A stretch of 64,000 nucleotides of DNA from contig CATNEN010000032.1 of assembly GCA_950097015.1 (NCBI GenBank), forward strand, positions 2,666,001 through 2,730,000. The letters are read 5' to 3'. This document shows, piece by piece, positions 1 to 64,000 of the stretch. Numbering within the stretch: position 1 is the first letter of the stretch; every line of letters begins with the position of its first letter. A program made the translations under genes and the position numbers. Source of the stretch: Macrostomum hystrix. Taxonomy: Eukaryota; Animalia; Platyhelminthes. The notes under the pieces are model-generated. The model was given only the letters and a program-made list of their open reading frames with translations, had not been told where the DNA came from and ran no database searches.

Positions 1-81
1 AGTGTTGCAGTGTGGCTGACAAGCCTTCAAAAAGACTCTTGTAGTTGGACAGGGAAAGGCGATTGTGGTAATCATACGAGT

Positions 82-400
82 ATTAATAATAATTGCAGGG
101 AGGTTGCGGGCAATGGCACATCATTTGGTGACACTATAGACCAGCAGCCAGCGAGGAGGCAATTCTGCCGATTTCGCTGAGTCCTAAGCACACACACACA
201 CAGGTGTGTACATCTGCCCTGACATTCTCATCTACAGGCACTGTACACTCTCACTGTGCCTTGGAGGTTGGCCCTCAAGGGCGTGACAAGCCTCCAAGCC
301 TTCTCTCGGCGGATGCGCCCAAAATGAATGTGGCCTCGACGCGGAATCGAGCTCAGGGACCTTGGTGCGAGAGGCAAACGCGATAACCACTCGCACGATT
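82..400 (-). mobile_element. tRNA-derived SINE, family A, copy 1 (in innexin intron)
   Basis: Minus strand reads A-box-like TGCGAGTGG and B-box-like GAGCTCGATTCC, then a body shared with copies at ~52791, ~54575, ~57275 and ~63325 (GGCAGAATTGCCTCCTCGCTGG...GTCACCAAATGATGTGCCATTGCCCGCA), ending in an (ATT)n tail. Confidence 0.8.
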
Positions 401-517
401 CATAATTATACTTCTGTTTGCCTGCAGATGAAGATAAGAAATTAACTCCGGTGATGCTTCGAGAGTAGTATAAAATAATAATTCGGTGGGTGGTCCGCGT
501 TCCCCTGCCTAACACAG

Positions 518-1097
518 GTGTGATTTCTACGCCGATCTAGTTGGCAGCCAGACCAAATTCACCGTCCAATGCGTCCTGCCCAACAATATGCTGAATGAGA
601 AGATGTACATCTTCCTCTGGTTCTGGGTGTGCGCCTTGGCCTTGCTAACCTCTGTGTCCTGCCTCAGCTGGGCGATTTCGTCGCTTCTGCCATCGTCGCG
701 CCGCGCCCTGTTGAAGAAGTACCTTCGAGTTGGTGGCGCGCCGCCTCAGCCGGGCGACAAGTCCGCGGCCCGGCGATTCCTGCGCGGCTTCCTTCGTCAG
801 GACGGAGTCTTCCTGCTGCGCATGATCGGCCGCTGCGCCGGCGACCTGCTGGCAGCCGACGTCACTCGCGAAGTCTGCCGTCGGTATCGGGACAGTCAGG
901 TTTTAGCGGCGCAGGCCTGGGAGCACTTGACGATGCCTATGACGACGGCTGCGTCGGCGGCAGCTCCGCTGACTAGCGCGACGCTGAAGCTGGCGCAGCG
1001 AAGGCTGTCTGCTGGTCGAGCCGGTCATGGCAGCAGCGGGGATGCGGCTTGTGGAGGCGACTGCGAGTTAGACGATGAAGAAACCACCTACGTGTGA
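518..1097 (+). CDS. Innexin (gap junction protein), last coding exon; upstream exons lie outside the window
   Basis: AG acceptor at 516-517, then CDFYADLVGSQTKFTVQCVLPNNMLNEKMYIFLWFW and FLRQDGVFLLRMI, the innexin second extracellular loop, TM4 and C-terminal motifs; stop at 1095-1097. Confidence 0.93.
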
Positions 1098-1126
1098 CCT
1101 GAGCTAAGCTGTATCTTGAGTCCTTG

Positions 1127-2652
1127 AGAATTCAGTCTAGATTATGACCGAATCCTTGAGAAATCGGCCTATAGATTATGACCGAATCCTTGAGAAATCG
1201 GCCTATAGATTATGACCGAATCCTTGAGAAATCGGCCTATAGATTATGACCAAATCCTTGAGAAATCAGCCTATAGATTAAGACCGAATCCTTGAGAAAT
1301 CGGCCTATAGATTATGACTGAATCCTTGAGAAATCAGCCTATAGATTATGACCGAATCCTTGAGAAATCGGCCTATAGATTATGACTGAATCCTTGAGAA
1401 ATCAGCCTATAGATTATGACCGAATCCTTGAGAAATCGGCCTATAGATTATGACCGAATCCTTGAGAAATCGGCCTATAGATTATGACCGAATCCTTGAG
1501 AAATCAGCCTATAGATTATGACCGAATCCTTGAGAAATCAGCCTATAGATTATGACCGAATCCTTGAGAAATCAGCCTATAGATTATGACCGAATCCTTG
1601 AGAAATCAGCCTATAGATTATGACCGAATCCTTGAGAAATCAGCCTATAGATTATGACTGAATCCTTGAGAAATCAGCCTATAGATTATGACCGAATCCT
1701 TGAGAAATCGGCCTATAGATTATGACCGAATCCTTGAGAAATCGGCCTATAGATTATGACCGAATCCTTGAGAAATCAGCCTATAGATTATGACCGAATC
1801 CTTGAGAAATCGGCCTATAGATTATGACCGAATCCTTGAGAAATCAGCCTGTAGATTATGACCGAATCCTTGAGAAATCAGCCTATAGATTATGGCCGAA
1901 TCCTTGAGAAATCAGCCTATAGATTATGACCGAATCCTTGAGAAATCGGCCTATAGATTATGACCGAATCCTTGAGAAATCGGCCTATAGATTATGACCG
2001 AATCCTTGAGAAATCAGCCTATAGATTATGGCCGAATCCTAGAGAAATCGGCCTATAGATTATGACCGAATCCTTGAGAAATCAGCCTATAGATTATGAC
2101 CGAATCCTTGAGAAATCAGCCTATAGATTATGACCGAATCCTTGAGAAATCAGCCTATAGATTATGACCGAATCCTTGAGAAATCAGCCTATAGATTATG
2201 ATCGAATCCTTGAGAAATCAGCCTATAGATTATGACCGAATCCTTGAGAAATTAGTGTAGATTATGACCAAATCCTTGAGAAATCTGTCTAGATTATGGC
2301 CGAATCCTAGAGAAATCAGCCTAGATTATGGCCGAATCCTAGAGAAATCAGCCTAGATTATGGCCGAATCCTAGAGAAATCAGCCTAGATTATGACCGAA
2401 TCCTAGAGAAATCAGCCTAGATTATGGCCGAATCCTAGAGAAATCAGCCTAGATTATGGCCGAATCCTAGAGAAATCAGCCTAGATTATGGCCGAATCCT
2501 TGAGAAATCTGTCTAGATTATTACTGACTCCTTGAGAAATCGGCCTATAGATTATGACCGAATCCTTGAGAAATTGGTGTAGATTATGACCAAATCCTTG
2601 AGAAATCAGTCTAGATTATTACTGACTCCTTGAGAAATCGGACTAGATTATG
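1127..2652. repeat. Minisatellite, 34-bp unit changing to a 32-bp unit at ~2250
   Basis: TAGATTATGACCGAATCCTTGAGAAATCGGCCTA repeated head to tail; distal units read TAGATTATGGCCGAATCCTAGAGAAATCAGCC. Confidence 0.97.
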
Positions 2653-3795
2653 AAGGTTTTTGTTTCAATCTTTGTGGAATCGGTAGAATATGGAGAATAT
2701 GGAAAAATGTTTAGTGCTGTTGTGTTTTTTTTTATAGCCACATTCTCTTTTGCTACTATGAGCAGCAGTCTGCAGAGTGGATGGCAAATATGTTAGTAAA
2801 AGCATGTCGACTTTCAGATCCAGTTACGCTCACACGGTAGCAATGAAATTTTGACAGCGATTGCATGCAAGTACTCAAGGCTAGTCTAAGATTTTCTCGC
2901 TAGTGAATATATTAACAAAGCGAATCGTGAGTTAAGTTTCAATTCAACACAGATAAAGGCTGACATTTAATGCCATGCTAGCATGATGCGTATAACTAAC
3001 TACCCTTCGCTTCATGGGAGCTACAAGACTGATAATTCTAGTTGCCGAGGTGGAGACTTGTCATCCACTCATCCCCCACACAAAAAAACTTAGTCTAAAC
3101 CTGAACAAATCAGCGTACAGTCGATACTGTAAGTACATTGCCTTCCAACCTTATTGTACACCTTTTTTCTAATCTAAAGACTTTCTGTCTATTTCTTTCT
3201 CACCCAGCAGGTGAGACACAGCGCGAGCAAGCCTCAGTCTGCTATGAGTGTACAAATTGATAATGTACAATATATGGTATATGACACCGCATGGCTTGCG
3301 AAAATCAACGCCCTTTGAGTGAAGCTATAAAAATATATTCATTATAAAGCAGCCAGTTTTGTTCCAAGAAGAAAAAAAAGTATATTATTGTTTGCTGCTT
3401 TTAACCCGCAAGTTTAAACCGGTAAGTTGTTGTTTTATAAGTACGGCATCTACTTTTGCTACTCGGAAAAAAACCCAACTGAAAAGCGGCTCATTTGAAG
3501 TCGGGAAAAAATCCACTTTTATTTTGCGGGATGTAATGCATGTAAATCCCGTAGCCATGTGTCTGGATATGTCTATGGTAAAAGTAGAAATGTACCGATT
3601 GTTATAAATGAGAAATATAAGCTACGAAAAACTATTAAATTTCATCGAGCGGGCTTTTGAAGCCGTTTCCCGCCGGGAGTTTGGCTTCGAACGTACGAGT
3701 AAAGGACTATTTTATTTTAAACACGTAATGTAATAACTAAGTTATCTATAACAGTTGAGCTTTTATCATCGTCCATTAGGTCGACCGAATACAAT

Positions 3796-4678
3796 CAGGG
3801 GTAGGCAAACTTATTTGCTGGCGGGCCAAAGAGAGAACCTAAAAGACGACAGCGGGCCGCATTGACTGTATAAATATGAGATAGGGGAGAGATGAGACAC
3901 GGGAGAGATGAGACACGGGAGAGATTAGACACAGGAGAGATAAGACACGGGAGAGATAAGACACGGGAGAGATGAGACACAGGAGAGATAAGACACGGGA
4001 GAGATGAGACACAGGAGAGATTAGACACGGGAGAGATGAGATACGGGAGAGATGAGACACGGGAGAGATGAGACACGGGAGAGATAAGACACGGGAGAGA
4101 TGAGACACAGGAGAGATTAGACACAGGAGAGATTAGACACGGGAGAGATGAGACACGGGAGAGATTAGACACGGGAGAGATAAGACACGGGAGAGATGAG
4201 ACACGGGAGAGATGAGACACGGGAGAGATAAGACACGGGAGAGATGAGACACGGGAGAGATTAGACACGGGAGAGATAAGACACGGGAGAGATGAGACAC
4301 GGGAGAGATTAGACACAGGAGAGATTAGACACGGGAGAGATGAGACACGGGAGAGATTAGACACGGGAGAGATAAGACACGGGAGAGATGAGACACGGGA
4401 GAGATTAGACACAGGAGAGATTAGACACGGGAGAGATGAGACACGGGAGAGATAAGACACGGGAGAGATAAGACAGGGGAGAGATTAGACACAGGAGAGA
4501 TGAGACACGGGAGAGATAAGACACGGGAGAGATGAGACACAGGAGAGATGAGACACGGGAGAGATAAGACACGAGAGAGATGAAACAGGGCACTGTAAAT
4601 GTCAGAAGGGGCAACGGGCAGGTTTTGGGAGCTTCGAGGGCCGCATCTGGCCCGTAGGCCGGAGTTTGCCGACCCCTG
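3796..4678 (+). mobile_element. hAT-type MITE with internal 16-bp minisatellite, copy 1 (883 bp)
   Basis: TIRs CAGGGGTAGGCAAACT / AGTTTGCCGACCCCTG; internal (GAGACACGGGAGAGAT)n. Flanking 8-mers do not match in this copy. Confidence 0.88.
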
Positions 4679-5846
4679 GAAGCATGTTTTTAAACGGTGC
4701 ATTTCTAAGGAAATATGCAAATTATTGTATTTTTTAAACGCGATCTAGTCGGTAAGGAAGAGAAATGCTTAGCACTCAGAGTCAGCAGTTCGATAGATGG
4801 TTTTTACTGATTCGATCGGGAATTGGGGATTTTCCCCTATTTAGGGACTATATTCCCTAATTGCATCATTCCGGTAGCTTCATGAATTGCAACTAGCTAA
4901 AAACTGTTTAGCATATCGCTGCAAAGCCGACCCACTCCAACAGCTTCTAGGTTGATTCTCTGGCAGATCCCTTTAGTGCCCAGGGCATCATACACGATTT
5001 CTGCTTCGACTGTTAGCCTGTTTGATTGATAGAACAAAAATTAATTCGAAATAGGCATTCCTAGTCACGAAAAATTTGACCACAGCTTATAAATCAGGAT
5101 TTATATCATCCAACTGGGGGGCCAGCTATAAGGCCTTATAGAGTTCAGTAGTTTCGTTTACTAGAAAAAAGGTTTTCAAATTCTAGTAAACAAAATCAAG
5201 AAGAAAGAGAATAAGAAGTGAAGGATTAGATGGAAGAGGTGGAGGAGGAGAGGGTCTAACCATAGACATCTGCTGTCAAGGTGTGTGAAAATACATGCCC
5301 TATTACTTGTATGTAACGAGCGCCGGGTAGCGTTGATAAAAAACAACTATTTTTTTGTTTCCTCGATCAGTAATCTCAATGGTCAAGGCTTAACAGTATT
5401 TCAAAAATCCTCATATTTCCTTTTTTTCTGCGTCTCCCTAAATATTATTCTATTAAAAACGACATGAAAATCCAGAACTGGAGCTAACATTTTCCGCTCT
5501 AGCCGATTAAACAAATTCCGGAATCCCAAAGCATCGACATCGTCGAGATGTTCACCGATTCTCGTTGTGGTGTCTGGTGGCTGAAACCAGCAATGTGGGT
5601 ATTTCACAAAAATCGGTCATTCAGTTTGGGAGAAAATTAAACTTTATAAAGGTCGTTTAACAATACTCCCTAAATGCCTAGCTCTTTTGCTTAAGCAAAA
5701 ATTACGGAAAGCGTTGTCACAGCAAATCCCCCAGTTTGATGCCATTTTTAACTTCCCAGGCCGTCTAGCCATTCAGAGGATTGCCCGATTGCCAAAGAGG
5801 AGGTCTCAAAGTGCACAGAACACAGTCACACGAGTAAACTAAATTT

Positions 5847-6281
5847 ATGCTCCGTCGTTGGATTACAGCTCCCAGCAGCTTGCTTCATCAAATCCGCCTG
5901 ATTTCATCCGCAGCCATGGCCAAGGCAGTCGACTACGATGAGGTTGTCAAGATGCTGAAGTCCAACACGGGCCTTCTCCTGGATGTCCGCTCGAAGGAAG
6001 AGCTGGACACCCACGGCCGCTATCCGAAGTACCTCCACGTGCCCCACACCGAGGTTGCTGAGGCCATGCAGCTGCCCGAGGCGGACTTCAAAGCGCGTTA
6101 CCATGGCGACAAGCCGAAACCAGGCGACCAGATTGTGACCTCGTGCATGGCGGGCAAGCGGGCTGGTATGGCTGCTGAAGCCCTCGCCAAGCTCAACTTC
6201 TCCAACGTGAGCGTCTACAGCGGCAGCTTCAGCGACTGGAAGAGCCACCAGAGCGACCCCAGCAAGGCCTACGGCAACTAG
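5847..6281 (+). CDS. Single-domain rhodanese / sulfurtransferase-like protein, intronless CDS
   Basis: LLLDVRSKEE, VTSCMAGKRA (active-site Cys loop), VYSGSFSDW; second in-frame ATG at 5916. Confidence 0.92.
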   Translation: MLRRWITAPSSLLHQIRLISSAAMAKAVDYDEVVKMLKSNTGLLLDVRSKEELDTHGRYPKYLHVPHTEVAEAMQLPEADFKARYHGDKPKPGDQIVTSCMAGKRAGMAAEALAKLNFSNVSVYSGSFSDWKSHQSDPSKAYGN

Positions 6282-7042
6282 AGAAGCGGAAATAAGAGAC
6301 CAGCCGATATGTAGCGAAAGCTGTCAAATCAGCTTCTCATGGAATTGTGACAACAGAATTATGCATAAATAATGTTAGGAATTTTCAAACTTATTTAGTC
6401 CTCAAGCGTAAAAACTAAGCTAGTTAGAAATCGAATTGACAAAAACTCTTGCCCACAACCACAATGTTCGCAACGGTAACAAAGGTATGAATTTATGCAT
6501 TAACCTAGTTGTACTCTTCTAGTACACATTTCTTCTTTCGCAAAAGTTATTCCAGCTATTTGTAGCTAAAATTTCATGAACTATTTCAAATGGACCAATT
6601 TATATTTTTGTTTAATTTTTCTAGCTGATAATGGTACTAAACAAAGACGAAAAAACAAAAAGCAAAAATAACGACAGTAATTTCTGTAACAATTGGACTT
6701 GCAATGACAAAAGGCGCAAAGTTAAATATAATTAAGTGATTTTATTAATATGTTTTAATTTTTGCATCTCAGCCGATTTGGATTTTTAGAAGTTAAATTG
6801 TTGGTCAAGCCGGCAAATATGCTTCGCCACTACTGTAAGTAGTCAAATAGCGCACTATTCAAGGGACAGCAACTTTTAGCCACGACAGACAACAGCCAAA
6901 GCAGAGGAGAAAACTGTCGAAGAAAACGAAATTTCTTAGAAAAAAAGAAAAAAAATTCACTACAGGACAAAGAAGAATATATCTAATTTATGCTTACTAA
7001 CAACTTTAACAAAGTTTACAGATTTACAAATAACTCGTTTTT

Positions 7043-7358
7043 TACAGGGTTACCTGGTTACAGGGTTACCTGGTTACAGGGTTACCTGGTTACAGGGTTA
7101 CCTGGTTACAGGGTTACCTGGTTACAGGGTTACCTGGTTACAGGGTTACCTGGTTACAGGGTTACCTGGTTACAGGGTTACCTGGTTACAGGGTTACCTG
7201 GTTACAGGGTTACCTGGTTACAGGGTTACCTGGTTACAGGGTTACCTGGTTACAGGGTTACCTGGTTACAGGGTTACCTGGTTACAGGGTTACCTGGTTA
7301 CAGGGTTACCTGGTTACAGGGTTACCTGGTTACAGGGTTACCTGGTTACAGGGTTACA
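7043..7358. repeat. Homogeneous 16-bp tandem array
   Basis: (GGGTTACCTGGTTACA)n, about 20 identical units. Confidence 0.97.
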
Positions 7359-7494
7359 GTGATCATTGCACAAAAGAGTAAAACAAACAGATACAATATA
7401 CAAGAAGGTGCAGTATAATCCGGTCTAGTTAGTTGGGATTCTTTAATTTCTAAATAGTTTCGCAGAAAACTGGAAAAAATTGCTTGCGCAACAG

Positions 7495-10400
7495 TCAAAG
7501 GTCAGTCTCAACCAGAGCAGTTCCTTCCTCATCAGCAGGTTTTGGTCTGTCCTCGCCCGGAATGCCGTTCTTGTCTAGCGGAGCGTACTGAATCTCATCG
7601 GCTGCACCGCCTCCGTCATCCGGTCGCCGTTGCTCGCGACTCTGCCGACGCTGCTGGCTTCGGCGAGCAAGACGGGCAGCCAACGGCCGGCAGGGAATGG
7701 CGAGTAGGGCCGCCAGGGCCTGTCGAAACTGCTCGGACATGCCGTAGTAGAAGAAGAAGTTGATGCTGTGGTTGAAGAGAGTCATGAGGTCGAACACGTC
7801 GCCAAGCGGATCGTAGAAGCGCTTGGAGAAGCAATTCTTGTTGGACGAGGAGCCGAGAAGAAAGTACAGGACGGCCTGCGGATATTTTAACAGAGCTTGC
7901 GCCTTTCTGACAAATCATATTTGTCACACCCATTTATCCCTAGATGAGGACCCATCTATCCCTAGATGAGGACCTATCTATCCCTAGATTAGGACCTACC
8001 TATCCCTAGATGAGGACCCATCTATCCCTAGATTAGGACCTACCTATCCCTAGATGAGGACCCATCTATCCTAGATGAGGACCCATCATCCCTAGATGAG
8101 GACCCATCTATCCTAGATGAGGACCCATCTATCCTAGATGAGGACCCATCTATCCTAGATGAGGACCCATCTATCCCTAGATGAGGACCCATCTATCCTA
8201 GATGAGGACCCATCTATCCCTAGATGAGAATGTACTATTTTGTGTAGTAAATTTTTTCAAAATTAAATTTTGCAATAAATTTGTTTTGTCGAATCCATTA
8301 CCGAAATTAAAATTCTAGGACGGCTAACATTTGGGTACATGGGCTTTGGGCTTTATACACGAGCTAGCTCGTATATTCTGCTTAGTTTCCTTGAGAAAAA
8401 TACTTGATTACCTTCTGCTTTGAGTTCACCGAGCTTTTAAATGGGTGCCAGCATCAGCTGGTAAAGAAATTGAGGTGGGTGTGACCGCCTCTACAGTCCA
8501 CGGACTGAACAGGTGTAGGCAGCCTTTGAAAGGACCGACTCACTATGAGTACATCTGGGCCAAAAATTAGACCGATTAAATTGAGAACATTAGGTGAAAC
8601 GTCACCCGTTTGAGTAAGGCATTCATGTGTTCTCAGACCAAGGTGTGCTTTTTCATTAAAATCCGTTTCAAATTTAGAAGCTGCTCTGTTCTGCTGAGTA
8701 TACCTACTCAGGCCCATCTCCACTTAATATCTGCATCATCTTTCAGGCGCACAGCTTTTTCCGTTGGTTTCGGCTGCCATTGTTTCTACAGGTAGATTTA
8801 AAAAATAATCATTTTCTGAGTCGCCGCCAAGCTCAACTAACCCAGCTCAGAGAGGCCTGTGCTTATGTTGTCTCCGAGCGCCAAGCTGCTCCAGACAAAC
8901 ACAATTCACAAATAGCGCAGCCTAAGCTAGATCAACAATAGGCTAAGTGACTGTGATTTATCTATCTGCGAATTTGTATAGCCGCTAATGTAAGCTAGCT
9001 GAGCATTTTCCTGCTTCCTGTATTGACTGCTCGAACAAATAACTGCCGGAGATGTTTGAGATTCAAGGAAAATTCTCAAAGATCCGAAAGATTGCCAGGT
9101 GACAACTGGATTTCAAGGATTGACAGTTGGTTGCTAGGGAGATAATGCGTTGCTAGGGTAGGATAGGTTGCTTTTGTAGACAGTGGGTTGATAAGGTATA
9201 GACGGTTTGGTTGCTATGGTAGACAGTTGGTTGCTATGGTAGACAGTTGGTTGCTATGGTAGACAGTTGGTTGCTATGGTAGACAGTTGGTTGCTATGGT
9301 AGACAGTTGGTTGCTATGGTAGACAGTTGGTTGCTATGGTAGACAGTTGGTTGCTATGGTAGACAGTTGGTTGCTATGGTAGACAGTTGGTTGCTATGGT
9401 AGACAGTTGGTTGCTATGGTAGACAGTTGGTTGCTATGGTAGACAGTTGGTTGCTATGGTAGACAGTTGGTTGATAAGGTAGACGGTTGGTTGATAAGGT
9501 AGATGTTGGTTGATAAGGTAGACGGTTTGGTTGCTATGGTTGACGGTTGGTTGATAAGGTAGACGGTTTGGTTGCTATGATAGACGGTTTGGTTGCTATG
9601 ATAGACGGTTGGTTGCTATGGTAGACAGTTGGTTGCTATGGTTAACGGTTGATTGCAGAAGTAGACAATGGGTTGCTATTGTAGACGGTTTGGTTGCTAT
9701 GGTAGACAGTTGGTTGCTATGGTAGACAGTTGGTTGCTATGGTAGACTCTTGGTTGCTATTTCACATTGTAGCGGCAGCGGAGTGAAGATGCATTACAAA
9801 TCCGGTGTGTTCTTAGATCTTGGCGGCGAACTACAAAGGAATCCTCCAGGCTTTGGGGTGAAAACGAACCCGGAAGTGCTTCCGATACCTCAGATTCAAA
9901 TTCAGATTCAAAAGACAGAGAATTTTTGCTTCCGCTAAAAAGATTTCTTAAATTCCAATTGCTGTCGCATATTTGCCGAGTCAAAGTCGCTCGCCCTGCA
10001 GTGCCAAAGCCAGAATTTGCACTTTATCTTTCGCTAAATTCTTCTTCCTGCATTTCGAGCCATAGCGGCCCACCCCTACACAGTGCACCTATCGATTCCT
10101 TCATTCCACAGCCAAGATTTTTGCCTTCTGCAGTAGGGCTGATCATGCGTGAGCATGGGCTCTAGTCTTTTGTGGCTGCTGCTGCTGCTGCTAGTGATTT
10201 GACGTGCTCATGCTACTGTGACAGGCAGAGAAAAAATCTTAACTCATCTAGCGGTGGGAGATTTCATTTGCCAGCTCATCGCTGAGCACGCAAGAGTTCT
10301 CTCATCTCAGATATCTTCCAGATTGACATTGTGCTAGCTAAATTTGGTATTGCTTTTGCATAAAAACCTTGCGGACCCGATGAAGTGAGATATAGAAAGG

Positions 10401-13400
10401 CTTTGGCACTCTTGGAAAGGCATTGGCATTCCTCGAAAGTCTTTGTTATTCCTGGAGAGATTTTGACATTCCTGGAAAGGGCCTTGGGATTCCAGGAAAA
10501 GCTTTCGGATTCTAGGAAATGATTTTGGCTTCTTGGAAAGACTGATTGGCAGCGTTTCATATCGGGCTGATTTGATATTTTGGCAGCGTATATTGTTGTT
10601 TTCTCACTGTTGTTATCATTGTTTTGTTGTTGTTGGTGTTTTTGTAGTTGGGATTAGCCAAAATTATAGATGTAAGATTAATCGAAATCAAACTTATTCC
10701 AGACAATTATTTTACGAGTAAGAAAGACATTTAATTCATTTAGATCTAGAAGAAGAACATCAAGATCTAAGAAAGGACTTAGAAATCTTAGAAATCGCAG
10801 TCAAGGCGTTGTATTTCTATAAAACAACTGTGAGAATTCAGTAAAGACACATGGATTCAAGGAAAGACACAGGGATTCGAGGAAAGACACAGGGATTCGA
10901 GGAAAGACAGTGATTCAAGGAAAGACATTGGGATTCGAAGAAAGACACAGGGATTCAAGGAAAGACACGGGGATTCAAGGAAAGACACAGGGATTCAAGG
11001 AAAGACACAGGGATTCAAGGAAAGACACAGGGATTCGAGGAAAGACACAGGGATTCGAGGAAAGACACAGGGGTTGAAGGAAAGACACGGGGATTCAAGG
11101 AAAGCTACAGGGATTCAAGGAAAGCTACAGGGATTCAAGGAAAGACACAGGGATTCGAGGAAAGACACAGGGATTCAAGGAAAGACACAGGGATTCAAGG
11201 AAAGCTACAGGGATTCAAGGAAAGACACAGGGATTCAAGGAAAGACACAAGGATTCAAGTAAAGCTACAGGGATTCAAGGAAAGACATAGGGATTCGAGG
11301 AAAGACACATGGATTCAAGGAAAGACACAGGGATTCAAGGAAAGCTACAGGGATTCAAGGAAAGCTACAGGGATTCAAGGAAAGACACAGGGATTCGAGG
11401 AAAGACACAGTGATTCAAGGAGAGACACGGGGATTCAAGGAAAGACACAGGGATTCAAGGAAAGACACAGGGATTCAAGGAAAGACACAGGGATTCGAGG
11501 AAAGACACAGGGATTCGAGGAAAGACACAGGGGTTGAAGGAAAGACACGGGGATTCAAGGAAAGCTACATGGATTCAAGGAAAGACACAGGGATTCAAGG
11601 AAAGACACGGGGATTCAAGGAAAGCTACAGGGATTGAAGGAAAGACACAGGGATTCAAGGAAAGCTACAGGGATTCAAGGAAAGACACAGGGATTCAAGG
11701 AAAGACACAAGGATTCAAGGAAAGCTACAGGGATTCAAGGAAAGACATAGGGATTCGAGGAAGGACACAGGGATTCAAGGAAAGACACAGGGATTCAAGG
11801 AAAGACACATGGATTCAAGGAAAGACACAGGGATTCAAGGAAAGCTACAGGGATTCAAGGAAAGCTACAGGGATTCAAGGAAAGACACAGGGATTCGAGG
11901 AAAGACACAGGGATTCAAGGAAAGACACAGGGATTCAAGGAAAGACACAGGGATTCAAGGAAAGACACAGGGATTCAAGGAAAGACACAGGGATTCGAGG
12001 AAAGACACAGGGATTCAAGGAAAGACATAGGGATTCGAGGAAAGACACAGGGATTCGAGGAAAGACACAGGGATTCAAGGAAAGACACAGGGATTCAAGG
12101 AAAGCTACAGGGATTCAAAAAAGGCACAGGGATTCAAGGAAAGATACAGGGATTCAAGGAAAGCTACAGGGATTCAAGGAAAGCTACAGGGATTCAAGGA
12201 AAGACACAGGGATTCAAGGAAAGCTACAGGGATTCAAGGAAAGATACAGGGATTCAAGGAAAGACACAGGGATTCAAGGAAAGCTACAGGGATTCAAGGA
12301 AAGACACAGGGATTCAAGGAAAGACACAGGGATTCAAGGAAAGCTACAGGGATTCAAGGAAAGATACAGGGATTAAAGGAAAGACACAGGGATTCAAGGA
12401 AAGACACAGGGATTCAAGGAAAGACACAGGGATTCAAGGAAAGCTACAGGGATTCAAGGAAAGACACAGGGATTCAAGGAAAGCTACAGGGATTCAAGGA
12501 AAGATACAGGGATTCAAGGAAAGACACAGGGATTCAAGGAAAGCTACAGGGATTCAAGGAAAGACACAGGGATTCAAGGAAAGACACAGGGATTCAAGGA
12601 AAGCTACAGGGATTCAAGGAAAGATACAGGGATTAAAGGAAAGACACAGGGATTCAAGGAAAGACACAGGGATTCAAGGAAAGCTACAGGGATTCAAGGA
12701 AAGCTACAGGGATTCAAGGAAAGATACAGGGATTCAAGGAAAGCTACAGGGATTCAAGGAAAGCTACAGGGATTCAAGGAAAGACACAGGGATTCAAGGA
12801 AAGCTACAGGGATTCAAGGAAAGGCACAGGGATTCAAGGAAAGCTACAGGAATTCAAGGAAAGACACAGGGATTCGAGGAAAGACACAGGGATTCAAGGA
12901 AAGACACAGGGATTCAAGGAAAGACACAGGGATTCAAGGAAAGACACAGGGATTCAAGGAAAGCTACAGGGATTCAAGGAAAGATACAGGGATTCAAGGA
13001 AAGCTACAGGGATTCAAGGAAAGCTACAGGGATTCAAGGAAAGATACAGGGATTCAAGGAAAGACATAGGGATTACAGGAAACGATATTCTTAAACAGTA
13101 CAGGTGACTAAAAAGGCACCGCTGAGGTAGATAGAAAATTCTCAATTATATTCCCAGTCGCTTTGATAAATATCATATTTCCAATATGATGCGTATTATT
13201 TGTTGTAAAACTGTCAAACAGATCTGACCACACCCAAACCACACGGTTCTTGACATGATTTCATAAAAGGAGATTTTATTTAAATAAACTACACACGGGC
13301 CAAAATTCAGGCATGACATGCATGGCTTGCTATTTTTTCTAGCTCTTTTTTGCTTTAACGAGCTCAATTGAGTCGGCCGTTAATCAATTTGAGCAATCTT

Positions 13401-16400
13401 TGACAGCTTGAGCATACCTAATAGGTACCTGTCTGCAGCTTTCTGCTCCTCTGAAATCCCATTTCCGTCTCCATCTATTCGATCATGCTTCGGTCTCTTT
13501 AGAATAATTTTTCTTGCATTTCCAGTTTTCCTGTTATATCCTTACGTCTGGTGACTGGTTTGAAATATAAATGTTTCGGAAGTGATTTGTGCTCGGACTA
13601 ATGGACTGAATATTGGAGAGAAATTGGTCTTTGAAAAATGGGCTAGACTTGGGACAGTAAAGTAGGGAATTACATTCTTGTTAACATGGTCACTGAATGA
13701 CCAAGATGGAAATAGATAATGACCCACTCACTTAATAAACGTGATGGAAATAGATAATGACCCACTCACTGAATGACCAAGATGGAAATAGATAATGACC
13801 CACTCACTGAGTGACCAAGATGGAAGTAGATAATGACCCACTCACTGAATGACCAAGATGGAAGTAGATAATGACCCACTCACTGAATGACTGTGATGGA
13901 AATAGATAATGACCCACTCACTGAATGACCAAGATGGAAATAGATAATGACCCACTCACTTAATAAACGTGATGGAAATAGATAATGACCCTCTCACTTA
14001 ATAAACGTGATGGAAATAGATAATGACCCACTCACTGAGTGACCAAGATGGAAGTAGATAATGACCCACTCACTGAGTGACCAAGATGGAAGTAGATAAT
14101 GACCCACTCACTGAGTGACCAAGATGGAAGTAGATAATGACCCACTCACTGAGTGACCAAGATGGAAGTAGATAATGACCCACTCACTGAATGACTGAGA
14201 TGGAAGTAGATAATGACCCACTCACTGAGTGACCAAGATGGAAATAGATAATGACCCACTCACTTAATAAACGTGATGGAAATAGATAATGACCCACTCA
14301 CTTAATAAACGTGATGGAAATAGATAATGACCCACTCACTTAATAAACGTGATGGAAATAGATAATGACCCACTCACTGAGTGACCAAGATGGAAGTAGA
14401 TAATGACCAAGAGGGAAATAGATAACGGACCCACTCACTGAATGACTGAGAGGGAAATAGATAACGGACCCACTCACTGAATGACTGAGATGGAAATAGA
14501 TAACGGACCCACTCACTGAATGACTAAGATGGAAGTAGATAACGGACCCACTCACTGAATGACCAAGGGGGAAGTAGGTTATGACTGGCGTTATGTTGTA
14601 GTTAGATAGCAATATAGAACTATGTGTTTAAGTTTAGTATCTAGGATATTTGAAAGCAGTTATTTCTGTTATTAATTCAGTCCAGCAGAATAAGACCAAC
14701 TTGATAAAATATCATCGAGCGGAGTAACAATTTCGTTGCCCGAGTGCAGATAAAATATTTGCCCACTGGAAAGGAACACGATATTCAATAAAAGCAAATA
14801 GGAAGTTACCGGAGAGGTGACAGCAGCTTAACTGTCAGAGTTCCCGCCTATGGATAAATTCTGGAAAAACACCGCCACACACACACCAAACAGACAGAAA
14901 GACGGACGGACAGCTCTCTAGGATTGTCTGATAAAACCTGAAGGCTCACCAACTATGCATGCGAACTATATACAGCATAATCATCTAGTGCAGGGGGTCG
15001 GCAAACTTATTACGACTCGTAGCAAGCGGGCCAAAAATAAAACCTAAAATACGACAGCGGGCCGCGCAAACTGCAGAAATCTAAGAGAAATATATCAGAG
15101 ATAGGGGAGAGATGAGAAACAGGAGAGATGAGAGAGAGAAGAGATGAGACAAAGGAGAGATATGGTACGGGAGAGACGAGACAATGGCGAGATGAGACAC
15201 TGGATAGATGAGACACGGGAGAGACGAGACATGGGAGAGATGACATACGGGAGAGATGGAGACACGGGAGAGATAAGACACAGGAGAGGTGAGACAATGG
15301 AGAGACAAGGCACGCAACAGACGAGAGATTGGAGAGATAAGACACGGGAGAGACGAGACAATGGAGAGATAAGACACGGGAGAGTTGACACACGGGAGAG
15401 ATGAGACAGGGGGAAAGGCAACACACGGGAGAGATGAGGCAGGGGAAAGATGAAACTGTATACAATAGGTGTCGGAACGGGCAACGGGCCGGATTTGGGA
15501 GCTTTGAGGGCCGCATCTGGCACGCGGGCCGGAGTTTGCCAACCCCTGATCTAGTGTATGCGGTAACATAATAGTAGAAAATAGTCATCTACTTCTACTG
15601 ACCCATTTCAGCAGGAAAGATGTGAAGCGCAGATAGTGCACGGCCCTAGCAACTTTCAATGGGGTGGGTGACTGGGCTTGCGTGGGATCAGGATAGTTCC
15701 CTACCCCCAGAGCGACCCGGGGAAATTGGGCAGAGGGGGGCGGTGGCTTGAGAATGGCGCGAATTCGAGTAGCCGCGGAGTGGGGTGGGTGAGGAGTCCG
15801 AGCGAATAAAATTAATGCAACTCCCATCGAAGGGCCTAAAGTTGATTGTCGGGGACGCGATGGCGACCTGTGGGCATAAAAATCCCTATTTTCTTTCTAG
15901 TCTCCAAGCACTGGGGCTGCCTTTCAGTTCTTCTAAAGTAGAAAAACAAGAACTGATCTTGATCTGATGCAGAGAAGGTGGCTTTGAGCGACGAAAAAAT
16001 CTTTTTTCTTGCTTTTAGTGATCAATTTAGATCCGTAAAATTCGAAAAATTTTAATTCTGACTGAAGCTAAGTACCTGTTCCATTTTGCGACCACAGGTG
16101 AGCAGTCAGATGGAGATAGTGAGGTGTCAGATTGGAGATAGTGAGGTGTCAGATGGAGACAGTGAGGTGTCAGATGGAGACAGTGTGGTGTCAGATGGAG
16201 ACAGTGTGGTGTCAGATGGAGACAGTGTAGTGTCAGATGGAGACAGTGTGGTGTCAGATGGAGATAGTGAGGTGTCAGATGGAGACAGTGTGGTGTCAGA
16301 TGGAGACAGTGTGGTGTCAGATTGGAGATAGTGAGGTGTCAGATGGAGACAGTGTGGTGTCAGATTGGAGATAGTGTGGTGTCAGATGGAGACAGTGTGG

Positions 16401-18676
16401 TGTCAGATGGAGACAGTGTGGTGTCAGATTGGAGATAGTGAGGTGTCAGATGAAGACAGTGAGGTGTCAGATGAAGACAGTGTGGTGTCAGATGAAGACA
16501 GTGAGGTGTCAGATGAAGACAGTGAGGTGTCAGATGAAGACAGTGTGGTGTCAGATGAAGACAGTGAGGTGTCAGTTAAGAGACAGCGAGGTGTCAAATA
16601 CGAGCAGCTTGATCTGTAAAAGGTAATCGAGGAATTAAGTTGCAGTTTCAAATCAGTCATTCCAAGCGGACTGTTATTTGATAACTCCAAGAATGCTGAA
16701 TCCTATCCTGTCAGAACTGGGAGGACTTGATGTTCCAGGTGCACAGACTGGTTGCGCGGTACCGCACTGAGGGTTGGCGAGTGGACCAGCCTAATAAATC
16801 ATAAAACACGTTGGGAGGACTTAATGTAAAGTTTACCATTCCGCTGCCAATCTACCTTTGGCAGGTAAATGCAATACTAGACTAGCTTATAGCCCAAACA
16901 TTAGGCTTGTTTTTCCCTGTGTGCGTGTGTGTGTGCCCGCATCTTCCCTATGGCTGCTCCTGCTGTAGAAAAGAATTATGGGAGCAACGGGAGCCAGATT
17001 TGGGCAATGGGAGGCAAGCAGAGACGAATGGGAATAGTCAAGCCGAAAATAGATTTAGGAGCATCGGAGATAGGATTTCACCGTTTGTTTTTTCGGTAGC
17101 TACTTAATTCGGGCCATATATTGCCAATCTGGTTACAGGCTGTACGGGCTGTACAACTAGGCAGTAGTACTGCAAAAATGCAGATAGTAGCGTACCCAGC
17201 CTGATGAATCACCCAGTATACAATGTACTCAGCGGGACGAGTCATCCGGCTAGCAATGTACATAGCCTGATGAATCACCCAGTATACAATGTACTCAGCG
17301 GGACGAGTCATCCGGCTAGCAATGTACATAGCCTGATGAATCACCCAGCATACAATGTACTCAGCGGGACGAGTCATCCGGCTAGCAATGTACATAGCCT
17401 GATGAATCACCCAGTATACAATGTACTCAGCGGGACGAGTCATCCGGCTAGCAATGTACATAGCCTGATGAATCACCCAGTATACAATGTACTCAGCGGG
17501 ACGAGTCATCCGGCTAGCAATGTACATAGCCTGATGAATCACCCAGCATACAATGTACTCATGAGTCAAATAGCTAATGATGTACACTGCCTTATGAGTC
17601 GCAAATGAGCATGACCATGAACAGTCATCCAGCTAGAGATGTACGCAGCCAGCCATACAGCAAGCGATGTACATAATCTAGCTAGGAATTTACACAGTCG
17701 GATAAATGGCCACCCGCACCTGCGGCATGATGCTGACAACGCTGACGAGCACGATGGTGGTCAGCAGCTTGGTGGTCCGGGTCGTCTGTTTGTCATCGTT
17801 GACAGCGGCCGCGTGCTGCTGATTGCCAGCTGGCGTCGCAGACTTGCCTCCGGAGCGCAGAGTCCGCCGACGCGCGTCCGTCCGCTTCAGCGACCTGATG
17901 AGGAAGATGCTGAGAATAGTGAGGAGCAGGACTGGGAGGAATTTTATGCCGATGCCGATGATCCAAAAGCAGAGGCTGTTCAGCACCGAGTCCTGCGAGA
18001 ACTTGAAGCCGAATGTGTAATAGGACGCGTTGATGTCCAGCCGGCAGGAGTTGAGGCGCAGGGCGACTATCTTGGAGTCGGTTGGTGTCACATGATGCCC
18101 CAGAGCATTTGGCACCACCATGCCGACTGAGGCGGCCGCTGCTAGACCGATGGCCAGGCGGGCGGTCCGCCCGGTGCACAGCTGCTTGCTCCGCACCGGC
18201 AGTTCAATGTAGACCAGGCGAAAAGCTGCTAGAGCCACCGTGATCCAGGAGCTGCAGGCGTGCGCGAAGATTGTTACGCACAGCTGAGCCCATAGAAACT
18301 GTTGCCACGGCAGCGGCTCGGGGCAGTCCAGCTTCAGCCGGTTGTTCATTGTGAAGTACAGGCAGAACGGCAGGTAGACACTGGACATCATACAGTCAGA
18401 GATTGCCAGCGCCATCAGCAAGGTGTTGGTCGGGTTGCGAATGGAGGGCTGTGAAAATACGGCGATATTGATGAGGTTGGTGGTGACACCCAGGCTGCAC
18501 ACGAATGTGGCCAGGTATTTGTGCACATCCGGGTAGCGACTGGACAGTGCGGCCAGGAGTTGGGGCACCGGGTCGCAGGCGGTCTGGTTGTCGAAGACCG
18601 CAGCGGACTCAGCCATATCGTCGAACTGATCGGAGCAAAGTTTTGAAATTTTATAATTGTTGTCGGTTATGAGCAT
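7495..18676 (-). CDS. Rhodopsin-family peptide GPCR, DmsR/myosuppressin-receptor-like (Srw type), 2 coding exons
   Basis: Exon 1 18676 (or ATG 18616) to 17720: HKYLATFVCSLGVTTNLINIAVF...RNPTNTLLMALAISD, HACSSWITVALAAFR. Donor CAG|GTGCGG, phase 0. Exon 2 7875-7495 after ATCCGCAG: AVLYFLL...LGDVFDLMTLFNHSINFFFYYGMSEQFR (TM7 and helix 8). Joined frame is continuous, 425-445 aa. Confidence 0.9.
7935..8227. repeat. 22-bp minisatellite next to the GPCR intron acceptor
   Basis: (ATCCCTAGATGAGGACCCATCT)n with 21-bp variants. Confidence 0.95.
8365..8545 (+). mobile_element. Decayed SINE, family B (CORE-like domain)
   Basis: TCCTTGAGAAAAATACTTGA...GAGTTCACCGAGCTTTTAAATGGGTGCCAGCAT...CAGTCCACGGACTGAA...CTTTGAAAGG matches the minus-strand copy at 22215-22400 and the split copy at 52655-53137. 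Confidence 0.6.
9150..9755. repeat. 20-bp minisatellite
   Basis: (GGTAGACAGTTGGTTGCTAT)n with degenerate edges. Confidence 0.95.
10845..13080. repeat. 20-bp minisatellite, ~2.2 kb
   Basis: (GGGATTCAAGGAAAGACACA)n with GCTACA and GATACA variant units. Confidence 0.97.
13690..14570. repeat. 38-bp minisatellite
   Basis: (GATGGAAATAGATAATGACCCACTCACTGAATGACCAA)n. Confidence 0.95.
14991..15548 (+). mobile_element. hAT-type MITE with internal minisatellite, copy 2 (558 bp)
   Basis: Ends CAGGGGGTCGGCAAACT / AGTTTGCCAACCCCTG; perfect 8-bp TSD ATCTAGTG on both sides; internal array is degenerate. Confidence 0.92.
16100..16590. repeat. 21-bp minisatellite
   Basis: (GTCAGATGGAGACAGTGTGGT)n. Confidence 0.95.
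17195..17560. repeat. 66-bp minisatellite near the GPCR intron donor
   Basis: AGCCTGATGAATCACCCAGTATACAATGTACTCAGCGGGACGAGTCATCCGGCTAGCAATGTACAT, about 5.5 copies, degenerate remnants to ~17660. Confidence 0.95.
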
Positions 18677-18789
18677 TGATGTTGATTGATTAAAAATTAA
18701 TGAGCGATTGGGTTAACTCCTATTGGAGTCAGGCTGGTCGTGAGATAGAACTACGAGAAAGGAGCCAAGGATTAAGGGGACATGGATTT

Positions 18790-19490
18790 AAGGAGCTAAT
18801 AATTTAAGGAGCTAAGGAGCTAAGGAGCTAAGGATTCTAAGAGATAAGGAGCTAAGGATTCTAGGAGATAAGGAGCTAAGGATTCTAGGAGATAAGGAGC
18901 TAAGGATTCTAGAAGAGAAGGAGCTAAGGAGCTAAGGATTCTAGGAGATAAGGAGCTAAGGAGCTAAGGATTCTAGGAGATAAGGAGCTAAGGATTCTAG
19001 GAGATAAGGAGCTAAGGATTCTAGGAGATAAGGAGCTAAGGATTCTAGAAGAGAAGGAGCTAAGGAGCTAAGGATTCTAGGAGATAAGGAGCTAAGGAGC
19101 TAAGGATTCTAGGAGATAAGGAGCTAAGGAGCTAAGGATTCTAGGAGATAAGGAGCTAAGGAGCTAAGGATTCTAGGAGATAAGGAGCTAAGGAGCTAAG
19201 GAGCTAAGGAGCTAAGGATTCTAGGAGATAAGGAGCTAAGGAGCTAAGGATTCTAGGAGATAAGGAGCTAAGGAGCTAAGGATTCTAGGAGATAAGGAGC
19301 TAAGGAGCTAAGGAGCTAAGGAGATAAGGAGCTAAGGAGCTAAGGAGCTAAGGATTCTAGGAGCTAAGGAGCTAAGGAGCTAAGGATTCTAGGAGATAAG
19401 GAGCTAAGGAGCTAAGGAGCTAAGGAGCTAAGGAGCTAAGGAGCTAAGGATTCTAGGAGATAAGGATTTTAGGAGATAAGGATTTTAGGA
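18790..19490. repeat. Composite array of three 8-bp words
   Basis: AGGAGCTA, AGGATTCT and AGGAGATA interspersed. Confidence 0.93.
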
Positions 19491-19869
19491 ATCGTGCGAT
19501 AATGGAGCTAAGGAGGTAAGGCGCTAATGATTTGGGGGTCTCGCTTGTAGGATTTATCACGAAATGTATAACAAAAATCTATATGCAAATTCCAAATTAA
19601 GCTTAAATCTTCAGGAGGGTAAGTCTCAGAGATCCCACCGCCTTGCAGTCATCCCTGACAAGGGGATATCTTTGATTCAGATTAACTAGCTTCCTGGATC
19701 TGTTGAAAAGCCCCGCCCTTAACCTTGAGCAGATGGGAGATTGGAAAATGTCAAGCAGAAACGACTGACTTCAACTGACTTCTGCCAGCGTTACCGCGTG
19801 ACTCCATTCGTCTGTTGAAGAGCACGATAATGAACTTTCATACCCAAGCCAGTGTGCTCGGGACAGCTT

Positions 19870-20130
19870 GATCAGACAGAAGAGCGACAGAAGAGAGACA
19901 GAAGAGACACAGGAGAGAGATAGAAGAGACACAGGAGAGAGACAGAAGAGACACAGGAGAGAGACAGAAGAGACACAGGAGAGAGACAGAAGAGACACAG
20001 GAGAGAGACAGAAGAGACACAGGAGAGAGACAGAAGAGACACAGGAGAGAGACAGAAGAGACACAGACAGACAGACAGCCAGACAGCCAGACAGACAGAC
20101 AGACAGACAGCCAGACAGACAGACAGAGAC
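19870..20130. repeat. 22-bp purine-rich minisatellite followed by (GACA)n
   Basis: (GAGACACAGGAGAGAGACAGAA)n, then a GACA/GCCA microsatellite. Confidence 0.93.
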
Positions 20131-20699
20131 AGGACTGGAGAATCAGGGCAAGCGCGTACGCACCAGTGCACTCTGCTGTCGCGAGACAAATGCCTCATAA
20201 AGCATGCGCGCCTTGGTGTGCCTATTTGTTCTGGTAGCAAAAAAACACCGGAAACATCTTTTAGAAAGCATAAATAACTATTGCCTTTTTACAGCGCCCA
20301 CCTTCCTCTTCCTCCTCTGCGCCCGCCCAGCTAAAATGACTTTCCTGATTAAAGGACTAAAATGTTGAATTTCAACAGTGTTCTGAGCACACTGCTCAGC
20401 AAACGAAGCCAATTTTGTTTTGCTGCTTTCACATCATTCGGTGGCTCTGGGTTCGAATCCGCAATATGTAATATTCAATTTTGAGAAGAAACAGCCCCAA
20501 AATGGTTGGTCGAAAATTTCCAGCAGTGTGGCTTTCTCGCAAAAAAAGTTCACTTATCGCCGAAATTTTCATGCCCGGATTTCCATACCGGGATTTACTT
20601 TGCCGAGATTTTCCCTCGATAATTTTCTAACTGAAATTTCTTCCTGTAAGGAGTTTAACACCACAATTTCTTGAGCAAGATTCTTCTGCTGCGATTTCT

Positions 20700-21010
20700 A
20701 CTCACATATTTCCCCACACGGATTTCCCCATAGGTATTACCACATAGGGATTTCCCCTCAGGGATTTCCGCTCAGGGATTTCCCCTCAGGGATTTCCCCT
20801 CTGGGATTTCCGCTCAGGGATTTCCCCTCAGGGATTTCCCATCAGGGATTTCCCCACAGGGATTCCCGATCGGGATTTCCCGGATTTGGATTTCCCAATA
20901 GGTACTTCCTTATCGGAATTTCTCCAGAGTGATTTGCCCACCTTTATGCTCCAAAGGTTTTCCCTCCTAATTGCTTTCTCCAGAATTTCTCAACGGGATT
21001 TTCCTATCGA
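20700..21010. repeat. Degenerate GGGATTTCCC-type array, locus 1
   Basis: Repeated AGGGATTTCCCCTC-like units; same family as 22420-22800. Confidence 0.8.
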
Positions 21011-21546
21011 AATTTCTCTGTCGCTATCGTACATGCAATAGGAGTGCCCAGAAAATCTTACAAATGGAGAATCTAGGCGGGCATTGCTCATAGACTCGTT
21101 GCAGTAAATCGCATTCCATTAGTGCGCCAATACAGTCTTTGGGAAAACTAGCTCTTGTTCTCTTTCCTTCCTCTCTTAATACATCTGCTCAAGGATCAGC
21201 TGAAGGTAGCGTTAATGAGAACACGACTCCACTGCACGAGACTCAAACGTTGCGCCTTATATTTAGAAGCGCCTTTGTCGCTTCAGAGCAGAGCAAAGCA
21301 AAAAAATAGTACAATTCTTGGATATTTCTCCAATATCCACATATTCCGCGAATTCAAGCTCTTTGAACTCTGCAGGACTGAGATTGGGGATAATAGGGCC
21401 AGGGGAGGCAAAGGAGCAAAATGATTTCGACCAGCTATTGGAAACAGGCACTAGAGGAACTAGAAAATGGGGTGGGGTCCTGACTTTTGTGGCCGTTTTT
21501 TGAAGCCTCTATTGTGAACCACCTGTGCGTCTGACAGCCAACATTT

Positions 21547-21835
21547 GACTGAGACTAGAGATCTGCTAGCTGAGACTAGAGATCTGCTAGCTGAGACTAG
21601 AGATCTGCTAGTTGAGACTAGAGATCTGCTAGTTGAGACTAGAGAGAGTAGAGAAATGTGGGTGAGATTGGAGAATCATGGGGTGAGACTAGAGAGCTGC
21701 TAGCTGAGACTAGAGAGAGTAGGAGAATCATCGGGTGAGATTGGAGAATCATCGGGTGAGATTGGAGAATCATCGGGTGAGATTGGAGAATCATCGGGTG
21801 AGATTGGAGAATCATGGGGTGAGATTGGAGAATTT
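21547..21835. repeat. Two adjacent 21-bp minisatellites
   Basis: (GAGACTAGAGATCTGCTAGCT)n, then (GGAGAATCATCGGGTGAGATT)n. Confidence 0.9.
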
Positions 21836-22214
21836 GGGTCGGATTTAAACAAACACGTGAAAAGAGTTTCAAGTGGTGATGCAGGGTCAGCTTTGACACC
21901 ATATTATTTAGCCCGCTCATGCCATTCCATCGGAGTGCTAATTATCCTGCAGCCTGTTTAAATATGCATGCAATGCCCGGCTGTTTGATGGCAGCTTTGA
22001 ATGAGCTGTGACTCTTGTCGTCACCTGTCTCCATTGATGCTGGCTCAGTGATAATCATGGCCAAACTAACTCAACCCTGTGGCTAGCAAATCCATTAGTC
22101 AAACTTTCCGACTTTTTATAGATCCTGATATATTATTCAGATGTCCCATCTTCATTTTGTATAGTCAATAGAATATAGAGAATATAGATGACACCTTAGC
22201 CAAGTTTTGGGCCA

Positions 22215-22400
22215 AAATTTGCAGCCATTCGAACCGCCCCAGCTATTGCGCGACCCTTTCAAAGCCTGTGTACAGTTATTCAGTCCATGGACTGGGGAGG
22301 GTCGCAACACCCACCCTAAATTTCTACAACCAGCGAATGCTGGCACCCGTTTTACAGCCGGTTGAACTGAAGCACAAGTAGGGAACTAAGTGTCTTGCTC
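22215..22400 (-). mobile_element. SINE family B (CORE-like domain) fragment
   Basis: Minus strand: TCCTTGAGCAAGACACTTAG...TGCTTCAGTTCAACCGGCTGTAAAACGGGTGCCAGCATTCGCTGG...CAGTCCATGGACTGAA. Confidence 0.7.
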
Positions 22401-22419
22401 AAGGACTCAAATTGCCTCC

Positions 22420-22800
22420 ACTCAAAATTCTCCCAGGTATTTTCCAACAGGGATTTCCCCACGGAGATTTCCTAACAGGTATTTCCCGAAATGGTTTTCC
22501 CAAAGGGATTCCCCCAAAGTATTTCCCCGAAGGGATTTTTGCCTCAGGGTATTTCTCACAGGGATTTCCCACAGGGATTTTCCCACAGGGATTTTCCCAC
22601 AGGGGTTTCCACACGGAGATTTCCTAACAGGGATTTCTCCAAAGGTATTTCCCCAAAATGGGTTTCCAAAAATGATTCCCCCAAGGTGATTTCCCCGAGG
22701 GGATTTTTGCCACAGTGTTTTTCTCACAGGAATTTTCCCACAGGGATTTTCTAACAGGAATTCGCCACAGAGATTTCCCCACTGGAATGTCCTCCGAATT
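22420..22800. repeat. Degenerate GGGATTTCCC-type array, locus 2
   Basis: Repeated AGGGATTTTCCCAC-like units. Confidence 0.8.
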
Positions 22801-23364
22801 TATTTCTAAGGTGTTTTCCTAAGCTGTTCCTATAGGTGTCACGACTTGGGGGTCGGGGGTTCGATTACCTACCCAACTGATGCGGCTGTCGGCTGCACAT
22901 ATGGCCAAATTTGGACTGGTGCAATAAAATAAATTTTCACTTTTGCTATTTTTATTATTTCAATTTTACAAGTACTCATACAACGTTGACTAATTGATTT
23001 TCAGACCGGTATGTCAGCATTGGCAGGGAAATAGTATTCATGTAAGATTAGAAACAATTTGTAAATAACTTATTCGTGTATTCGTATCTAGCTGCAATTT
23101 ACAATCACAAGAAAATGCGGACGGATAAAAAAGGTCGCGTTTCGGGATTTTCCCTAATTTGATTTACTTGTCCACTGATACGGGTTCAGTTCTTGTGGAT
23201 TTTGATCAGCCGAATGGGATCATTGGTAAAGGACGGACAGGGTAGTGTGACACAGTTGGTGGTACAGAAGCATTTGTGTAAATAGAAATAGGGGGGTGAT
23301 TCTGAATTTGAAACTGACTGACATTGCCACCACTGACCTGATGGACCAAAGTAGTTCATCGTAT

Positions 23365-25030
23365 TGGCATGAGAAACTAGTCGGCATGAGAAACTAGTTG
23401 GCATGAGAAACTAGTCGGCATGAGAAACTAGTCGGCATGAGAAACTAGTTGGCATGAGAAACTAGTCGGCATGAGAAACTAGTTGGCATGAGAAACTAGT
23501 CGGCATGAGAAACTAGTTGGCATGAGAAACTAGTCGGCATGAGAAACTAGTTGGCATGAGAAACTAGTCGGCATGAGAAACTAGTCGGCATGAGAAACTA
23601 GTTGGCATGAGAAACTAGTTGGGATGAGAAACTAGTTGGGATGAGAAACTAGTTGGCATGAGAAACTAGTTGGCATGAGAAACTAGTCGGCATGAGAAAC
23701 TAGTTGGCATGAGAAACTAGTTGGGATGAGAAACTAGTTGGCATGAGAAACTAGTCGGCATGAGAAACTAGTCGGCATGAGAAACTAGTCGGCATGAGAA
23801 ACTAGTTGGCATGAGAAACTAGTTGGCATGAGAAACTAGTTGGGATGAGAAACTAGTTGGCATGAGAAACTAGTTGGGATGAGAAACTAGTTGGGATGAG
23901 AAACTAGTTGGGATGAGAAACTAGTTGAGATGAGAAACTAGTTGGGATGAGAAACTAGTTGGCATGAGAAACTAGTTGGCATGAGAACTAGTTGCATGAG
24001 AACTAGTTGGGATGAGAAACTAGTTGGCATGAGAAACTAGTTGGGATGAGAAACTAGTCGGCAAGAGAAATTAGTTGGGATGAGAAACTAGTTGGCCTGA
24101 GAAGCTAGTTGGCATGAGAAACTAGTCGGCAAGAGAAACTAGTTGGCATGAGAAACTAGTTGGGATGAGAAACTAGTCGGCATGAGAAACTAGTTGGGAT
24201 GAGAAACTAGTTGGCCTGAGAAACTAGTTGGCATGAGAAACTAGTCGGCATGAGAAACTAGTCGGCATGAGAAACTAGTTGGGATGAGAAACTAGTTGGC
24301 CTGAGAAACTAGTTGGCATTAGAAACTAGTTGGCATGAGAAACTAGTTGGCATTAGAAACTAGTTGGCATGAGAAACTAGTTGGCATGAGAAACTAGTTA
24401 GATAAGAAACTAGTTGGCATGAGAAACTAGTTGGCATGAGAAACTAGTTGGCATGAGAAACTAGTTGGCATGAGAAACTAGTTGGCATGAGAAACTAGTC
24501 GGCAAGAGAAACTAGTTGGCATGAGAAACTAGTTGGCATGAGAAACTAGTCGGCATGAGAAACTAGTTGGCATGAGAAACTAGTTGGCATGAGAAACTAG
24601 TCGGCATGAGAAACTAGTTGGCATGAGAAACTACTTGACATGAGAAACTAGTTGGCATGAGAAACTAGTCGGCATGAGAAACTAGTTGGCATGAGAAACT
24701 AGTTGGCATGAGAAACTACTTGACATGAGAAACTAGTTGGCATGAGAAACTACTTGACATGAGAAACTAGTTGGCATGAGAAACTACTTGACATGAGAAA
24801 CTAGTTGGCATGAGAAACTAGTTGGCATGAGAAACTAGTTGGCATGAGAAACTAGTCGGCATGAGAAACTAGTTGGCATGAGAAACTACTTGACATGAGA
24901 AACTAGTTGGCATGAGAAACTAGTTACATAAGAAACAGTTGGCATGAGAAACTAGTTTGGATGAGAAACTAGTCGGCATGAGAAACTAGTTGGGATGAGA
25001 AACTAGTTGGCATGAGAAACTAGTTGATAT
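23365..25030. repeat. 17-bp minisatellite, ~1.7 kb
   Basis: (GGCATGAGAAACTAGTT)n. Confidence 0.97.
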
Positions 25031-25676
25031 GAAAAAGTAGAAAACTATTACTGAGAAAGTAGTAGGCAATAGTAAGGTCAATAGACCTTAGTCTATTAGA
25101 AACTAATAGACTTAATATATTAGTTACGGCAAGAGAAGGACCCCACTAAATTAATGCTGAATGATGTCAAGTCACTTACATTTACCTAGTACGAGCTCGT
25201 ATTGTAAGCAACGAGTCGACTTTCAATTGGCAGACGAATACAGCCTGCTTTATATACGAACTTTTTTTCGCTCCTAGAAGCTGACAGAAGACACACTTGA
25301 AATAGTCTGATAGCCTTTTCAGTTAAAGACGAACAGCAGAATCGAAGGCAATGGTTTCTGCGGAAGCTACGGGTTTCTCTGTATGCTGCTTGAATTATCC
25401 AAGGATATAACAGTGTTTTATTCTCTCTGTGCTTATCTCCCCTCACTCCCAGATCCCCTCAAGCTATATACTCCAAAAGCAAATTGTGAGGCTTTTCCAA
25501 TCCGCCCAACCCCAGCTAATGGCTATGCAGGCCAATCAGCGTTTTTTCTGAGGGACCTGTAGAATTTTAGCAAATAATAGTCTAATTTAATCTCACACCC
25601 ATTGGACACATTGGCCATTGGCTGTTGGATGCCATATAGACATATAAATGTGAATGTCATGCTGCACGCGTAATAC

Positions 25677-25826
25677 ACCAATATTGATAGGCTGTTGAAG
25701 GGCTGAAACGAGGAAAAACGTCGAGGCGTTTCACATTTCACATTGTAGTTAGCCTTCGCGTGTTGTCGCGCTACGCGCCTCGACGTTTTACCTCGTTTCA
25801 GCCCTCTGCAGCCTATCCATATTGGT
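25677..25826. repeat. Imperfect inverted repeat (foldback), ~50-bp arms
   Basis: ACCAATATTGATAGGCTGTTGAAGGGCTGAAACGAGGAAAAACGTCGAGGCG pairs with CGCCTCGACGTTTTACCTCGTTTCAGCCCTCTGCAGCCTATCCATATTGGT across a ~47-nt spacer. Confidence 0.85.
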
Positions 25827-27269
25827 ATATTTCCCGGCTCGCCCGCTGTGCATATCTATGGAATTCGACCATAGACAACAGCAGAGGGCGGGCTGCCGTA
25901 AGTTTCAACCTCGTTTCAACACGCGTTCGTTAACTACCATCTACCTTATGTCTTCGATCTAAACAGATAAATCTCATTTCGTGTTTAAAAAAAACCTGTC
26001 TTCTTCTATTCAAACAGAATAATATCAATTCGTTTAAACAAACCAGTCGCAGTCGCTGAATCGAAGTTAATCAATCTATAAAAGTATCAATTTATGGCTT
26101 CGCTACTTTCTTTTTTCCTTGCTCTCACTTGTCGAAAACTCTTATAGCTGGCGGCAAATGAGAAACTGTGTTCAGCTTATACAGCTGAGAACTAGTATTT
26201 GTAACTCCAGTCATACCCGACCCTTTCTCGTTCATTATTTGTGGCATTAATAGTTTCAAGCTATAAAACCTATGCTCACCGCATATGCTTCATCAGTAGC
26301 TGAGCTCTATAGCCGGTTTAGTTCAAGGGCAGTTTTTTTGAAGACCTAACAATGCGATCGAATAAAATCCCACATTCGCACACCCTTCAATTAGACAGAA
26401 TCTCGCGACTCGCAGAACCCGCGGGGGGTTATTTGAGACTCCTGACTTCCTTCATGTATCCCCCACCCATTTCTGTCATTAGTGCAATGCATTATATATG
26501 GCCATCTTGATCATTCTTATAATTCCATTTTTATAGTAATTGCGCGAATGAAGAAGGATCCGCTTCCTGGCTGTACAAGTTTTGAATAGAAAAAGCAGCA
26601 CGTGCGATTTAGATGCTGAACACGAAATTAATGTGACGGACAGATTCGTGCAATATGCGGAGAATGTATATTACATCAGGTAATGGGTTCAAATCTAAGT
26701 GGCGTTAATAAATTTACTCTCTTCCTTTTTCAAATCTATCATAGCTTCTACAATATGCAGGGGTGAAACAAATTCAGTGAACATTTTTGCCATTAATTCA
26801 CATATTTTCTCCCATCGCCAATAGCTTAAGGCAATGTAAAGCCGCAGCTTTGCTCGTTTTTACTCGTTTATGGCGTATTTCTCGTGTTGCAACGCATTTG
26901 TGGAATTATTGGTTATTGATCGCTGCAGCCTGTAAAATAGTTTGTACATTGGGTGGGAGGTAAACTAAATGCAGACGTAGTGTAGTGATCTAAAAGTTGC
27001 TTAAATAAATATACGGCTATATACGCTAGCACATATAAAAAGTGGCGCATATTAATGATGCAGTTGCCAGCTAGATAGGAATAAAATAAATTCGGATGGA
27101 AAGAATATTTTAATACTTCGCATTGCAATATAATATCGAAAGTGATATACGTATAATTTGACTTACGTGCGTACAGTTCATCAGATCATCAAGATCCGAT
27201 CATATTTCTCTGCTTAAACGATCTATATTCAAATGCATGTATGTTATTTATAAATAACATGCACAGTCT

Positions 27270-27442
27270 CAGGGGTGTAGCCAGGATTTTTAGGGGATAT
27301 TGGTTTTGGTTCTATCCAGCGTATCCAGAATAAAAAACAATTAATTCATTTCCTTCGAAGAAACTGATTGCGAAAAAATTGAGACATCAAATTTTGGGCG
27401 TATCGGCCGATATACACCGATACCCCCCTCGCTACGCCACTG
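27270..27442. mobile_element. Short hAT-type MITE, second family (173 bp)
   Basis: Ends CAGGGGTGTAGCCAGG / CCTCGCTACGCCACTG; flanks CACAGTCT and CTTAGTCT (6/8 match, degenerate TSD). Confidence 0.7.
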
Positions 27443-29384
27443 CTTAGTCTCGGATAGTCTTGATAGTACATCTATTCACTCGAGTAACACACAAGTCTCA
27501 GGTTTTTCTAACTTTGCGCTTTTCATGATCGCACTGTACATGCAGCTACAGCTCAAGTTCTGTGTAATGCCTTAGTAACACATATTTACAATTTTTTACA
27601 TCGGAACGTGGACGTTTGTATAGTATAGTATATAATAGTATATAGTCTACAGCTGCAACAGTAGACCGATTAATAAAAATGACTACTACCAGCGCGAAAA
27701 AGGACTTAAATTACTGTAAAAGTTTAGCGGGTTAACATAACGACTTTGACTATTATCAACAAATGCATTGTGCTTAAAGTACGTACTTGACTTATTAACA
27801 TGTTCTCTGACTCTTATATTATTTTTATAGCTTTTTAAAAAAAAGTGTAGTTTCTTTTTTATTATTTTATATTCATTTCAAACTTCATACAAAACGCTTT
27901 GCTCATTGTATGTTTGCAAATTCAATTAGAAAATATTCCCTGGCTTCTGAATCTTGCGCTCGAGTATTAAGCACACTACGTGTATGTTGTGGATTCGTTA
28001 CCTTTTGGTTTTTCGGATAGGCCCAGTTTAAGTAAGAAGCATTTAAGCACATGTGTTTGTATTTTAAATATAAACACTAGAATAAATATTTTTCATTGCC
28101 GCCCTATGTATCAACAGTAGTTATCATAGTTAAAAACATAACTATTCTTCCTACCGGCTGCCTTGGACAAGTTGGAGTGCCATATGGCATGAGTATTTCA
28201 ATTGGTCGTTAATGTCTCAAAAAGCATTTATGATTTAGCTACTAAATTCGAAGTTTATCTTAACTTGGCTAAAGTGTGCCAACTGCACTGTCTAAAGTTT
28301 CTTATATTGTTTACTCTCAGTGTTAATATTATCTGTCAATCCCCTGGACCTTTTTTATCTTTAACTAGCTAAACATGCTAGTTAGCATTAGCTGCTTAAT
28401 TTTTGTAGCCTGTATTGAAAGAACAGACCTAGATAAGTTATAGGGGCTCCAGTGAGAAATCAAAAATAACAAATTCCATGTTTTTGGTTTTCTTGTGTTA
28501 CAGATCTTGCTTGTCTGAGTTAGGCCTAAGACACCTAACTCATCAAAATTGGTCAAGTAATAAAAAAGTTATGATAATTTTTTGATCAACATTTTAGTTG
28601 TTTTCATAATTTATTTTTCCCATAAGGGGCTGTGATCCAGATGACAGGATAGATTTGACTTGGAAAACAAAAATTGCAATAACTTATTTATTTTTTTAAT
28701 GGATTTTGAGAATTCCAAAAGCATATAGTTCATTTTTTGTTATCTACACTATGGAGTATATATATCTTCTATAAATACTAAGTATCAAAGTATAAATTTC
28801 GATTTTAAATTGAATAGGATTACTATGCTGACAAGACATGTTTATTTTACAATATAAAACTCTTGGCTTTATAGAAGTGGCAAAGCCATACCTATATCAT
28901 ATCTTAACGTATAGACATCATATAGACATCAATTTACTATTTACAGTCAATTGCAAAAGCCATCTGAAATGTGTAAAGGGGGTACATTAGAGAAACATAT
29001 TTCTGGGAGATTCTGCTAAAGGAAAATAGAATGGTTTGAGTATATCCCATTCTACATAAAATTTTAATGAGTTACGCTTGGAAAACACTATAAACAATGG
29101 TTGAAAACAAAATATGAAACTTTCAAACAGAAAAGTTTATTAAACAAATAATTATTTTTCTTTTATAGAATTTTAAATTATCTTTCTAAATATTTACTTT
29201 GTTTGACTCAGTATCAACACAAAAATCAACACATATACCAAATTTGTGAAGTTATAATTTGGTATATGTAAATATTTACCATGCTTATGATTTATATTAG
29301 GTAACTAATTGTAACTTATGTCACTTTTGTTACTAATAATTTGGTTATTAACAGTAACATTATTAACAAACCATAGCATTTAAC

Positions 29385-29442
29385 ATGATGATACAATTAT
29401 TTTCCTGAACTGCAAGTGATGGTTCAAGCTCAACAGGACTGA
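29385..29442 (+). ncRNA. Box C/D snoRNA, copy 1, in the predicted 5'-UTR intron of the H2A gene
   Basis: C box ATGATGA 29385-29391, D' CTGA 29405-29408, C' GTGATGG 29416-29422, guide TCAAGCTCAACAGG 29424-29437, D box CTGA 29439-29442; flanked by donor AG|GTAACT (29301) and acceptor TTACTTTCAG (29533). Confidence 0.8.
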
Positions 29443-29561
29443 GAATTTTCTGCATTTACTTGCTTATTATTTGCTACTTATTTTTAGTCTTTTAAGAATA
29501 CTACACCTAAATTTTATTTTACATTACTTTCAGCTTAGTTAGCTTACCTACTTAGCTAATT

Positions 29562-30253
29562 ATGTCTGGACGCGCTGGTGGTAAGGCTGCTCGTAAGTCG
29601 ACTGGAAAGCAGCAGAAGAGCAAGTCTAACCGGGCTGGCTTGGTGATGCCAGTTGCCAGGGTGCATCGTTATCTAAAGCTTGGTCGCTATGGAAAGAAAA
29701 TTAGCGTTGGCGCCAGTGTCTACTTGGCCGCTGTATTGGAGTACCTGGTTGCTGAGGTCAATGAGCTGAGTGGTGAGTTTGATCAATGTGCTTCCTGTCA
29801 ATTATGATTTTCCGAAGCTATAGGTTAGGTTTTTTACATTCTTAACCATTGCGTTAATTTTTTCTGTATAATGAATCAATTATGATGATAAAATACTTCC
29901 ATCCGGACCAAATTAATACTCATGACGGTTCAAGCTCAACAGGACTGAAAATCGTTGCGTGTTTGTTGTTTTATGTGCTTAAATTTTCTTGTTTTGCTAC
30001 TGTGAGTAGTTCATATAATAATATTTTTTCTGCTTTATTTAAAAAACCAACACTAGGCAACGCTGCAGTCGCCAATAAGCGCAAGACTATTACGCCGCGC
30101 CACATTATGCTGGGCGTGCGCAACGATGCCGAGCTCAATGAGTTACTCAAACACGTCCACATCAGTTTCGGCGGTGTGCTGCCGTCCATTCATCCCGTGC
30201 TGCTGAAGAAGAAAGGCAGCGTGCCGGCTGTGCCGCAGAGCAAAAGCGCTTAA
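29562..30253 (+). CDS. H2A: Divergent intron-containing histone H2A variant (135 aa)
   Basis: Exons 29562-29772 and 30057-30253 (phase 1, G|GTGAGT...CTAG|GC): [32 protein letters not shown]|[36 protein letters not shown]. No histone stem-loop seen after the stop. Confidence 0.95.
29882..29948 (+). ncRNA. Box C/D snoRNA, copy 2, in the H2A coding intron
   Basis: C box ATGATGA 29882-29888, C' ATGACGG 29922-29928, identical guide TCAAGCTCAACAGG 29930-29943, D box CTGA 29945-29948; 108 nt upstream of the 3' splice site. Confidence 0.8.
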
Positions 30254-33200
30254 GAGAAAGGAAAAGAGACCGGAGAATTCTACGAAAACTCGGGCGCTTT
30301 ATTTAAAATGTAGTCCGGCGGCAGCAATGTGACTCTCTTAGTGTTCTTCAAATTAGAGCTGATGCGATTTCAATTTACTTGTTAATTATCTTTTTACCTT
30401 TAGACATACTTTGCTCCTTAATTTGTTAAATACTATCTCATCATTTTATTCGCGCTAACAATACGAAAAAAGCAGTTAGCTTTATTCTCCTATTCACTTT
30501 TTAAGCTGTTGTTTTACCTGGCAATTGTGCTCTTTTTCATCAATTTTCCATTTTAATCACGCAACCCCATTTACAACTGGCTCGTGTTGTTTTGGCTCCC
30601 ATTGGTTCATTTATGTATAAATCGCCACTGATACGTGTGCTCTGCTGTTTTGTGTACAAAATATTGCAAATTGTCATTTCTGCTACATATTCACAGTTAT
30701 TTGTTATTAGTTTAAGCCTTTTATAATAATTAACTATGAAATTTGGTCTTTAATATGTATATTAATTGTATTTTAGTATTGTATTTTTCTGGTACAGTAA
30801 TTTACCGGGATTTATGAGGTTAAATGGTTTTTTTATTGTAAAAATAGTGAGTCAAAGACTGTTTTGTACGCAGCGAAGTTGAAATTTGCTTTTCTCTAAT
30901 AAAATATATATTGCTAAACTCAAAATAATGGCCGGGTTTCAAGTTATTCCTGTTAAATTTAGTACTTTTAGTATGAGCAGCAAAACAAGAAGCAGGTTGT
31001 CTTACTAGACTTTGTCGTGAAATTTTCTGAGCACGTTGAACTCAAATAATAATGTCCGAGTTGATGTGAACGACAACGTTCTCGTATACATGTCATTGAC
31101 TATGACATGTTAGTGAAGGTGTGAATCAACTAATTGCAGCAGTCCAATTGAATAGGAATGTTGCCATAAGCTACATCGTGAAAGCGATACAATAAGTGAA
31201 GCCGGGAACGCAGTCTGTTGGCAACTGCACTGAATGATGGCTTTGCCCATTATTTACACTGGATTGAATCGCACAGCTTTATCTTAGCTTCGTTAAGAAA
31301 CTAAGAACGAAGTTTCTTAGAACTAAGAACCTGTTTGAGTTTGATTATCAAACAGGCTAAACAGTCCTTGATTGAAAGCATGTGAGAAGCGTCGTGTGAT
31401 CTTTTGAGTTGCGGGTGACTCGGCGCGGTGCAGGTCCGGTGGTTGCTGGCGGCAATTGTCACTGCTCATGACAGCTCGACGTCTGAGAAGCGAGCGCTGT
31501 ATAACGGCTGCGCTGGGCATGCCGGCGATTGGGGTGGAAGCGGAGTGGCCACATCTTGTCTATGCCGCATTAGCATGTCATAATCAAAGTTCGTGGATTG
31601 GAAACTGAGCTTACTTACGGTTACAGGTAATATATCCTCTATTAGATGTGTCCCTCACCCCGTTTTAGCTTGCGGGAAGCTAAAGCAGCTCGCTGGCTGC
31701 CACAAGAACCCACTCTTTGGTAATAGACCTTCACTGCTTGTTGTTTACCCAAGCTGTCGTGTTTATAAACTTTAGAACTGTCGAGTCAGCTTGGACCGTT
31801 GTGAATATATTTACATCTAGAGGACATATGATCTGTCACTTACAGTACGTGGATCTTTACTACGTTTTAAATATTTGTCCAAGCATGGTAGAATATAAAA
31901 AATATAATTATTCATGCATTCGCTAGGATTATTTCGCTACGTTAATTGCATTCCTGCGCAGGTGCAAATATTATTGGAAAATGAATTGGCTTGCATTTAC
32001 TATTGCGTAGTACAGAGATATTGTGTGGCTTTGAGATTCATTCAACAATAGTGTTGCTGCTATAGTAGAGAATGCCTTAATTCTGAATAGACGTCTAAAT
32101 AGACTCAGGCTCTGCTCAGCAGGTGGGGAATGGAGTCAAAATAAATGGCATGTTACACAATGCCCAGACTGACGAAGGCAGGCATCAGGTGGCCGCATTG
32201 AAATACATCTGCAGTTATAATATATATACAGGCCACATTAGTTAAATGCTCAACTGCATGGGTGTGAGTTTGAATAGAACCTCTGCAGTTGGTGGGGCAT
32301 TTTTAACAATGCCGCCATTTATATGGAAAGAAAGAATTAAGTTAAGCTTCGTCAGCCATGTGAAAATAGATTGCCTTTAGTGGATGGTTTGAGCATATAG
32401 AGTTGTGTGCTCGAGTCCGACGTGCCTAGTCATGCGTGTCACGCGCAATGTGATCAAACTTGAGTATAAGCTCAGCTAACTAAATACTAGCGTACATTGC
32501 ACGCAGCCATTGGAGAATCTTCTTTCTTTCTTCTGCTGCTGCATGCTGGCCTCCTAAACCCCCCGTCCTCCTGAGTGAGCATTCAAGCTAAACTGCATGC
32601 TCAAACTCATTCCAAACACTAGCCCTCTAACAATGGCCCGTGGAGCGGGGTTGGCGGCTGCTGTGTGAGGGTAAGGAAGGGGTGTCGTGCACCCCCCCAC
32701 CATCGGGACCTGTACAAAAGGCGCTACTCGACTGTGCTAGCTTTTAGTAAATAATAAGATAGTCTCTTATAAGAGAATTTCGTGTTGGTTAATTGTGTGC
32801 CATTAATATTTTACCCGAGAGCTACTGGGCGAGAGCAAGGTGACATGCGAAGCAGAGACTAGTTTGAAATGACCTGTTTTGTGAAACTCGGGTCTTTCTG
32901 ACAAAGGAAAACACTGCTCGTGTCTCGTATTGCACCTTCCCCGCTCATACGCGATCGGACTCAATCATCAGCACCGTCTAATGCCCATTGCTCCCACGAA
33001 CCATCGATAAAATTATGATTTAAAATATTACCAATGTGATCCCCACTATAGTCAGCATGGGGTTTGTGTGCCAATCAGACTTTAACACGCGCCATTAACG
33101 GGTGAAAGCTGTGGATCAAGAATTCGAATGCAGCAGTGCAGTAATCTGCTTGTGCATGGCATGTATTCATATGTCTATCTTATCAGATCATTGCTTCATA

Positions 33201-33429
33201 TCAACTAACTAGGGGTACAAAATTTGGAGAAAGAAATGATTACTTTAGTTGCTTAAACACTTGGTGGTGCAACTTTTAAAGGGGCCCAGAAGTAAAATCG
33301 GCTGTCTGGTAAGTACTCAATTGCAGTATATCAGCTGGTCCATTTCGAATAAGTGAATTTTGAAACTGAACGTGAACTTGGGCTGTAGGATTAGTAGCTG
33401 TAGCTTGGTCGATCTGTAGATATTATCCG

Positions 33430-33720
33430 ATATCAGTCTGTAGATATATCCACATTCAGTCTGTAGATATCCACATTCAGTCTGTTGATATCCACCCTCA
33501 GTCTGTTGATATCCACATTCAGTCTGTTGATATCCACACTCAGTCTGTTGATATCCACATTCAGTCTGTTGATATCCACATTCAGTCTGTTGATATCCAC
33601 ATTCAGTCTGTTGATATCCACATTCAGTCTGTAGATATCCACATTCATTCTATTAATTATCCGTTATCAGTCTGTAGATATCCACACTCAGTCTGTAGAT
33701 TATCCGTTATCAGTCTGTAG
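33430..33720. repeat. 21-bp minisatellite upstream of the alpha-mannosidase start
   Basis: (CAGTCTGTTGATATCCACATT)n. Confidence 0.93.
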
Positions 33721-33897
33721 ATTCAGTATGTAGGTATAAAAATGGAGTATTTAAGTGTGCCAAACCAGGCTGTAGGTACTGTATCATATTCAGTTGATGA
33801 AGATCCAAAGTCAAACTGTAGATATTCAACCTCAGTCTGTAGATATCGTTATTCGCACCGTAGACAAGCGCAGGTCATTCAGACGCATGTGCCAACA

Positions 33898-36800
33898 ATG
33901 TCTCGGGCCCGTCAGTACGCCATCTCTTTGCTGATATCGGCAGTTCTGACTGCGATCTCGTTTTCGAATGTCTGCGAATCTGCCTGCGGCTACAACGGCT
34001 GTCCGGTCGCCGTGCCGCGCCGCGTAAATTTGCACCTGGTGCCGCACACTCACGACGACGTCGGCTGGTTGAGGACGGTGGACCAGTATTACTATTTCAA
34101 TGTGCAGTTTATACTGGACAATGTGGTTAAAGAGTTGCTTAGCAACCCGCAGAGAAAGTTCACCTACGTTGAGATGGCCTACTTCTATCGCTGGTGGCGA
34201 GAGCAGAACAATGCCACAAGGGATCAGGTACTGTTCCCTAATAGGGGCTTGAAGTGGAAACATTCTTGGACAAGATTTTAACTGACTGCCAGGTGGGGCT
34301 ATTGCGACTGGGCTACCTGTTAGACAGATGTGTTACCTGTGAGACAGATGTGTTACCTGTGAGACAGATGTGTTATCTGTTAGAGCGGTAGGCAAACTTA
34401 TTTGCTGGCGGGCCAAAGAGAGAACCTAAAAGACGACAGCGGGCCGCATTGACTGTATAAATATGAGATAGGGAAGAGATGAGACACGGGAGAGATGAGA
34501 CACGGGAGAAGATGAGACACAGGAGAGATTAGACACGGGAGAGATTAGACACGGGAGAGATTAGACACAGAAAGATTATACACGAGAGAGATGAGACACG
34601 GGAGAGATAAGACAGGGGAGAGATTAGACACGAGAGAGATGAAACAGGACACTGTAGATGTCAGAAGGGGCAACGGGCCGGATTTGGGAGCTTCGAGGGC
34701 CGCATCTGGCCCGCGGGCCGGAGTTTGCCGACCCCTGTGTTAGACAGATGTCTCACCCGTTAGACAGATGTATTAACTGTTAGACAAGTGCGGTTATGTC
34801 AGCTGGCAGACACTAGTCGCAGGAGAACACGATTGGTCGATTGGATCGATTTAAGTCTGAATTATAAGAACACTACTGAAAGTAGATTTGTGAGGGACAT
34901 GGCCACCGAAATTGATTCCATTCCGGCAATCCCGCAGGTCCGCACTCTTGTTAGCAGCGGTCAGTTGCACTTCGCCCAAGGCGGCTGGTGCATGAACGAT
35001 GAAGCGACCACTCACTATGCGGACATTGTGGACCAGCAAACTATCGGCATGCGCTTTCTCAATGACACATTCGGCGACTGCGGCCGGCCGCGTGTCGGCT
35101 GGCAGATCGACCCCTTCGGGCACAGCAAGGAGCACGCGGCCCTGCTGGCACAGATGGGCCTGGACGCCTTTTACTTCGCCAGGATCCACTTCTTGGACGA
35201 GGTGGAGCGAGTGCTCAGACGGCGGATGCAGTTTGTGAGCTCCAGCTGGGGTCGAAATCTTTCGAAATTTATTTACGTCGAAATTTAGTTACGCCGAAAT
35301 TTAGTTACGTCGAAATTTAGTTACGCCGAAATTTAGTTACGCCGAAATTTAGTTACGTCGAAATTTATTTACGTCGAAATTTATTTACGCCGAAATTTAG
35401 TTACGCCGAAATTTAGTTACGTCGAAATTTATTTACGCCGAAATTTATTTACGCCGAAATTTATTTACGCCGAAATTTAGTTACGCCGAAATTTAGTTAC
35501 GTCGAAATTTAGTTACGCCGAAATTTAATTACGCCGAAATTTAGTTACGCCGAAATTTATTTACGCCGAAATTTAGTTACGTCGAAATTTATTTACGTCG
35601 AAATTTAGTTACGTCGAAATTTATTTACGTCGAAATTTATTTACGTCGAAATTTATTTACGTCGAAATTTATTTACGTCGAAATTTATTTACGTCGAAAT
35701 TTATTTACGTCGAAATTTATTTACGTCGAAATTTATTTACGTCGAAATTTATTTACGTCGAAATTTATTTACGTCGAAATTTATTTACGTCGAAATTTAG
35801 TTGAGATTATCACCTCCGCAACCGACCAGGTCTGGCGGGCAAGCGAAGACCTCGGCAGCCCGGTGGCCGACATTTTCGCTGGAGATTTCCTCGCCGGCTA
35901 TTGCTACCCGCTCGGCACCAACTACGAAGGCGGCAATCAGCCAGTGCAAGACGATCCGCAACTCCACGACTTCAACGTTGAAGAAGCCGTCAGAAAATTC
36001 ATCGTCCAAGTCGACCTGCTTCGACTGACGCATCGAACTAGCCACCTGTTGCTAACAATGGGCTGCGACTTTGCCTACGAGAATGCCAGGAAAAATTTCA
36101 AAATAATTGACAAACTCATTGCGGCGGTGAACGCTAACACCAGTCAGCACAATCTGACTGCCTACTATAGTACACCCGACTGCTACACCAAGGCTGTTAA
36201 CGACGAGGGCCTGGCCTACTCCGTCAAGACTGACGACTTCTTTCCCTACGCATCTGGGCCGAACTCCTACTGGACAGGCTTCTACAGCAGCCGACCAGCT
36301 CTGAAGCTGCTGGTCCGCCAGGCCTCTGGCCATCTTCAGGCTGTCAAGCAGTTGGCAGCGGTAGGCCCGACCGCAGCCAGCGGGCTGGACGATTTGCGAC
36401 AGGCGTTGGGCGTAGCGCAGCATCACGACGCGGTTGCCGGCAAGATCTTCTGGGGAAATTTTTGTGATTCTAAACTGGGGAGCGACAGGAGTTGATAGCG
36501 GAGTGACAGGAATTGATAGCGGGGTGACAGGAGTTGATAGCGGAGCGACAGGAGTTGATAGCGGAGTGACAGGAGTTGATAGCGGAGCGACAGGAGTTGA
36601 TAGCGGAGCGACAGGAGTTGATAGCGGAGTGACAGGAGTTGATAGCGGAGCGACAGGAGTTGATAGCGGAGTGACAGGAGTTGATAGCGGAGTGACAGGA
36701 ATTGATAGCGGAGTGACAGGAATTGATAGCCGAGTGACAGGAATTGATAGCAGCCGATGAGTCGCGCCCGTGTCCCGCCATGCAGGCACCGAGAAGCAGG

Positions 36801-38519
36801 TGGTGGCCTATGACTATGCACTGCGCATAGCTAACGGCATTGCGTCAAGCGACCCGGTCTGGCGATCAAGGCTGGCCCAGCTGCAGTTCGGCAACTCCAG
36901 CCAGCAGGCCGGCCTGGCCTCCTGTCCGCTGCTGAACATCTCCTATTGTCCGCAATCTGAGCGGTTCTCCGTGCGATTCTACGTCACTTTCTACAATCCG
37001 ACTAGCTGGACGGTTCGACATTCCGCCAGGCTGCCCGTCACCGGGCGCTTCTATCGCGTGCTGGACGATACCGGTGCCATCGTCGCCTCCCAGACGGTTC
37101 CAATTAACAATGGCAGCCTTCGAGTGCCCGAGAGAAATTTGTCGATTGCCATCAATGACCTGGCATTCGATGTTGCAGCGATTCCACCTCTGGGCTACGT
37201 TGTCTATTCGGTGGAGCCGTGCAATGCATCTGATCCGGGGGCGTCTGTATTTACGCCCATACTACTGCGAGTAGGCCGGATGGCTAACTCTGTGACACCT
37301 GGCTTGGCTTATTATGTGGGCGTGCGAGGCAACGCTAGCGGGGAGCAGTTCCGACCGTCTGGGGCTTACGTATTCAGGTAAAAGTGTGCTCAGGAAAATG
37401 TGTGTTCAGGTAGAAGTGTGCTCAGGAAAATGTGTGCTCAGGTGGACTTAAAGCCTCATTTTTCCACTCCGTAGGCCAACTACTGACCGGCCCCAGATGC
37501 TAGCGGCGCGCATTCAAGGCCAAGTGACTGGCCCGGTTGTAAACGAGACCCATTGGGACTACAATGGCTGGGCATACTTGGTTGCTAGGCAGCGTCAGTC
37601 GACCGGCTCGGACTATGAGGAGGCCGAAGCAACCGTCGGGCCTTTGCCGCTGGACGATGGCATCGGTCGCGAGGTTGTCGCAGTTTACCAGGCCAACGGA
37701 CTAGCGGCGGCAAGCGACGAGTTTCTTGTCGACTCGAATGGTCGCCAGATGATGCGGGCGCGGCGCGATCCGAACCGGCCGGAAGCGGCGCAGTTCCGAC
37801 CGGCGAATGCCATCGTAAGCGTGGCTGACGCCACCAGCCAGCTGACTGTGCTGCCGGATCGTGCCGCAGCTGCGTCGGTGCGTCCAACCGAGGGCCAGCT
37901 GACTGTCATGCTGCACCGGGTGACGCTCGACGACGACGGCTTCGGAGTTGGCGAAGCTCTGCAAGAGCGCGGCTCCGACGGTCAGGGCTTGGTGGTCAAG
38001 TCCAGTCACTGGTACTTCCTGACGGACCCGTCCTCGGCTGCCGATCGGTACCGACGGCTGGCCAGCCAGCGGCATCGCGCCCCTCTAGTAGCATTCTCCT
38101 CCATGCAGCCTCGAGCCAGCTGGCGCAGATGGAGCGCTTTGAAAGCTCCGCTGCCGAACAGCGTCCAGATTCTCACACTGGAGCCGTGGCGACAATCGCC
38201 AGACCGCCTGCTGCTGCGCTTGGAGCACATCTTCCAGTCGAACGAGTCGTCGACGCATTCGAAGCCGATTAGTATCGATCTAAGCGCCACGTTTGCCACC
38301 TTCGACATTCTGGAGGCGACTGAGTTGAACTTGTCCGCTAATCAGCGCTTGGCAGATCAGAGCCGGTTGAAGTGGCGCTCCACACAAAAGCAACACAAGT
38401 TTGTAGATTCTATGAATGGAAAACATAAAAAACCTGCTTTAGAATTGCCAGCTCTGACTGTTACCCTACGGCCTATGGAGATCAGAACTTTCGAAATTAG
38501 AGTTTTGTATAAAGCCTGA
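33898..38519 (+). CDS. MAN2B1: Lysosomal alpha-mannosidase (GH38), 5 exons, ~957 aa
   Basis: Exons 33898-34227, 34938-35234, 35830-36439, 36786-37377, 37475-38519, all phase-consistent. Signal peptide, [32 protein letters not shown] (nucleophile), [25 protein letters not shown]. Confidence 0.95.
34383..34737 (+). mobile_element. hAT-type MITE with internal minisatellite, copy 3 (~355 bp), inserted in a 20-bp array in MAN2B1 intron 1
   Basis: Left end damaged (GAGCGGTAGGCAAACT), right end AGTTTGCCGACCCCTG; TGTTAGA on both flanks; host array (TAGACAGATGTGTTACCTGT)n on both sides. Confidence 0.88.
35252..35800. repeat. 16-bp minisatellite filling MAN2B1 intron 2
   Basis: (CGAAATTTATTTACGT)n with TAGT and GC variants. 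Confidence 0.96.
36480..36752. repeat. 21-bp minisatellite filling MAN2B1 intron 3
   Basis: (GACAGGAGTTGATAGCGGAGT)n. Confidence 0.96.
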
Positions 38520-41128
38520 TGTTATTCAGTCTTAATTTGACCATATTTGCAGGCCAAGCTGCGAGTTGAAATTAGCAAACAATAGCTTGATGCACCAAAA
38601 AGACCTCACAGTACTAATTTCTGCCGGATAATTAAGCAGGACAGGTGGTCATTGCGCATGCACAATGCGGCAGGGCTTAATAGACCTAAAATTATTATTT
38701 TGAAGACAAAGAACCTTGTTTCTCTTAAGAGTTATGATATGTGGCGCTAAAGTGCCACAAAAGCGATAGATCACAGTTTAGTTTTTCTGCGAAACGTTTT
38801 CCTGAGAATTGAAAATACACGCTTCTCGCATACATGAACATGAGACGGGGCCTTTTTATATTTTCTCGGTATAAAGTTGGATGCACTCGTTATAAAACTT
38901 ATATCGTCAATCGAGAACATCTACATTTTTCGCGAGATAATCGAGAGAGGACTAAACTAATTAAATCCATACATCATATAACTTATAAATTTATCTGCAG
39001 TAGACCACACCCCCTGTAATGAATTTGGAAAGACCGTTTTTGAACAGTCAGGAAAGCTAAAAATGCAATACATAAAAACATTTAAATGTAGACGAGAAAC
39101 GAGAAAAAATGTACCATTGTGCTACAATCCAGACACAACCTTATTATGAAACCGTACCTCATTATGTCTTTCTATTCATCCAAGCTCTCAAATTTCCCTG
39201 AAACATTAACTCAAAGTTAACCTTTTTGTCCAAACAGATTTCGTTAATTAATAATAGTCATTTGACACATTTCAAGTATTGGTAAAATAGAATATTGACA
39301 AGAATTTTACAAAAAACGTTTAACTCCTCGCTTATGGTTTGTCTCTTTAGATGCCATGAAACATTTTAAATGCATTTTGTGTTCCCGTAAAAGAATAGAG
39401 CCAAAGCGTTAACGTTTCGTAAGTAACGATCTTTTTCGAATTTAAAGTCAGCTTTGTGAAACTATTTTTATATATTTATTCTTACGCCAACTTTGTCAAG
39501 AATGCAATCTGTGTATTGAGTATTGAATCATTTTATGTCTCGCTATCTGTTCAACGAGTCTAGCTTGAACTCAAATGATACGTCTTGTTCTTCAATATGC
39601 AAATATTAAAATTACAAAAATGTGCAGTTAAACACGATGACTTCCCTACTTTTCTTTAGCTAACACTCTCGAATCTATAAGTATGACATTAGTTTGTGAC
39701 TAATATTTAGATTCTTTTAATTTGTAGCACTCATTTATAATCTTAGGAAGAGTATAATCTTTACTTATATGCAACAGTTTTACTATTACATATTATTGTA
39801 TTGGCTGTCTATCTTTATGTTCTTCATCTTCAATTTTAATTATTAGGCCTATTAAAGGCAGGCACTGTGCCAGGCAATTTACTTTTTGTCAATAATATCA
39901 TAGTTTATTGCATTTTTATATTGTGTCAGACTCCTCATACCAATGACCTTAAACTGAATGGTTTGAAGTTGGTATAACTTTATAAGGTTCAAATATAAGG
40001 TTGCAGAACCCTAATATTTGAATTCAATTGTGTGACAATGAAATTGCTGCAGAAATAGAGAAAGCACACTTTAAATAAGAATATCTCAAAAAGGCATTGA
40101 CTAATTTATGTGTCTGAGGTGTCCAAACAGGGACCTATGTCAAGCATTTGTAGCAGAGCAGCATCTGGTGAAATACTTGAGCCTTGCCATTAGTTGAGGC
40201 TGAATATTATTGTAGAGGCATCCACAAACCTATTGGGGCACACTTAAAATTTTTACAGCAAATCATTAGAGAAAGTTATCCCAAATTCTAAAAAACAGAC
40301 TCAAAGTGACATAAAATCTTGGCTCAATGTTTGTGTTTAAGTGTCAATTATTTAAATGACAGCTACTTAAATAAGATTGTGAATTTTTAACCTAGCTTCA
40401 AATTTTGGCAAGTAGCAAATATATACAGAGCTTATAGGCCTAGTCTACTTTATCGTTTTTTGGATTTTTTACCAATAGGTTATAAGCTTATTGTTTAGTC
40501 AAACAGTGTTAATAATTATGTTTATATCACTCAGTTGTAACTAAAATTTGCATTTAAAGCTACTAAAATAGACATATTGGTTGTGTGGTAGCATTGCAAT
40601 ATATATAGACTAAATACCTATATATACTTGCTATAACTAGCTAGGGCCCACTGGATGTACATTTAGCCTAAATTAGGCTAAAAACTAATTAAATATAATT
40701 GCTTTCTTAATTAAAAAATTAACAATATTACAATAATAGCTCAAATACTCAATGGAGAGATATACTACTTTTAAATAATTTATAAATGTAATTCACTTAG
40801 TTTTTTTCAGTTTTTGCACAATGGGTCTTCTAAAATAAGTTTTGTGAATTATACAAAACAGATAAAAATGTAAACATTGTTTAACATGTCGCAATCCTTG
40901 TAATCTGTAGCTAAATGATAATGTACAATGTACAATCCTCCATTTTTTATGTAATAGCTATATAGAATTAGATTTTTGCTTTCAAATTTCTGACTTACAA
41001 GCATGCTAATATTTCTACTATGAGTAGCAAGACTAGAAACAGCAGAATGTTTTCATTGCAAATCTTCAATCATTTTCAGCAGTATTACAATAGTGGCAAC
41101 TGCCACATCGATAACAGTGTTGACTGCC

Positions 41129-44105
41129 ATGATTTTCCAAAAGACCTCAGTTAATAACCGTTACTATGCCAGCCCCAGTCCTGGGGGCGTGGCGCCTGCC
41201 AAGTCAGCGGAACCGCCAGCTGGTGCTGGTCCAGTTGGCCCGCCAGCCACTGGCCTGCCCAAGCTTCTGTCATTGACTACTCAGTCTTCGTCCAGCATTA
41301 TTTCTGTGGCCGGAGGTGGCGGCGGCGGGAGCGGCGGCAACAGCGGCGCAGACAGTCAGGCGGGCGTCAGCGGCGGTGTTCGGCCAGCCGATTACATGCA
41401 CATCTCCTCGGCTGCTGTTGCTGGCAAGCCGCCTCAAAATACCGAAGAGATATTGCAGTTTCGCATTAGACCGTCTGTTACTATGCCAGGTAGGTGAAAT
41501 CTGCTGTATTAGCAGTAGAACTACCAAGGGGGAATTCCCGCTGACAATTTTTTTGTGCTGCACCAGAACGGAGCAACGCAGGTACACGAAACTAAAAAAC
41601 ACGGGCAAACATTTTTTGCGCATCTTCTGAAGCAAAAAAGAATCAGACCGTCGAGATATTCAATGTTTCTGTCCGAAGGTTGGATTTGTTCCAAAAGAGC
41701 TTATTAATTTTATACTTCAAAATTGATCAGCATGTCACCGAATAGGCCTGCATCATCTCCGTCTTCGGTGGTCACCTACCTTTATCTAGACGGACTGCTG
41801 GACCTTCAAGGGCTACAACAGGCGGAACTAGGCCACTATGGACACCCTGACGCGAATTTCTCCTATTTCACTGATGAATATTGGGTGCAGCTCAACCTCA
41901 GGACCCCATCGCCTAGTCTGTTAACCAGTCAGTCACCACCCAACGCTTTAACATTCGGGCGCTGCCAAAAAATGTCGGGGGGATTTCGTATAAAAACGGG
42001 CGGCAAAATGGCTCGGTAGTTCTATTTTTAATCATTTTTAGCATTGTTTTTCAGACTCACTTAGTAGGTAACGAGACTTAATAGCAGACATTTCGAGAGA
42101 ATTTCAACTCCACATCCGATTTTCCTCCCACAGCTCCAGATCCGCTGACTCATCAGAGCCAGTCTGGCAAGTCAGCGACTTCAGCGGCCGCCGCAGCTGG
42201 CCACGGCGGACTCCGGCACGGACCGTCGATATTGCGCAAGCGTGGCAAAGAGCTGGCTCAGCAGGCCAACAATGCGGCTGCTGGCGGCTCTGCTGGACGA
42301 TCCGCAGCTCCGGGTGATCCGGCAGCCTGTGGAGGCCTGAACTGCAACAGCGGCGCCTCCGATGCCAGCCCCAGGAAGCGGGCTAGAAAGCAGCAATTGC
42401 AGCCGGACTCTGCTTCACAGTTGCTAGCTGCCGCCGCCGCCGCCGCCGCTGCTTCCTTTGGAACAGTCGAATCAGCGGCGACCCTATCGTTGACCAATCA
42501 GCACCATTCGGCTAGTCATCATCATCCGCAGCCGCCACCTGGCGATCCAGGCGGAGTTGTCGGCGGGGGCTGCAATGCGGTCTCTCCTGCCGGACATGCT
42601 AGCATCCGGCCTACCGCCTTGCGGCCTTCACTAACGCCTCCGCTGTCAGTTACTCCCTTAGCGACGCGGCATCTTCATCAGCATCATCCACCGCCTGTGT
42701 CAATGCAGCATCAGCACCAACACGCAGGCGCTATTCGCCTAATTAAAGAGGACCCATCCGAGCTAGTCGTGGCCGACACCGACTTGGCCCTGGGCTCCCA
42801 TGAGAATGTTGGCCCTGACTCGCCAACCTGCAGTCCGGAGGATGAGCAGTACAGACGCATGCTGCGGGTGCTGGAGGAGGAGCCTTACAGGCCGCAGGTA
42901 AGATTTCTAATCTACTAATTATCCCTAATCCCTAGGGTTTGCTTATCCCTAATCCACCGGGTTTTGCCTAGCCCTAATCCACTGGGTTTTGCCTATCCCT
43001 AATCCACTGGGTCTTGCCTAGCCCTAATCCACTGGGTTTGCCTATCCCTAATCCACTGGGTTTTGCCTATCCCTAATCCACAGGGTTTTGCCTATCCCTA
43101 ATCCACTGGGTTTTGCCTATCCCTAATCCACTGGGTTTGCCTATCCCTAATCTCCCTATTGTGCAGGTGTACAGCCGGCCCCGCGCCTGCCTCCTTTCGC
43201 CGGAGCAGTTGTGCCCGACTGCGCCAGAGCGTGGCAGGGCCCGACTCGGCCACTTTCTAAGGCCTGCCGACGTGCGCCGCGTCGAACCGGTGAAGCGCGC
43301 CGGCCCGATTGAACTGGGCCGATCGGCGCGCGGCCTCGCTAGTGGCCGGCGGGTCTGCGGTTTGGCCGACGGCCTCGACGATCTGCGACGATCGGAGGAG
43401 CGACTGGCGACTAGGCTGCTAGCGGTGTCCAGGTGAGACCTAAGGGGTTGAAGATCCGGCATCTCGGCTTAAATCTTAGCTTAAATATCCCCAAATAAGC
43501 ATCTCAAAATCCCAATCTTCAGAATGTCCCAAGCTTCACAATATCCCAAGCTTCACAATATCCCAAGCTTCACAATATTCCAATCTTCACAAGATACCAA
43601 TCTTCACAAACTCTCAAGTTTCACAAATCCCAAGATTCACATACCCTCAAGCTTCACAATATCAAAGCCTGACAGTCTTATATGCTCGACTCATCGTTGA
43701 AGTAAAATCATTTCTAACAGACGTCTAGCAACATCGGGCACCTCAGCGGCTGGCTGCGCTGCCGCCATCGCTCTGACTCCTGCTAGCTCGCCAGGCCTTG
43801 GTCCCAAGCTGCAGCAGTCAGCTCAGCCCAGTCGTGTCCTGGCGGAACTCCTGACTAGAACCCGGACTATGCTGCTAGACTTGCTGTCCTGCCACGCCCC
43901 TTCGGCTTTTGCTGCTATGCGAGCGGCTCTGGCAGCCGCTGCGGCAGCTTCGTCCTCTTCGTTAGCCGACGATGACGAACTAGTTCTTCATCCTCCGGCA
44001 GCAGCGTCTTCGGCCTTGGCGCTAAATTTAAATTCGACTTGTTCCAGTAGGAGACAGCGGCGAAGAACAACTTCCTTTGGGCTGGAGGCCAGCGATGCCA
44101 GTTAG
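41129..44105 (+). CDS. SAP130: SAP130-like Sin3A/HDAC complex subunit, 4 exons, ~591 aa (start uncertain)
   Basis: Exons 41129-41489, 42134-42897, 43167-43432, 43721-44105 in continuous frame. SPRKRARKQQ and RPRACLL...RARLGHFLRPADVR...ASGRRVCGLADGLDDLRRSEERL align by eye to the SAP130 C-terminal domain (SPRKKPRKQQ; HHFQRYSDVR; AQGWKV). Confidence 0.75.
42918..43150. repeat. 25-bp minisatellite filling SAP130 intron 2
   Basis: (CCTAATCCACTGGGTTTTGCCTATC)n. Confidence 0.95.
43500..43670. repeat. Degenerate 17-bp repeat in SAP130 intron 3
   Basis: CCCAAGCTTCACAATAT-like units. Confidence 0.75.
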
Positions 44106-44779
44106 CGCGTGAGTCCTCGCCTTTCCTCTGCAGATTACTCATAGTAGGTACACAATTTGAGCTTTACAGTTGCGACTTTCCTTTCAGATCCTAGGATAAT
44201 AAGCATCCTAGGCAACCGTCAGCTAATTGTGCTATCAGCAGTAGACCATCGTGCAGAAGCAGACTTCAAGAAAAATTTGTTATGTGCAAAAATGACCTGG
44301 CCTTACATGTGTAACTATTAAATATAACTATGCGCTATATGCATTATATTTGTTTGTTTGTTCCGATAAGTTCCACAGCAACCGTCCCTGATGATTTTCA
44401 TGGCACCCAACCCGCCCCACCACTCACGCATGTCAGTTAGTGCTTAATTTTGCTTAAAACACATCTTACTAATGTTTTGCTTTATGTGGAATCAATATTG
44501 CTGAACCTTATTTTGCTTTCTTCAAGCTTGTTCAATTTGTTTTTTGTTTCTTTTTTTGTTAGAAAATTAGTTATTTACACTTTTAAATTAGTATTTGCTA
44601 AAGATTTTTAACCTAAACTAGAATTTTATACCAAACAATTGGCTAGTTGTAAATTATTCTCGACTTGAATGCATAATCACTTGTTCGCTGCATCACAGTT
44701 TATATTATGTTGCTGTATTAACTTGATAATCATTGCTGCTTCTTGTCTGCTTTCCCTCGACAACAACTGGCGAATCATA

Positions 44780-45245
44780 TCCCTATCCCATTACTCTCGC
44801 CTTATCCCATATCCCTGGCCCAAATTTCCTTCATTTCTCTCGCCCCATCACATTTCCCTCGCCCATCCCATATCCCTCGCCCTATCCTATATCCCTCGCC
44901 CTATCCTATATCCCTCGCCTATCCTATATCCCTCGCCCTATCCTATATCCCTCGCCCTATCCCATATCCCTCGCCCTATCCTATATCCCTCGCCCTATCC
45001 TATATCCCTCGCCCTATCCCATATCCCTCGCCCTATCCTATATCCCTCGCCCTATCCCATATCCCTCGCTCTATCCCATATCCCCCGCCCTATCCTATAT
45101 CCCTCGCCCTATCCCATATCCCTCGCCCTATCCTATATCCCTCGCCCTATCCCATATCCCTCGCCCTATCCCATATCCCTCGCCCTATCCTATATCCCTC
45201 GCCCTATCCCATATCCCTCGCCCTATCCTATATCCCTCGCCCCCG
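44780..45245. repeat. 19-bp pyrimidine-rich minisatellite
   Basis: (ATCCCTCGCCCTATCCYAT)n. Confidence 0.95.
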
Positions 45246-46369
45246 TCTCTTCAATAATTTAATAGTGATTATCAGCACTAATTTGAATTGCACTTGTCTA
45301 ATCAGGGACCGCCATGATTTCTATACCTCTTAGACAACAACGCTAGTGAGTGCTTGTCAAACACAATTCGATAGCCCTCTTGATCCTCACGATGGAATGG
45401 GGAGTTATCTAGATCTATGTTGCCGGACTATCTGGTACGGATATTTAATTTTGAATTGCATATATTCAGTCATTCGCAAGTCTCTTCTCCTATCTATTTA
45501 TCATAGAGGTGTTGGCAGTCTCTTAGTTATCTTTAGCTATGCTTCAAGCTAAAGTACATGCTCAATTCTAAGCTTATGATAGAAAAGCATTGTTCCAATG
45601 GCGACCCTATTTCTCTAACAAATCTACGTTAAAGTATTTAAAGTAACCTACGTGCTAGATGGTTTTAATAAATTTTATCCCATAATTTGTGCATATAATA
45701 GCAATGAAAATTCATTGATTCTGCATTAAAAATTCTGTAGAAGCAAAAACTCCCTGACTACCTGACTATTGAAAGGTGAACAATTTAATTTCTTGTCTCT
45801 TACCTATTGAACTGGAAATTTCTGAAATCCCAAAGTTTTAGAATTCATCCAATTTGAAATTCCTTAAATTGCATCAATTTTAGGCACTACTAACCTCATT
45901 TTCAGCCGAATTAATTGTCTGATCGCAAAATACACGAGGGCAGCTCATGTTAATTATGTTTGTTTTTTTGTATTTATTTTGTTCTCATCAGAGCCAAAAC
46001 ACTCAGCTATCCCATCTCATCAATAATATGCTTGCTGATTGACTTTGTAATGTTTTGTTCCTTCCGACCCAACACTCTTCTGTCTCCTGTCTGGCTATTT
46101 GGTTTTCTGTCTTGAATAATAAAAGCAAATAAAGTTATTTAAGCCTATCCGAACACCATGTAATTTCATTGTACATTGCGTTTGTCCTTTTAGCAAATTC
46201 ACATCCAACTGAAAACAATTTCACGAGCATTTGCTTTTTTGGACTCCATTTATTTTTTATCGCGAACTAAGTTTTAGCTGGAGCTTGTAGGATAAAAATA
46301 TTGATTGAACCGTTTGGTAGACATGGGGGATTTGTTACCTGCCAACCGTAGCTAATATTCACCATTTTT

Positions 46370-49300
46370 ATGATGAGTTCCCCAACTATTGCAGCTCATC
46401 GAACTGTCAAACAAATGAGCTCTCTATGCCTGAACTTGGAGTATGAGCTGCAGATTATCGACCAGCTGATCGCTAATCTGAATGTTGAAAAGGTGAGTTC
46501 GAAGTTTGACTCACAATCCAGAATCCGGAACTACGAATCAAGAATCCGGGACTACAAATCCTGAATCTGGGAGTGGGACTACAAATCCAGAATCTGGGAC
46601 TACTTATCCTGAATCCCGGACTACTAATCCAGAATCTGGGACTACTTATCCTGAATCTGGGACTACTTATCCTGAATCTGGGACTACTAATCCAGAATCT
46701 GGAACTACAAATCCTGAATCTGGGACTACTTATCCTGAATCTGGGACTACTTATCCTGTATCCGGGACTACGAATCAAGAATCTGGGACTGCAAATCCAG
46801 AATCTGGGACTACTTATCCTGAATCCGGGACTACTAATCCAGAATCTGGGACTACTTATCCTGAATCCGGGACTACTAATCCAGAATCTGGAACTACAAA
46901 TCCTGAATCTGGGACTACTTATCCTGAATCTGGGACTACTTATCCTGTATCCGGGACTACGAATCAAGAATCTGGGACTGCAAATCCAGAATCTGGGACT
47001 ACTTATCCTGAATCCGGGACTACTAATCCAGAATCTGGGACTACAAATCCTGAATCTGGGACTACTTATCCTGAATCCGGGACTACTTATCCAGAATCTG
47101 GGACTACTTATCCTGAATCTGGGACTACTTATCCTGTATCCGGGACTACGAATCAAGAATCCGGGACTACAAATCCTGAATCTGGGACTACAAATCCTGA
47201 ATCTGGGACTACTTATCCTGAATCTGGGACTACTAATCCAGAATCCGGGACTACAAATCCTGAATCTGGGACTACAAATCCTGAATCTGGGACTACAAAT
47301 CCTGAATCCGGGACTACTAATCCTGAATCTGGGACTACTAATCCAGGGCTATTAATCCAGAATCCGTGGCTACTAATCCAGAATCCAGGGCTACTAATCC
47401 AGAATCCAGGCTACTAATCCAAAATCCATGGCTACTAATCCAGAATCCGTGGCTACTAATCCAGAATCCAAGGCTACTAATCCAGAATCCATGGCTACTT
47501 ATCCAGAATCCGTGGCTACTAATCCAGAATCCAGGGCTACTCTCAGAATCCAGGGCTACTAATCCAGAATCCGTTGCTACTTATCCAGAATCCATGGCTA
47601 CTAATCCAGAATCCAGGCTACTAATCCAGAATCCAGGCTACTAATCCAGAATCCAGGGCTACTAATCCAGAATCCATGGCTACTAATCCAGAATCCGTGG
47701 CTACTAATCCAGGATCCATGGCTACTTATCCCGAATCCATGGCTACTAATCCAGAATCCATGGCTACTAATTCAGAATCCGTGGCTACTAATCCAGAATC
47801 CGTGGCTACTAATCCAGAATCCAGGGCTACTAATCCAGAATCCGTGGCTACTTATCCAGAATCCGTGGCTACTAATCCAGAATCCGTGGCTACTAATCCA
47901 GAATCCGTGGCTACTAATCCAGAAATCAGGGCTACTAATCCAGAATCCATGGCTACTAATCCAGAATCCAGGGCTACTAATCCAGAATCCGTGGCTACTT
48001 ATCCAGAATCCATGGCTACTAATCCAGAATCCAGGGCTACTAATCCAGAATCCGTTGCTACTTATCCAGAATCCGTGGCTACTAATCCAGAATCCGTGGC
48101 TACTAATCCAGAATCCGTGGCTACTTATCCAGAATCCATGGCTACTAATCCAGAATCCAGGGCTACTAATCCAGAATCCGTGGCTACTTATCCAGAATCC
48201 GTGGCTACTAATCCAGAATCCATGGCTACTAATCCAGAATCCTTGGCTACTTATCCAGAATCCATGGCTACTAATCCAGAATCCAGGGCTACTAATCCAG
48301 AATCCGTGGCTACTTATCCAGAATCCATGGCTACTAATCCAGAATCCAGGGCTACTAATCCAGAATCCATGGCTACTAATCCAGAATCCATGGCTACTAA
48401 TCCAGAATCCAGGGCTACTAATCCAGAATCCGTGGCTACTTATCCAGAATCCGTGGCTACTAATCCCGAATCCATGGCTACTAATCCAAAATCCATGACT
48501 ACTAATCCAGAATCCGTGGCTACTAATCCAGAATCCGTGGCAAATTATCCAGAATCCATGGCTACTTATCCAGAATCCGTGGCTACTAATCCAGAATCCG
48601 TGGCAAATTATCCAGAATCCATGGCTACTTATCCAGAATCCGTGGCTACTAATCCAGAATCCGTGGCAAATTATCCAGAATCCATGGCTACTAATCCGAA
48701 ATCCGTGGCTACTAATCCAGAATCTAGGGCTACTAATCCAGAATCCAGGGCTACTAATCCAGAATCCATGGCTACTAATCCAGAATCCGTTGCTACTTAT
48801 CCAGAATCCGTGGCTACTAATCCAGAATCCATGGCTACTAATCCAGAATCCGTGGCTACTAATCCAGAATCCGTGGCTACTTATCCAGAATCCGTGGCTA
48901 CTAATCCAGAATCCAGGGCTACTAATCCAGAATCCGTGGCTACTTATCCAGAATCCGTGGCTACTAATCCAAAATCCATGACTACTAATCCAGAATCCGT
49001 GGCTACTAATCCAGAATCCGTGGCAAATTATCCAGAATCCATGGCTACTAATCCGAAATCCGTGGCTACTTATCCAGAATCCGTGGCTACTAATCCAAAA
49101 TCCATGACTACTAATCCAGAATCTAGGGCTACTAATCCAGAATCCAGGGCTACTAATCCAGAATCCAGGGCTACTAATCCAGAATCCGTTGCTACTTATC
49201 CAGAATCCATGGCTACTAATCCAGAATCCAGGGCTACTAATCCAGAATCCGTGGCTACTTATCCAGAATCCGTGGCTACTTATCCAGAATCCAGGGCTAC

Positions 49301-52300
49301 TAATCCAGAATCCAGGGCTACTAATCCAGAATCCGTGGCTACTTATCCAGAATCCGTGGCTACTAATCCAAAATCCATGACTACTAATCCAGAATCCGTG
49401 GCTACTAATCCAGAATCCGTGGCAAATTATCCAGAATCCATGGCTACTAATCCGAAATCCGTGGCTACTAATCCAGAATCCATGGCTACTAATCCGAAAT
49501 CCGTGGCTACTAATCCAGAATCTAGGACTCCCAGTCCAGTCGTATTGTAAGTCAGGCCTGGCATTTTTAGAATCCGGTTCAGAACACAGACTGGCACTCG
49601 CAGATGAATGGTACCGGGCTGTTGCAATTGAAATCATCGATTCCATTTTTGAAGCTGCTGTGAATCATCGTACAGGCCTGTCTTGGGAATCCACCGTCCG
49701 GCTGTCCTTGACTAGAATCCCAGACCACTTTGTTGATGCTGGTATTGCAGGTTAGCCACTTCCAGCCGTCAGATTTCAACGCAAATTTAGCAGTTTGATT
49801 TCCACCAAGCAGGAAATCGAGTGTAGAAGATTCTTTAGAAATCTGGCTACAGAGAAGCAGCAAGTAGTTAACTTCGTCTGCTTCGATTGTGTCCGATAGT
49901 TTAGTTAGTCCAGGGTTTGAGCTGCAGTCCTGATTCGCTGCGTCCCACATCAGTCGCCTGTCAGTCACTAGCTTGTATGAGGTGCCGTACCTGGTGTGCT
50001 GGTATCCAGGTGGACACAGACGACCCGGAGGCACTCCAGGCAGAGACCTCACGTACACAGTGACCTGATTGGTGCAGTTCGGCTCAGACTGCACTCGGTG
50101 ACTGCACGCATCGAACAGGAACAGCTTGCACTCACAGGAGCTGCTTGACAGCAGCCTGAAGGCCTGGCAGTTGGCGGTGGCGGCGCATCGAATGCTGCAG
50201 TCCAGCGGTGTACACAGACCCCGGATATTGTTGATGAAGCTGGAGTTCACGCAGTCTGCACCGGTTGTCTTGTGGAATCTGACCGCGCTGTTCGATTGGC
50301 AAAACTGTGCTAGTGTGAATGTAGACACTAGCCACAGAGTCCTTAGCAACAGTGCCAGAGTGTCAGTTCTCATGTCAGCTATTAGGGAATGATAGAATTT
50401 CGTGAGGATGGTTTAATCAGAAGTCATTTTATAGATACGTGTAATGATTGGCACGTGTTTATTGAAGTTTAGAAAGAATTTTTCCCTTCGCTTATCAACG
50501 GAAATGCATATTTATGCTGTGCCATTACTCTTATTTGGCAATAAGTGCTGCAGTAATTGGTGAAAAATGCACCTAACACTTGGCCGGAACACCTGGTGAC
50601 ACTGCTAATGTGTTTGCCCCATTAATAGTTTTAAATTCAAATTTAAGTAATTGCCAAATGTGTCGGTTATAATAGAGTAGTTTCAAGTCTGTACAGAATT
50701 TTTCGAGAAATTGACAGATATATAAAAAATCCCCATATCTATAGTGTGATAATAATTCCGAAAACTCAAATCCCGAGTGGGATAGGAAAATCAATGCTCA
50801 AATCCCTAGTTAAATAATGAATCTAATCCTCATCTCCCCAGCGGGATTATCAATCCAATCCTCATCTCCCCAGTGGGATAATCAATCCAATATTCATCTC
50901 CCCAGTGGGATTATCAATCCAATATTCATCTCCCCAGCGGGATAATCAATCTAATCCTCATCTCCCCAGTTGGATAATAAATTCAATCCCCAATCCCCAG
51001 CAGGATAATCAATTGAATACCCAAAACCCCAGTGGGATAATCAATTCAATACCCAAATCCCCAGCAGGATAATCAATTGAATACCCAAAACCCCAGTGGG
51101 ATAATCAATTCAATACCCAAATCCCCAGTGGGATAATCAATTCAATCCTCATCTCCCCAGTGGGATAATCATTCGAAGTACCCACAGTTAGGGTTGATCC
51201 AGCAAACTGAAAAAGTGAATCGCCAAATCTGAGTTCCCATTCCTCTCTAGCAGGCGGACGAACTCGACAGCGGCCTGTCCGAGCTGATCTCAGCGGAAGT
51301 CGCATCGCCGCTTCGACTGCTGCTGGCCGCCGCGCTGCGGGAAGCGTCCGCCGTTGCCCGCAGCTCCGCGGCTGCTGCAAAAACTGCGGCCGCGGTGCAG
51401 GTGAGGCTGCTGTGCTGGGCTGCGGACTGTGCAACAGCCTTTCAGGTGATAAAGCGTCAGAGAAGTCGATTTTGTTTCTAAATATCCAAATATTTCCAAC
51501 TGATAGTATACGTTTTTTGCCCTTAATCCGCCCACCCACCCCCTTCCGCTTTCGGATCAGTTTCTTTCGGTTCTGCCGCCGACTCGGCGCCGCGTCCGAT
51601 TTCGCGAGCTGCTGCAGTTCTGCCTGGACAGAGACAATTCTCTGCCGGCTCTGCGCCTCCTGGACGGTCTCTGGCGGCTGGCGGCGCCGGCGTTTTCAAC
51701 GGAATCGGCATCAGTGGCTGACCTGGTTGTCGGGCCGCTGGCTCTGGAGGCGGCGCTGCGCTTTGGGGGCGTCCTCCCAGCCCGCTGGGGCCGCCCGGCC
51801 GTTGAAGCCGTCGTCCGTGCCCACCTGCTGGTGTTTGCGCGCCTTCCCGACCCCTCATCCGCCCGAGCTTCCGCCCCCTCATCCGCCCTAGCTTCCGCCC
51901 CCTCATCCGCCCCAGCTTCCGCTCCCTCATCCGCCCCAGCTTCCGCTCCCTCATCTGCCCCAGCTTCCGCCCTAGCTTCCGCCCCCTCATCCGCCCCAGC
52001 ATCCGCCCCTTCATCCGCCCCAGCTTCCGCCCCTAGCGGCTTACTTGGCGTCTGTAAAGCTGCTGAACGGCTACTCGGAGCGCCGCGGCCGCCGAAGCCT
52101 CTGGCCTCGCTATCCGATGACGTCTCGGCCTTCCTGGTACGCCAGTTTCTCCACCTTGACTGACGGCGATCAGGAGGATCCGGCCGTCTGGATCGAGTCG
52201 GCCATGTCGACGGTAGACTTGGCCGAACTGCTGCCGCTGACTGAAGGCGTTGCTGGCCTGCAGTCGTTGCTGAAGTCGATGACGACGTCTTTGCCTGCGG

Positions 52301-55300
52301 AGCTGGTGGATCGGCTCAGCGTCCTGTGCGAGGAGCTCCGAGCGCCGCTGTTGGACAACGGAGGCGTCGGGCTTCGGCCGTGCCTTCCTGGTGGCAGTGA
52401 GGCCGGCCTTCTCACCTGGCTGCTGACGCGGCGGCCTGGCTTGTCCGCCGACGCACTCGCCGACTGCTTGCTGGCCGATGTTGGAACGAAGACGGCGCGT
52501 TTGACGGAGGAACTGCTGGAGGATGTCGGGTGCGTTTGCAGTCATGATTTTGGGAATTTAAGAAAACTATATTTTTGGGAGTTTTTGAATGATGGTTGGC
52601 TTATTTTGGGATTCAACAGATGGGATAAAAGTGACTAACCACTCCCTCGCAGAGGGGTTTTAGTCTTGTAGTTAGAGTGTCTGACTTACGTCTCGAAGGT
52701 CGGGGGTTCGATTCCCCTTTAGCTAGGCACTTAACTCTGTATTGCTTCAGTTCAGCCAGCTATTAAATTGGTATTGGGATTAGCTGGGGTAATAATAGTA
52801 ATAATAATGATTGCAGGAGGGCTGCGGGCAATGGCACATCTTTTGGTGACACTAGACCCGCAGCCAGCGAGGAGGCAATTCTGCCCATTCCGCTGACTCT
52901 TGGACACACGCACACAGATACTGTACGCAGGCATACGCTCACACAGGTGTGTACATCTGCCCTGACAGTGAACACTCTGACTGTGCCTTAGAGGTTGACC
53001 CTCAAGGGCGTAAATTGCACGACAAGCCCCAAGCCTTCTCTCCGCGGCTGCGCCCCAAATAAACGTGGCCTCGCCGCGGAATCGGTGACTAATTAGTCTT
53101 GAGTGTGGCGTCCCCCCACAGTCCATGGACTGAACAGCCGTACCCCCCTACTTAGCCTGATCCGCCAGCTGTCAGCGAGCCTGACTCGCCTGGACCTGCC
53201 CGCCCTGTGCCGCCGTCTGGACCAAAGCCGAGGCCTCCACCGCCTGTGCCACCTACTGCCAAGACTGCGTCGCAATGCCGAGCTGATGAAAAATTCTCGC
53301 CGAGCTGCCGACCTGGCCAACGCCTGGACTGATGTGTACTGCCTGCTGGCCGGCGCCATGGAACCGCAGGTCCTGGTTGAGCAGCCGCCAGGCCTGCACT
53401 GCTCAGCCCTGTCGCCTGAGAGAATCTCCGCCGACCTGCTCAAACTGACCAATCAGATCACAGCTGGGGGAAACATCGGCAATGCGCTGCTCACTGTCCT
53501 GCTGCTGGCTGCGCCTGCTGATACCCTCGCCAGCCTCATCGGCTGCTGCGTTGGACTGGCCGGTAGAAGGGCCTCGCCAGGACTCATGCAGGTGAGCTCG
53601 ATAAGCCTCCTAGTATTCATCATAGTAGGTATAGGTTGGTCCTCGGTATAGGCAGGTAGGTATCTTTAAGATCCCATCTACCTAATTCTCAGATCCTCAG
53701 GTTAATAGGTATCTGTAAGATCCCATCTACCTAATTCTCAGATCCTCAGGTTAATAGGTATCTTTAAGATCCCATCTACCTAATTCTCAGATCCTCAGGT
53801 TAATAGGTATCTGTAAGATCCCATCTACCTAATTCTCAGATCCTCAGGTTAATAGGTATCTTTAAGATCCCATCTACCTAATTCTCAGATCCTCAGGTTA
53901 ATAGGTATCTCTAAGAGCCCATCTACCTAATTCTCAGATCCTCAGGTTAATAGGTATCTCTAAGATCCCATCTACCTAATTCTCAGATCCTCAGGTTGGT
54001 AGGTAGCTCTAAGATCCCATCTACCTAATTCTCAGATCCTCAGGTAAGTAGACAGGGCTCCACAGGCCCTGAGTAGTACACCAGGTTCCTTCTGTAGTTC
54101 AGCTCCAGTGTTGCATCTCAAAATGGCTCATAATTATAAATTTCCCATCCTCATCGCAGACCATCATGTTGAATCCGTTGGTAACTGCGGTTCTATTGTC
54201 GGATCCGAATCTACTGGCTAAGGCTGCCACTACCGCACTGTCCAATAATATCGACCCGATGATTCAAGCCAGCGTGTTGCTGTCTCTGAACCGGATGTCT
54301 GCGCCGAAGACGCCACTGTTGAAGCAGCTCCTGTCTCCGACTGATGGAAATGCAGCGATGCGATTCAGCGCCGCCTTCTGGATTGAGCTCATGCGACTGA
54401 GTACAGCGGAGGACTCAACTGATCATGGATGGTGAGTAGACGGACTAGCATTCGATTCTGTTGCTATGGAAACAGTTTCATTGCAATAAGAAAAACAAAA
54501 AAGTACGCTTTTTGCTTTTTTCGCAACATATCGGCTAGTACTACTTACTAGCTACTGGCAGTTGGAAAACACGTCGGAATCCCTGAGCTCGATTCCAAGG
54601 CGTAAAATATACGCCATAGAGAGCCAACCTCCAAGGCACAGTAAAAGTGTACACTGCCAAGAAAGTGGACTCACTCACTCGCTCACAAGGTGGAGGGAAT
54701 AGACAGAATTGCCTTCTCGCTAGGAGAGGGGCTTGTTTCACAAAAAACATTCGGGCTAAACCATATTTTGCATTTTTCTACTTATAGTAGGATAAAACCG
54801 CAAAATATTTAACGCTACCGCAGTCTGCGTGGCCTCGATTCGTCCGACCTGGCAGCCGCGATTCTATTGCTATTCAGCAGCACAGCCTCATCAACTCAAC
54901 TCCAGCCAGCCATCCCCGACACGCCGGAGGTTGACTCGGCCATCTCCGGTCTCGCGTCGGCGTTGGCGGCATTGGACTCCTCGGCGGAGACGGCGTCCGG
55001 CATTGTTGAAGCTTTGCTGGACGCCTGCTCAAAGCGGTCCGGCTATCGACTGTCTGATCGTGTTCGATTTGTTACATTGTGTCGGCCCTTGTTAGCAGCT
55101 GCCCAGTCTGCCGCGATTTCGCTAGAATCATTCGTTGACATCGACTTGTGGTCTGAAAGATTTGTTGATGATCAGTTGACAATTTTGGGCGGCCTGATTA
55201 CAATTGGTTGCTATGGCGACGACGCCTGGCTGTCTGCTCTGTCTGATCGGCTGCCTGATCGCCTGAGTCAGCCAGCAACTGCTGCAGCTGGCCTGGTCTG

Positions 55301-58300
55301 CTTGAGTCTGGTGAGACCGTCTGCTCTTTGGGGAATACTCTATTGGTGGGTTAGGCTCTTTGAGGATTTTTCTTGAGAATTATAAGTTCTAGTGCATTTG
55401 AAAATTTGGGATTCGGCTCCTAGGGATTAGACTATTAGGGATTAGACTATTAGGGATTAGACTATTTGGGATTAGACTATTAGGGATTGGACTATAAGGA
55501 TTATATTATTAGTGATTGCGCTCTTAGGGATTAGACTATTTGGCATTAGACTATTAGGGATTGGGCTCTTAGGGATTAGACTATTTGGCATTAGACTATT
55601 AGGGATTGGGCTCCTAGGGATTAGACTATTAGGGATTAGACTATTAGGTATTAGACTATATTAGGTATTAGACTATTAGGATTAGACTATTAGGGATTAG
55701 ATTATTAGTGATTAGACTATTAGGGATTGGGCTCCTAGAGATTAGACTATTAGGTATTAGACTATTAGGTATTAGACTATTAGGATTAGACTATTAGGAT
55801 TAGACTATTAGGGATTAGATTATTAGTGATTAGACTATTAGGGATTGGGCTCCTAGAGATTAGACTATTAGGGATTAGATTATTAGTGATTAGACTATTA
55901 GGGATTGGGCTCCTAGAGATTAGACTATTAGGGATTGGGCTCCTAGAGATTAGACTATTAGGGATTGGGCTCCTAGGGATAAGCCTATTAGGGATTAGAC
56001 TATTAGGGATTGGGCTCCTAGGGATTAGACTATTAGGGATTAGACTATTAGGGATTAGACTATTAGGGATTAGACTATTAGGGATTAGACTATTAGGGAT
56101 TGGACTATAAGGATTATATTATTAGTGATTGCGCTCTTAGGGATTAGACTATTTGGCATTAGACTATTAGGGATTGGGCTCTTAGGGATTAGACTATTTG
56201 GCATTAGACTATTAGGGATTGGGCTCCTAGGGATTAGACTATTAGGGATTAGACTATTAGGTATTAGACTATATTAGGTATTAGACTATTAGGATTAGAC
56301 TATTAGGGATTAGATTATTAGTGATTAGACTATTAGGGATTGGGCTCCTAGAGATTAGACTATTAGGTATTAGACTATTAGGTATTAGACTATTAGGATT
56401 AGACTATTAGGATTAGACTATTAGGGATTAGATTATTAGTGATTAGACTATTAGGGATTGGGCTCCTAGAGATTAGACTATTAGGTATTAGACTATTAGG
56501 ATTAGATTATTAGTGATTAGACTATTAGGGATTGGGCTCCTAGAGATTAGACTATTAGGGATTAGATTATTAGTGATTAGACTATTAGGGATTGGGCTCC
56601 TAGAGATTAGACTATTAGGGATTGGGCTCCTAGAGATTAGACTATTAGGGATTGGGCTCCTAGGGATAAGCCTATTAGGGATTAGACTATTAGGGATTGG
56701 GCTCCTAGGGATTAGACTATTAGGGATTAGACTATTAGGGATTGGGCTCCTAGGGATTAGACTATTAGGGATTGGGCTCCTAGAGATTAGACTATTAGGG
56801 ATAAGACTATTAGGGATTGGGCTCCTAGGGATAAGCCTATTAGGGATTAGACTATTAGGGATTGGGCTCCTAGGGATTAGACTATTAGGGATTAGACTAT
56901 TAGGGATTGGGCTCCTAGGGATTAGACTATTAGGGATTGGGCTCCTAGGGATTAGACTATTAGGGATAAGACTATTAGAGATTAGACTATTAGGGATTAG
57001 ATTATTAGTGATTAGGGCTCCTAGGGATTAGACTCTTGGGGATTATACTATAAGGGACTCGATTCTTATGGATTGGGCTATATCTGGGGTTATTTTCTTC
57101 GGGATTATATTTTTGGGAATTATGTATTCTACTTTTAAAGATATGGCTGCTTCGGTATTTGTCTAGTTGGGGACTCTTAGTCTCTTAGCTTATTTATAGG
57201 GATTTCCCGTGGAATCGAACTCGGGGAACTTGGTGCGAGAGGCAAACGCGTGACTTTACTGCCACATCAGAAAGTACTGTGGTGCCTCTCGCACCACGGT
57301 CCCTAAGTTCGATTCCACGGCTTGGAATTTACGCCCTTGAGCGCCAACCTCCAAGACACAGTGAAATGTACACTGCCTGACGATGAGAAAGTCAGGGCAG
57401 ATGTACACACCTGTGTGAGCGTATGCCTGCGTACAGTATCTGTGTGCGTGTGTGCTCAGGAGTCATCGAAATGGGCAGAATTGCCTCCTCGCTGGCTGCG
57501 GGTCTGGTGTCACCAAATGATGTGCCATTGCCCGCAGCCCTCCTGCAATTATTATTATTACTATTATTAACCTCAACTGCTTCACTTGCAGCTGGATCAG
57601 CAAAATTGTGGCTCGCATCGCTGGAGACGCTGCCTGCGGACTCTGGAGCTGCTCTGCCGCCGCAACTGGCTTAACGGTTGGCCGGCAGTTTTTGCGCTAG
57701 CAGGCACTGCAGCTGGCAACGACTGGATCGGCCACTGCGAAACAGCCCAGGCTGCTCGCCTGCAGGCTCTGGGCCTGGCGCTGCTGCATGCCAGGTGTCG
57801 GCTTCGCCGGGCCTCTGACGGCTGTCGAACTGCCGATACTCTTATCGGCGCAGTCAGGGTGAGTGACGTCACTGGCTGGGTTGGTGGCTCTTCGGGCATT
57901 CCTCATTGGTGGGCACTGCGTACGTGTCTGTTCTCCTATTGTGCAGAGATATCCGGTTTCATAATTTTCTGAATGGAAAATAAGGTCTCCTATTCTCTTA
58001 TTGGTTGGCTAGAATCCAGCTTCCTACTCTATGATTAGCTGGCTAGAATCCAGCTTCCTACTCTCTGATTGGCTGGCTAGAATCCAGCTTCCTACTCTCT
58101 GATTGGCTGGCTAGAATCCAGCTTCCTACTCTATGATTGGCTGGCTAGAATCCAGCTTCCTACTCTATGATTGGCTGGCTAGAATCCAGCTTCCATTATT
58201 CTCTGATTGGTCAAGAAGGATCGGGCTAGCGCATAAACTATTAATCCTTCCCATCTCCTGTCTCCAGTCCCAGTGTCAGGTCTGGCTAGCCGAACCCGAA

Positions 58301-58543
58301 AGCTGCTCCGCCGCCCTCTGCCATCTTCTGTTGCCAATGGCAACCGTCCAAGCGTCCGACTTGTCGTCAAGCCTGGCACTGCTGGTGGCCGAGACTCTGG
58401 CCCGCCTGGCGACCACCATCGGCTCGCCTGATTGTCGTGAATCCAGCACCTTCGAGAACCTGACTGCCCGCCTGCGAAGCTCTAGCTGGCTGAGCGATCC
58501 GGCTGTGCGGCGGGCTGCTTCAGGACTGCTGAAGTCTGGCTGA
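46370..58543 (+). CDS. Unrecognised Leu/Ala-rich, probably alpha-helical repeat protein, 9 exons, ~980 aa
   Basis: Exons 46370-46492, 51251-51400 (alt donor 51445), 51561-52136, 52174-52529, 53156-53591, 54160-54431, 54824-55310, 57592-57858, 58268-58543; every junction is GT-AG and phase-matched (2943 nt). The link of exon 1 across the 4.8 kb intron is the least certain. No family motif recognised. Confidence 0.7.
46500..49530. repeat. Two related 21-bp minisatellites in tandem, ~3 kb
   Basis: (GAATCTGGGACTACAAATCCT)n to ~47340, then (GAATCCGTGGCTACTAATCCA)n; starts just after a perfect donor AAG|GTGAGT at 46493. Confidence 0.97.
49579..50373 (-). CDS. Secreted PAN/apple-like + C-type lectin domain protein, intronless, 264 aa
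   Basis: Signal peptide MRTDTLALLLRTLWLVSTFTLA; CSIRCAATANCQAF..C (PAN-like); CPPGY...WDAANQDC...LGG...W...QPDGG..QAC...DDFNC....FICE (CTLD with QPD motif). Confidence 0.9.
   Translation of the reverse strand: MRTDTLALLLRTLWLVSTFTLAQFCQSNSAVRFHKTTGADCVNSSFINNIRGLCTPLDCSIRCAATANCQAFRLLSSSSCECKLFLFDACSHRVQSEPNCTNQVTVYVRSLPGVPPGRLCPPGYQHTRYGTSYKLVTDRRLMWDAANQDCSSNPGLTKLSDTIEADEVNYLLLLCSQISKESSTLDFLLGGNQTAKFALKSDGWKWLTCNTSINKVVWDSSQGQPDGGFPRQACTMIHSSFKNGIDDFNCNSPVPFICECQSVF
50812..51170. repeat. 29-30-bp minisatellite before an acceptor
   Basis: AATCCAATCCTCATCTCCCCAGTGGGATA-like units. Confidence 0.9.
52655..53137 (+). mobile_element. SINE family B interrupted by an antisense family A SINE (52791-53085)
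   Basis: B box GGTTCGATTCCC and CORE-like GGCACTTAACTCTGTATTGCTTCAGTTCAGCCAGCTATTAAATTGGTA; family A copy inserted tail first; family B resumes with GAGTGTGGCG...CAGTCCATGGACTGAA. Confidence 0.75.
53655..54045. repeat. 49-bp minisatellite, ~8 copies, intronic
   Basis: AAGATCCCATCTACCTAATTCTCAGATCCTCAGGTTAATAGGTATCTNT, period 49 (53668, 53717, 53766). Confidence 0.95.
54575..54730 (+). mobile_element. Degenerate SINE family A copy
   Basis: CCCTGAGCTCGATTCC...GCCAACCTCCAAGGCACAGT...GTGTACACTGCC...CAGAATTGCCTTCTCGCT. Confidence 0.65.
55410..57060. repeat. 15-bp minisatellite containing TTAGGG, with an internal higher-order duplication
   Basis: (GGGATTAGACTATTA)n; the variant block at 55488 recurs at 56101. 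Confidence 0.96.
57207..57570 (+). mobile_element. SINE family A copy (57275-57570) preceded by an inverted copy of its tRNA-like head
   Basis: Plus-strand body with B box AGTTCGATTCC and (ATT)n tail; 57207-57250 is a minus-strand head. Confidence 0.82.
58000..58210. repeat. 34-bp minisatellite, intronic
   Basis: (GGCTAGAATCCAGCTTCCTACTCTCTGATTGGCT)n, ~6 copies. Confidence 0.93.
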
Positions 58544-59068
58544 TCCGCTCTTGGAGCAGCCAGTGCAGCCGTGCGCTAGAACTGCAATGAACTAGCTTTC
58601 AAAATGCACATCTGAGACTTAGGGATCTGTTACTAGCAGATCACAGATTTATCCCATATCGATAAATTTCAGATTGGAATGGGATGCAGATCCCAAAGAT
58701 AGTCTAGTTTATCTCTTGGGGTGATTGCATTTTTCACAAATTACATTTATTGAGCATTAAAAAACTCAAGCAAAATCTCTGTTTCGCATGCTAGCAAACT
58801 CAAGTACTTGATGCTTCGCTTCATTCGCATTGTAGCTTTTTGCCAATAAACAATTTAATTAAATCTGCGTGTGTCCATTTCAATCGTTTGGTTTCATTTC
58901 GTTGATTTTTTTGGTTAACTGAAAAAAGCTAAAAACTGTCTGTCTGCTTTCGGTGTCTGTCTGTCTGTCTGTCTGTCTGTCAGTTCTGGGTGTCTGTCTG
59001 TCTGTTCTGGGTGTCTGTCTGTCTGTCTGTCTGTCAGGAAGTGACTTAGCTCCTGTCCTGGCTTCCAG

Positions 59069-61081
59069 GAGGCCCTGATCAGCGGCGCGGCGGCCGGTCT
59101 CTTGGTGGACCTGTCGCTCTACCCGCTTGACACCATTAAGACCCGGGCCCAGTCCGGCTCCGGCTTCTGGGCCGCCGGCGGCCTTCGCCGCCTCTTCCAG
59201 GGCGTCTCGGTCGTCTCCCTGCTTTCCATGCCCGGAGCCGCAGTCTTCTTTGCCACCTACGACGCTGGCAAAAGTCGCCAGCTGCCGCTGCCGCTAGCCG
59301 CCTGTCTGGGCGAGACTGCCGCCTGCCTGGTGCGAGTGCCCTGCGAGGTGGTGAAGCAGCGGGCCCAGACTGACGCAGCTCGGCGCGGGCCCTGGCGCAT
59401 CTTCACCGACTGCCTGCGCCAGGAAGGTCCGGGCGGCCTCTACCGAGGCTTTCGCAGCACCCTCCTCAGGGAACTGCCCTTCGCCAGCCTGCAGTTCCCG
59501 CTGTGGGAGGCGCTGAAGGTGCTGGCCGGCCCCGACTGGGTGGACAAGCCGGTCGCCTCGGCTGCTTGCGGCTTCGCGGCCGGCGGAACCGCCGCCTTCG
59601 TCACAACTCCGCTTGACGTGGCCAAGACTAGGATTATGCTGGCCGCTAGGTGAGTCCTGTATCCGTGCTATTCTATTCTCGCTTCTGTGCTCTCGTTACT
59701 CACTGCTATCCGTACTCATTAGTTTTTCCCTTTTGTTGCGTCTCCTAGGCTGGCTCCGGCCAGAGAATGGATCGGGTGGGTTAGGGGGCCGCCCGGAGAC
59801 ACCCAGGTCGTCTTGGCCCCAGGGGTAGCTAGGGACAAGGAGAGAGGCAGGGAGGGTCACAGACGTTTCTGCAGACCAGGGACGCAGGCGCGAAATTTTG
59901 CAGCCGAGGATTGTGAGGAGTGGTTTCCCCCCGGCACCCAGAAAATGAAGAAGGCGGTGACGACTCGGTCTTACCCGCACAAATGCGACAAGGCGTGTGG
60001 CCGGCTATATTTACTTGCTCGAACGTCAACGCACGCGCTGGGATACGCAAAGGAATCTTTGCGACTTAAGGGACTGTCGCGAATAAGAGGGGTCGCCGCC
60101 GACGGGTGAGTTTTGTCGGGTGCCGTAATTTCGGCTCTGACTGGTGTTCGTCTCGGACAGGTTAACATTCCGGGGCCCGAGCGCCAGACGAGCAACGCCG
60201 CTCAGCCTGACCCGGACTGAAATACCCTGGGCCCAGCCAGGGGGGGGGGCGGCAGCCTAAGCCGCGGCTAACGCGACACTAAATAACCCTGCCGCAGAAT
60301 GCACGCTCAAAAAGAGGGTGGGGTTAAGGCTCCAGGCCTCCCCCAGAATACACGCACAAAAGGGGGGTGGGGTTAAGGCTCCAGGCCTCCCCCAACGCAA
60401 CACCCGCCCAGCCAGGTTGGCTCAGGGGGTGTGTGGGCTCGCTCTGACAAACCGGCTAGCCCCACCCCGCCTCCCCCGGCCCACGCACAAACCACCAGCC
60501 CTCGCACTGGCGGTCCAACACTTTATTTGCATCATTTCATAGATTTCTCCACCTTCGACTTTTCTTCTCTTTCCGACTCTTTTTTCTCCCATTCTACTTT
60601 ATCCTATGTAGATTTCTCCCATACCGATTTCTCCTATTCCAATTTTCTCCCATTCTACTTTCTTTCATACCTATATTACCTATCCAAATTTCTCTAAAAA
60701 CCAAAATTTTTGTTCCTTTTTTCGATTTCCGTGTCCCAAGTTCTTCTTTGCTCGCCGATAAAAGACTTCCCTACCATTTTCTCCCTTAACCAGCTCTCTC
60801 ATTATTCCGTATCCCTGTCATACCTTGATTCTGAAGCAATCTTTCCTACCGATTCTAATCCGACATTCGCGCCTCCGCACCCCAGCAGGGACCGCCTGGC
60901 ATCGGGCAGCGTGCTCTCGGCCCTGTCCACGGTGTTCGCCGAGCGCGGCATGTCGGGCCTATTCGCCGGAGCGGCGCCGAGAACCGCCATGATTGCCATC
61001 GGAGGGGCCGTGTTCCTGGGAGTCTACGACACCGTGCGCCTCGGCCTGGACAGGCTCAGCTGGCTGGGCAGATCTTCCTGA
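59069..61081 (+). CDS. SLC25A26: Mitochondrial S-adenosylmethionine carrier, 2 exons, no genomic start codon
   Basis: Exons 59069-59649 and 60886-61081 (phase 2; NAGNAG alternative at 60889). ALISGAAAG..VDLSLYPLDTIKTR, RVPCEVVKQRAQ, TTPLDVAKTRIML, GLFAGAAPR...IAIGGAVFLGVYD match PET8/SAMC. Confidence 0.92.
59734..60520. mobile_element. Solo LTR (787 bp) in the SLC25A26 intron
   Basis: Termini TGTTG...CAACA; 4-bp TSD CTTT at 59730-59733 and 60521-60524; GC-rich island in a pyrimidine-rich intron; internal ~48-bp direct duplication. Confidence 0.8.
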
Positions 61082-61169
61082 TCCTCTGGGAGAATTTCCT
61101 GTGACTGACTTGCCTTCATCCTCGCGCGAGTCTTCCCTGATCGACCTGTCCCTGACTTCCCTGATTTAC

Positions 61170-61640
61170 TCCAACTCAATGACCTATTTTTCCAACTCAG
61201 TGACCTATTTGTCCAAAACCAATGACCTATTTATCCAAAACCAATGACCTATTTATTCAAAACCAATGACCTATTTATCCAAAACCAATGACCTATTTTT
61301 CCAAAACCAATGACCTATTTTTCCAACTCAGTGACCTATTTGTCCAAAACCAATGACCTATTTATTCAAAACCAATGACCTATTTATCCAAAACCAATGA
61401 CCTATTTATCCAAAACCAATGACCTATTTATCCAAAACCAATGACCTATTTATCCAAAACCAATGACCTATTTATCCAAAACCAATGACTATTTATCCAA
61501 AACCAATGACTATTTATCCAAAACCAATGACTATTTATCCAAAACCAATGACCTATTTATCCAAAACCAATGACCTATTTATCCAAAACCAATAACTATT
61601 TATCCAAAACCAATGACTATTTATCCAAAACCAATGACCG
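61170..61640. repeat. 22-bp minisatellite downstream of the SLC25A26 stop
   Basis: (CCAAAACCAATGACCTATTTAT)n. Confidence 0.95.
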
Positions 61641-62292
61641 ATATATCCAAACTATATATCCAATGTCCGATGTATCAAGCTCACAGACTTATTCAATTCA
61701 CCGATTTATCCGAACCCAATGACCGGTTAATATCACCGAATGACCGTTGTACGAGTGTATCTCATCCAATGACCGATTTTTCCCACCTAATGACCGATTT
61801 ATCTAAACCCAATGATAAAATCGAGGACGAACATAAAAAAACGTATTTTATAACAAAACTATATAAGTATAGCAGCCATATGATAATAGTGAGTATTTTG
61901 TAAGAATTTTGCTAGCAATTAAGATAGTTCAATTATATTTTTTGAATGTTTTTGTTAATCTGTTTGATTTAAACAAAATTATCGTTAGTTCTGGGTGTGT
62001 TTTCGCTAATTCATCCTACTTAGAAGTCAACTCTGCTGGCAACCTGTTTCAGCAGCAGCAGATGCTATACTATTGTCATTGGCATTTTATCAATTGCGAT
62101 TTCTCTTTAATGTTGAAAAAGAAAATAAAAAGTAAAAAAATACTGATCACGCATTTCAGTTGAGGTAGGAATTTTCAATTAAATTAGCCGGTCTGTTTCT
62201 GAGCTCGTATTTTATATTTCGTCTGACATCTCTCGACGCGCGCTGAGGTCTACTTAGAGTAGAGACTAACGCAAAACATTATTGGCTTAGAC

Positions 62293-62924
62293 CAGGGGTC
62301 GGCAAACTTATTAGCTAGCGGGCCAAATAGAGAACATAAAAGACGACAGCGGGCCGCATTGACTGTAAAAATATGAGACAATGTAGAGATTAGACACAGG
62401 AGAGATGTGACACGGGAGAGATGAGACACAGGAGAGACGAGACACGGGAGAGATGAGACAGGGAAGAGATGAGACAGGGAAGAGACGAGACACTGAAGAG
62501 ATGAGACGGGAGAGATGAGACACGGGAGAGTTGAGACGCGGGAGAGATGAGACACGGGAGAGTTGAGACGCGGGAGAGATGAGACACGGGAGAGTTGAGA
62601 CGCGGGAGAGATGAGACACGGGAGAGTTGAGACGCGGGAGAGTTGAGACAGGGGAGAGATGAGACGCGGGAGAGTTGAGACAGGGGAGAGATGAGACGCG
62701 GGAGAGTTGAGACAGGGAAGAGACGAGACACTGAAGAGATGAGACGGGAGAGATGAGACACGGGAGAGTTGAGACGCGGGAGAGATGAGACGCGGGAGAG
62801 AAAGGACACAGGTGACAGGGGATAGACGAGACAGGATACTGTAGGTGTCGGAATGGGCAACGGGCCGGATTTGGGAGCTTCGAGGGCCGCATTTGGCCCG
62901 CGGGCCGGAGTTTGCCGACCCCTG
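62293..62924 (+). mobile_element. hAT-type MITE with internal minisatellite, copy 4 (632 bp)
   Basis: TIRs CAGGGGTCGGCAAACT / AGTTTGCCGACCCCTG; perfect 8-bp TSD GCTTAGAC. Confidence 0.93.
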
Positions 62925-63324
62925 GCTTAGACGAATTCAGTTTAGCAGAAGACACTCTGAGCGATGTTCAGAGTACAGCTAGATGTACATTCAGTCCTGA
63001 TAGCAGATAAGATATGGTCTCTATTAACCAACTCTATTAAAGAAGCCTGCGAGCAATGGCGATCATTTTCTGTCTCGCCGGTTAAGAAGCAAACAGTTAA
63101 TTTTACTGAATACAAAAATAGGGCCTAGTTTAATATAAAACTAATATAATTTTGTGACTTTTTTATTCTAAAAGCAGCTGTTAATATTTGTCACTAAATT
63201 ACTGTATAGAAACTGGTTGTATTACATATAAAATAGAAAGCTGTTGGTTTATACAAAATGTACTTTATAATCTATCAAATCTTAATTTGTCTGTCAAAGT
63301 GTGTTTAAGGGGCCCAATAAATAT

Positions 63325-63600
63325 ATTAATTGCAGGAGGGCTGCGGGCAATGGTACATCATTTGGTGACACTAGACCCGCAGCAGAATCAAGGTGATTCT
63401 GCCAATTTCGCTGACTCCTGAGCACACACGCACACAGATACCGAACGCAGGTACACTCTCACAGAAGTGTGTACGTTTGCCCTGACTTTGTCATCGTCAG
63501 GCAGTGTACACTCTCACTGTGCTTTGGAGGTTGGCCCTCAAGGGCGTAATGGCACGACAAGACCCCAAGCCTTCTCTCCGCGGCACGCCACAAATTAATT
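63325..63600 (-). mobile_element. SINE family A copy, 5' truncated
   Basis: TTGCAGGAGGGCTGCGGGCAATGG...GGAGGTTGGCCCTCAAGGGCG matches the other copies; tRNA-like head is missing. Confidence 0.8.
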
Positions 63601-63683
63601 AAGACGCGTTAACCGATCCGCCACTCACCCCCTGACAGCCTGACAGCTAATAACAGTTCTTAGAAACCTGCGTCTGTCCGCAG

Positions 63684-64000
63684 CAGCCGTCAGTGGGCCT
63701 GTACCACTTCAGTCGACGGCTGGAGCTGCGCCGCTGCATGCTCTGCGACTCGGTTGGCCACGTCTCCGACGTTGTGTCGCTCAGCCGACTGGAGCCGGCC
63801 GATTACGAGACCCTGTTAAACAGCGGCTGGCGACGCCGGGAGCGGACAGTGTACCGCCTGCGGCCTGACACCACCTGCTGTCCGCAGTTCCCGCTGCGCT
63901 ACGAAGCGGCCGCATTCCGCCCGAGTCGAAGCCAACGCCGCGCCCTGCAACGGCTGCAGGCCAGCCTGCTGACCGAGGGCAATCATCAAGCCGATACTCA
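63684..64000 (+). CDS. ATE1: Arginyl-tRNA--protein transferase-like, 5' part; runs off the window
   Basis: QPSVGLY...RCMLC...DYETLLNSGWRRRERTVYR..DTTCCPQFPLR....FRPSRSQRRALQRL resembles the ATE1 N-domain (RCGYC; [42 protein letters not shown]). Acceptor TGTCCGCAG at 63683. Confidence 0.82.

Follow-up and report, generated by a model that had tools for sequence, protein, structure and literature searches.

Box C/D guides of plants are among the closest described counterparts of the RNAs considered here. In Arabidopsis, SnoR29 (SnoR29.1 and SnoR29.2) guides 25S rRNA methylation at Gm2410, Um2411 and Gm2392; Gm2410 was mapped by RiboMeth-seq, and methylation dropped in a T-DNA line. The equivalent position is Gm2412 in tomato and tobacco. 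The equivalent site is also predicted in Ostreococcus, where O. tauri 25S Gm2252 is given in a review table as the algal equivalent of Arabidopsis Gm2410, an annotation-based prediction only. The yeast, human and Dictyostelium site lists that we consulted include no methylation at the position equivalent to yeast G2409. Two neighbouring yeast sites have C/D guides, snR66 for Um2417 and snR78 for Um2421, the latter corresponding to human U52/SNORD52 and Um3904.

We followed up an earlier note on a 64,000-nt stretch of DNA from the flatworm Macrostomum hystrix (the window; all coordinates are positions within it), which proposed that a histone H2A variant gene hosts two paralogous C/D snoRNAs aimed at this part of the LSU rRNA. 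We regard it as highly probable that the locus encodes two functional, redundant single-guide C/D snoRNAs of ~65-75 nt, released from RNA that is removed from a polyadenylated H2A-variant pre-mRNA.

Two box C/D units and their host gene

Transcribed features of the host were delineated with RNA-derived contigs and homology searches, the latter using single exons or a contiguous ORF as queries:

29532-29533, + strand: spliced-leader trans-splice acceptor AG, from RNA contigs; the mRNA body begins at 29534
29534-29772, + strand: exon 1 of the H2A-variant gene, with the ATG at 29562, from RNA contigs
29773-30056, + strand: sole cis intron, 284 nt, GT..AG, phase 1; hosts unit 2
30057-30254, + strand: coding part of exon 2 including the stop, from contigs and Pfam Histone_H2A_C

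Exon 1 matched Pfam Histone at E 9e-4, which for this exon by itself falls short of the curated cut-off, and H2A entries in PDB at E 2e-16, while exon 2 matched Pfam Histone_H2A_C at E 1.5e-14; the M. lignano ortholog carries the name Histone H2A in UniRef. These matches place the host in the H2A family as a divergent member, with a histone fold and the H2A C-terminal motif, in agreement with the gene identity first proposed. Look-ups of the exact products of two window ORFs extending into the intron returned no record. The coding intron is likewise as first drawn, since the joint 29772/30057 is present in contigs from 4 runs of 2 studies. The 3′ UTR extends past 30700 (contigs run past 30698). 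At the 5′ end, contigs of runs X1, X2 and X5 have 23-25 bases ahead of 29533/29534 that are missing from the window and correspond to the 3′ portion of the published 35-nt Macrostomum lignano spliced leader. Because the contigs carry the leader at this point, we place unit 1 in an outron rather than in a demonstrated cis intron.

The two units and their elements are as follows; A3 is the ortholog alignment and R1 a model of environmental relatives described below:

29385-29442, + strand: snoRNA unit 1, C box to D box, 58 nt (sequence, model R1 match, M. lignano orthologs)
29385-29391, + strand: unit 1 box C, ATGATGA, invariant in A3
29405-29408, + strand: unit 1 box D′, CTGA; the preceding 13 nt are unconserved
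29417-29422, + strand: unit 1 box C′, TGATGG, also in many environmental relatives
29423-29438, + strand: unit 1 guide, invariant in A3, with 29424-29437 complementary to LSU rRNA CCUGUUGAGCUUGA
29439-29442, + strand: unit 1 box D, CTGA (sequence), invariant in M. lignano orthologs
29882-29948, + strand: snoRNA unit 2, C box to D box, 67 nt (sequence, R1 match, M. lignano orthologs)
29882-29888, + strand: unit 2 box C, ATGATGA (sequence), invariant in M. lignano orthologs
29904-29907, + strand: unit 2 D′-like CGGA, kept in orthologs
29923-29928, + strand: unit 2 box C′, TGACGG, kept in orthologs
29929-29944, + strand: unit 2 guide, 16 nt, identical to the unit 1 guide
29945-29948, + strand: unit 2 box D, CTGA (sequence), invariant in M. 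lignano orthologs

Both units contain a canonical C box (RUGAUGA type) and D box (CUGA), together with recognisable, degenerate C′ and D′ boxes that are conserved in the M. lignano orthologs; degeneracy is common for such boxes. On both sides, the mature RNA of unit 1 probably extends a few nt past the C-to-D span. Box D of unit 1 ends 91 nt 5′ of the leader-addition site and that of unit 2 ends 108 nt from the acceptor of the only cis intron, matching the distances reported earlier. Within the 64-kb window there are just two copies of the 14-mer TCAAGCTCAACAGG, each on the + strand and directly 5′ of (A)CTGA, as compared with ~0.0005 exact matches expected by chance (64 kb, both strands; our own arithmetic). 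Folding of the two units gave no stable 5′/3′ terminal stem (z-scores 0.1-1.1), and by eye terminal pairing amounts to only 3-5 interrupted A-U-rich or G-U pairs. Single-strand folding is expected to be uninformative for C/D RNAs.

Conservation between paralogs and orthologs

Units 1 and 2 are alike only in their boxes and guide. The C box is identical at 7/7 positions and the C′-to-D block at 25/27, whereas identities in the flanks (0.57 and 0.65) and the spacer (0.48) are at the level of shuffled sequence (means 0.61, 0.63 and 0.49). Sequence and shuffle comparison agree with the view that these are paralogs that retained boxes and guide as their flanks diverged.

Synteny in a related species was a check suggested at the outset. 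In M. lignano, three genomic copies of this H2A gene (P0001; L053-L055) carry one unit upstream of the ATG and another in the intron, and at one of them (L054) the alpha-mannosidase neighbour is syntenic with the window. No snoRNA unit was found in P0002 or P0003, which are intronless or transcript-like contigs with other H2A proteins. Third codon positions are identical at 33/70 and 33/64 sites between the window and M. lignano, and synonymous sites are near saturation. In the same comparison the flanks are 0.28-0.49 identical and the units 0.79-0.84, with all boxes and the guide invariant. At the D′ box of unit 1, CCTGAACT is invariant in A3, but the 13 bases before the box show 4-5 differences from the copies in M. 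lignano. The D′ guides were considered as conserved guides and rejected, as they differ between paralogs and between orthologs.

The distance from the unit 2 D box to the acceptor is 108, 106 and 108 nt in three lineages whose introns measure 284, 608 and 596 nt. Constancy of this distance despite the change in intron length fits splicing-coupled snoRNP assembly. Because of the paralog footprint, the conservation in M. lignano, the constant acceptor distance and a guide shared with environmental sequences, we consider both units very likely to be genuine box C/D snoRNAs.

Precursors of the two units

In the pathway we propose, 15.5K/Snu13, Nop56, Nop58 and fibrillarin would assemble on the C/D kink-turn while splicing proceeds; after excision the RNA would be debranched, and exonucleases would then cut it back to the protected core. 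An outron keeps its capped 5′ end after trans-splicing, and the cap blocks simple 5′-to-3′ trimming, so that 5′ trimming of copy 1 needs an extra step; maturation from the outron would require decapping or an endonucleolytic step to generate the 5′ end.

The barrier posed by the cap is one argument for a different origin, in which copy 1 is an independently transcribed snoRNA gene, or has a shared start just upstream and matures by a different route from the capped 5′ end, and merely adjoins the H2A gene. The RNA contigs leave 28900-29532 uncovered, no ORF of at least 70 aa is present within several kb upstream, and the upstream region is very AT-rich (24-30% GC), so that a promoter could lie anywhere there. 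The position of the unit is nevertheless kept in M. lignano, where the end of its D box is 108-109 nt from the ATG as compared with 119 nt in the window, and the 91-nt acceptor distance resembles that of the intronic copy. In addition, the trans-spliced pre-mRNA must traverse the region if its start lies further upstream. On balance, an independent origin of copy 1 appears somewhat unlikely.

The earlier note had instead placed copy 1 in a cis-spliced 5′-UTR intron (29301-29533), so that 29300 would be the last base of a non-coding first exon. Its acceptor, at 29533, is genuine, GGTAAC at 29300-29305 could act as a donor, and contig assemblies lose minor isoforms. However, all three contigs that reach the acceptor run into the spliced leader and not into window sequence, no transcript among the RNA contigs supports a cis donor at 29301, and the 29301 region is unconserved in the M. 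lignano copies. The 3′ end of the proposed intron thus stands, but its existence as a cis intron has become decidedly improbable. For maturation from the trans-spliced pre-mRNA, we infer that the small RNAs accumulate, that copy 1 is processed from the outron and that the rRNA is methylated.

Predicted rRNA target and comparison with known guides

Fourteen of the 16 guide bases (positions 2-15 upstream of box D) complement LSU rRNA CCUGUUGAGCUUGA, which we take to lie around helix 74 at the base of domain V. The complement of the guide is conserved, as had been asserted, and ranks among the most conserved segments of the LSU; papers on animals and other eukaryotes use it as a 28S primer site. 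For the species' own 28S, the match is predicted from this general conservation. The 14-nt element 5′ of box D would pair with 5′-CCUGUUGAGCUUGA-3′, and fibrillarin would 2′-O-methylate the G that faces the fifth guide base 5′ of box D. That base, C29434 in unit 1, pairs with the G of CCU-G-UUGAG. Yeast Um2417 and Um2421 follow this G at 8 and 12 nt, which is consistent with its earlier numbering as yeast G2409; since Arabidopsis Um2422 is yeast Um2421, the predicted target is also Arabidopsis G2410. The suggestion that this G falls outside the yeast sites agrees with the yeast list, but the site is not new to eukaryotes, given the plant sites and the Ostreococcus prediction cited above.

A motif composed of guide and D box was found in 52 metagenome loci. 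Among these, 18 distinct sequences have a C-box-like heptamer ~40-60 nt upstream, where ~0.3 would be expected by chance (our own arithmetic), and the majority of the C-box-bearing relatives have clear terminal stems of 4-6 bp. Very different eukaryotes share this guide without change, and it occupies the same register beside box D every time. Model R1, built solely from environmental relatives, matched unit 1 at E 4.9e-11 and unit 2 at E 7.2e-09, values that are not independent of the guide because the loci in R1 were picked by the window's own guide. An Rfam search, which had been recommended as a check, gave no family match in the window at gathering thresholds; the best sub-threshold hits, snR56 (18 bits, threshold 54) and SNORD12 (16 bits, threshold 43), were box matches only. 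When 20 environmental relatives were searched at gathering and E-value thresholds, the snoRNA itself again matched no family. Taken together, this is a well-supported snoRNA family without an Rfam entry.

Could the RNAs be real and have another relevant target, such as an snRNA, tRNA or mRNA, or serve as non-methylating chaperones? Orphan and multi-target C/D RNAs exist, and the predicted site is missing from the three methylation lists named at the outset. This reading is nonetheless very unlikely in view of the invariance and fixed register of the guide, the strong conservation of its complement, and methylation of the same nucleotide in Arabidopsis by means of a C/D guide. That the units are chance motifs or functionless, decaying relics, as their weak terminal stems, uninformative folding and lack of an Rfam match might suggest, is scarcely credible when neither the boxes nor the guide vary between the paralogs or across lineages near synonymous saturation, and the 14-mer is present twice against its minute expectation.

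With rRNA G2409 as the predicted target, we regard as evenly poised a broader proposal with two parts: that copy 1 is matured from the outron, with the Y-branched by-product of trans-splicing as precursor, and that Gm at this position is ancient, occurring in plants, green algae and at least some animals and lost in yeast, Dictyostelium and vertebrates. If methylation is confirmed, the site would be ancestral and repeatedly lost, which bears on how patterns of rRNA modification evolve; the predicted ribose methylation lies near the peptidyl-transferase/tunnel-entry region and has so far been mapped only in plants. The outron position provides a natural test of whether trans-splicing supports snoRNP biogenesis as cis-splicing does, and outron maturation, if true, would mean that splicing-coupled snoRNP assembly is not confined to cis introns but also takes place with trans-splicing. 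The family also adds to the sparse non-coding annotation of flatworms.

The earlier note called the histone host unusual and coupled chromatin-variant transcription to rRNA methylation. The first of these points is consistent with the environmental relatives: in several, adjacent exons encode RPL12/uL11 or an MA3-domain (eIF4G-like) protein, and tblastn with the H2A exons found no histone host among the 52 metagenome loci. A literature search for histone-hosted snoRNAs gave nothing relevant, and a limited one found no described case of an outron-hosted snoRNA. The coupling reduces to the trivial co-transcription of any hosted snoRNA and is otherwise speculation. Since relatives adjoin RPL12 and eIF4G-like exons, host choice is flexible. 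The gene, a C/D guide, is of an ordinary kind and its host is unusual; we see the histone as a curiosity that by itself makes no link between chromatin and the ribosome.

Like SnoR29, which acts with fibrillarin, the window units are box C/D RNAs aimed at the same rRNA nucleotide, and it is the published description of SnoR29 that sets them apart. In SnoR29 the G2410 guide precedes a box D′ that is degenerate, and the guide at box D is directed at G2392, a dual-guide architecture that the window units do not share: their guide is 5′ of box D and their pre-D′ stretch is unconserved, with no complementarity to the GCGGGGAAAG region by eye. It is possible that the two kinds of guide are convergent on one site. 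The Ostreococcus tauri snoRNA for Gm2252 has the same equivalent target, a likeness drawn from the table entry and not from sequence. Four GC-rich marine metagenome relatives contain the guide (L011, L015, L025 and L030); from GC content and habitat, our guess is that they come from algae like Ostreococcus. Yeast snR66 and snR78 resemble the window units as C/D guides that act on the same rRNA strand, and by our own derivation their antisense elements are bound to overlap the guide in its TCAAGCTC part, although in another register and with another target nucleotide. As in classical intronic C/D snoRNAs of ribosomal-protein and translation-factor genes, there is one unit per intron, on the host strand and ~70-110 nt from the 3′ splice site; unlike these, the window units have an H2A-variant host, and one copy lies in a spliced-leader outron.

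The H2A-variant host gene and its two box C/D units

Two exons encode a divergent histone H2A, with one candidate snoRNA 5′ of the first exon (unit 1) and another in the coding intron (unit 2).

Features of the host gene and the two units in the window
29385-29442, + strand: unit 1, box C to box D (sequence reading of 28800-30900 and motif script)
ATG at 29562, end at 29772, + strand: H2A-variant exon 1 (PDB H2A chains, E = 2e-16)
29882-29948, + strand: unit 2, box C to box D (sequence reading and motif script)
30057-30254, + strand: H2A-variant exon 2, coding (Pfam Histone_H2A_C, E = 1.5e-14)

The presence of two C/D box units on the + strand, as proposed in the earlier note, was confirmed by sequence reading and by a motif script. 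In unit 1, box C (ATGATGA) is followed after 13 nt by D′ (CTGA), after a further 8 nt by C′ (TGATGG), and then by a 16-nt guide that abuts box D (CTGA). In unit 2, box C (ATGATGA) precedes a D′-like CGGA by 15 nt; C′ (TGACGG) comes another 15 nt on and is again followed by a 16-nt guide and box D (CTGA). The two guides are identical. Exactly two copies of the 14-mer TCAAGCTCAACAGG are present in the 64-kb window, each time within a unit's guide and box D context. Folding gave weak terminal stems for both units, and an Rfam search of the window and of environmental relatives returned no family matching the snoRNA.

RNA contigs from four public runs (two studies, three organism labels) were placed on exons only. 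They join 29772 to 30057 across an intron with GT..AG ends, and the predicted coding intron is therefore real. At 29597, the two runs of organism label A (X1 and X2) carry A instead of G, a synonymous change (Lys12, AAG to AAA); runs X4 and X5 read exactly as the window.

Exon 2 (30130-30180) encodes F at canonical Q104 (TIAQGG becomes ISFGG), and the variant has A at one acidic-patch residue (E91, canonical numbering). Q104 is the glutamine methylated by fibrillarin in nucleolar H2A. A gene that harbours two fibrillarin guides would thus encode a histone unable to carry fibrillarin's own H2A mark. This loss may be meaningless, as Q104 is also missing from other H2A variants.

Trans-splice acceptor and outron

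Three contigs carry, 5′ of 29533/29534, 23-25 bases that are not present anywhere in the window and that match the 3′ part of the published 35-nt Macrostomum lignano spliced leader (PMC8629364). The acceptor is therefore a trans-splice acceptor, and the stretch containing unit 1 is an outron. Of the 5′-UTR intron formerly placed at 29301-29533, the acceptor is thus real, but as a trans-splice site, and the donor at 29301 is without any transcript support. An ORF scan detected no upstream ORF of at least 70 aa for several kb 5′ of the gene.

Its conserved position and intron-like distance from the acceptor suggest the outron as the precursor from which unit 1 matures. Since an outron retains its cap, maturation of unit 1 would need an extra 5′ processing step.

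The spliced leader ends in ATG, and its junction with the exon (29534-29561) reads ATG CTT AGT TAG, a three-codon upstream ORF ending 16 nt before the H2A ATG. An AT-rich stretch 5′ of unit 1 contains a near-perfect 14-bp inverted repeat (acatataccaaatt / aatttggtatatgt, 29228-29271) with weak, sub-threshold miRNA-like Rfam matches (mir-1277, E = 2.3; mir-10, E = 4.8) and is probably no more than a palindrome in AT-rich sequence. Positions 24000-25200 are strongly strand-asymmetric (GC skew +0.28 to +0.44, AT skew +0.2), contain no ORFs and may be a purine-rich repeat.

Conservation among paralogs, environmental relatives and M. lignano orthologs

Between units 1 and 2, identity is at shuffle level in the 60-nt flanks (0.57 and 0.65 vs. 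shuffle means of 0.61 and 0.63) and in the C-to-C′ spacer (0.48 vs. 0.49), while box C (7/7) and the C′-to-D block (25/27) are retained, bearing out the view that the flanks diverged around conserved boxes and guide.

A metagenome scan for the guide and box D motif yielded 52 loci, among which 18 distinct sequences have a C-box-like heptamer ~40-60 nt upstream and a C′ like TGATGG, most of them with clear terminal stems. The other loci resemble fortuitous hits in coding DNA of high GC content. A snoRNA model (R1) built from the environmental sequences alone matched only units 1 and 2 in the 64-kb window (E = 5e-11 and 7e-9); because the guide in the window was itself used to pick the source loci, the scores do not support that guide independently. 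Exons adjoining several relatives encode RPL12/uL11 (L006 and L035) or an MA3-domain, eIF4G-like protein (L033, L039 and L052), and from shared sequence alone we infer neighbours of the same kinds for L012, L047 and L042. The histone host does look unusual by this comparison. Paired copies ~0.4-1 kb apart in L042 and L051 argue that duplication of the snoRNA within one host gene is recurrent. They lie at 101-176 and 1112-1187 in L042, which has a degenerate third copy at 832-869 (TCTAGCTCA for TCAAGCTCA), and at 778-854 and 1182-1256 in L051.

Searching proteins with the ORF of exon 1 as query identified M. lignano BOX15_Mlig005952g1 (P0001, 135 aa), whose gene is present three times in assembly GCA_002269645.1 (copies L053-L055). 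Exon 1 is ~96% identical to this closest protein, and third codon positions are identical at 33/70 and 33/64, indicating that neutral (synonymous) sites are near saturation. Both this protein and the spliced leader point to Macrostomum as the source of the window, which probably represents a congener or a deeply diverged homeolog rather than one of these Mlig_3_7 copies. Each of the three copies has two R1 matches, one ~108 nt 5′ of the ATG and the other intronic. Neither the guide nor any box differs between the window and the three copies, and the units are 0.79-0.84 identical as compared with 0.28-0.49 for non-coding flanks. The unit 2 D box lies 108 nt from the acceptor in the window's 284-nt intron and 106 and 108 nt from it in M. 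lignano introns of 608 and 596 nt, a near-constant distance despite the difference in intron length. Directly 5′ of the conserved 5′ UTR (~2970-2980), the copies read TTCCAG (L053, the only one with AG), TTCATG (L054) and TGCATG (L055), the last similar to the spliced-leader 3′ end (TTGCATG).

Synteny, a check that the earlier note had proposed, is also conserved, as an alpha-mannosidase neighbour (Glyco_hydro_38N) is common to the window and L054. In the window, the first exon of this lysosomal alpha-mannosidase-like gene lies from 33742 onward (+), after a 21-nt tandem repeat (33433-33648, -) that reads as NVDINRL repeats.

Three independent footprints, from paralogs, orthologs and the family, argue that the units are functional, and their annotation as two real snoRNAs of a so far uncurated family appears sound. 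Both their host, an H2A variant, and the outron position are unusual. The proposal that chromatin-variant transcription is coupled to rRNA methylation is unsupported.

Predicted rRNA target

C occupies the fifth guide position 5′ of box D in both units (29434 in unit 1, 29940 in unit 2), which makes the G of CCU-G-UUGAG the predicted target. Complementarity of the guide to conserved LSU rRNA holds: the matching sequence is the 28S primer site 28S_R-147 in fish and other animals (PMC5035012), and a literature search also turned up the string in work on bivalves, arthropods, fungi, apicomplexans and plants. A Dictyostelium table places yeast Um2417 (snR66) and yeast Um2421 (snR78; human U52, Um3904), which makes the target yeast G2409, consistent with the numbering and neighbouring sites first suggested; for Dictyostelium itself the table has no Nm at the corresponding nucleotide. 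A review table gives neither a human nor a yeast equivalent of the corresponding Arabidopsis site, Gm2410 (PMC11542601), in line with the earlier note, which did not place this G among yeast sites; a non-exhaustive literature check found no animal record of methylation at the target G.

Arabidopsis Um2422 corresponds to yeast Um2421, and the target is therefore Arabidopsis G2410. Gm2410 is a high-confidence RiboMethSeq site, entered as "snoRNA not found" (PMC8583080); a second study assigns it to the D′ guide of SnoR29 and reports that methylation of SnoR29.2 targets was significantly lower when SnoR29.2 was blocked (PMC8053127). The equivalent site is Gm2412 in both tomato and tobacco, and for Ostreococcus tauri Gm2252 is predicted (PMC11542601). 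The site is already known in the green lineage, and the predicted target of the window snoRNAs is, as judged from their guide, plant-type.

Follow-up and report, generated by a model that had tools for sequence, protein, structure and literature searches.

Within the nucleosome, the L1 loop is the contact site between the two copies of H2A, Arg77 of H2A is one of the minor-groove arginines, and the acidic patch is the docking site of the H4 tail and of arginine-anchor proteins. Canonical H2A tails read GGKAR(A/Q)K, and histone H3 carries ARKSTG at residues 7 to 12 and KAARKS at residues 23 to 28. To our knowledge, families of histone variants known from animals are few, and a new one is usually a sign of lineage-specific chromatin biology. 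Mimics of H3 that bear ARKS or ARKT form an established class in other nuclear proteins (for example, PMC3022755; 10.1101/2025.10.22.683908).

A 64,000-nucleotide stretch of DNA from Macrostomum hystrix (the window) was analyzed for an H2A gene whose tail overlaps the two H3 hexamers, each matched exactly, in the octamer KAARKSTG. The preliminary description of this gene had placed the octamer in the tail of an H2A whose start is encoded at positions 29562 to 29606, which was confirmed by translation.

Gene structure and transcripts

In order to define the gene model, transcript contigs from four public runs (three organisms, two studies), 95 to 100% alike to the window, were placed on positions 28300 to 31400. 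Joining 29772 to 30057 gives a protein of 135 residues (Table 1). The 284-nt GT..AG intron is absent from the contigs of all four runs, so that the introns of the preliminary description come down to a single one. That description had also pointed to the GTAAGT hexamer within the motif as a potential donor that would splice the motif out. Splicing at this site was not seen in the four transcript assemblies: three contigs run unbroken across 29533 to 29771, tail codons included, and a fourth (X4) begins at 29599. The hexamer is absent from M. lignano, where AGA AAA TCT stands at the position of CGT AAG TCG, and it is thus an accident of codon choice. Since it is unused as a donor, KAARKSTG is present in the mature mRNA. 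No contig of the four runs was spliced at GTAAGG at 29581. The sole coding difference among the contigs, 29597 G>A in one run, is synonymous and changes AAG to AAA in the codon of the ARK lysine.

Table 1. Features of the H2A variant gene in the window
Feature	Positions	Strand	Remarks
Trans-splice AG acceptor	29532-29533	+	mRNA body from 29534; contigs X1, X5, X6
5' UTR	29534-29561	+	28 nt; sequence and contig joints
Coding exon 1	29562-29772	+	M1 to S70 and first base of G71; translation and contigs
KAARKSTG codons (K8-G15)	29583-29606	+	Translation
GTAAGT in CGT AAG TCG	29593-29598	+	Unused cryptic donor; contigs
Basic L1 loop region, residues 39-48	29676-29705	+	Translation
Intron, phase 1	29773-30056	+	284 nt, GTGAGT..CTAG; contig joints
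Coding exon 2	30057-30253	+	Remainder of G71 to A135 and TAA; translation
Acidic-patch helix NDAELNE	30122-30142	+	E91A and K95E, human numbering
3' UTR	30254-30973	+	As far as contigs reach; AATAAA at 30898-30903

Upstream of 29533, contigs X1, X5 and X6 carry ...CTGCGAAGACTCAATTTATTGCAT. This end continues the M. lignano forward primer CGGTCTCTTACTGCGAAGACT, applied to a transcript flagged as trans-spliced (PMC5173321 supplementary file 6), and was therefore read as the Macrostomum spliced leader. The mRNA of the H2A variant is trans-spliced to this leader at the AG at 29532 to 29533. The AUG of the leader opens only a three-codon upstream reading frame (ATG CTT AGT TAG), and the true start codon is that at 29562. 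The contigs end at 30866 to 30982 without a poly(A) tail, which places the length of the 3' UTR at at least 610 to 730 nt. The 5' ends compared for the leader were those of the window gene at 29533, of L011 and of L001 to L003. The L011 mRNA, a third Macrostomum-type mRNA that encodes protein P0251, bears the same spliced leader as the window gene. A related but distinct leader (...GGTCTCTAATTTGGCGAAGTTGCAATTCATTGCATG) is found on the contigs encoding P0007, suggesting a macrostomorphan relative in marine metatranscriptomes.

Two copies of an element resembling a C/D-box snoRNA flank the first coding exon, one ahead of the trans-splice site, within the outron (29381-29450), and one in the intron (29879-29953). 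Their core repeats (29417-29446 and 29923-29952) are 93% alike, both copies are conserved at corresponding places in M. lignano L007, and an Rfam scan returned no family for these elements. Downstream of the variant, a gene for a GH38 lysosomal alpha-mannosidase is found both in the window (33742-38519) and in M. lignano L007 (5584-6016), and this synteny is kept despite a DNA identity of about 71%. Minisatellite arrays occur at 3795-4460, 6990-7418, 11534-12376, 15010-15588, 17078-17608, 36052-36821, 44669-45333, 46473-49646, 56513-57031 and 62311-62955. They yield long artefactual open reading frames on both strands, the largest array (about 46.5 to 49.6 kb) giving repeat frames of 624 residues.

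Assignment to H2A and exclusion of known variants

The Histone domain (PF00125) was matched by Pfam in exon 1 and Histone_H2A_C (PF16211) in exon 2, the latter with an E-value of 1.5e-14. In a phmmer search of the PDB, chains of canonical H2A and of H2A.X were matched with E-values of 1e-37 to 5e-43; the best 60 PDB matches were all canonical H2A, H2A.X or H2A.J, with no H2A.Z chain among them. The helix order of an AlphaFold2 model, although of low confidence, also fits H2A.

Membership in each described class was then considered. H2A.X was rejected because the C-terminus of the variant lacks SQ(E/D), and no member of the clade described below ends in SQE/D. H2A.Z was rejected too, as the variant shares neither L1 loop nor docking sequence with it, and M. 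lignano has a separate H2A.Z (H2AFV). A macroH2A or a short H2A (B, L, P, Q) was rejected on the basis of the length of 135 residues, a complete docking segment and the retention of five of the six H2A acidic-patch residues. The RNAi gene Mlig-h2a was discarded as the orthologue of the window gene, as it is H2A.Z (H2AFV) (PMC5173321). The status of an H2A variant, which the preliminary description had proposed, is thereby well supported.

A flatworm-restricted clade of H2A

The closest protein is M. lignano P0001, with 127 of 135 residues identical (94%) and tail residues 1 to 22 all identical; at the DNA level, the window is only about 71% identical to M. lignano, which assigns it to a different Macrostomum species. 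In each of the three M. lignano loci, an intron matches that of the window gene in position and phase. A word-index search performed with P0001 returned 17 proteins at 169 to 279 bits, with all other H2As at 152 bits or below. In a maximum-likelihood tree of 111 H2As, the 16 full-length members fell on one branch with an SH-aLRT support of 98 and a stem of 0.68.

Seventeen residues are diagnostic of the clade, defined as positions at which the clade residue occurs in at least 85% of clade sequences and in at most 6% of 95 other H2As. In human numbering these are Q24V, F25M, G44S, L63N, A66S, R71K, D72A, T76K, R77T, Q84M, A86G, E91A, K95E, G98K, T101H, A113P and P117K, and all of them fall in the histone fold and the docking domain. 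G44S goes with the basic L1 loop, R77T with T76K makes up the L2 change, E91A and K95E are the acidic-patch pair, and T101H, A113P and P117K concern docking and the C-terminus.

A profile scan of all 1.84 billion 50%-identity representatives placed the clade clusters at 178 to 299 bits in a single match and the plateau of ordinary H2As at 170 bits or below, with intermediate scores corresponding to fused double-H2A gene models. Among the 142 other top representatives, none had more than one of eight signature motifs, and this exhaustive scan gave no further member. A third word-index search, using the clade alignment, was swamped by fish models that fuse two H2As and yielded no new member. Named taxa, drawn from 90% clusters, comprise trematodes (Schistosoma, Heterobilharzia, Paragonimus, Opisthorchis, Clonorchis, Fasciola, Fasciolopsis, Dicrocoelium and Calicophoron), cestodes (Echinococcus, Taenia, Hymenolepis, Rodentolepis, Mesocestoides, Schistocephalus, Anoplocephala, Hydatigena and Dibothriocephalus), M. 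lignano, and a monogenean fragment from Protopolystoma. Mesocestoides corti holds both the variant (P0014) and an H2A ending in SQEY (P0088), indicating that the variant adds to the ordinary H2A set rather than replacing it. The sequence comparisons thus give good support to a discrete H2A variant family that appears restricted to flatworms.

In the literature searched for peptide signatures of the clade, for ARKS in H2A tails and for H2A variants peculiar to flatworms, neither the clade nor an H2A with ARKS was described; a paper on an Echinococcus H2A epitope was rejected as such a description, as it concerns other accessions. The clade is apparently undescribed, and no name for it was found.

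Gene structure and C-termini vary among members. The intron lies in phase 1 within the Gly of NELSG in Macrostomum and about eight codons later in Schistosoma (L009 and L010), where it is single and about 2.4 kb long. The coding sequence of L004 (P0012) has no intron, and a splice acceptor stands 4 nt before its ATG. Trematode and cestode orthologues carry a C-terminal extension of 30 to 50 residues rich in Ser, Gly and Ala (seen in P0003, P0005, P0010, P0013 to P0015 and P0261 to P0265) that Macrostomum lacks; the trematode extensions and some others share a recurring S-x-R-Q stretch (SARQA, SSRQAS, SGRQG).

The ARK motif within Macrostomum and across the clade

Three Macrostomum-type coding sequences (window, M. 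lignano and L011) were compared for constraint on the tail. KAARKSTG is unchanged in all three, while seven of its eight codons differ synonymously, which points to purifying selection. Tail pS ranges from 0.43 to 0.87 and pN from 0.02 to 0.06; residues 1 to 17 show no amino-acid change at all, residues 18 to 23 vary, and by comparison of pN with pS the constraint on the tail matches that on the histone fold. Within Macrostomum, purifying selection thus acts on the tail, whose conservation alone does not tell which property is selected. In the AlphaFold2 model, residues 1 to 16 and 18 to 20 have pLDDT values below 50, and the tail is therefore predicted to be disordered, with A-R-K-S/T lying in its exposed segment (residues 8 to 15).

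Across the clade, the tails share the core G-K-(A)-A-R-K-x-x-G, and A-R-K itself is found in 41 of 42. The residue that follows is Pro in 27, Ala in 6, Thr in 5 and Ser in 3. Ser is that of the Macrostomum sequences and Thr that of P0007/P0252 and P0012/P0253/P0254, so that Ser or Thr after ARK is confined to 8 of 42 tails, from Macrostomum-type and transcriptome sequences. Ala occurs in schistosomes and opisthorchiids, and the named parasites have Pro or Ala. Conservation of the motif in orthologues, a check named in the preliminary description, therefore holds for close relatives, despite saturated synonymous divergence, and fails for distant ones, in which Ser is exchanged for Pro or Ala. 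The check on close relatives and that on splicing at GTAAGT, either of which could have spoken against the hypothesis of histone mimicry, both turned out in its favor. With Pro or Ala in place of Ser, the conserved ARK lysine cannot serve as a methyl/phospho switch throughout the family. The sole tail without A-R-K, that of P0008 (L005), has GKVKKPSTG instead of GKARKP; its VKKP is identical to H3 residues 35 to 38, the context of K36. The L005 contig looks chimeric, its H2A gene being immediately preceded by the end of a coding sequence for EF-1-alpha.

Outside the clade the motif is rare. Of 96 other H2A tails, two contain ARK and one of these ARKS, while a further 149 tails, mostly vertebrate, contain no ARK, giving 2 of 245 in all; ARK(S) is rarer in H2A tails than tail composition would predict. 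The single ARKS tail among the 96, ...GGKARAARKSRS, belongs to P0037, an H2A of canonical type (GLQFPV, NDEE), and it shows that an ordinary H2A tail can acquire ARKS. Given the canonical form GGKAR(A/Q)K, ARK is one residue from the ancestral state, and its derivation from a tail of the GGKARAK type by a one-residue rearrangement weakens the word mimicry.

Changes on the nucleosome surface

Both surface features noted in the preliminary description, the basic L1 loop and NDAE at 30122 to 30133, were recovered by translation, and K95E is added here as a second clade-wide change of the acidic patch. In most of the clade, GRY in L1 is followed by basic residues, with GRYARR in 32 sequences. The E91 position is Ala in 50 of 53 clade sequences, and the R77 position is occupied by Thr, an Arg or Lys having moved two places earlier. 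The AlphaFold2 model, built from a 12-row alignment with a mean pLDDT of 58.7, serves only for tail disorder and helix order. Because its confidence is low, the structural consequences were inferred from known nucleosome structures.

By analogy with these structures, the basic GRY-x-K/R-K/R loop should favor particular pairings or add a DNA contact. E91A together with K95E would relocate negative charge within the acidic patch, along its alpha-C helix, and T101H, A113P and P117K are expected to fall in the strand and the tail by which H2A docks on H3-H4. A variant H2A-H2B dimer, presumably deposited independently of replication, would thus alter L1-L1 pairing, the L2 contact with DNA, the docking surface for arginine anchors and the H4 tail, and the strand docking on H3-H4.

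Probable replication independence and expression

The lack of a histone 3' stem-loop, claimed from the start, was borne out in three ways: an Rfam E-value scan of 28500 to 31500 returned no stem-loop family, a search with the stem-loop consensus pattern found nothing near the H2A variant gene, and the 77 nt past the stop codon folded no better than shuffled sequence. Six-frame translation of the 64-kb window revealed no hallmark motifs of H2B, H3 or H4 and no second H2A, and the neighbors of the gene are a GPCR-like open reading frame and the GH38 alpha-mannosidase. The replication-independent character suggested earlier thus agrees with the intron, with the lack of a stem-loop, with the length of the 3' UTR and with a solitary position outside any histone cluster.

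Expression data were available for M. lignano Cluster-7993.7643, a trans-spliced transcript of 1038 nt with H2AFX as its best human match (9e-36) and Echinococcus A0A068WX00 as its best UniRef50 match (7e-52) (PMC5173321 supplementary file 2). As A0A068WX00 belongs to cluster 6 of the clade, this transcript is very probably the M. lignano orthologue, a link made by the annotated best UniRef50 match rather than by sequence comparison. The row came from a phrase search; a search of the supplement by trematode and cestode UniProt identifiers returned no orthologue row. The transcript has a logCPM of 6.3 to 7.0 in G1-sorted cells, is about 1.8-fold higher in S/G2/M (logFC 0.85 to 0.93) and falls by 0.62 at 72 h post irradiation; it is listed as S/G2/M-enriched and as 'Neoblast', outside the stringent set (PMC5173321 supplementary file 2). 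These values point to broad expression with a modest enrichment in proliferating cells.

The H2AFX label on this transcript derives from the best human match, although the clade lacks SQ(E/D) (PMC5173321 supplementary file 2), and gene-ontology results that count the orthologue as H2A.X would mislead. Other data sets label clade members 'Late histone H2A.L3' or 'hypothetical protein'; with such labels, as with 'H2AFX', the variant can be mistaken for other histones.

Interpretation of the tail

We consider it probable that an expressed, one-intron, trans-spliced, solitary gene encodes a member of a discrete flatworm H2A clade in which the ARK lysine, on an exposed tail, is a selected site of modification or interaction. 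In Macrostomum and a few other lineages, the adjacent Ser or Thr would complete an exact cassette of the H3K9/K27 type. That enzymes of this type detectably methylate the ARK lysine in Macrostomum is possible, if somewhat doubtful, and reading by a chromodomain with a phospho-switch is unlikely to be a real function; a family-wide phospho-switch is excluded by the orthologues with Pro or Ala. Mimicry of H3 is, on this sequence evidence, plausible in Macrostomum and not a family-wide property. The fullest form of the proposal, in which K12 (counting Met) is methylated by H3K9 or H3K27 enzymes or both, bound by chromodomains of HP1 or Polycomb and released through phosphorylation of S13 by an Aurora-type kinase, we regard as improbable; it would give the variant a second switch of the H3 type. 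It draws on the exact match to both H3 hexamers, on the persistence of the motif under saturated synonymous change in three Macrostomum-type species, on ARKT in the two further lineages, on the precedent of such mimics in other nuclear proteins and on the EZH, SUV39 and SETDB enzymes that flatworms encode (table, PMC4159997). However, Ser or Thr is absent from 34 of 42 clade tails, so that the switch cannot explain the clade-wide conservation of ARK. The likeness covers just eight residues of low complexity, and the canonical-type P0037 has ARKS too. Against the reading of a selected ARK site stand the possible plain inheritance of ARK from the canonical GGKARAK tail and the Pro or Ala that follows ARK in 33 of 42 tails; Pro at this position should not suit recognition of the G9a or Aurora type.

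A coincidental likeness is the alternative that we take most seriously after the selected ARK site, as a tentative possibility: the tail would be a generic basic, acetylatable, DNA-binding segment derived from canonical GGKARAK, and the surface of the histone fold would be what matters. This agrees with the GGKAR already present in canonical tails, with the invariance of the whole tail, beyond ARK, within Neodermata, with a following residue that varies among S, T, P and A, and with the confinement of all 17 diagnostic residues to the fold and docking domain. Yet ARK persists in nearly all clade tails across very deep divergences while adjacent tail positions change, it is very rare in other H2A tails, and Macrostomum holds the exact octamer while residues 18 to 23 vary. 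It is very improbable that the gene encodes no functional variant, whether because it is a pseudogene or an annotation artefact, because it is the canonical H2A or H2A.X of the species, or because the motif is spliced out at GTAAGT. The H2AFX label of the probable M. lignano orthologue in one published data set (PMC5173321) and the strong donor-like hexamer inside the motif speak for this; against it stand the open reading frame with pN far below pS, transcription in four runs and transcript contigs without a splice joint at 29593. The C-terminus lacks SQ(E/D), variant and SQEY-ending H2A occur together in one cestode species, and the gene is solitary, with an intron and without a stem-loop. 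The pseudogene, canonical H2A and GTAAGT-donor readings were rejected, being contradicted by the transcripts, by pN well below pS and by the co-occurrence of P0014 and P0088.

The selected ARK site, our preferred reading, concerns a variant whose conservation extends from Macrostomum, which is free-living, to Schistosoma, Fasciola, Echinococcus and Taenia, which include major human parasites. The variant alters the L1 loop and the acidic patch, the arginine of L2 and the docking domain, all of them nucleosome surfaces used by regulators. The lineage-specific C-terminal extension of the parasite orthologues is absent from host histones. A usual marker of mitosis in flatworms is H3S10ph, and the ARKSTG and KAARKS epitopes could cross-react with antibodies against H3K9me, H3K27me or H3S10ph. 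A phylum-wide H2A variant whose ARK cassette is written and read by the heterochromatin or Polycomb machinery, with a phospho-switch in Macrostomum, is quite unlikely; if true, variant nucleosomes would show extra H3-like tails on a surface with a reshaped acidic patch. As M. lignano is tractable to transgenesis, the mimicry hypothesis is directly testable.

Comparison with known systems

Like canonical H2A and H2A.X, the variant begins with SGR and retains the AGLxxPV anchor, five of six acidic-patch residues and the GGVLP docking motif, together with a KK pair where K118/K119 stand. It differs from them at the 17 diagnostic positions, in lacking SQ(E/D), and in a gene that contains an intron, is trans-spliced and solitary and has no 3' stem-loop. 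The resemblance to H2A.Z is one of kind, as the variant, too, is probably replication-independent and has a divergent L1 loop and an acidic patch altered in the same turn of alpha-C; H2A.Z changes N94 and K95, whereas the flatworm variant changes E91 and K95. As in the ARKS/ARKT mimics of H3 (K26 of H1.4, the automethylation sites of G9a and SETDB1, and ADNP), A-R-K-S/T lies in an exposed, disordered segment of a nuclear protein. Unlike in those mimics, the motif here sits on the tail of a core histone, and most family members have ARKP or ARKA. Finally, the variant is similar to plant H2A.W and to the mammalian short H2A.B, H2A.L, H2A.P and H2A.Q in that it is an H2A peculiar to one clade, has a tail motif of its own and changes the surfaces of the nucleosome. 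It stands apart from these in having no C-terminal SPKK motif, an unshortened docking domain and an acidic patch that is reshaped rather than lost, and in belonging to Platyhelminthes.

What the first reader, a model, noticed from the sequence alone, without database searches (positions are those of the whole stretch)
59042..59230. SLC25A26 has no start codon: the spliced leader AUG would supply it exactly in frame
Seen: in-frame TGA at 59042-59044, no ATG before the conserved first helix, and the first in-frame ATG (59228) would delete TM1 and the PxDxxK signature. The acceptor CTTCCAG (59068) is phase 0, so AUG + GAG GCC CTG gives MEALISGAAAG, close to yeast Pet8 (M...SLLSGAAAG), ~259 aa. 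Only 525 nt separate it from the upstream stop; the one phase-0 ATG exon candidate there (58811-58831) has a poor donor (GTAGCT). Established: flatworm SL exons end in AUG, which can act as the initiator. Inference: translation of this carrier depends on trans-splicing.
Basis: partly seen in the sequence, partly recalled or inferred. Interest (0 to 1): 0.75.

Follow-up and report, generated by a model that had tools for sequence, protein, structure and literature searches.

The report
Spliced leader supplies carrier's start codon
In the flatworm Macrostomum hystrix the gene for the mitochondrial S-adenosylmethionine carrier has no start codon of its own, and RNA data show that a trans-spliced leader ending in AUG is joined exactly in frame in front of it; this is a clean new example of a mechanism already known from schistosomes.

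Summary
Observation confirmed, interpretation supported, novelty low.

The window is the Macrostomum hystrix assembly: 220,453,370 bases in 42 contigs, matching PMC10468722.

The gene is a single-copy SLC25A26/SAMC carrier.
- Exon 1 is 59069-59649 and exon 2 is 60886-61081.
- An in-frame TGA lies at 59042. There is no ATG in any frame from 58814 to 59227.

Spliced RNA contigs from four runs in two studies all start to fit at 59068.
- One contig carries 25 extra 5' letters identical to the Macrostomum spliced leader (SL), ending ...TTGCAT. The G at 59068 completes the ATG.
- Canonical SL RNA genes (SL ending in ATG, then a GTAAG donor) sit in tandem arrays in this genome.
- The mRNA therefore reads ...AUG|GAG GCC CUG, giving MEALISGAAAG... 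and 259 aa.

The M. lignano orthologue has the same CCAG|GAGGCCCTG acceptor and no ATG, and is annotated "partial". The 53 codons before the first genomic ATG evolve as coding sequence.

SL-AUG initiation has been known in flatworms since Cheng et al. 2006, and the M. hystrix genome paper anticipates it. This scan holds 18 similar notes on other DNA of this genome, one of them confirmed. Translation from the SL AUG itself is inferred, not shown.

The parts
58268..58873 (+). Last exon of the upstream same-strand gene. It is a large protein with no Pfam domain (942 aa in M. lignano). Stop at 58541-58543, AATAAA at 58845-58850, and the RNA contig ends at 58873.
   Evidence: Joint 57858/58268 with GT..AG in X6 and X7, and contigs 58267-58703 and 58626-58873. 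The frame is open. No Pfam hit.
58874..59068 (+). Outron / intercistronic spacer of 195 nt. It holds a (CTGT)n microsatellite at about 58940-59035 and contains no ATG.
   Evidence: No RNA contig covers 58913-59038 in any of the four runs. ATG scan.
59042..59044 (+). In-frame TGA, 9 codons upstream of the acceptor.
59062..59068 (+). Trans-splice acceptor CTTCCAG. It matches the [T/C]TNCAG motif enriched at M. lignano SL acceptors.
   Evidence: All four spliced contigs begin to fit at 59068. The X1 contig has 25 loose letters there that equal the SL. Motif from PMC8629364.
59069..59649 (+). Exon 1 of SLC25A26/SAMC. It has 193 full codons plus AG, with no ATG before 59228. The first codon, GAG, follows the SL AUG.
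   Evidence: Pfam Mito_carr, 5e-35, 3 stretches. Best hits are SAMC at 50-56% identity. Contigs.
59228..59230 (+). First genomic in-frame ATG (residue 54). Starting here would remove helix 1 and the PLDTIKTR signature.
59650..60885 (+). GT..AG intron of 1236 nt, removed in all four runs.
   Evidence: Joint 59647/60884 (cut +2) in X5, X6, X7 and X1.
60886..61081 (+). Exon 2, holding the end of the third carrier repeat. Stop TGA at 61079-61081.
   Evidence: Pfam Mito_carr, 4.9e-07. Contigs. Stop.

Best explanation
This is the single-copy gene for the mitochondrial S-adenosylmethionine carrier (SLC25A26/SAMC) of Macrostomum hystrix. Its pre-mRNA has no initiator codon.

Proposed sequence of events:
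1. The pre-mRNA is most likely made as the downstream part of a polycistronic transcript with the upstream gene, whose poly(A) site lies only 195 nt away.
2. The spliceosome joins the roughly 35-nt spliced leader, which ends in AUG, to the acceptor at 59068/59069 and discards the outron.
3. The leader's 3'-terminal AUG then sits directly in frame before GAG GCC CUG. It is the first AUG on the mRNA, and the only one upstream of helix 1.
4. Scanning ribosomes start there and make a complete 259-aa, six-helix carrier beginning MEALISGAAAG.

Shown: the gene identity, the absence of any genomic ATG, trans-splicing at exactly this site, the reading frame, conservation of the arrangement in M. lignano, and coding-type constraint on the 53 codons before the first genomic ATG.

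Inferred: that initiation really occurs at the SL AUG, by analogy with Schistosoma (Cheng et al. 2006), and that transcription is operon-like.
For:
- SL RNA genes: the exact 35-nt SL occurs at least 23 times. It forms tandem arrays about 11.6 kb apart on C15, C17 and C42. These copies show an ATG|GTAAGA donor, three hairpins and an Sm-like AUAUUUUUAG site.
- RNA: X1 contig record 7 fits 59068-59410 with 0 mismatches, preceded by 25 letters that equal SL nt 10-34. X5, X6 and X7 contigs of 400, 958 and 960 nt start to fit at the same base with 20-22 extra letters. The latter two also span the 59649/60886 exon junction.
- No ATG in any frame from 58814 to 59227, and an in-frame TGA at 59042.
- Alignment A1: orthologues have 0-17 residues before the conserved L-x-S/A-G-x-x-A-G start of helix 1, so Met plus two residues is within the normal range.
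- The M. lignano orthologue P0001 is labelled 'partial' and starts EALLSGAAAG. Its locus has the acceptor CCAG|GAGGCCCTG, an in-frame TGA 17 codons upstream, and its first ATG at the same internal Met.
- Between the two species, the 53 pre-ATG codons show 14 synonymous-only and 7 replacement differences. Differences by codon position are 8/0/17. The 60 nt upstream of the acceptor are 25% identical.
- There is only one SAMC locus in the genome.
- Literature: flatworm SLs end in AUG and can supply the initiator. In S. mansoni it is in frame in 28% of trans-spliced mRNAs, and more than 40 cDNAs need it (PMC9851317 and PMC12582326, citing Cheng 2006). [quoted passage not shown]
Against: - There is no direct evidence of translation from the SL AUG: no N-terminal peptide and no initiation footprints.
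- The RNA evidence consists of Logan contigs, which drop rare isoforms and give no quantitative SL usage. The clipped letters were printed only for X1. For X5-X7 only their length (20-22 nt) and position are known.
- The context of the SL AUG has U at -3, which is weak by vertebrate rules, although +4 is G here.
- The operon reading rests only on the 195-nt spacing. In M. lignano the spacer is about 2.3 kb and mostly tandem repeat.
Confidence: 0.88

Rival explanations
1. The trans-spliced mRNA is translated from a near-cognate codon instead of the SL AUG, for example the in-frame CUG at 59075-59077 (codon 3). The SL AUG would be skipped by leaky scanning because of its weak -3 U context.
For: The SL AUG is present on every trans-spliced mRNA and must be bypassed on the roughly two thirds where it is out of frame (inference). 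The -3 position is U. A CTG is present at codon 3.
Against: An in-frame AUG 32 nt from the cap, with G at +4, lies upstream of any near-cognate codon. According to the papers that cite it, Cheng et al. 2006 reported that more than 40 S. mansoni cDNAs need the SL AUG to initiate in the correct frame. The resulting protein would differ by only 2-3 residues.
Confidence: 0.05
2. Translation starts at the first genomic AUG (59228), giving a carrier that lacks helix 1. The upstream in-frame sequence would be untranslated.
For: It is the only genomic in-frame ATG in the 5' half of the gene, and it is conserved in M. lignano.
Against: The 53 codons before it are under coding constraint (8/0/17 differences by codon position). 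They encode invariant carrier residues, including the first PxDxxK/R signature. The SL AUG precedes it in frame with no stop between. A five-helix carrier would not be a functional SLC25 fold (established knowledge).
Confidence: 0.03
3. A minor or stage-specific transcript uses an undetected cis-spliced 5' exon with its own ATG, or a fusion with the upstream gene, so the gene does not strictly depend on trans-splicing.
For: Logan contigs drop rare variants. Flatworm acceptors are often shared between cis- and trans-splicing (PMC12582326).
Against: No such joint appears in four runs. The 57858 donor joins 58268. No ATG lies in the 195-nt spacer. The only phase-0 ATG mini-exon (58811-58831) lies in the unspliced 3' UTR of the upstream gene and has a poor donor. 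The M. lignano annotation also starts at the acceptor.
Confidence: 0.04

Closest known systems
Schistosoma mansoni mRNAs that use the SL 3'-terminal AUG as initiator methionine (Cheng, Cohen, Ndegwa & Davis 2006, J Biol Chem 281:733; read only through citing papers PMC9851317 and PMC12582326)
   Same: A flatworm SL ending in AUG is joined in frame to an ORF that has no AUG of its own before conserved N-terminal sequence.
   Different: The species is a free-living macrostomorph, the SL sequence is different, and the gene is different. Here translation from the SL AUG is inferred. In the schistosome work, by the account of the papers that cite it, the SL AUG was shown to serve as initiator; I could not read the paper itself.
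Macrostomum lignano BOX15_Mlig018227g2 (P0001, 'hypothetical protein, partial')
   Same: This is the orthologue: 83% identity over exon 1, an identical acceptor position (CCAG|GAGGCCCTG), no ATG, an in-frame stop upstream, and the same downstream neighbour (ATE1).
   Different: The outron region is about 2.3 kb, with a long tandem array, instead of 195 nt. The acceptor does not match the [T/C]TNCAG motif. It is annotated only as a partial CDS, without comment on the SL AUG.
Animal SLC25A26 / SAMC (for example mammalian P0024; yeast Sam5/Pet8 from memory)
   Same: There are three Mito_carr repeats, PxD/ExxK/R signatures on helices 1, 3 and 5, and 50-56% identity to annotated SAMCs.
   Different: Those genes encode their own AUG, 0-17 residues before helix 1. 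Here the AUG is not in the gene.
Downstream genes of nematode/flatworm operons resolved by SL trans-splicing; slORFs (PMC9851317)
   Same: A short spacer separates the upstream poly(A) site from the trans-splice acceptor. The SL creates the ORF's start.
   Different: Nematode SLs carry no AUG. Operon membership here is inferred from spacing alone, using the criterion of under 1 kb from PMC8629364.

Membership tests
SL trans-spliced mRNA with SL-donated initiator AUG (flatworm type) | The genome encodes an SL RNA whose exon ends in AUG, followed by a GU donor and an Sm-type site. | tested here: met
   The exact 35-mer occurs at least 23 times. L001 and L005-L008 show ATG|GTAAGA, three hairpins (-32.6 kcal/mol) and AUAUUUUUAG. 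No Rfam family exists for it.
SL trans-spliced mRNA with SL-donated initiator AUG (flatworm type) | The SL sequence is found on the mature mRNA, joined at an AG acceptor. | tested here: met
   The X1 contig carries 25 nt of SL followed by 59068 onward. X5, X6 and X7 contigs start at the same base with 20-22 extra letters.
SL trans-spliced mRNA with SL-donated initiator AUG (flatworm type) | The SL AUG is in frame with the conserved ORF, and no other AUG lies upstream of conserved N-terminal sequence. | tested here: met
SL trans-spliced mRNA with SL-donated initiator AUG (flatworm type) | Translation actually initiates at the SL AUG. | not testable with these tools
   This needs an N-terminal peptide, initiation-site ribosome profiling or a reporter.
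SLC25A26 / mitochondrial S-adenosylmethionine carrier | Three tandem Mito_carr repeats with PxD/ExxK/R signatures. | tested here: met
   Pfam PF00153, 5e-35 (3 stretches, exon 1) and 4.9e-07 (exon 2). PLDTIKTR, VPCEVVKQR and TPLDVAKTR are seen.
SLC25A26 / mitochondrial S-adenosylmethionine carrier | Closest relatives are SAMC orthologues rather than other SLC25 subfamilies. | tested here: met
   The top 120 hits are annotated SAMC/SLC25A26 at 49-56% identity. The other carriers in this genome are at most 40% identical.
SLC25A26 / mitochondrial S-adenosylmethionine carrier | SAM/SAH exchange activity. | not testable with these tools
   This needs a transport assay or complementation of yeast sam5.
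Operon (polycistronic) downstream gene | Same-strand upstream gene less than 1 kb away, and a trans-spliced downstream gene (criterion of PMC8629364). | tested here: met
   The upstream contig ends at 58873 and the acceptor is at 59068, a gap of 195 nt.
Operon (polycistronic) downstream gene | A single precursor transcript spans both genes. | tested here: inconclusive
   No contig covers 58913-59038. That is expected for a short-lived outron, so it is not evidence either way.

The most novel reading that the evidence does not exclude
Dependence on the SL AUG may not be an oddity of one gene. It may be an ancient, locked-in state shared by whole syntenic blocks in Macrostomum.

- SAMC and its downstream neighbour ATE1 both lack a genomic ATG, at conserved acceptors, in both M. 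hystrix and M. lignano.
- This scan holds at least 18 similar notes on this genome.

If hundreds of conserved housekeeping genes have irreversibly handed their start codon to the leader, two things follow. Trans-splicing would be an obligatory, ratchet-like requirement for core metabolism, here mitochondrial SAM import. And a large share of Macrostomum protein models, those labelled 'partial' or truncated to an internal Met, would have wrong N-termini.
Probability: 0.55. Interest if true: 0.45.

Novelty: new member of a known kind. Interest (0 to 1): 0.25.

Why it matters
**Annotation.** The gene would be called partial, or wrongly started at Met54. That would give a five-helix non-carrier, unless the leader's AUG is added. 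The M. lignano orthologue is in fact deposited as 'partial'.

**Biology.** The only route for SAM into mitochondria in this worm depends on trans-splicing. Mitochondrial SAM is needed for mitochondrial RNA and protein methylation and for lipoate and ubiquinone synthesis; that statement is established knowledge about SAMC and was not tested here.

**Evolution.** The arrangement has been kept since the two Macrostomum species diverged; the third codon positions of the first 53 codons differ at 32% (17 of 53).

**Practical use.** It offers a compact natural cassette (acceptor plus ATG-less ORF) for testing SL-AUG initiation in the transgenic M. lignano system.

It does not open a new question, because the mechanism has been known since 2006.

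Tried and rejected
**Rejected readings**
- A cis-spliced ATG exon in the 525-nt gap. The phase-0 ATGs at 58604 and 58679 run straight into stops. The one at 58811 lies in the upstream gene's unspliced 3' UTR.
- Fusion of the upstream donor at 57858 to 59069. That donor joins 58268 instead.
- A second SAMC copy with its own ATG. None exists in the genome.
- An alternative SL acceptor at 59037 (tgtcag|GAAG). It would run into TAG after 3 codons, and no contig uses it.

**Led nowhere**
- Rfam has no model that recognises the SL RNA. Only a neighbouring U1 snRNA gene was found.
- Cheng et al. 2006 could not be read, so its content is cited through PMC9851317 and PMC12582326.
- Other flatworm SAMC orthologues (Schistosoma, Schmidtea, cestodes) did not reach the top 120 hits. 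Deeper conservation of the ATG-less acceptor was therefore not tested.

**Left out on purpose**
- The big representative search and structure prediction were not used, because the protein's family was not in doubt.
- SL + exon 1 + exon 2 were never joined into one sequence for a search or a fold.

**Limits**
- The ATE1 acceptor could therefore not be checked against RNA, and the clipped letters of X5-X7 were not printed.

Full report
**What the window is.** The genome search reports that the window is contig 32, 2,666,001-2,730,000, of a genome of 220,453,370 bases in 42 contigs. These are exactly the figures given for the Macrostomum hystrix assembly in Table 1 of PMC10468722. The organism is therefore a free-living macrostomorph flatworm.

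**The observation.**
- Translating 59042-59650 gives a stop (TGA at 59042), then LSSCPGFQ, then EALISGAAAGLLVDLSLYPLDTIKTR... The first Met appears only at 59228.
- A script found no ATG in any frame between 58814 and 59227. It also confirmed the in-frame stops and the three phase-0 ATGs further upstream (58604, 58679, 58811). All three are followed quickly by stops or, for 58811, by GTAGCT.
- Exon 1 (59069-59649) hits Pfam Mito_carr at 5e-35 in three stretches. Exon 2 hits it at 4.9e-07.
- The word search returns SAMC/SLC25A26 proteins from many animals at 49-56% identity.
- In alignment A1 the invariant helix-1 residues and the PLDTIKTR signature occupy residues 6-26, upstream of Met54. Other species have 0-17 residues before the conserved start of helix 1.

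**The leader exists in this genome.**
- The 35-nt M. lignano SL, taken from PMC8629364, occurs without mismatch at least 23 times in this genome. It forms arrays spaced about 11.6 kb apart on contigs 15, 17 and 42.
- Five of the eight fetched copies are canonical SL RNA genes. The SL exon ends in ATG and is followed by GTAAGA. The donor is paired in stem 1, there are two further hairpins, and an Sm-like AUAUUUUUAG lies between them.

**RNA evidence.** The look-up of sequencing runs gave eight runs from two studies. I laid four of them on 57401-61160.
- All four behave as RNA. The 1236-nt GT..AG intron (59650-60885) is removed in every run, and intronic and intergenic bins are empty or near empty.
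- In each run a contig starts to fit exactly at 59068 and carries extra 5' letters:

| Run | Record | Record length (nt) | Extra 5' letters |
|---|---|---|---|
| X1 | 7 | 368 | 25 |
| X5 | 13 | 400 | 20 |
| X6 | 22 | 958 | 20 |
| X7 | 29 | 960 | 22 |

- For X1 the loose letters were printed. They are ACTGCGAAGACTCAATTTATTGCAT, which is SL nt 10-34. The G at 59068 coincides with the SL's last G, so the true junction is SL...AUG|59069.
- No contig covers 58913-59038.
- The upstream gene's donor at 57858 is joined to 58268. Its transcript contig ends at 58873, 23 nt after the AATAAA at 58845-58850.
- The mature mRNA therefore reads ...UUGC AUG GAG GCC CUG AUC..., with the AUG in phase 0. With the leader Met, the protein has 1 + 258 codons, or 259 residues.

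**Comparative evidence.**
- The best hit, P0001, is M. lignano BOX15_Mlig018227g2, labelled 'partial'. It begins EALLSGAAAG.
- Its locus (L009) has the acceptor ...CGCGCCAG|GAGGCCCTG at the homologous base. An in-frame TGA lies 17 codons upstream, there is no intervening ATG, and the first ATG is at the same internal Met.
- Across the 53 codons between the acceptor and that Met, the two species differ at 25 of 159 nt, distributed 8/0/17 over codon positions. That makes 14 synonymous-only and 7 replacement codons.
- The 60 nt upstream of the acceptor are 25% identical. Coding constraint therefore starts exactly at the acceptor.
- M. hystrix has no second SAMC gene.

**Mechanism.**
- Shown: the gene has no initiator, the SL is spliced at 59069, and the SL AUG is in frame and is the first AUG on the mRNA.
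- Inferred: ribosomes initiate at the SL AUG. The basis is the S. mansoni report, where the SL AUG is in frame in 28% of trans-spliced mRNAs and is required by more than 40 cDNAs (Cheng et al. 2006, as summarised in PMC9851317; also PMC12582326).
- The 195-nt gap between the upstream poly(A) site and the acceptor meets the operon criterion (under 1 kb) of PMC8629364. The acceptor TTCCAG matches that paper's [T/C]TNCAG motif. Polycistronic transcription is therefore likely, but it is not shown.

**Rivals.** I consider three, each at about 5% or less.
- Near-cognate initiation just downstream of the SL AUG.
- Initiation at Met54.
- A rare cis-spliced isoform.

The reasons for these odds are given with each rival in the Rival explanations section.

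**Novelty.**
- The phenomenon is established for flatworms.
- The M. lignano orthologue is already deposited as a partial CDS starting at the acceptor.
- This scan holds 18 notes of the same type on other parts of this genome. One of them (CHMP6) was confirmed by another follow-up. I did not test those.
- This is therefore a well-documented new member of a known kind, not a new mechanism.

Noticed in passing
window 63651-63998; L009:6207-6533: The downstream neighbour, arginyl-tRNA-protein transferase ATE1 (Pfam ATE_N, 8.5e-16), also seems to lack a genomic start codon.

- M. hystrix: the acceptor is cag|cag at 63682-63686 and the exon starts at 63687 (PSVGLYHF...). An in-frame TAA lies at 63651 with no ATG between. 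The first ATG is codon 18, inside the CxxC motif, and it is not conserved.
- M. lignano: the annotated CDS starts at the acceptor (ttttcagcag|GCA) with no ATG. An in-frame TGA lies 5 codons upstream, and the first ATG is codon 70.

This looks like a second SL-AUG-dependent gene in the same syntenic block. It was not checked with reads.
   Followed up: partly
L002, L003, L004 (G000:C3:9792961, C7:8561392, C7:9274918): Here the exact 35-nt SL is followed not by the SL RNA intron but by unrelated sequence. These copies share 9-10 nt upstream of the 35-mer, GCC(G/A)TAAAGA, with the true SL RNA genes. They may be retroposed copies of trans-spliced mRNAs. If so, the mature leader may be about 45 nt rather than 35 nt.
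   Followed up: no
G000:C39:12,667,884-12,685,526: A tandem array with a period of about 927 nt and at least 20 copies. It carries an SL-like variant (...GACTCTCTTTTTTGCATG, 3 mismatches). Separately, a dispersed family with the variant ...ACGGCGAAGGCTCAATTTATTGCATA occurs on many contigs. These may be SL-derived repeats.
   Followed up: no
L005:1838-2000 (-): A full-length U1 snRNA gene (Rfam RF00003, 151.7 bits) lies about 300 nt upstream of the SL RNA gene, on the same strand, within the ~11.6-kb tandem unit. In M. hystrix the SL RNA and U1 genes are therefore co-amplified.
   Followed up: no
window 57401-57570: A repeat covered by hundreds of RNA contigs at 85-99% identity, with summed word depth in the thousands. 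It is a highly expressed dispersed element that lies in an intron or exon edge of the upstream gene. A related copy seems to lie at 52763-52975 on the other strand, because the ORF translations share ADVHTCVSVCLRTVSVCVC.
   Followed up: no
window 58940-59035; L009:3300-3830: In both species the outron of SAMC carries CTGTCTG-type tandem repeats. M. hystrix has (CTGT)n just upstream of the acceptor. M. lignano has a ~28-nt unit array of about 530 nt that ends about 170 nt upstream. This may be chance, or a pyrimidine/GU-rich element that favours trans-splicing.
   Followed up: no
window 62271-62946: A MITE-like or foldback element. It has 38-nt terminal inverted repeats (76% complementary) that flank an internal tandem array of GAGAGATGAGACACGG-type units. 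It lies between SAMC and ATE1.
   Followed up: no
window 58000-58200 and 61160-61640: Two tandem arrays. One has a ~35-nt unit (GATTGGCTGGCTAGAATCCAGCTTCCTACTCTCT) and lies in the last intron of the upstream gene. The other has a ~22-nt unit (CCAAAACCAATGACCTATTTAT) and lies just after the SAMC stop, probably within its 3' UTR, since the contigs run at least 81 nt past 61160.
   Followed up: no
window 60884-60888: A NAGNAG acceptor (cag|cag) at the start of SAMC exon 2. All contigs use the first AG. Using the second would delete one Ser.
   Followed up: partly
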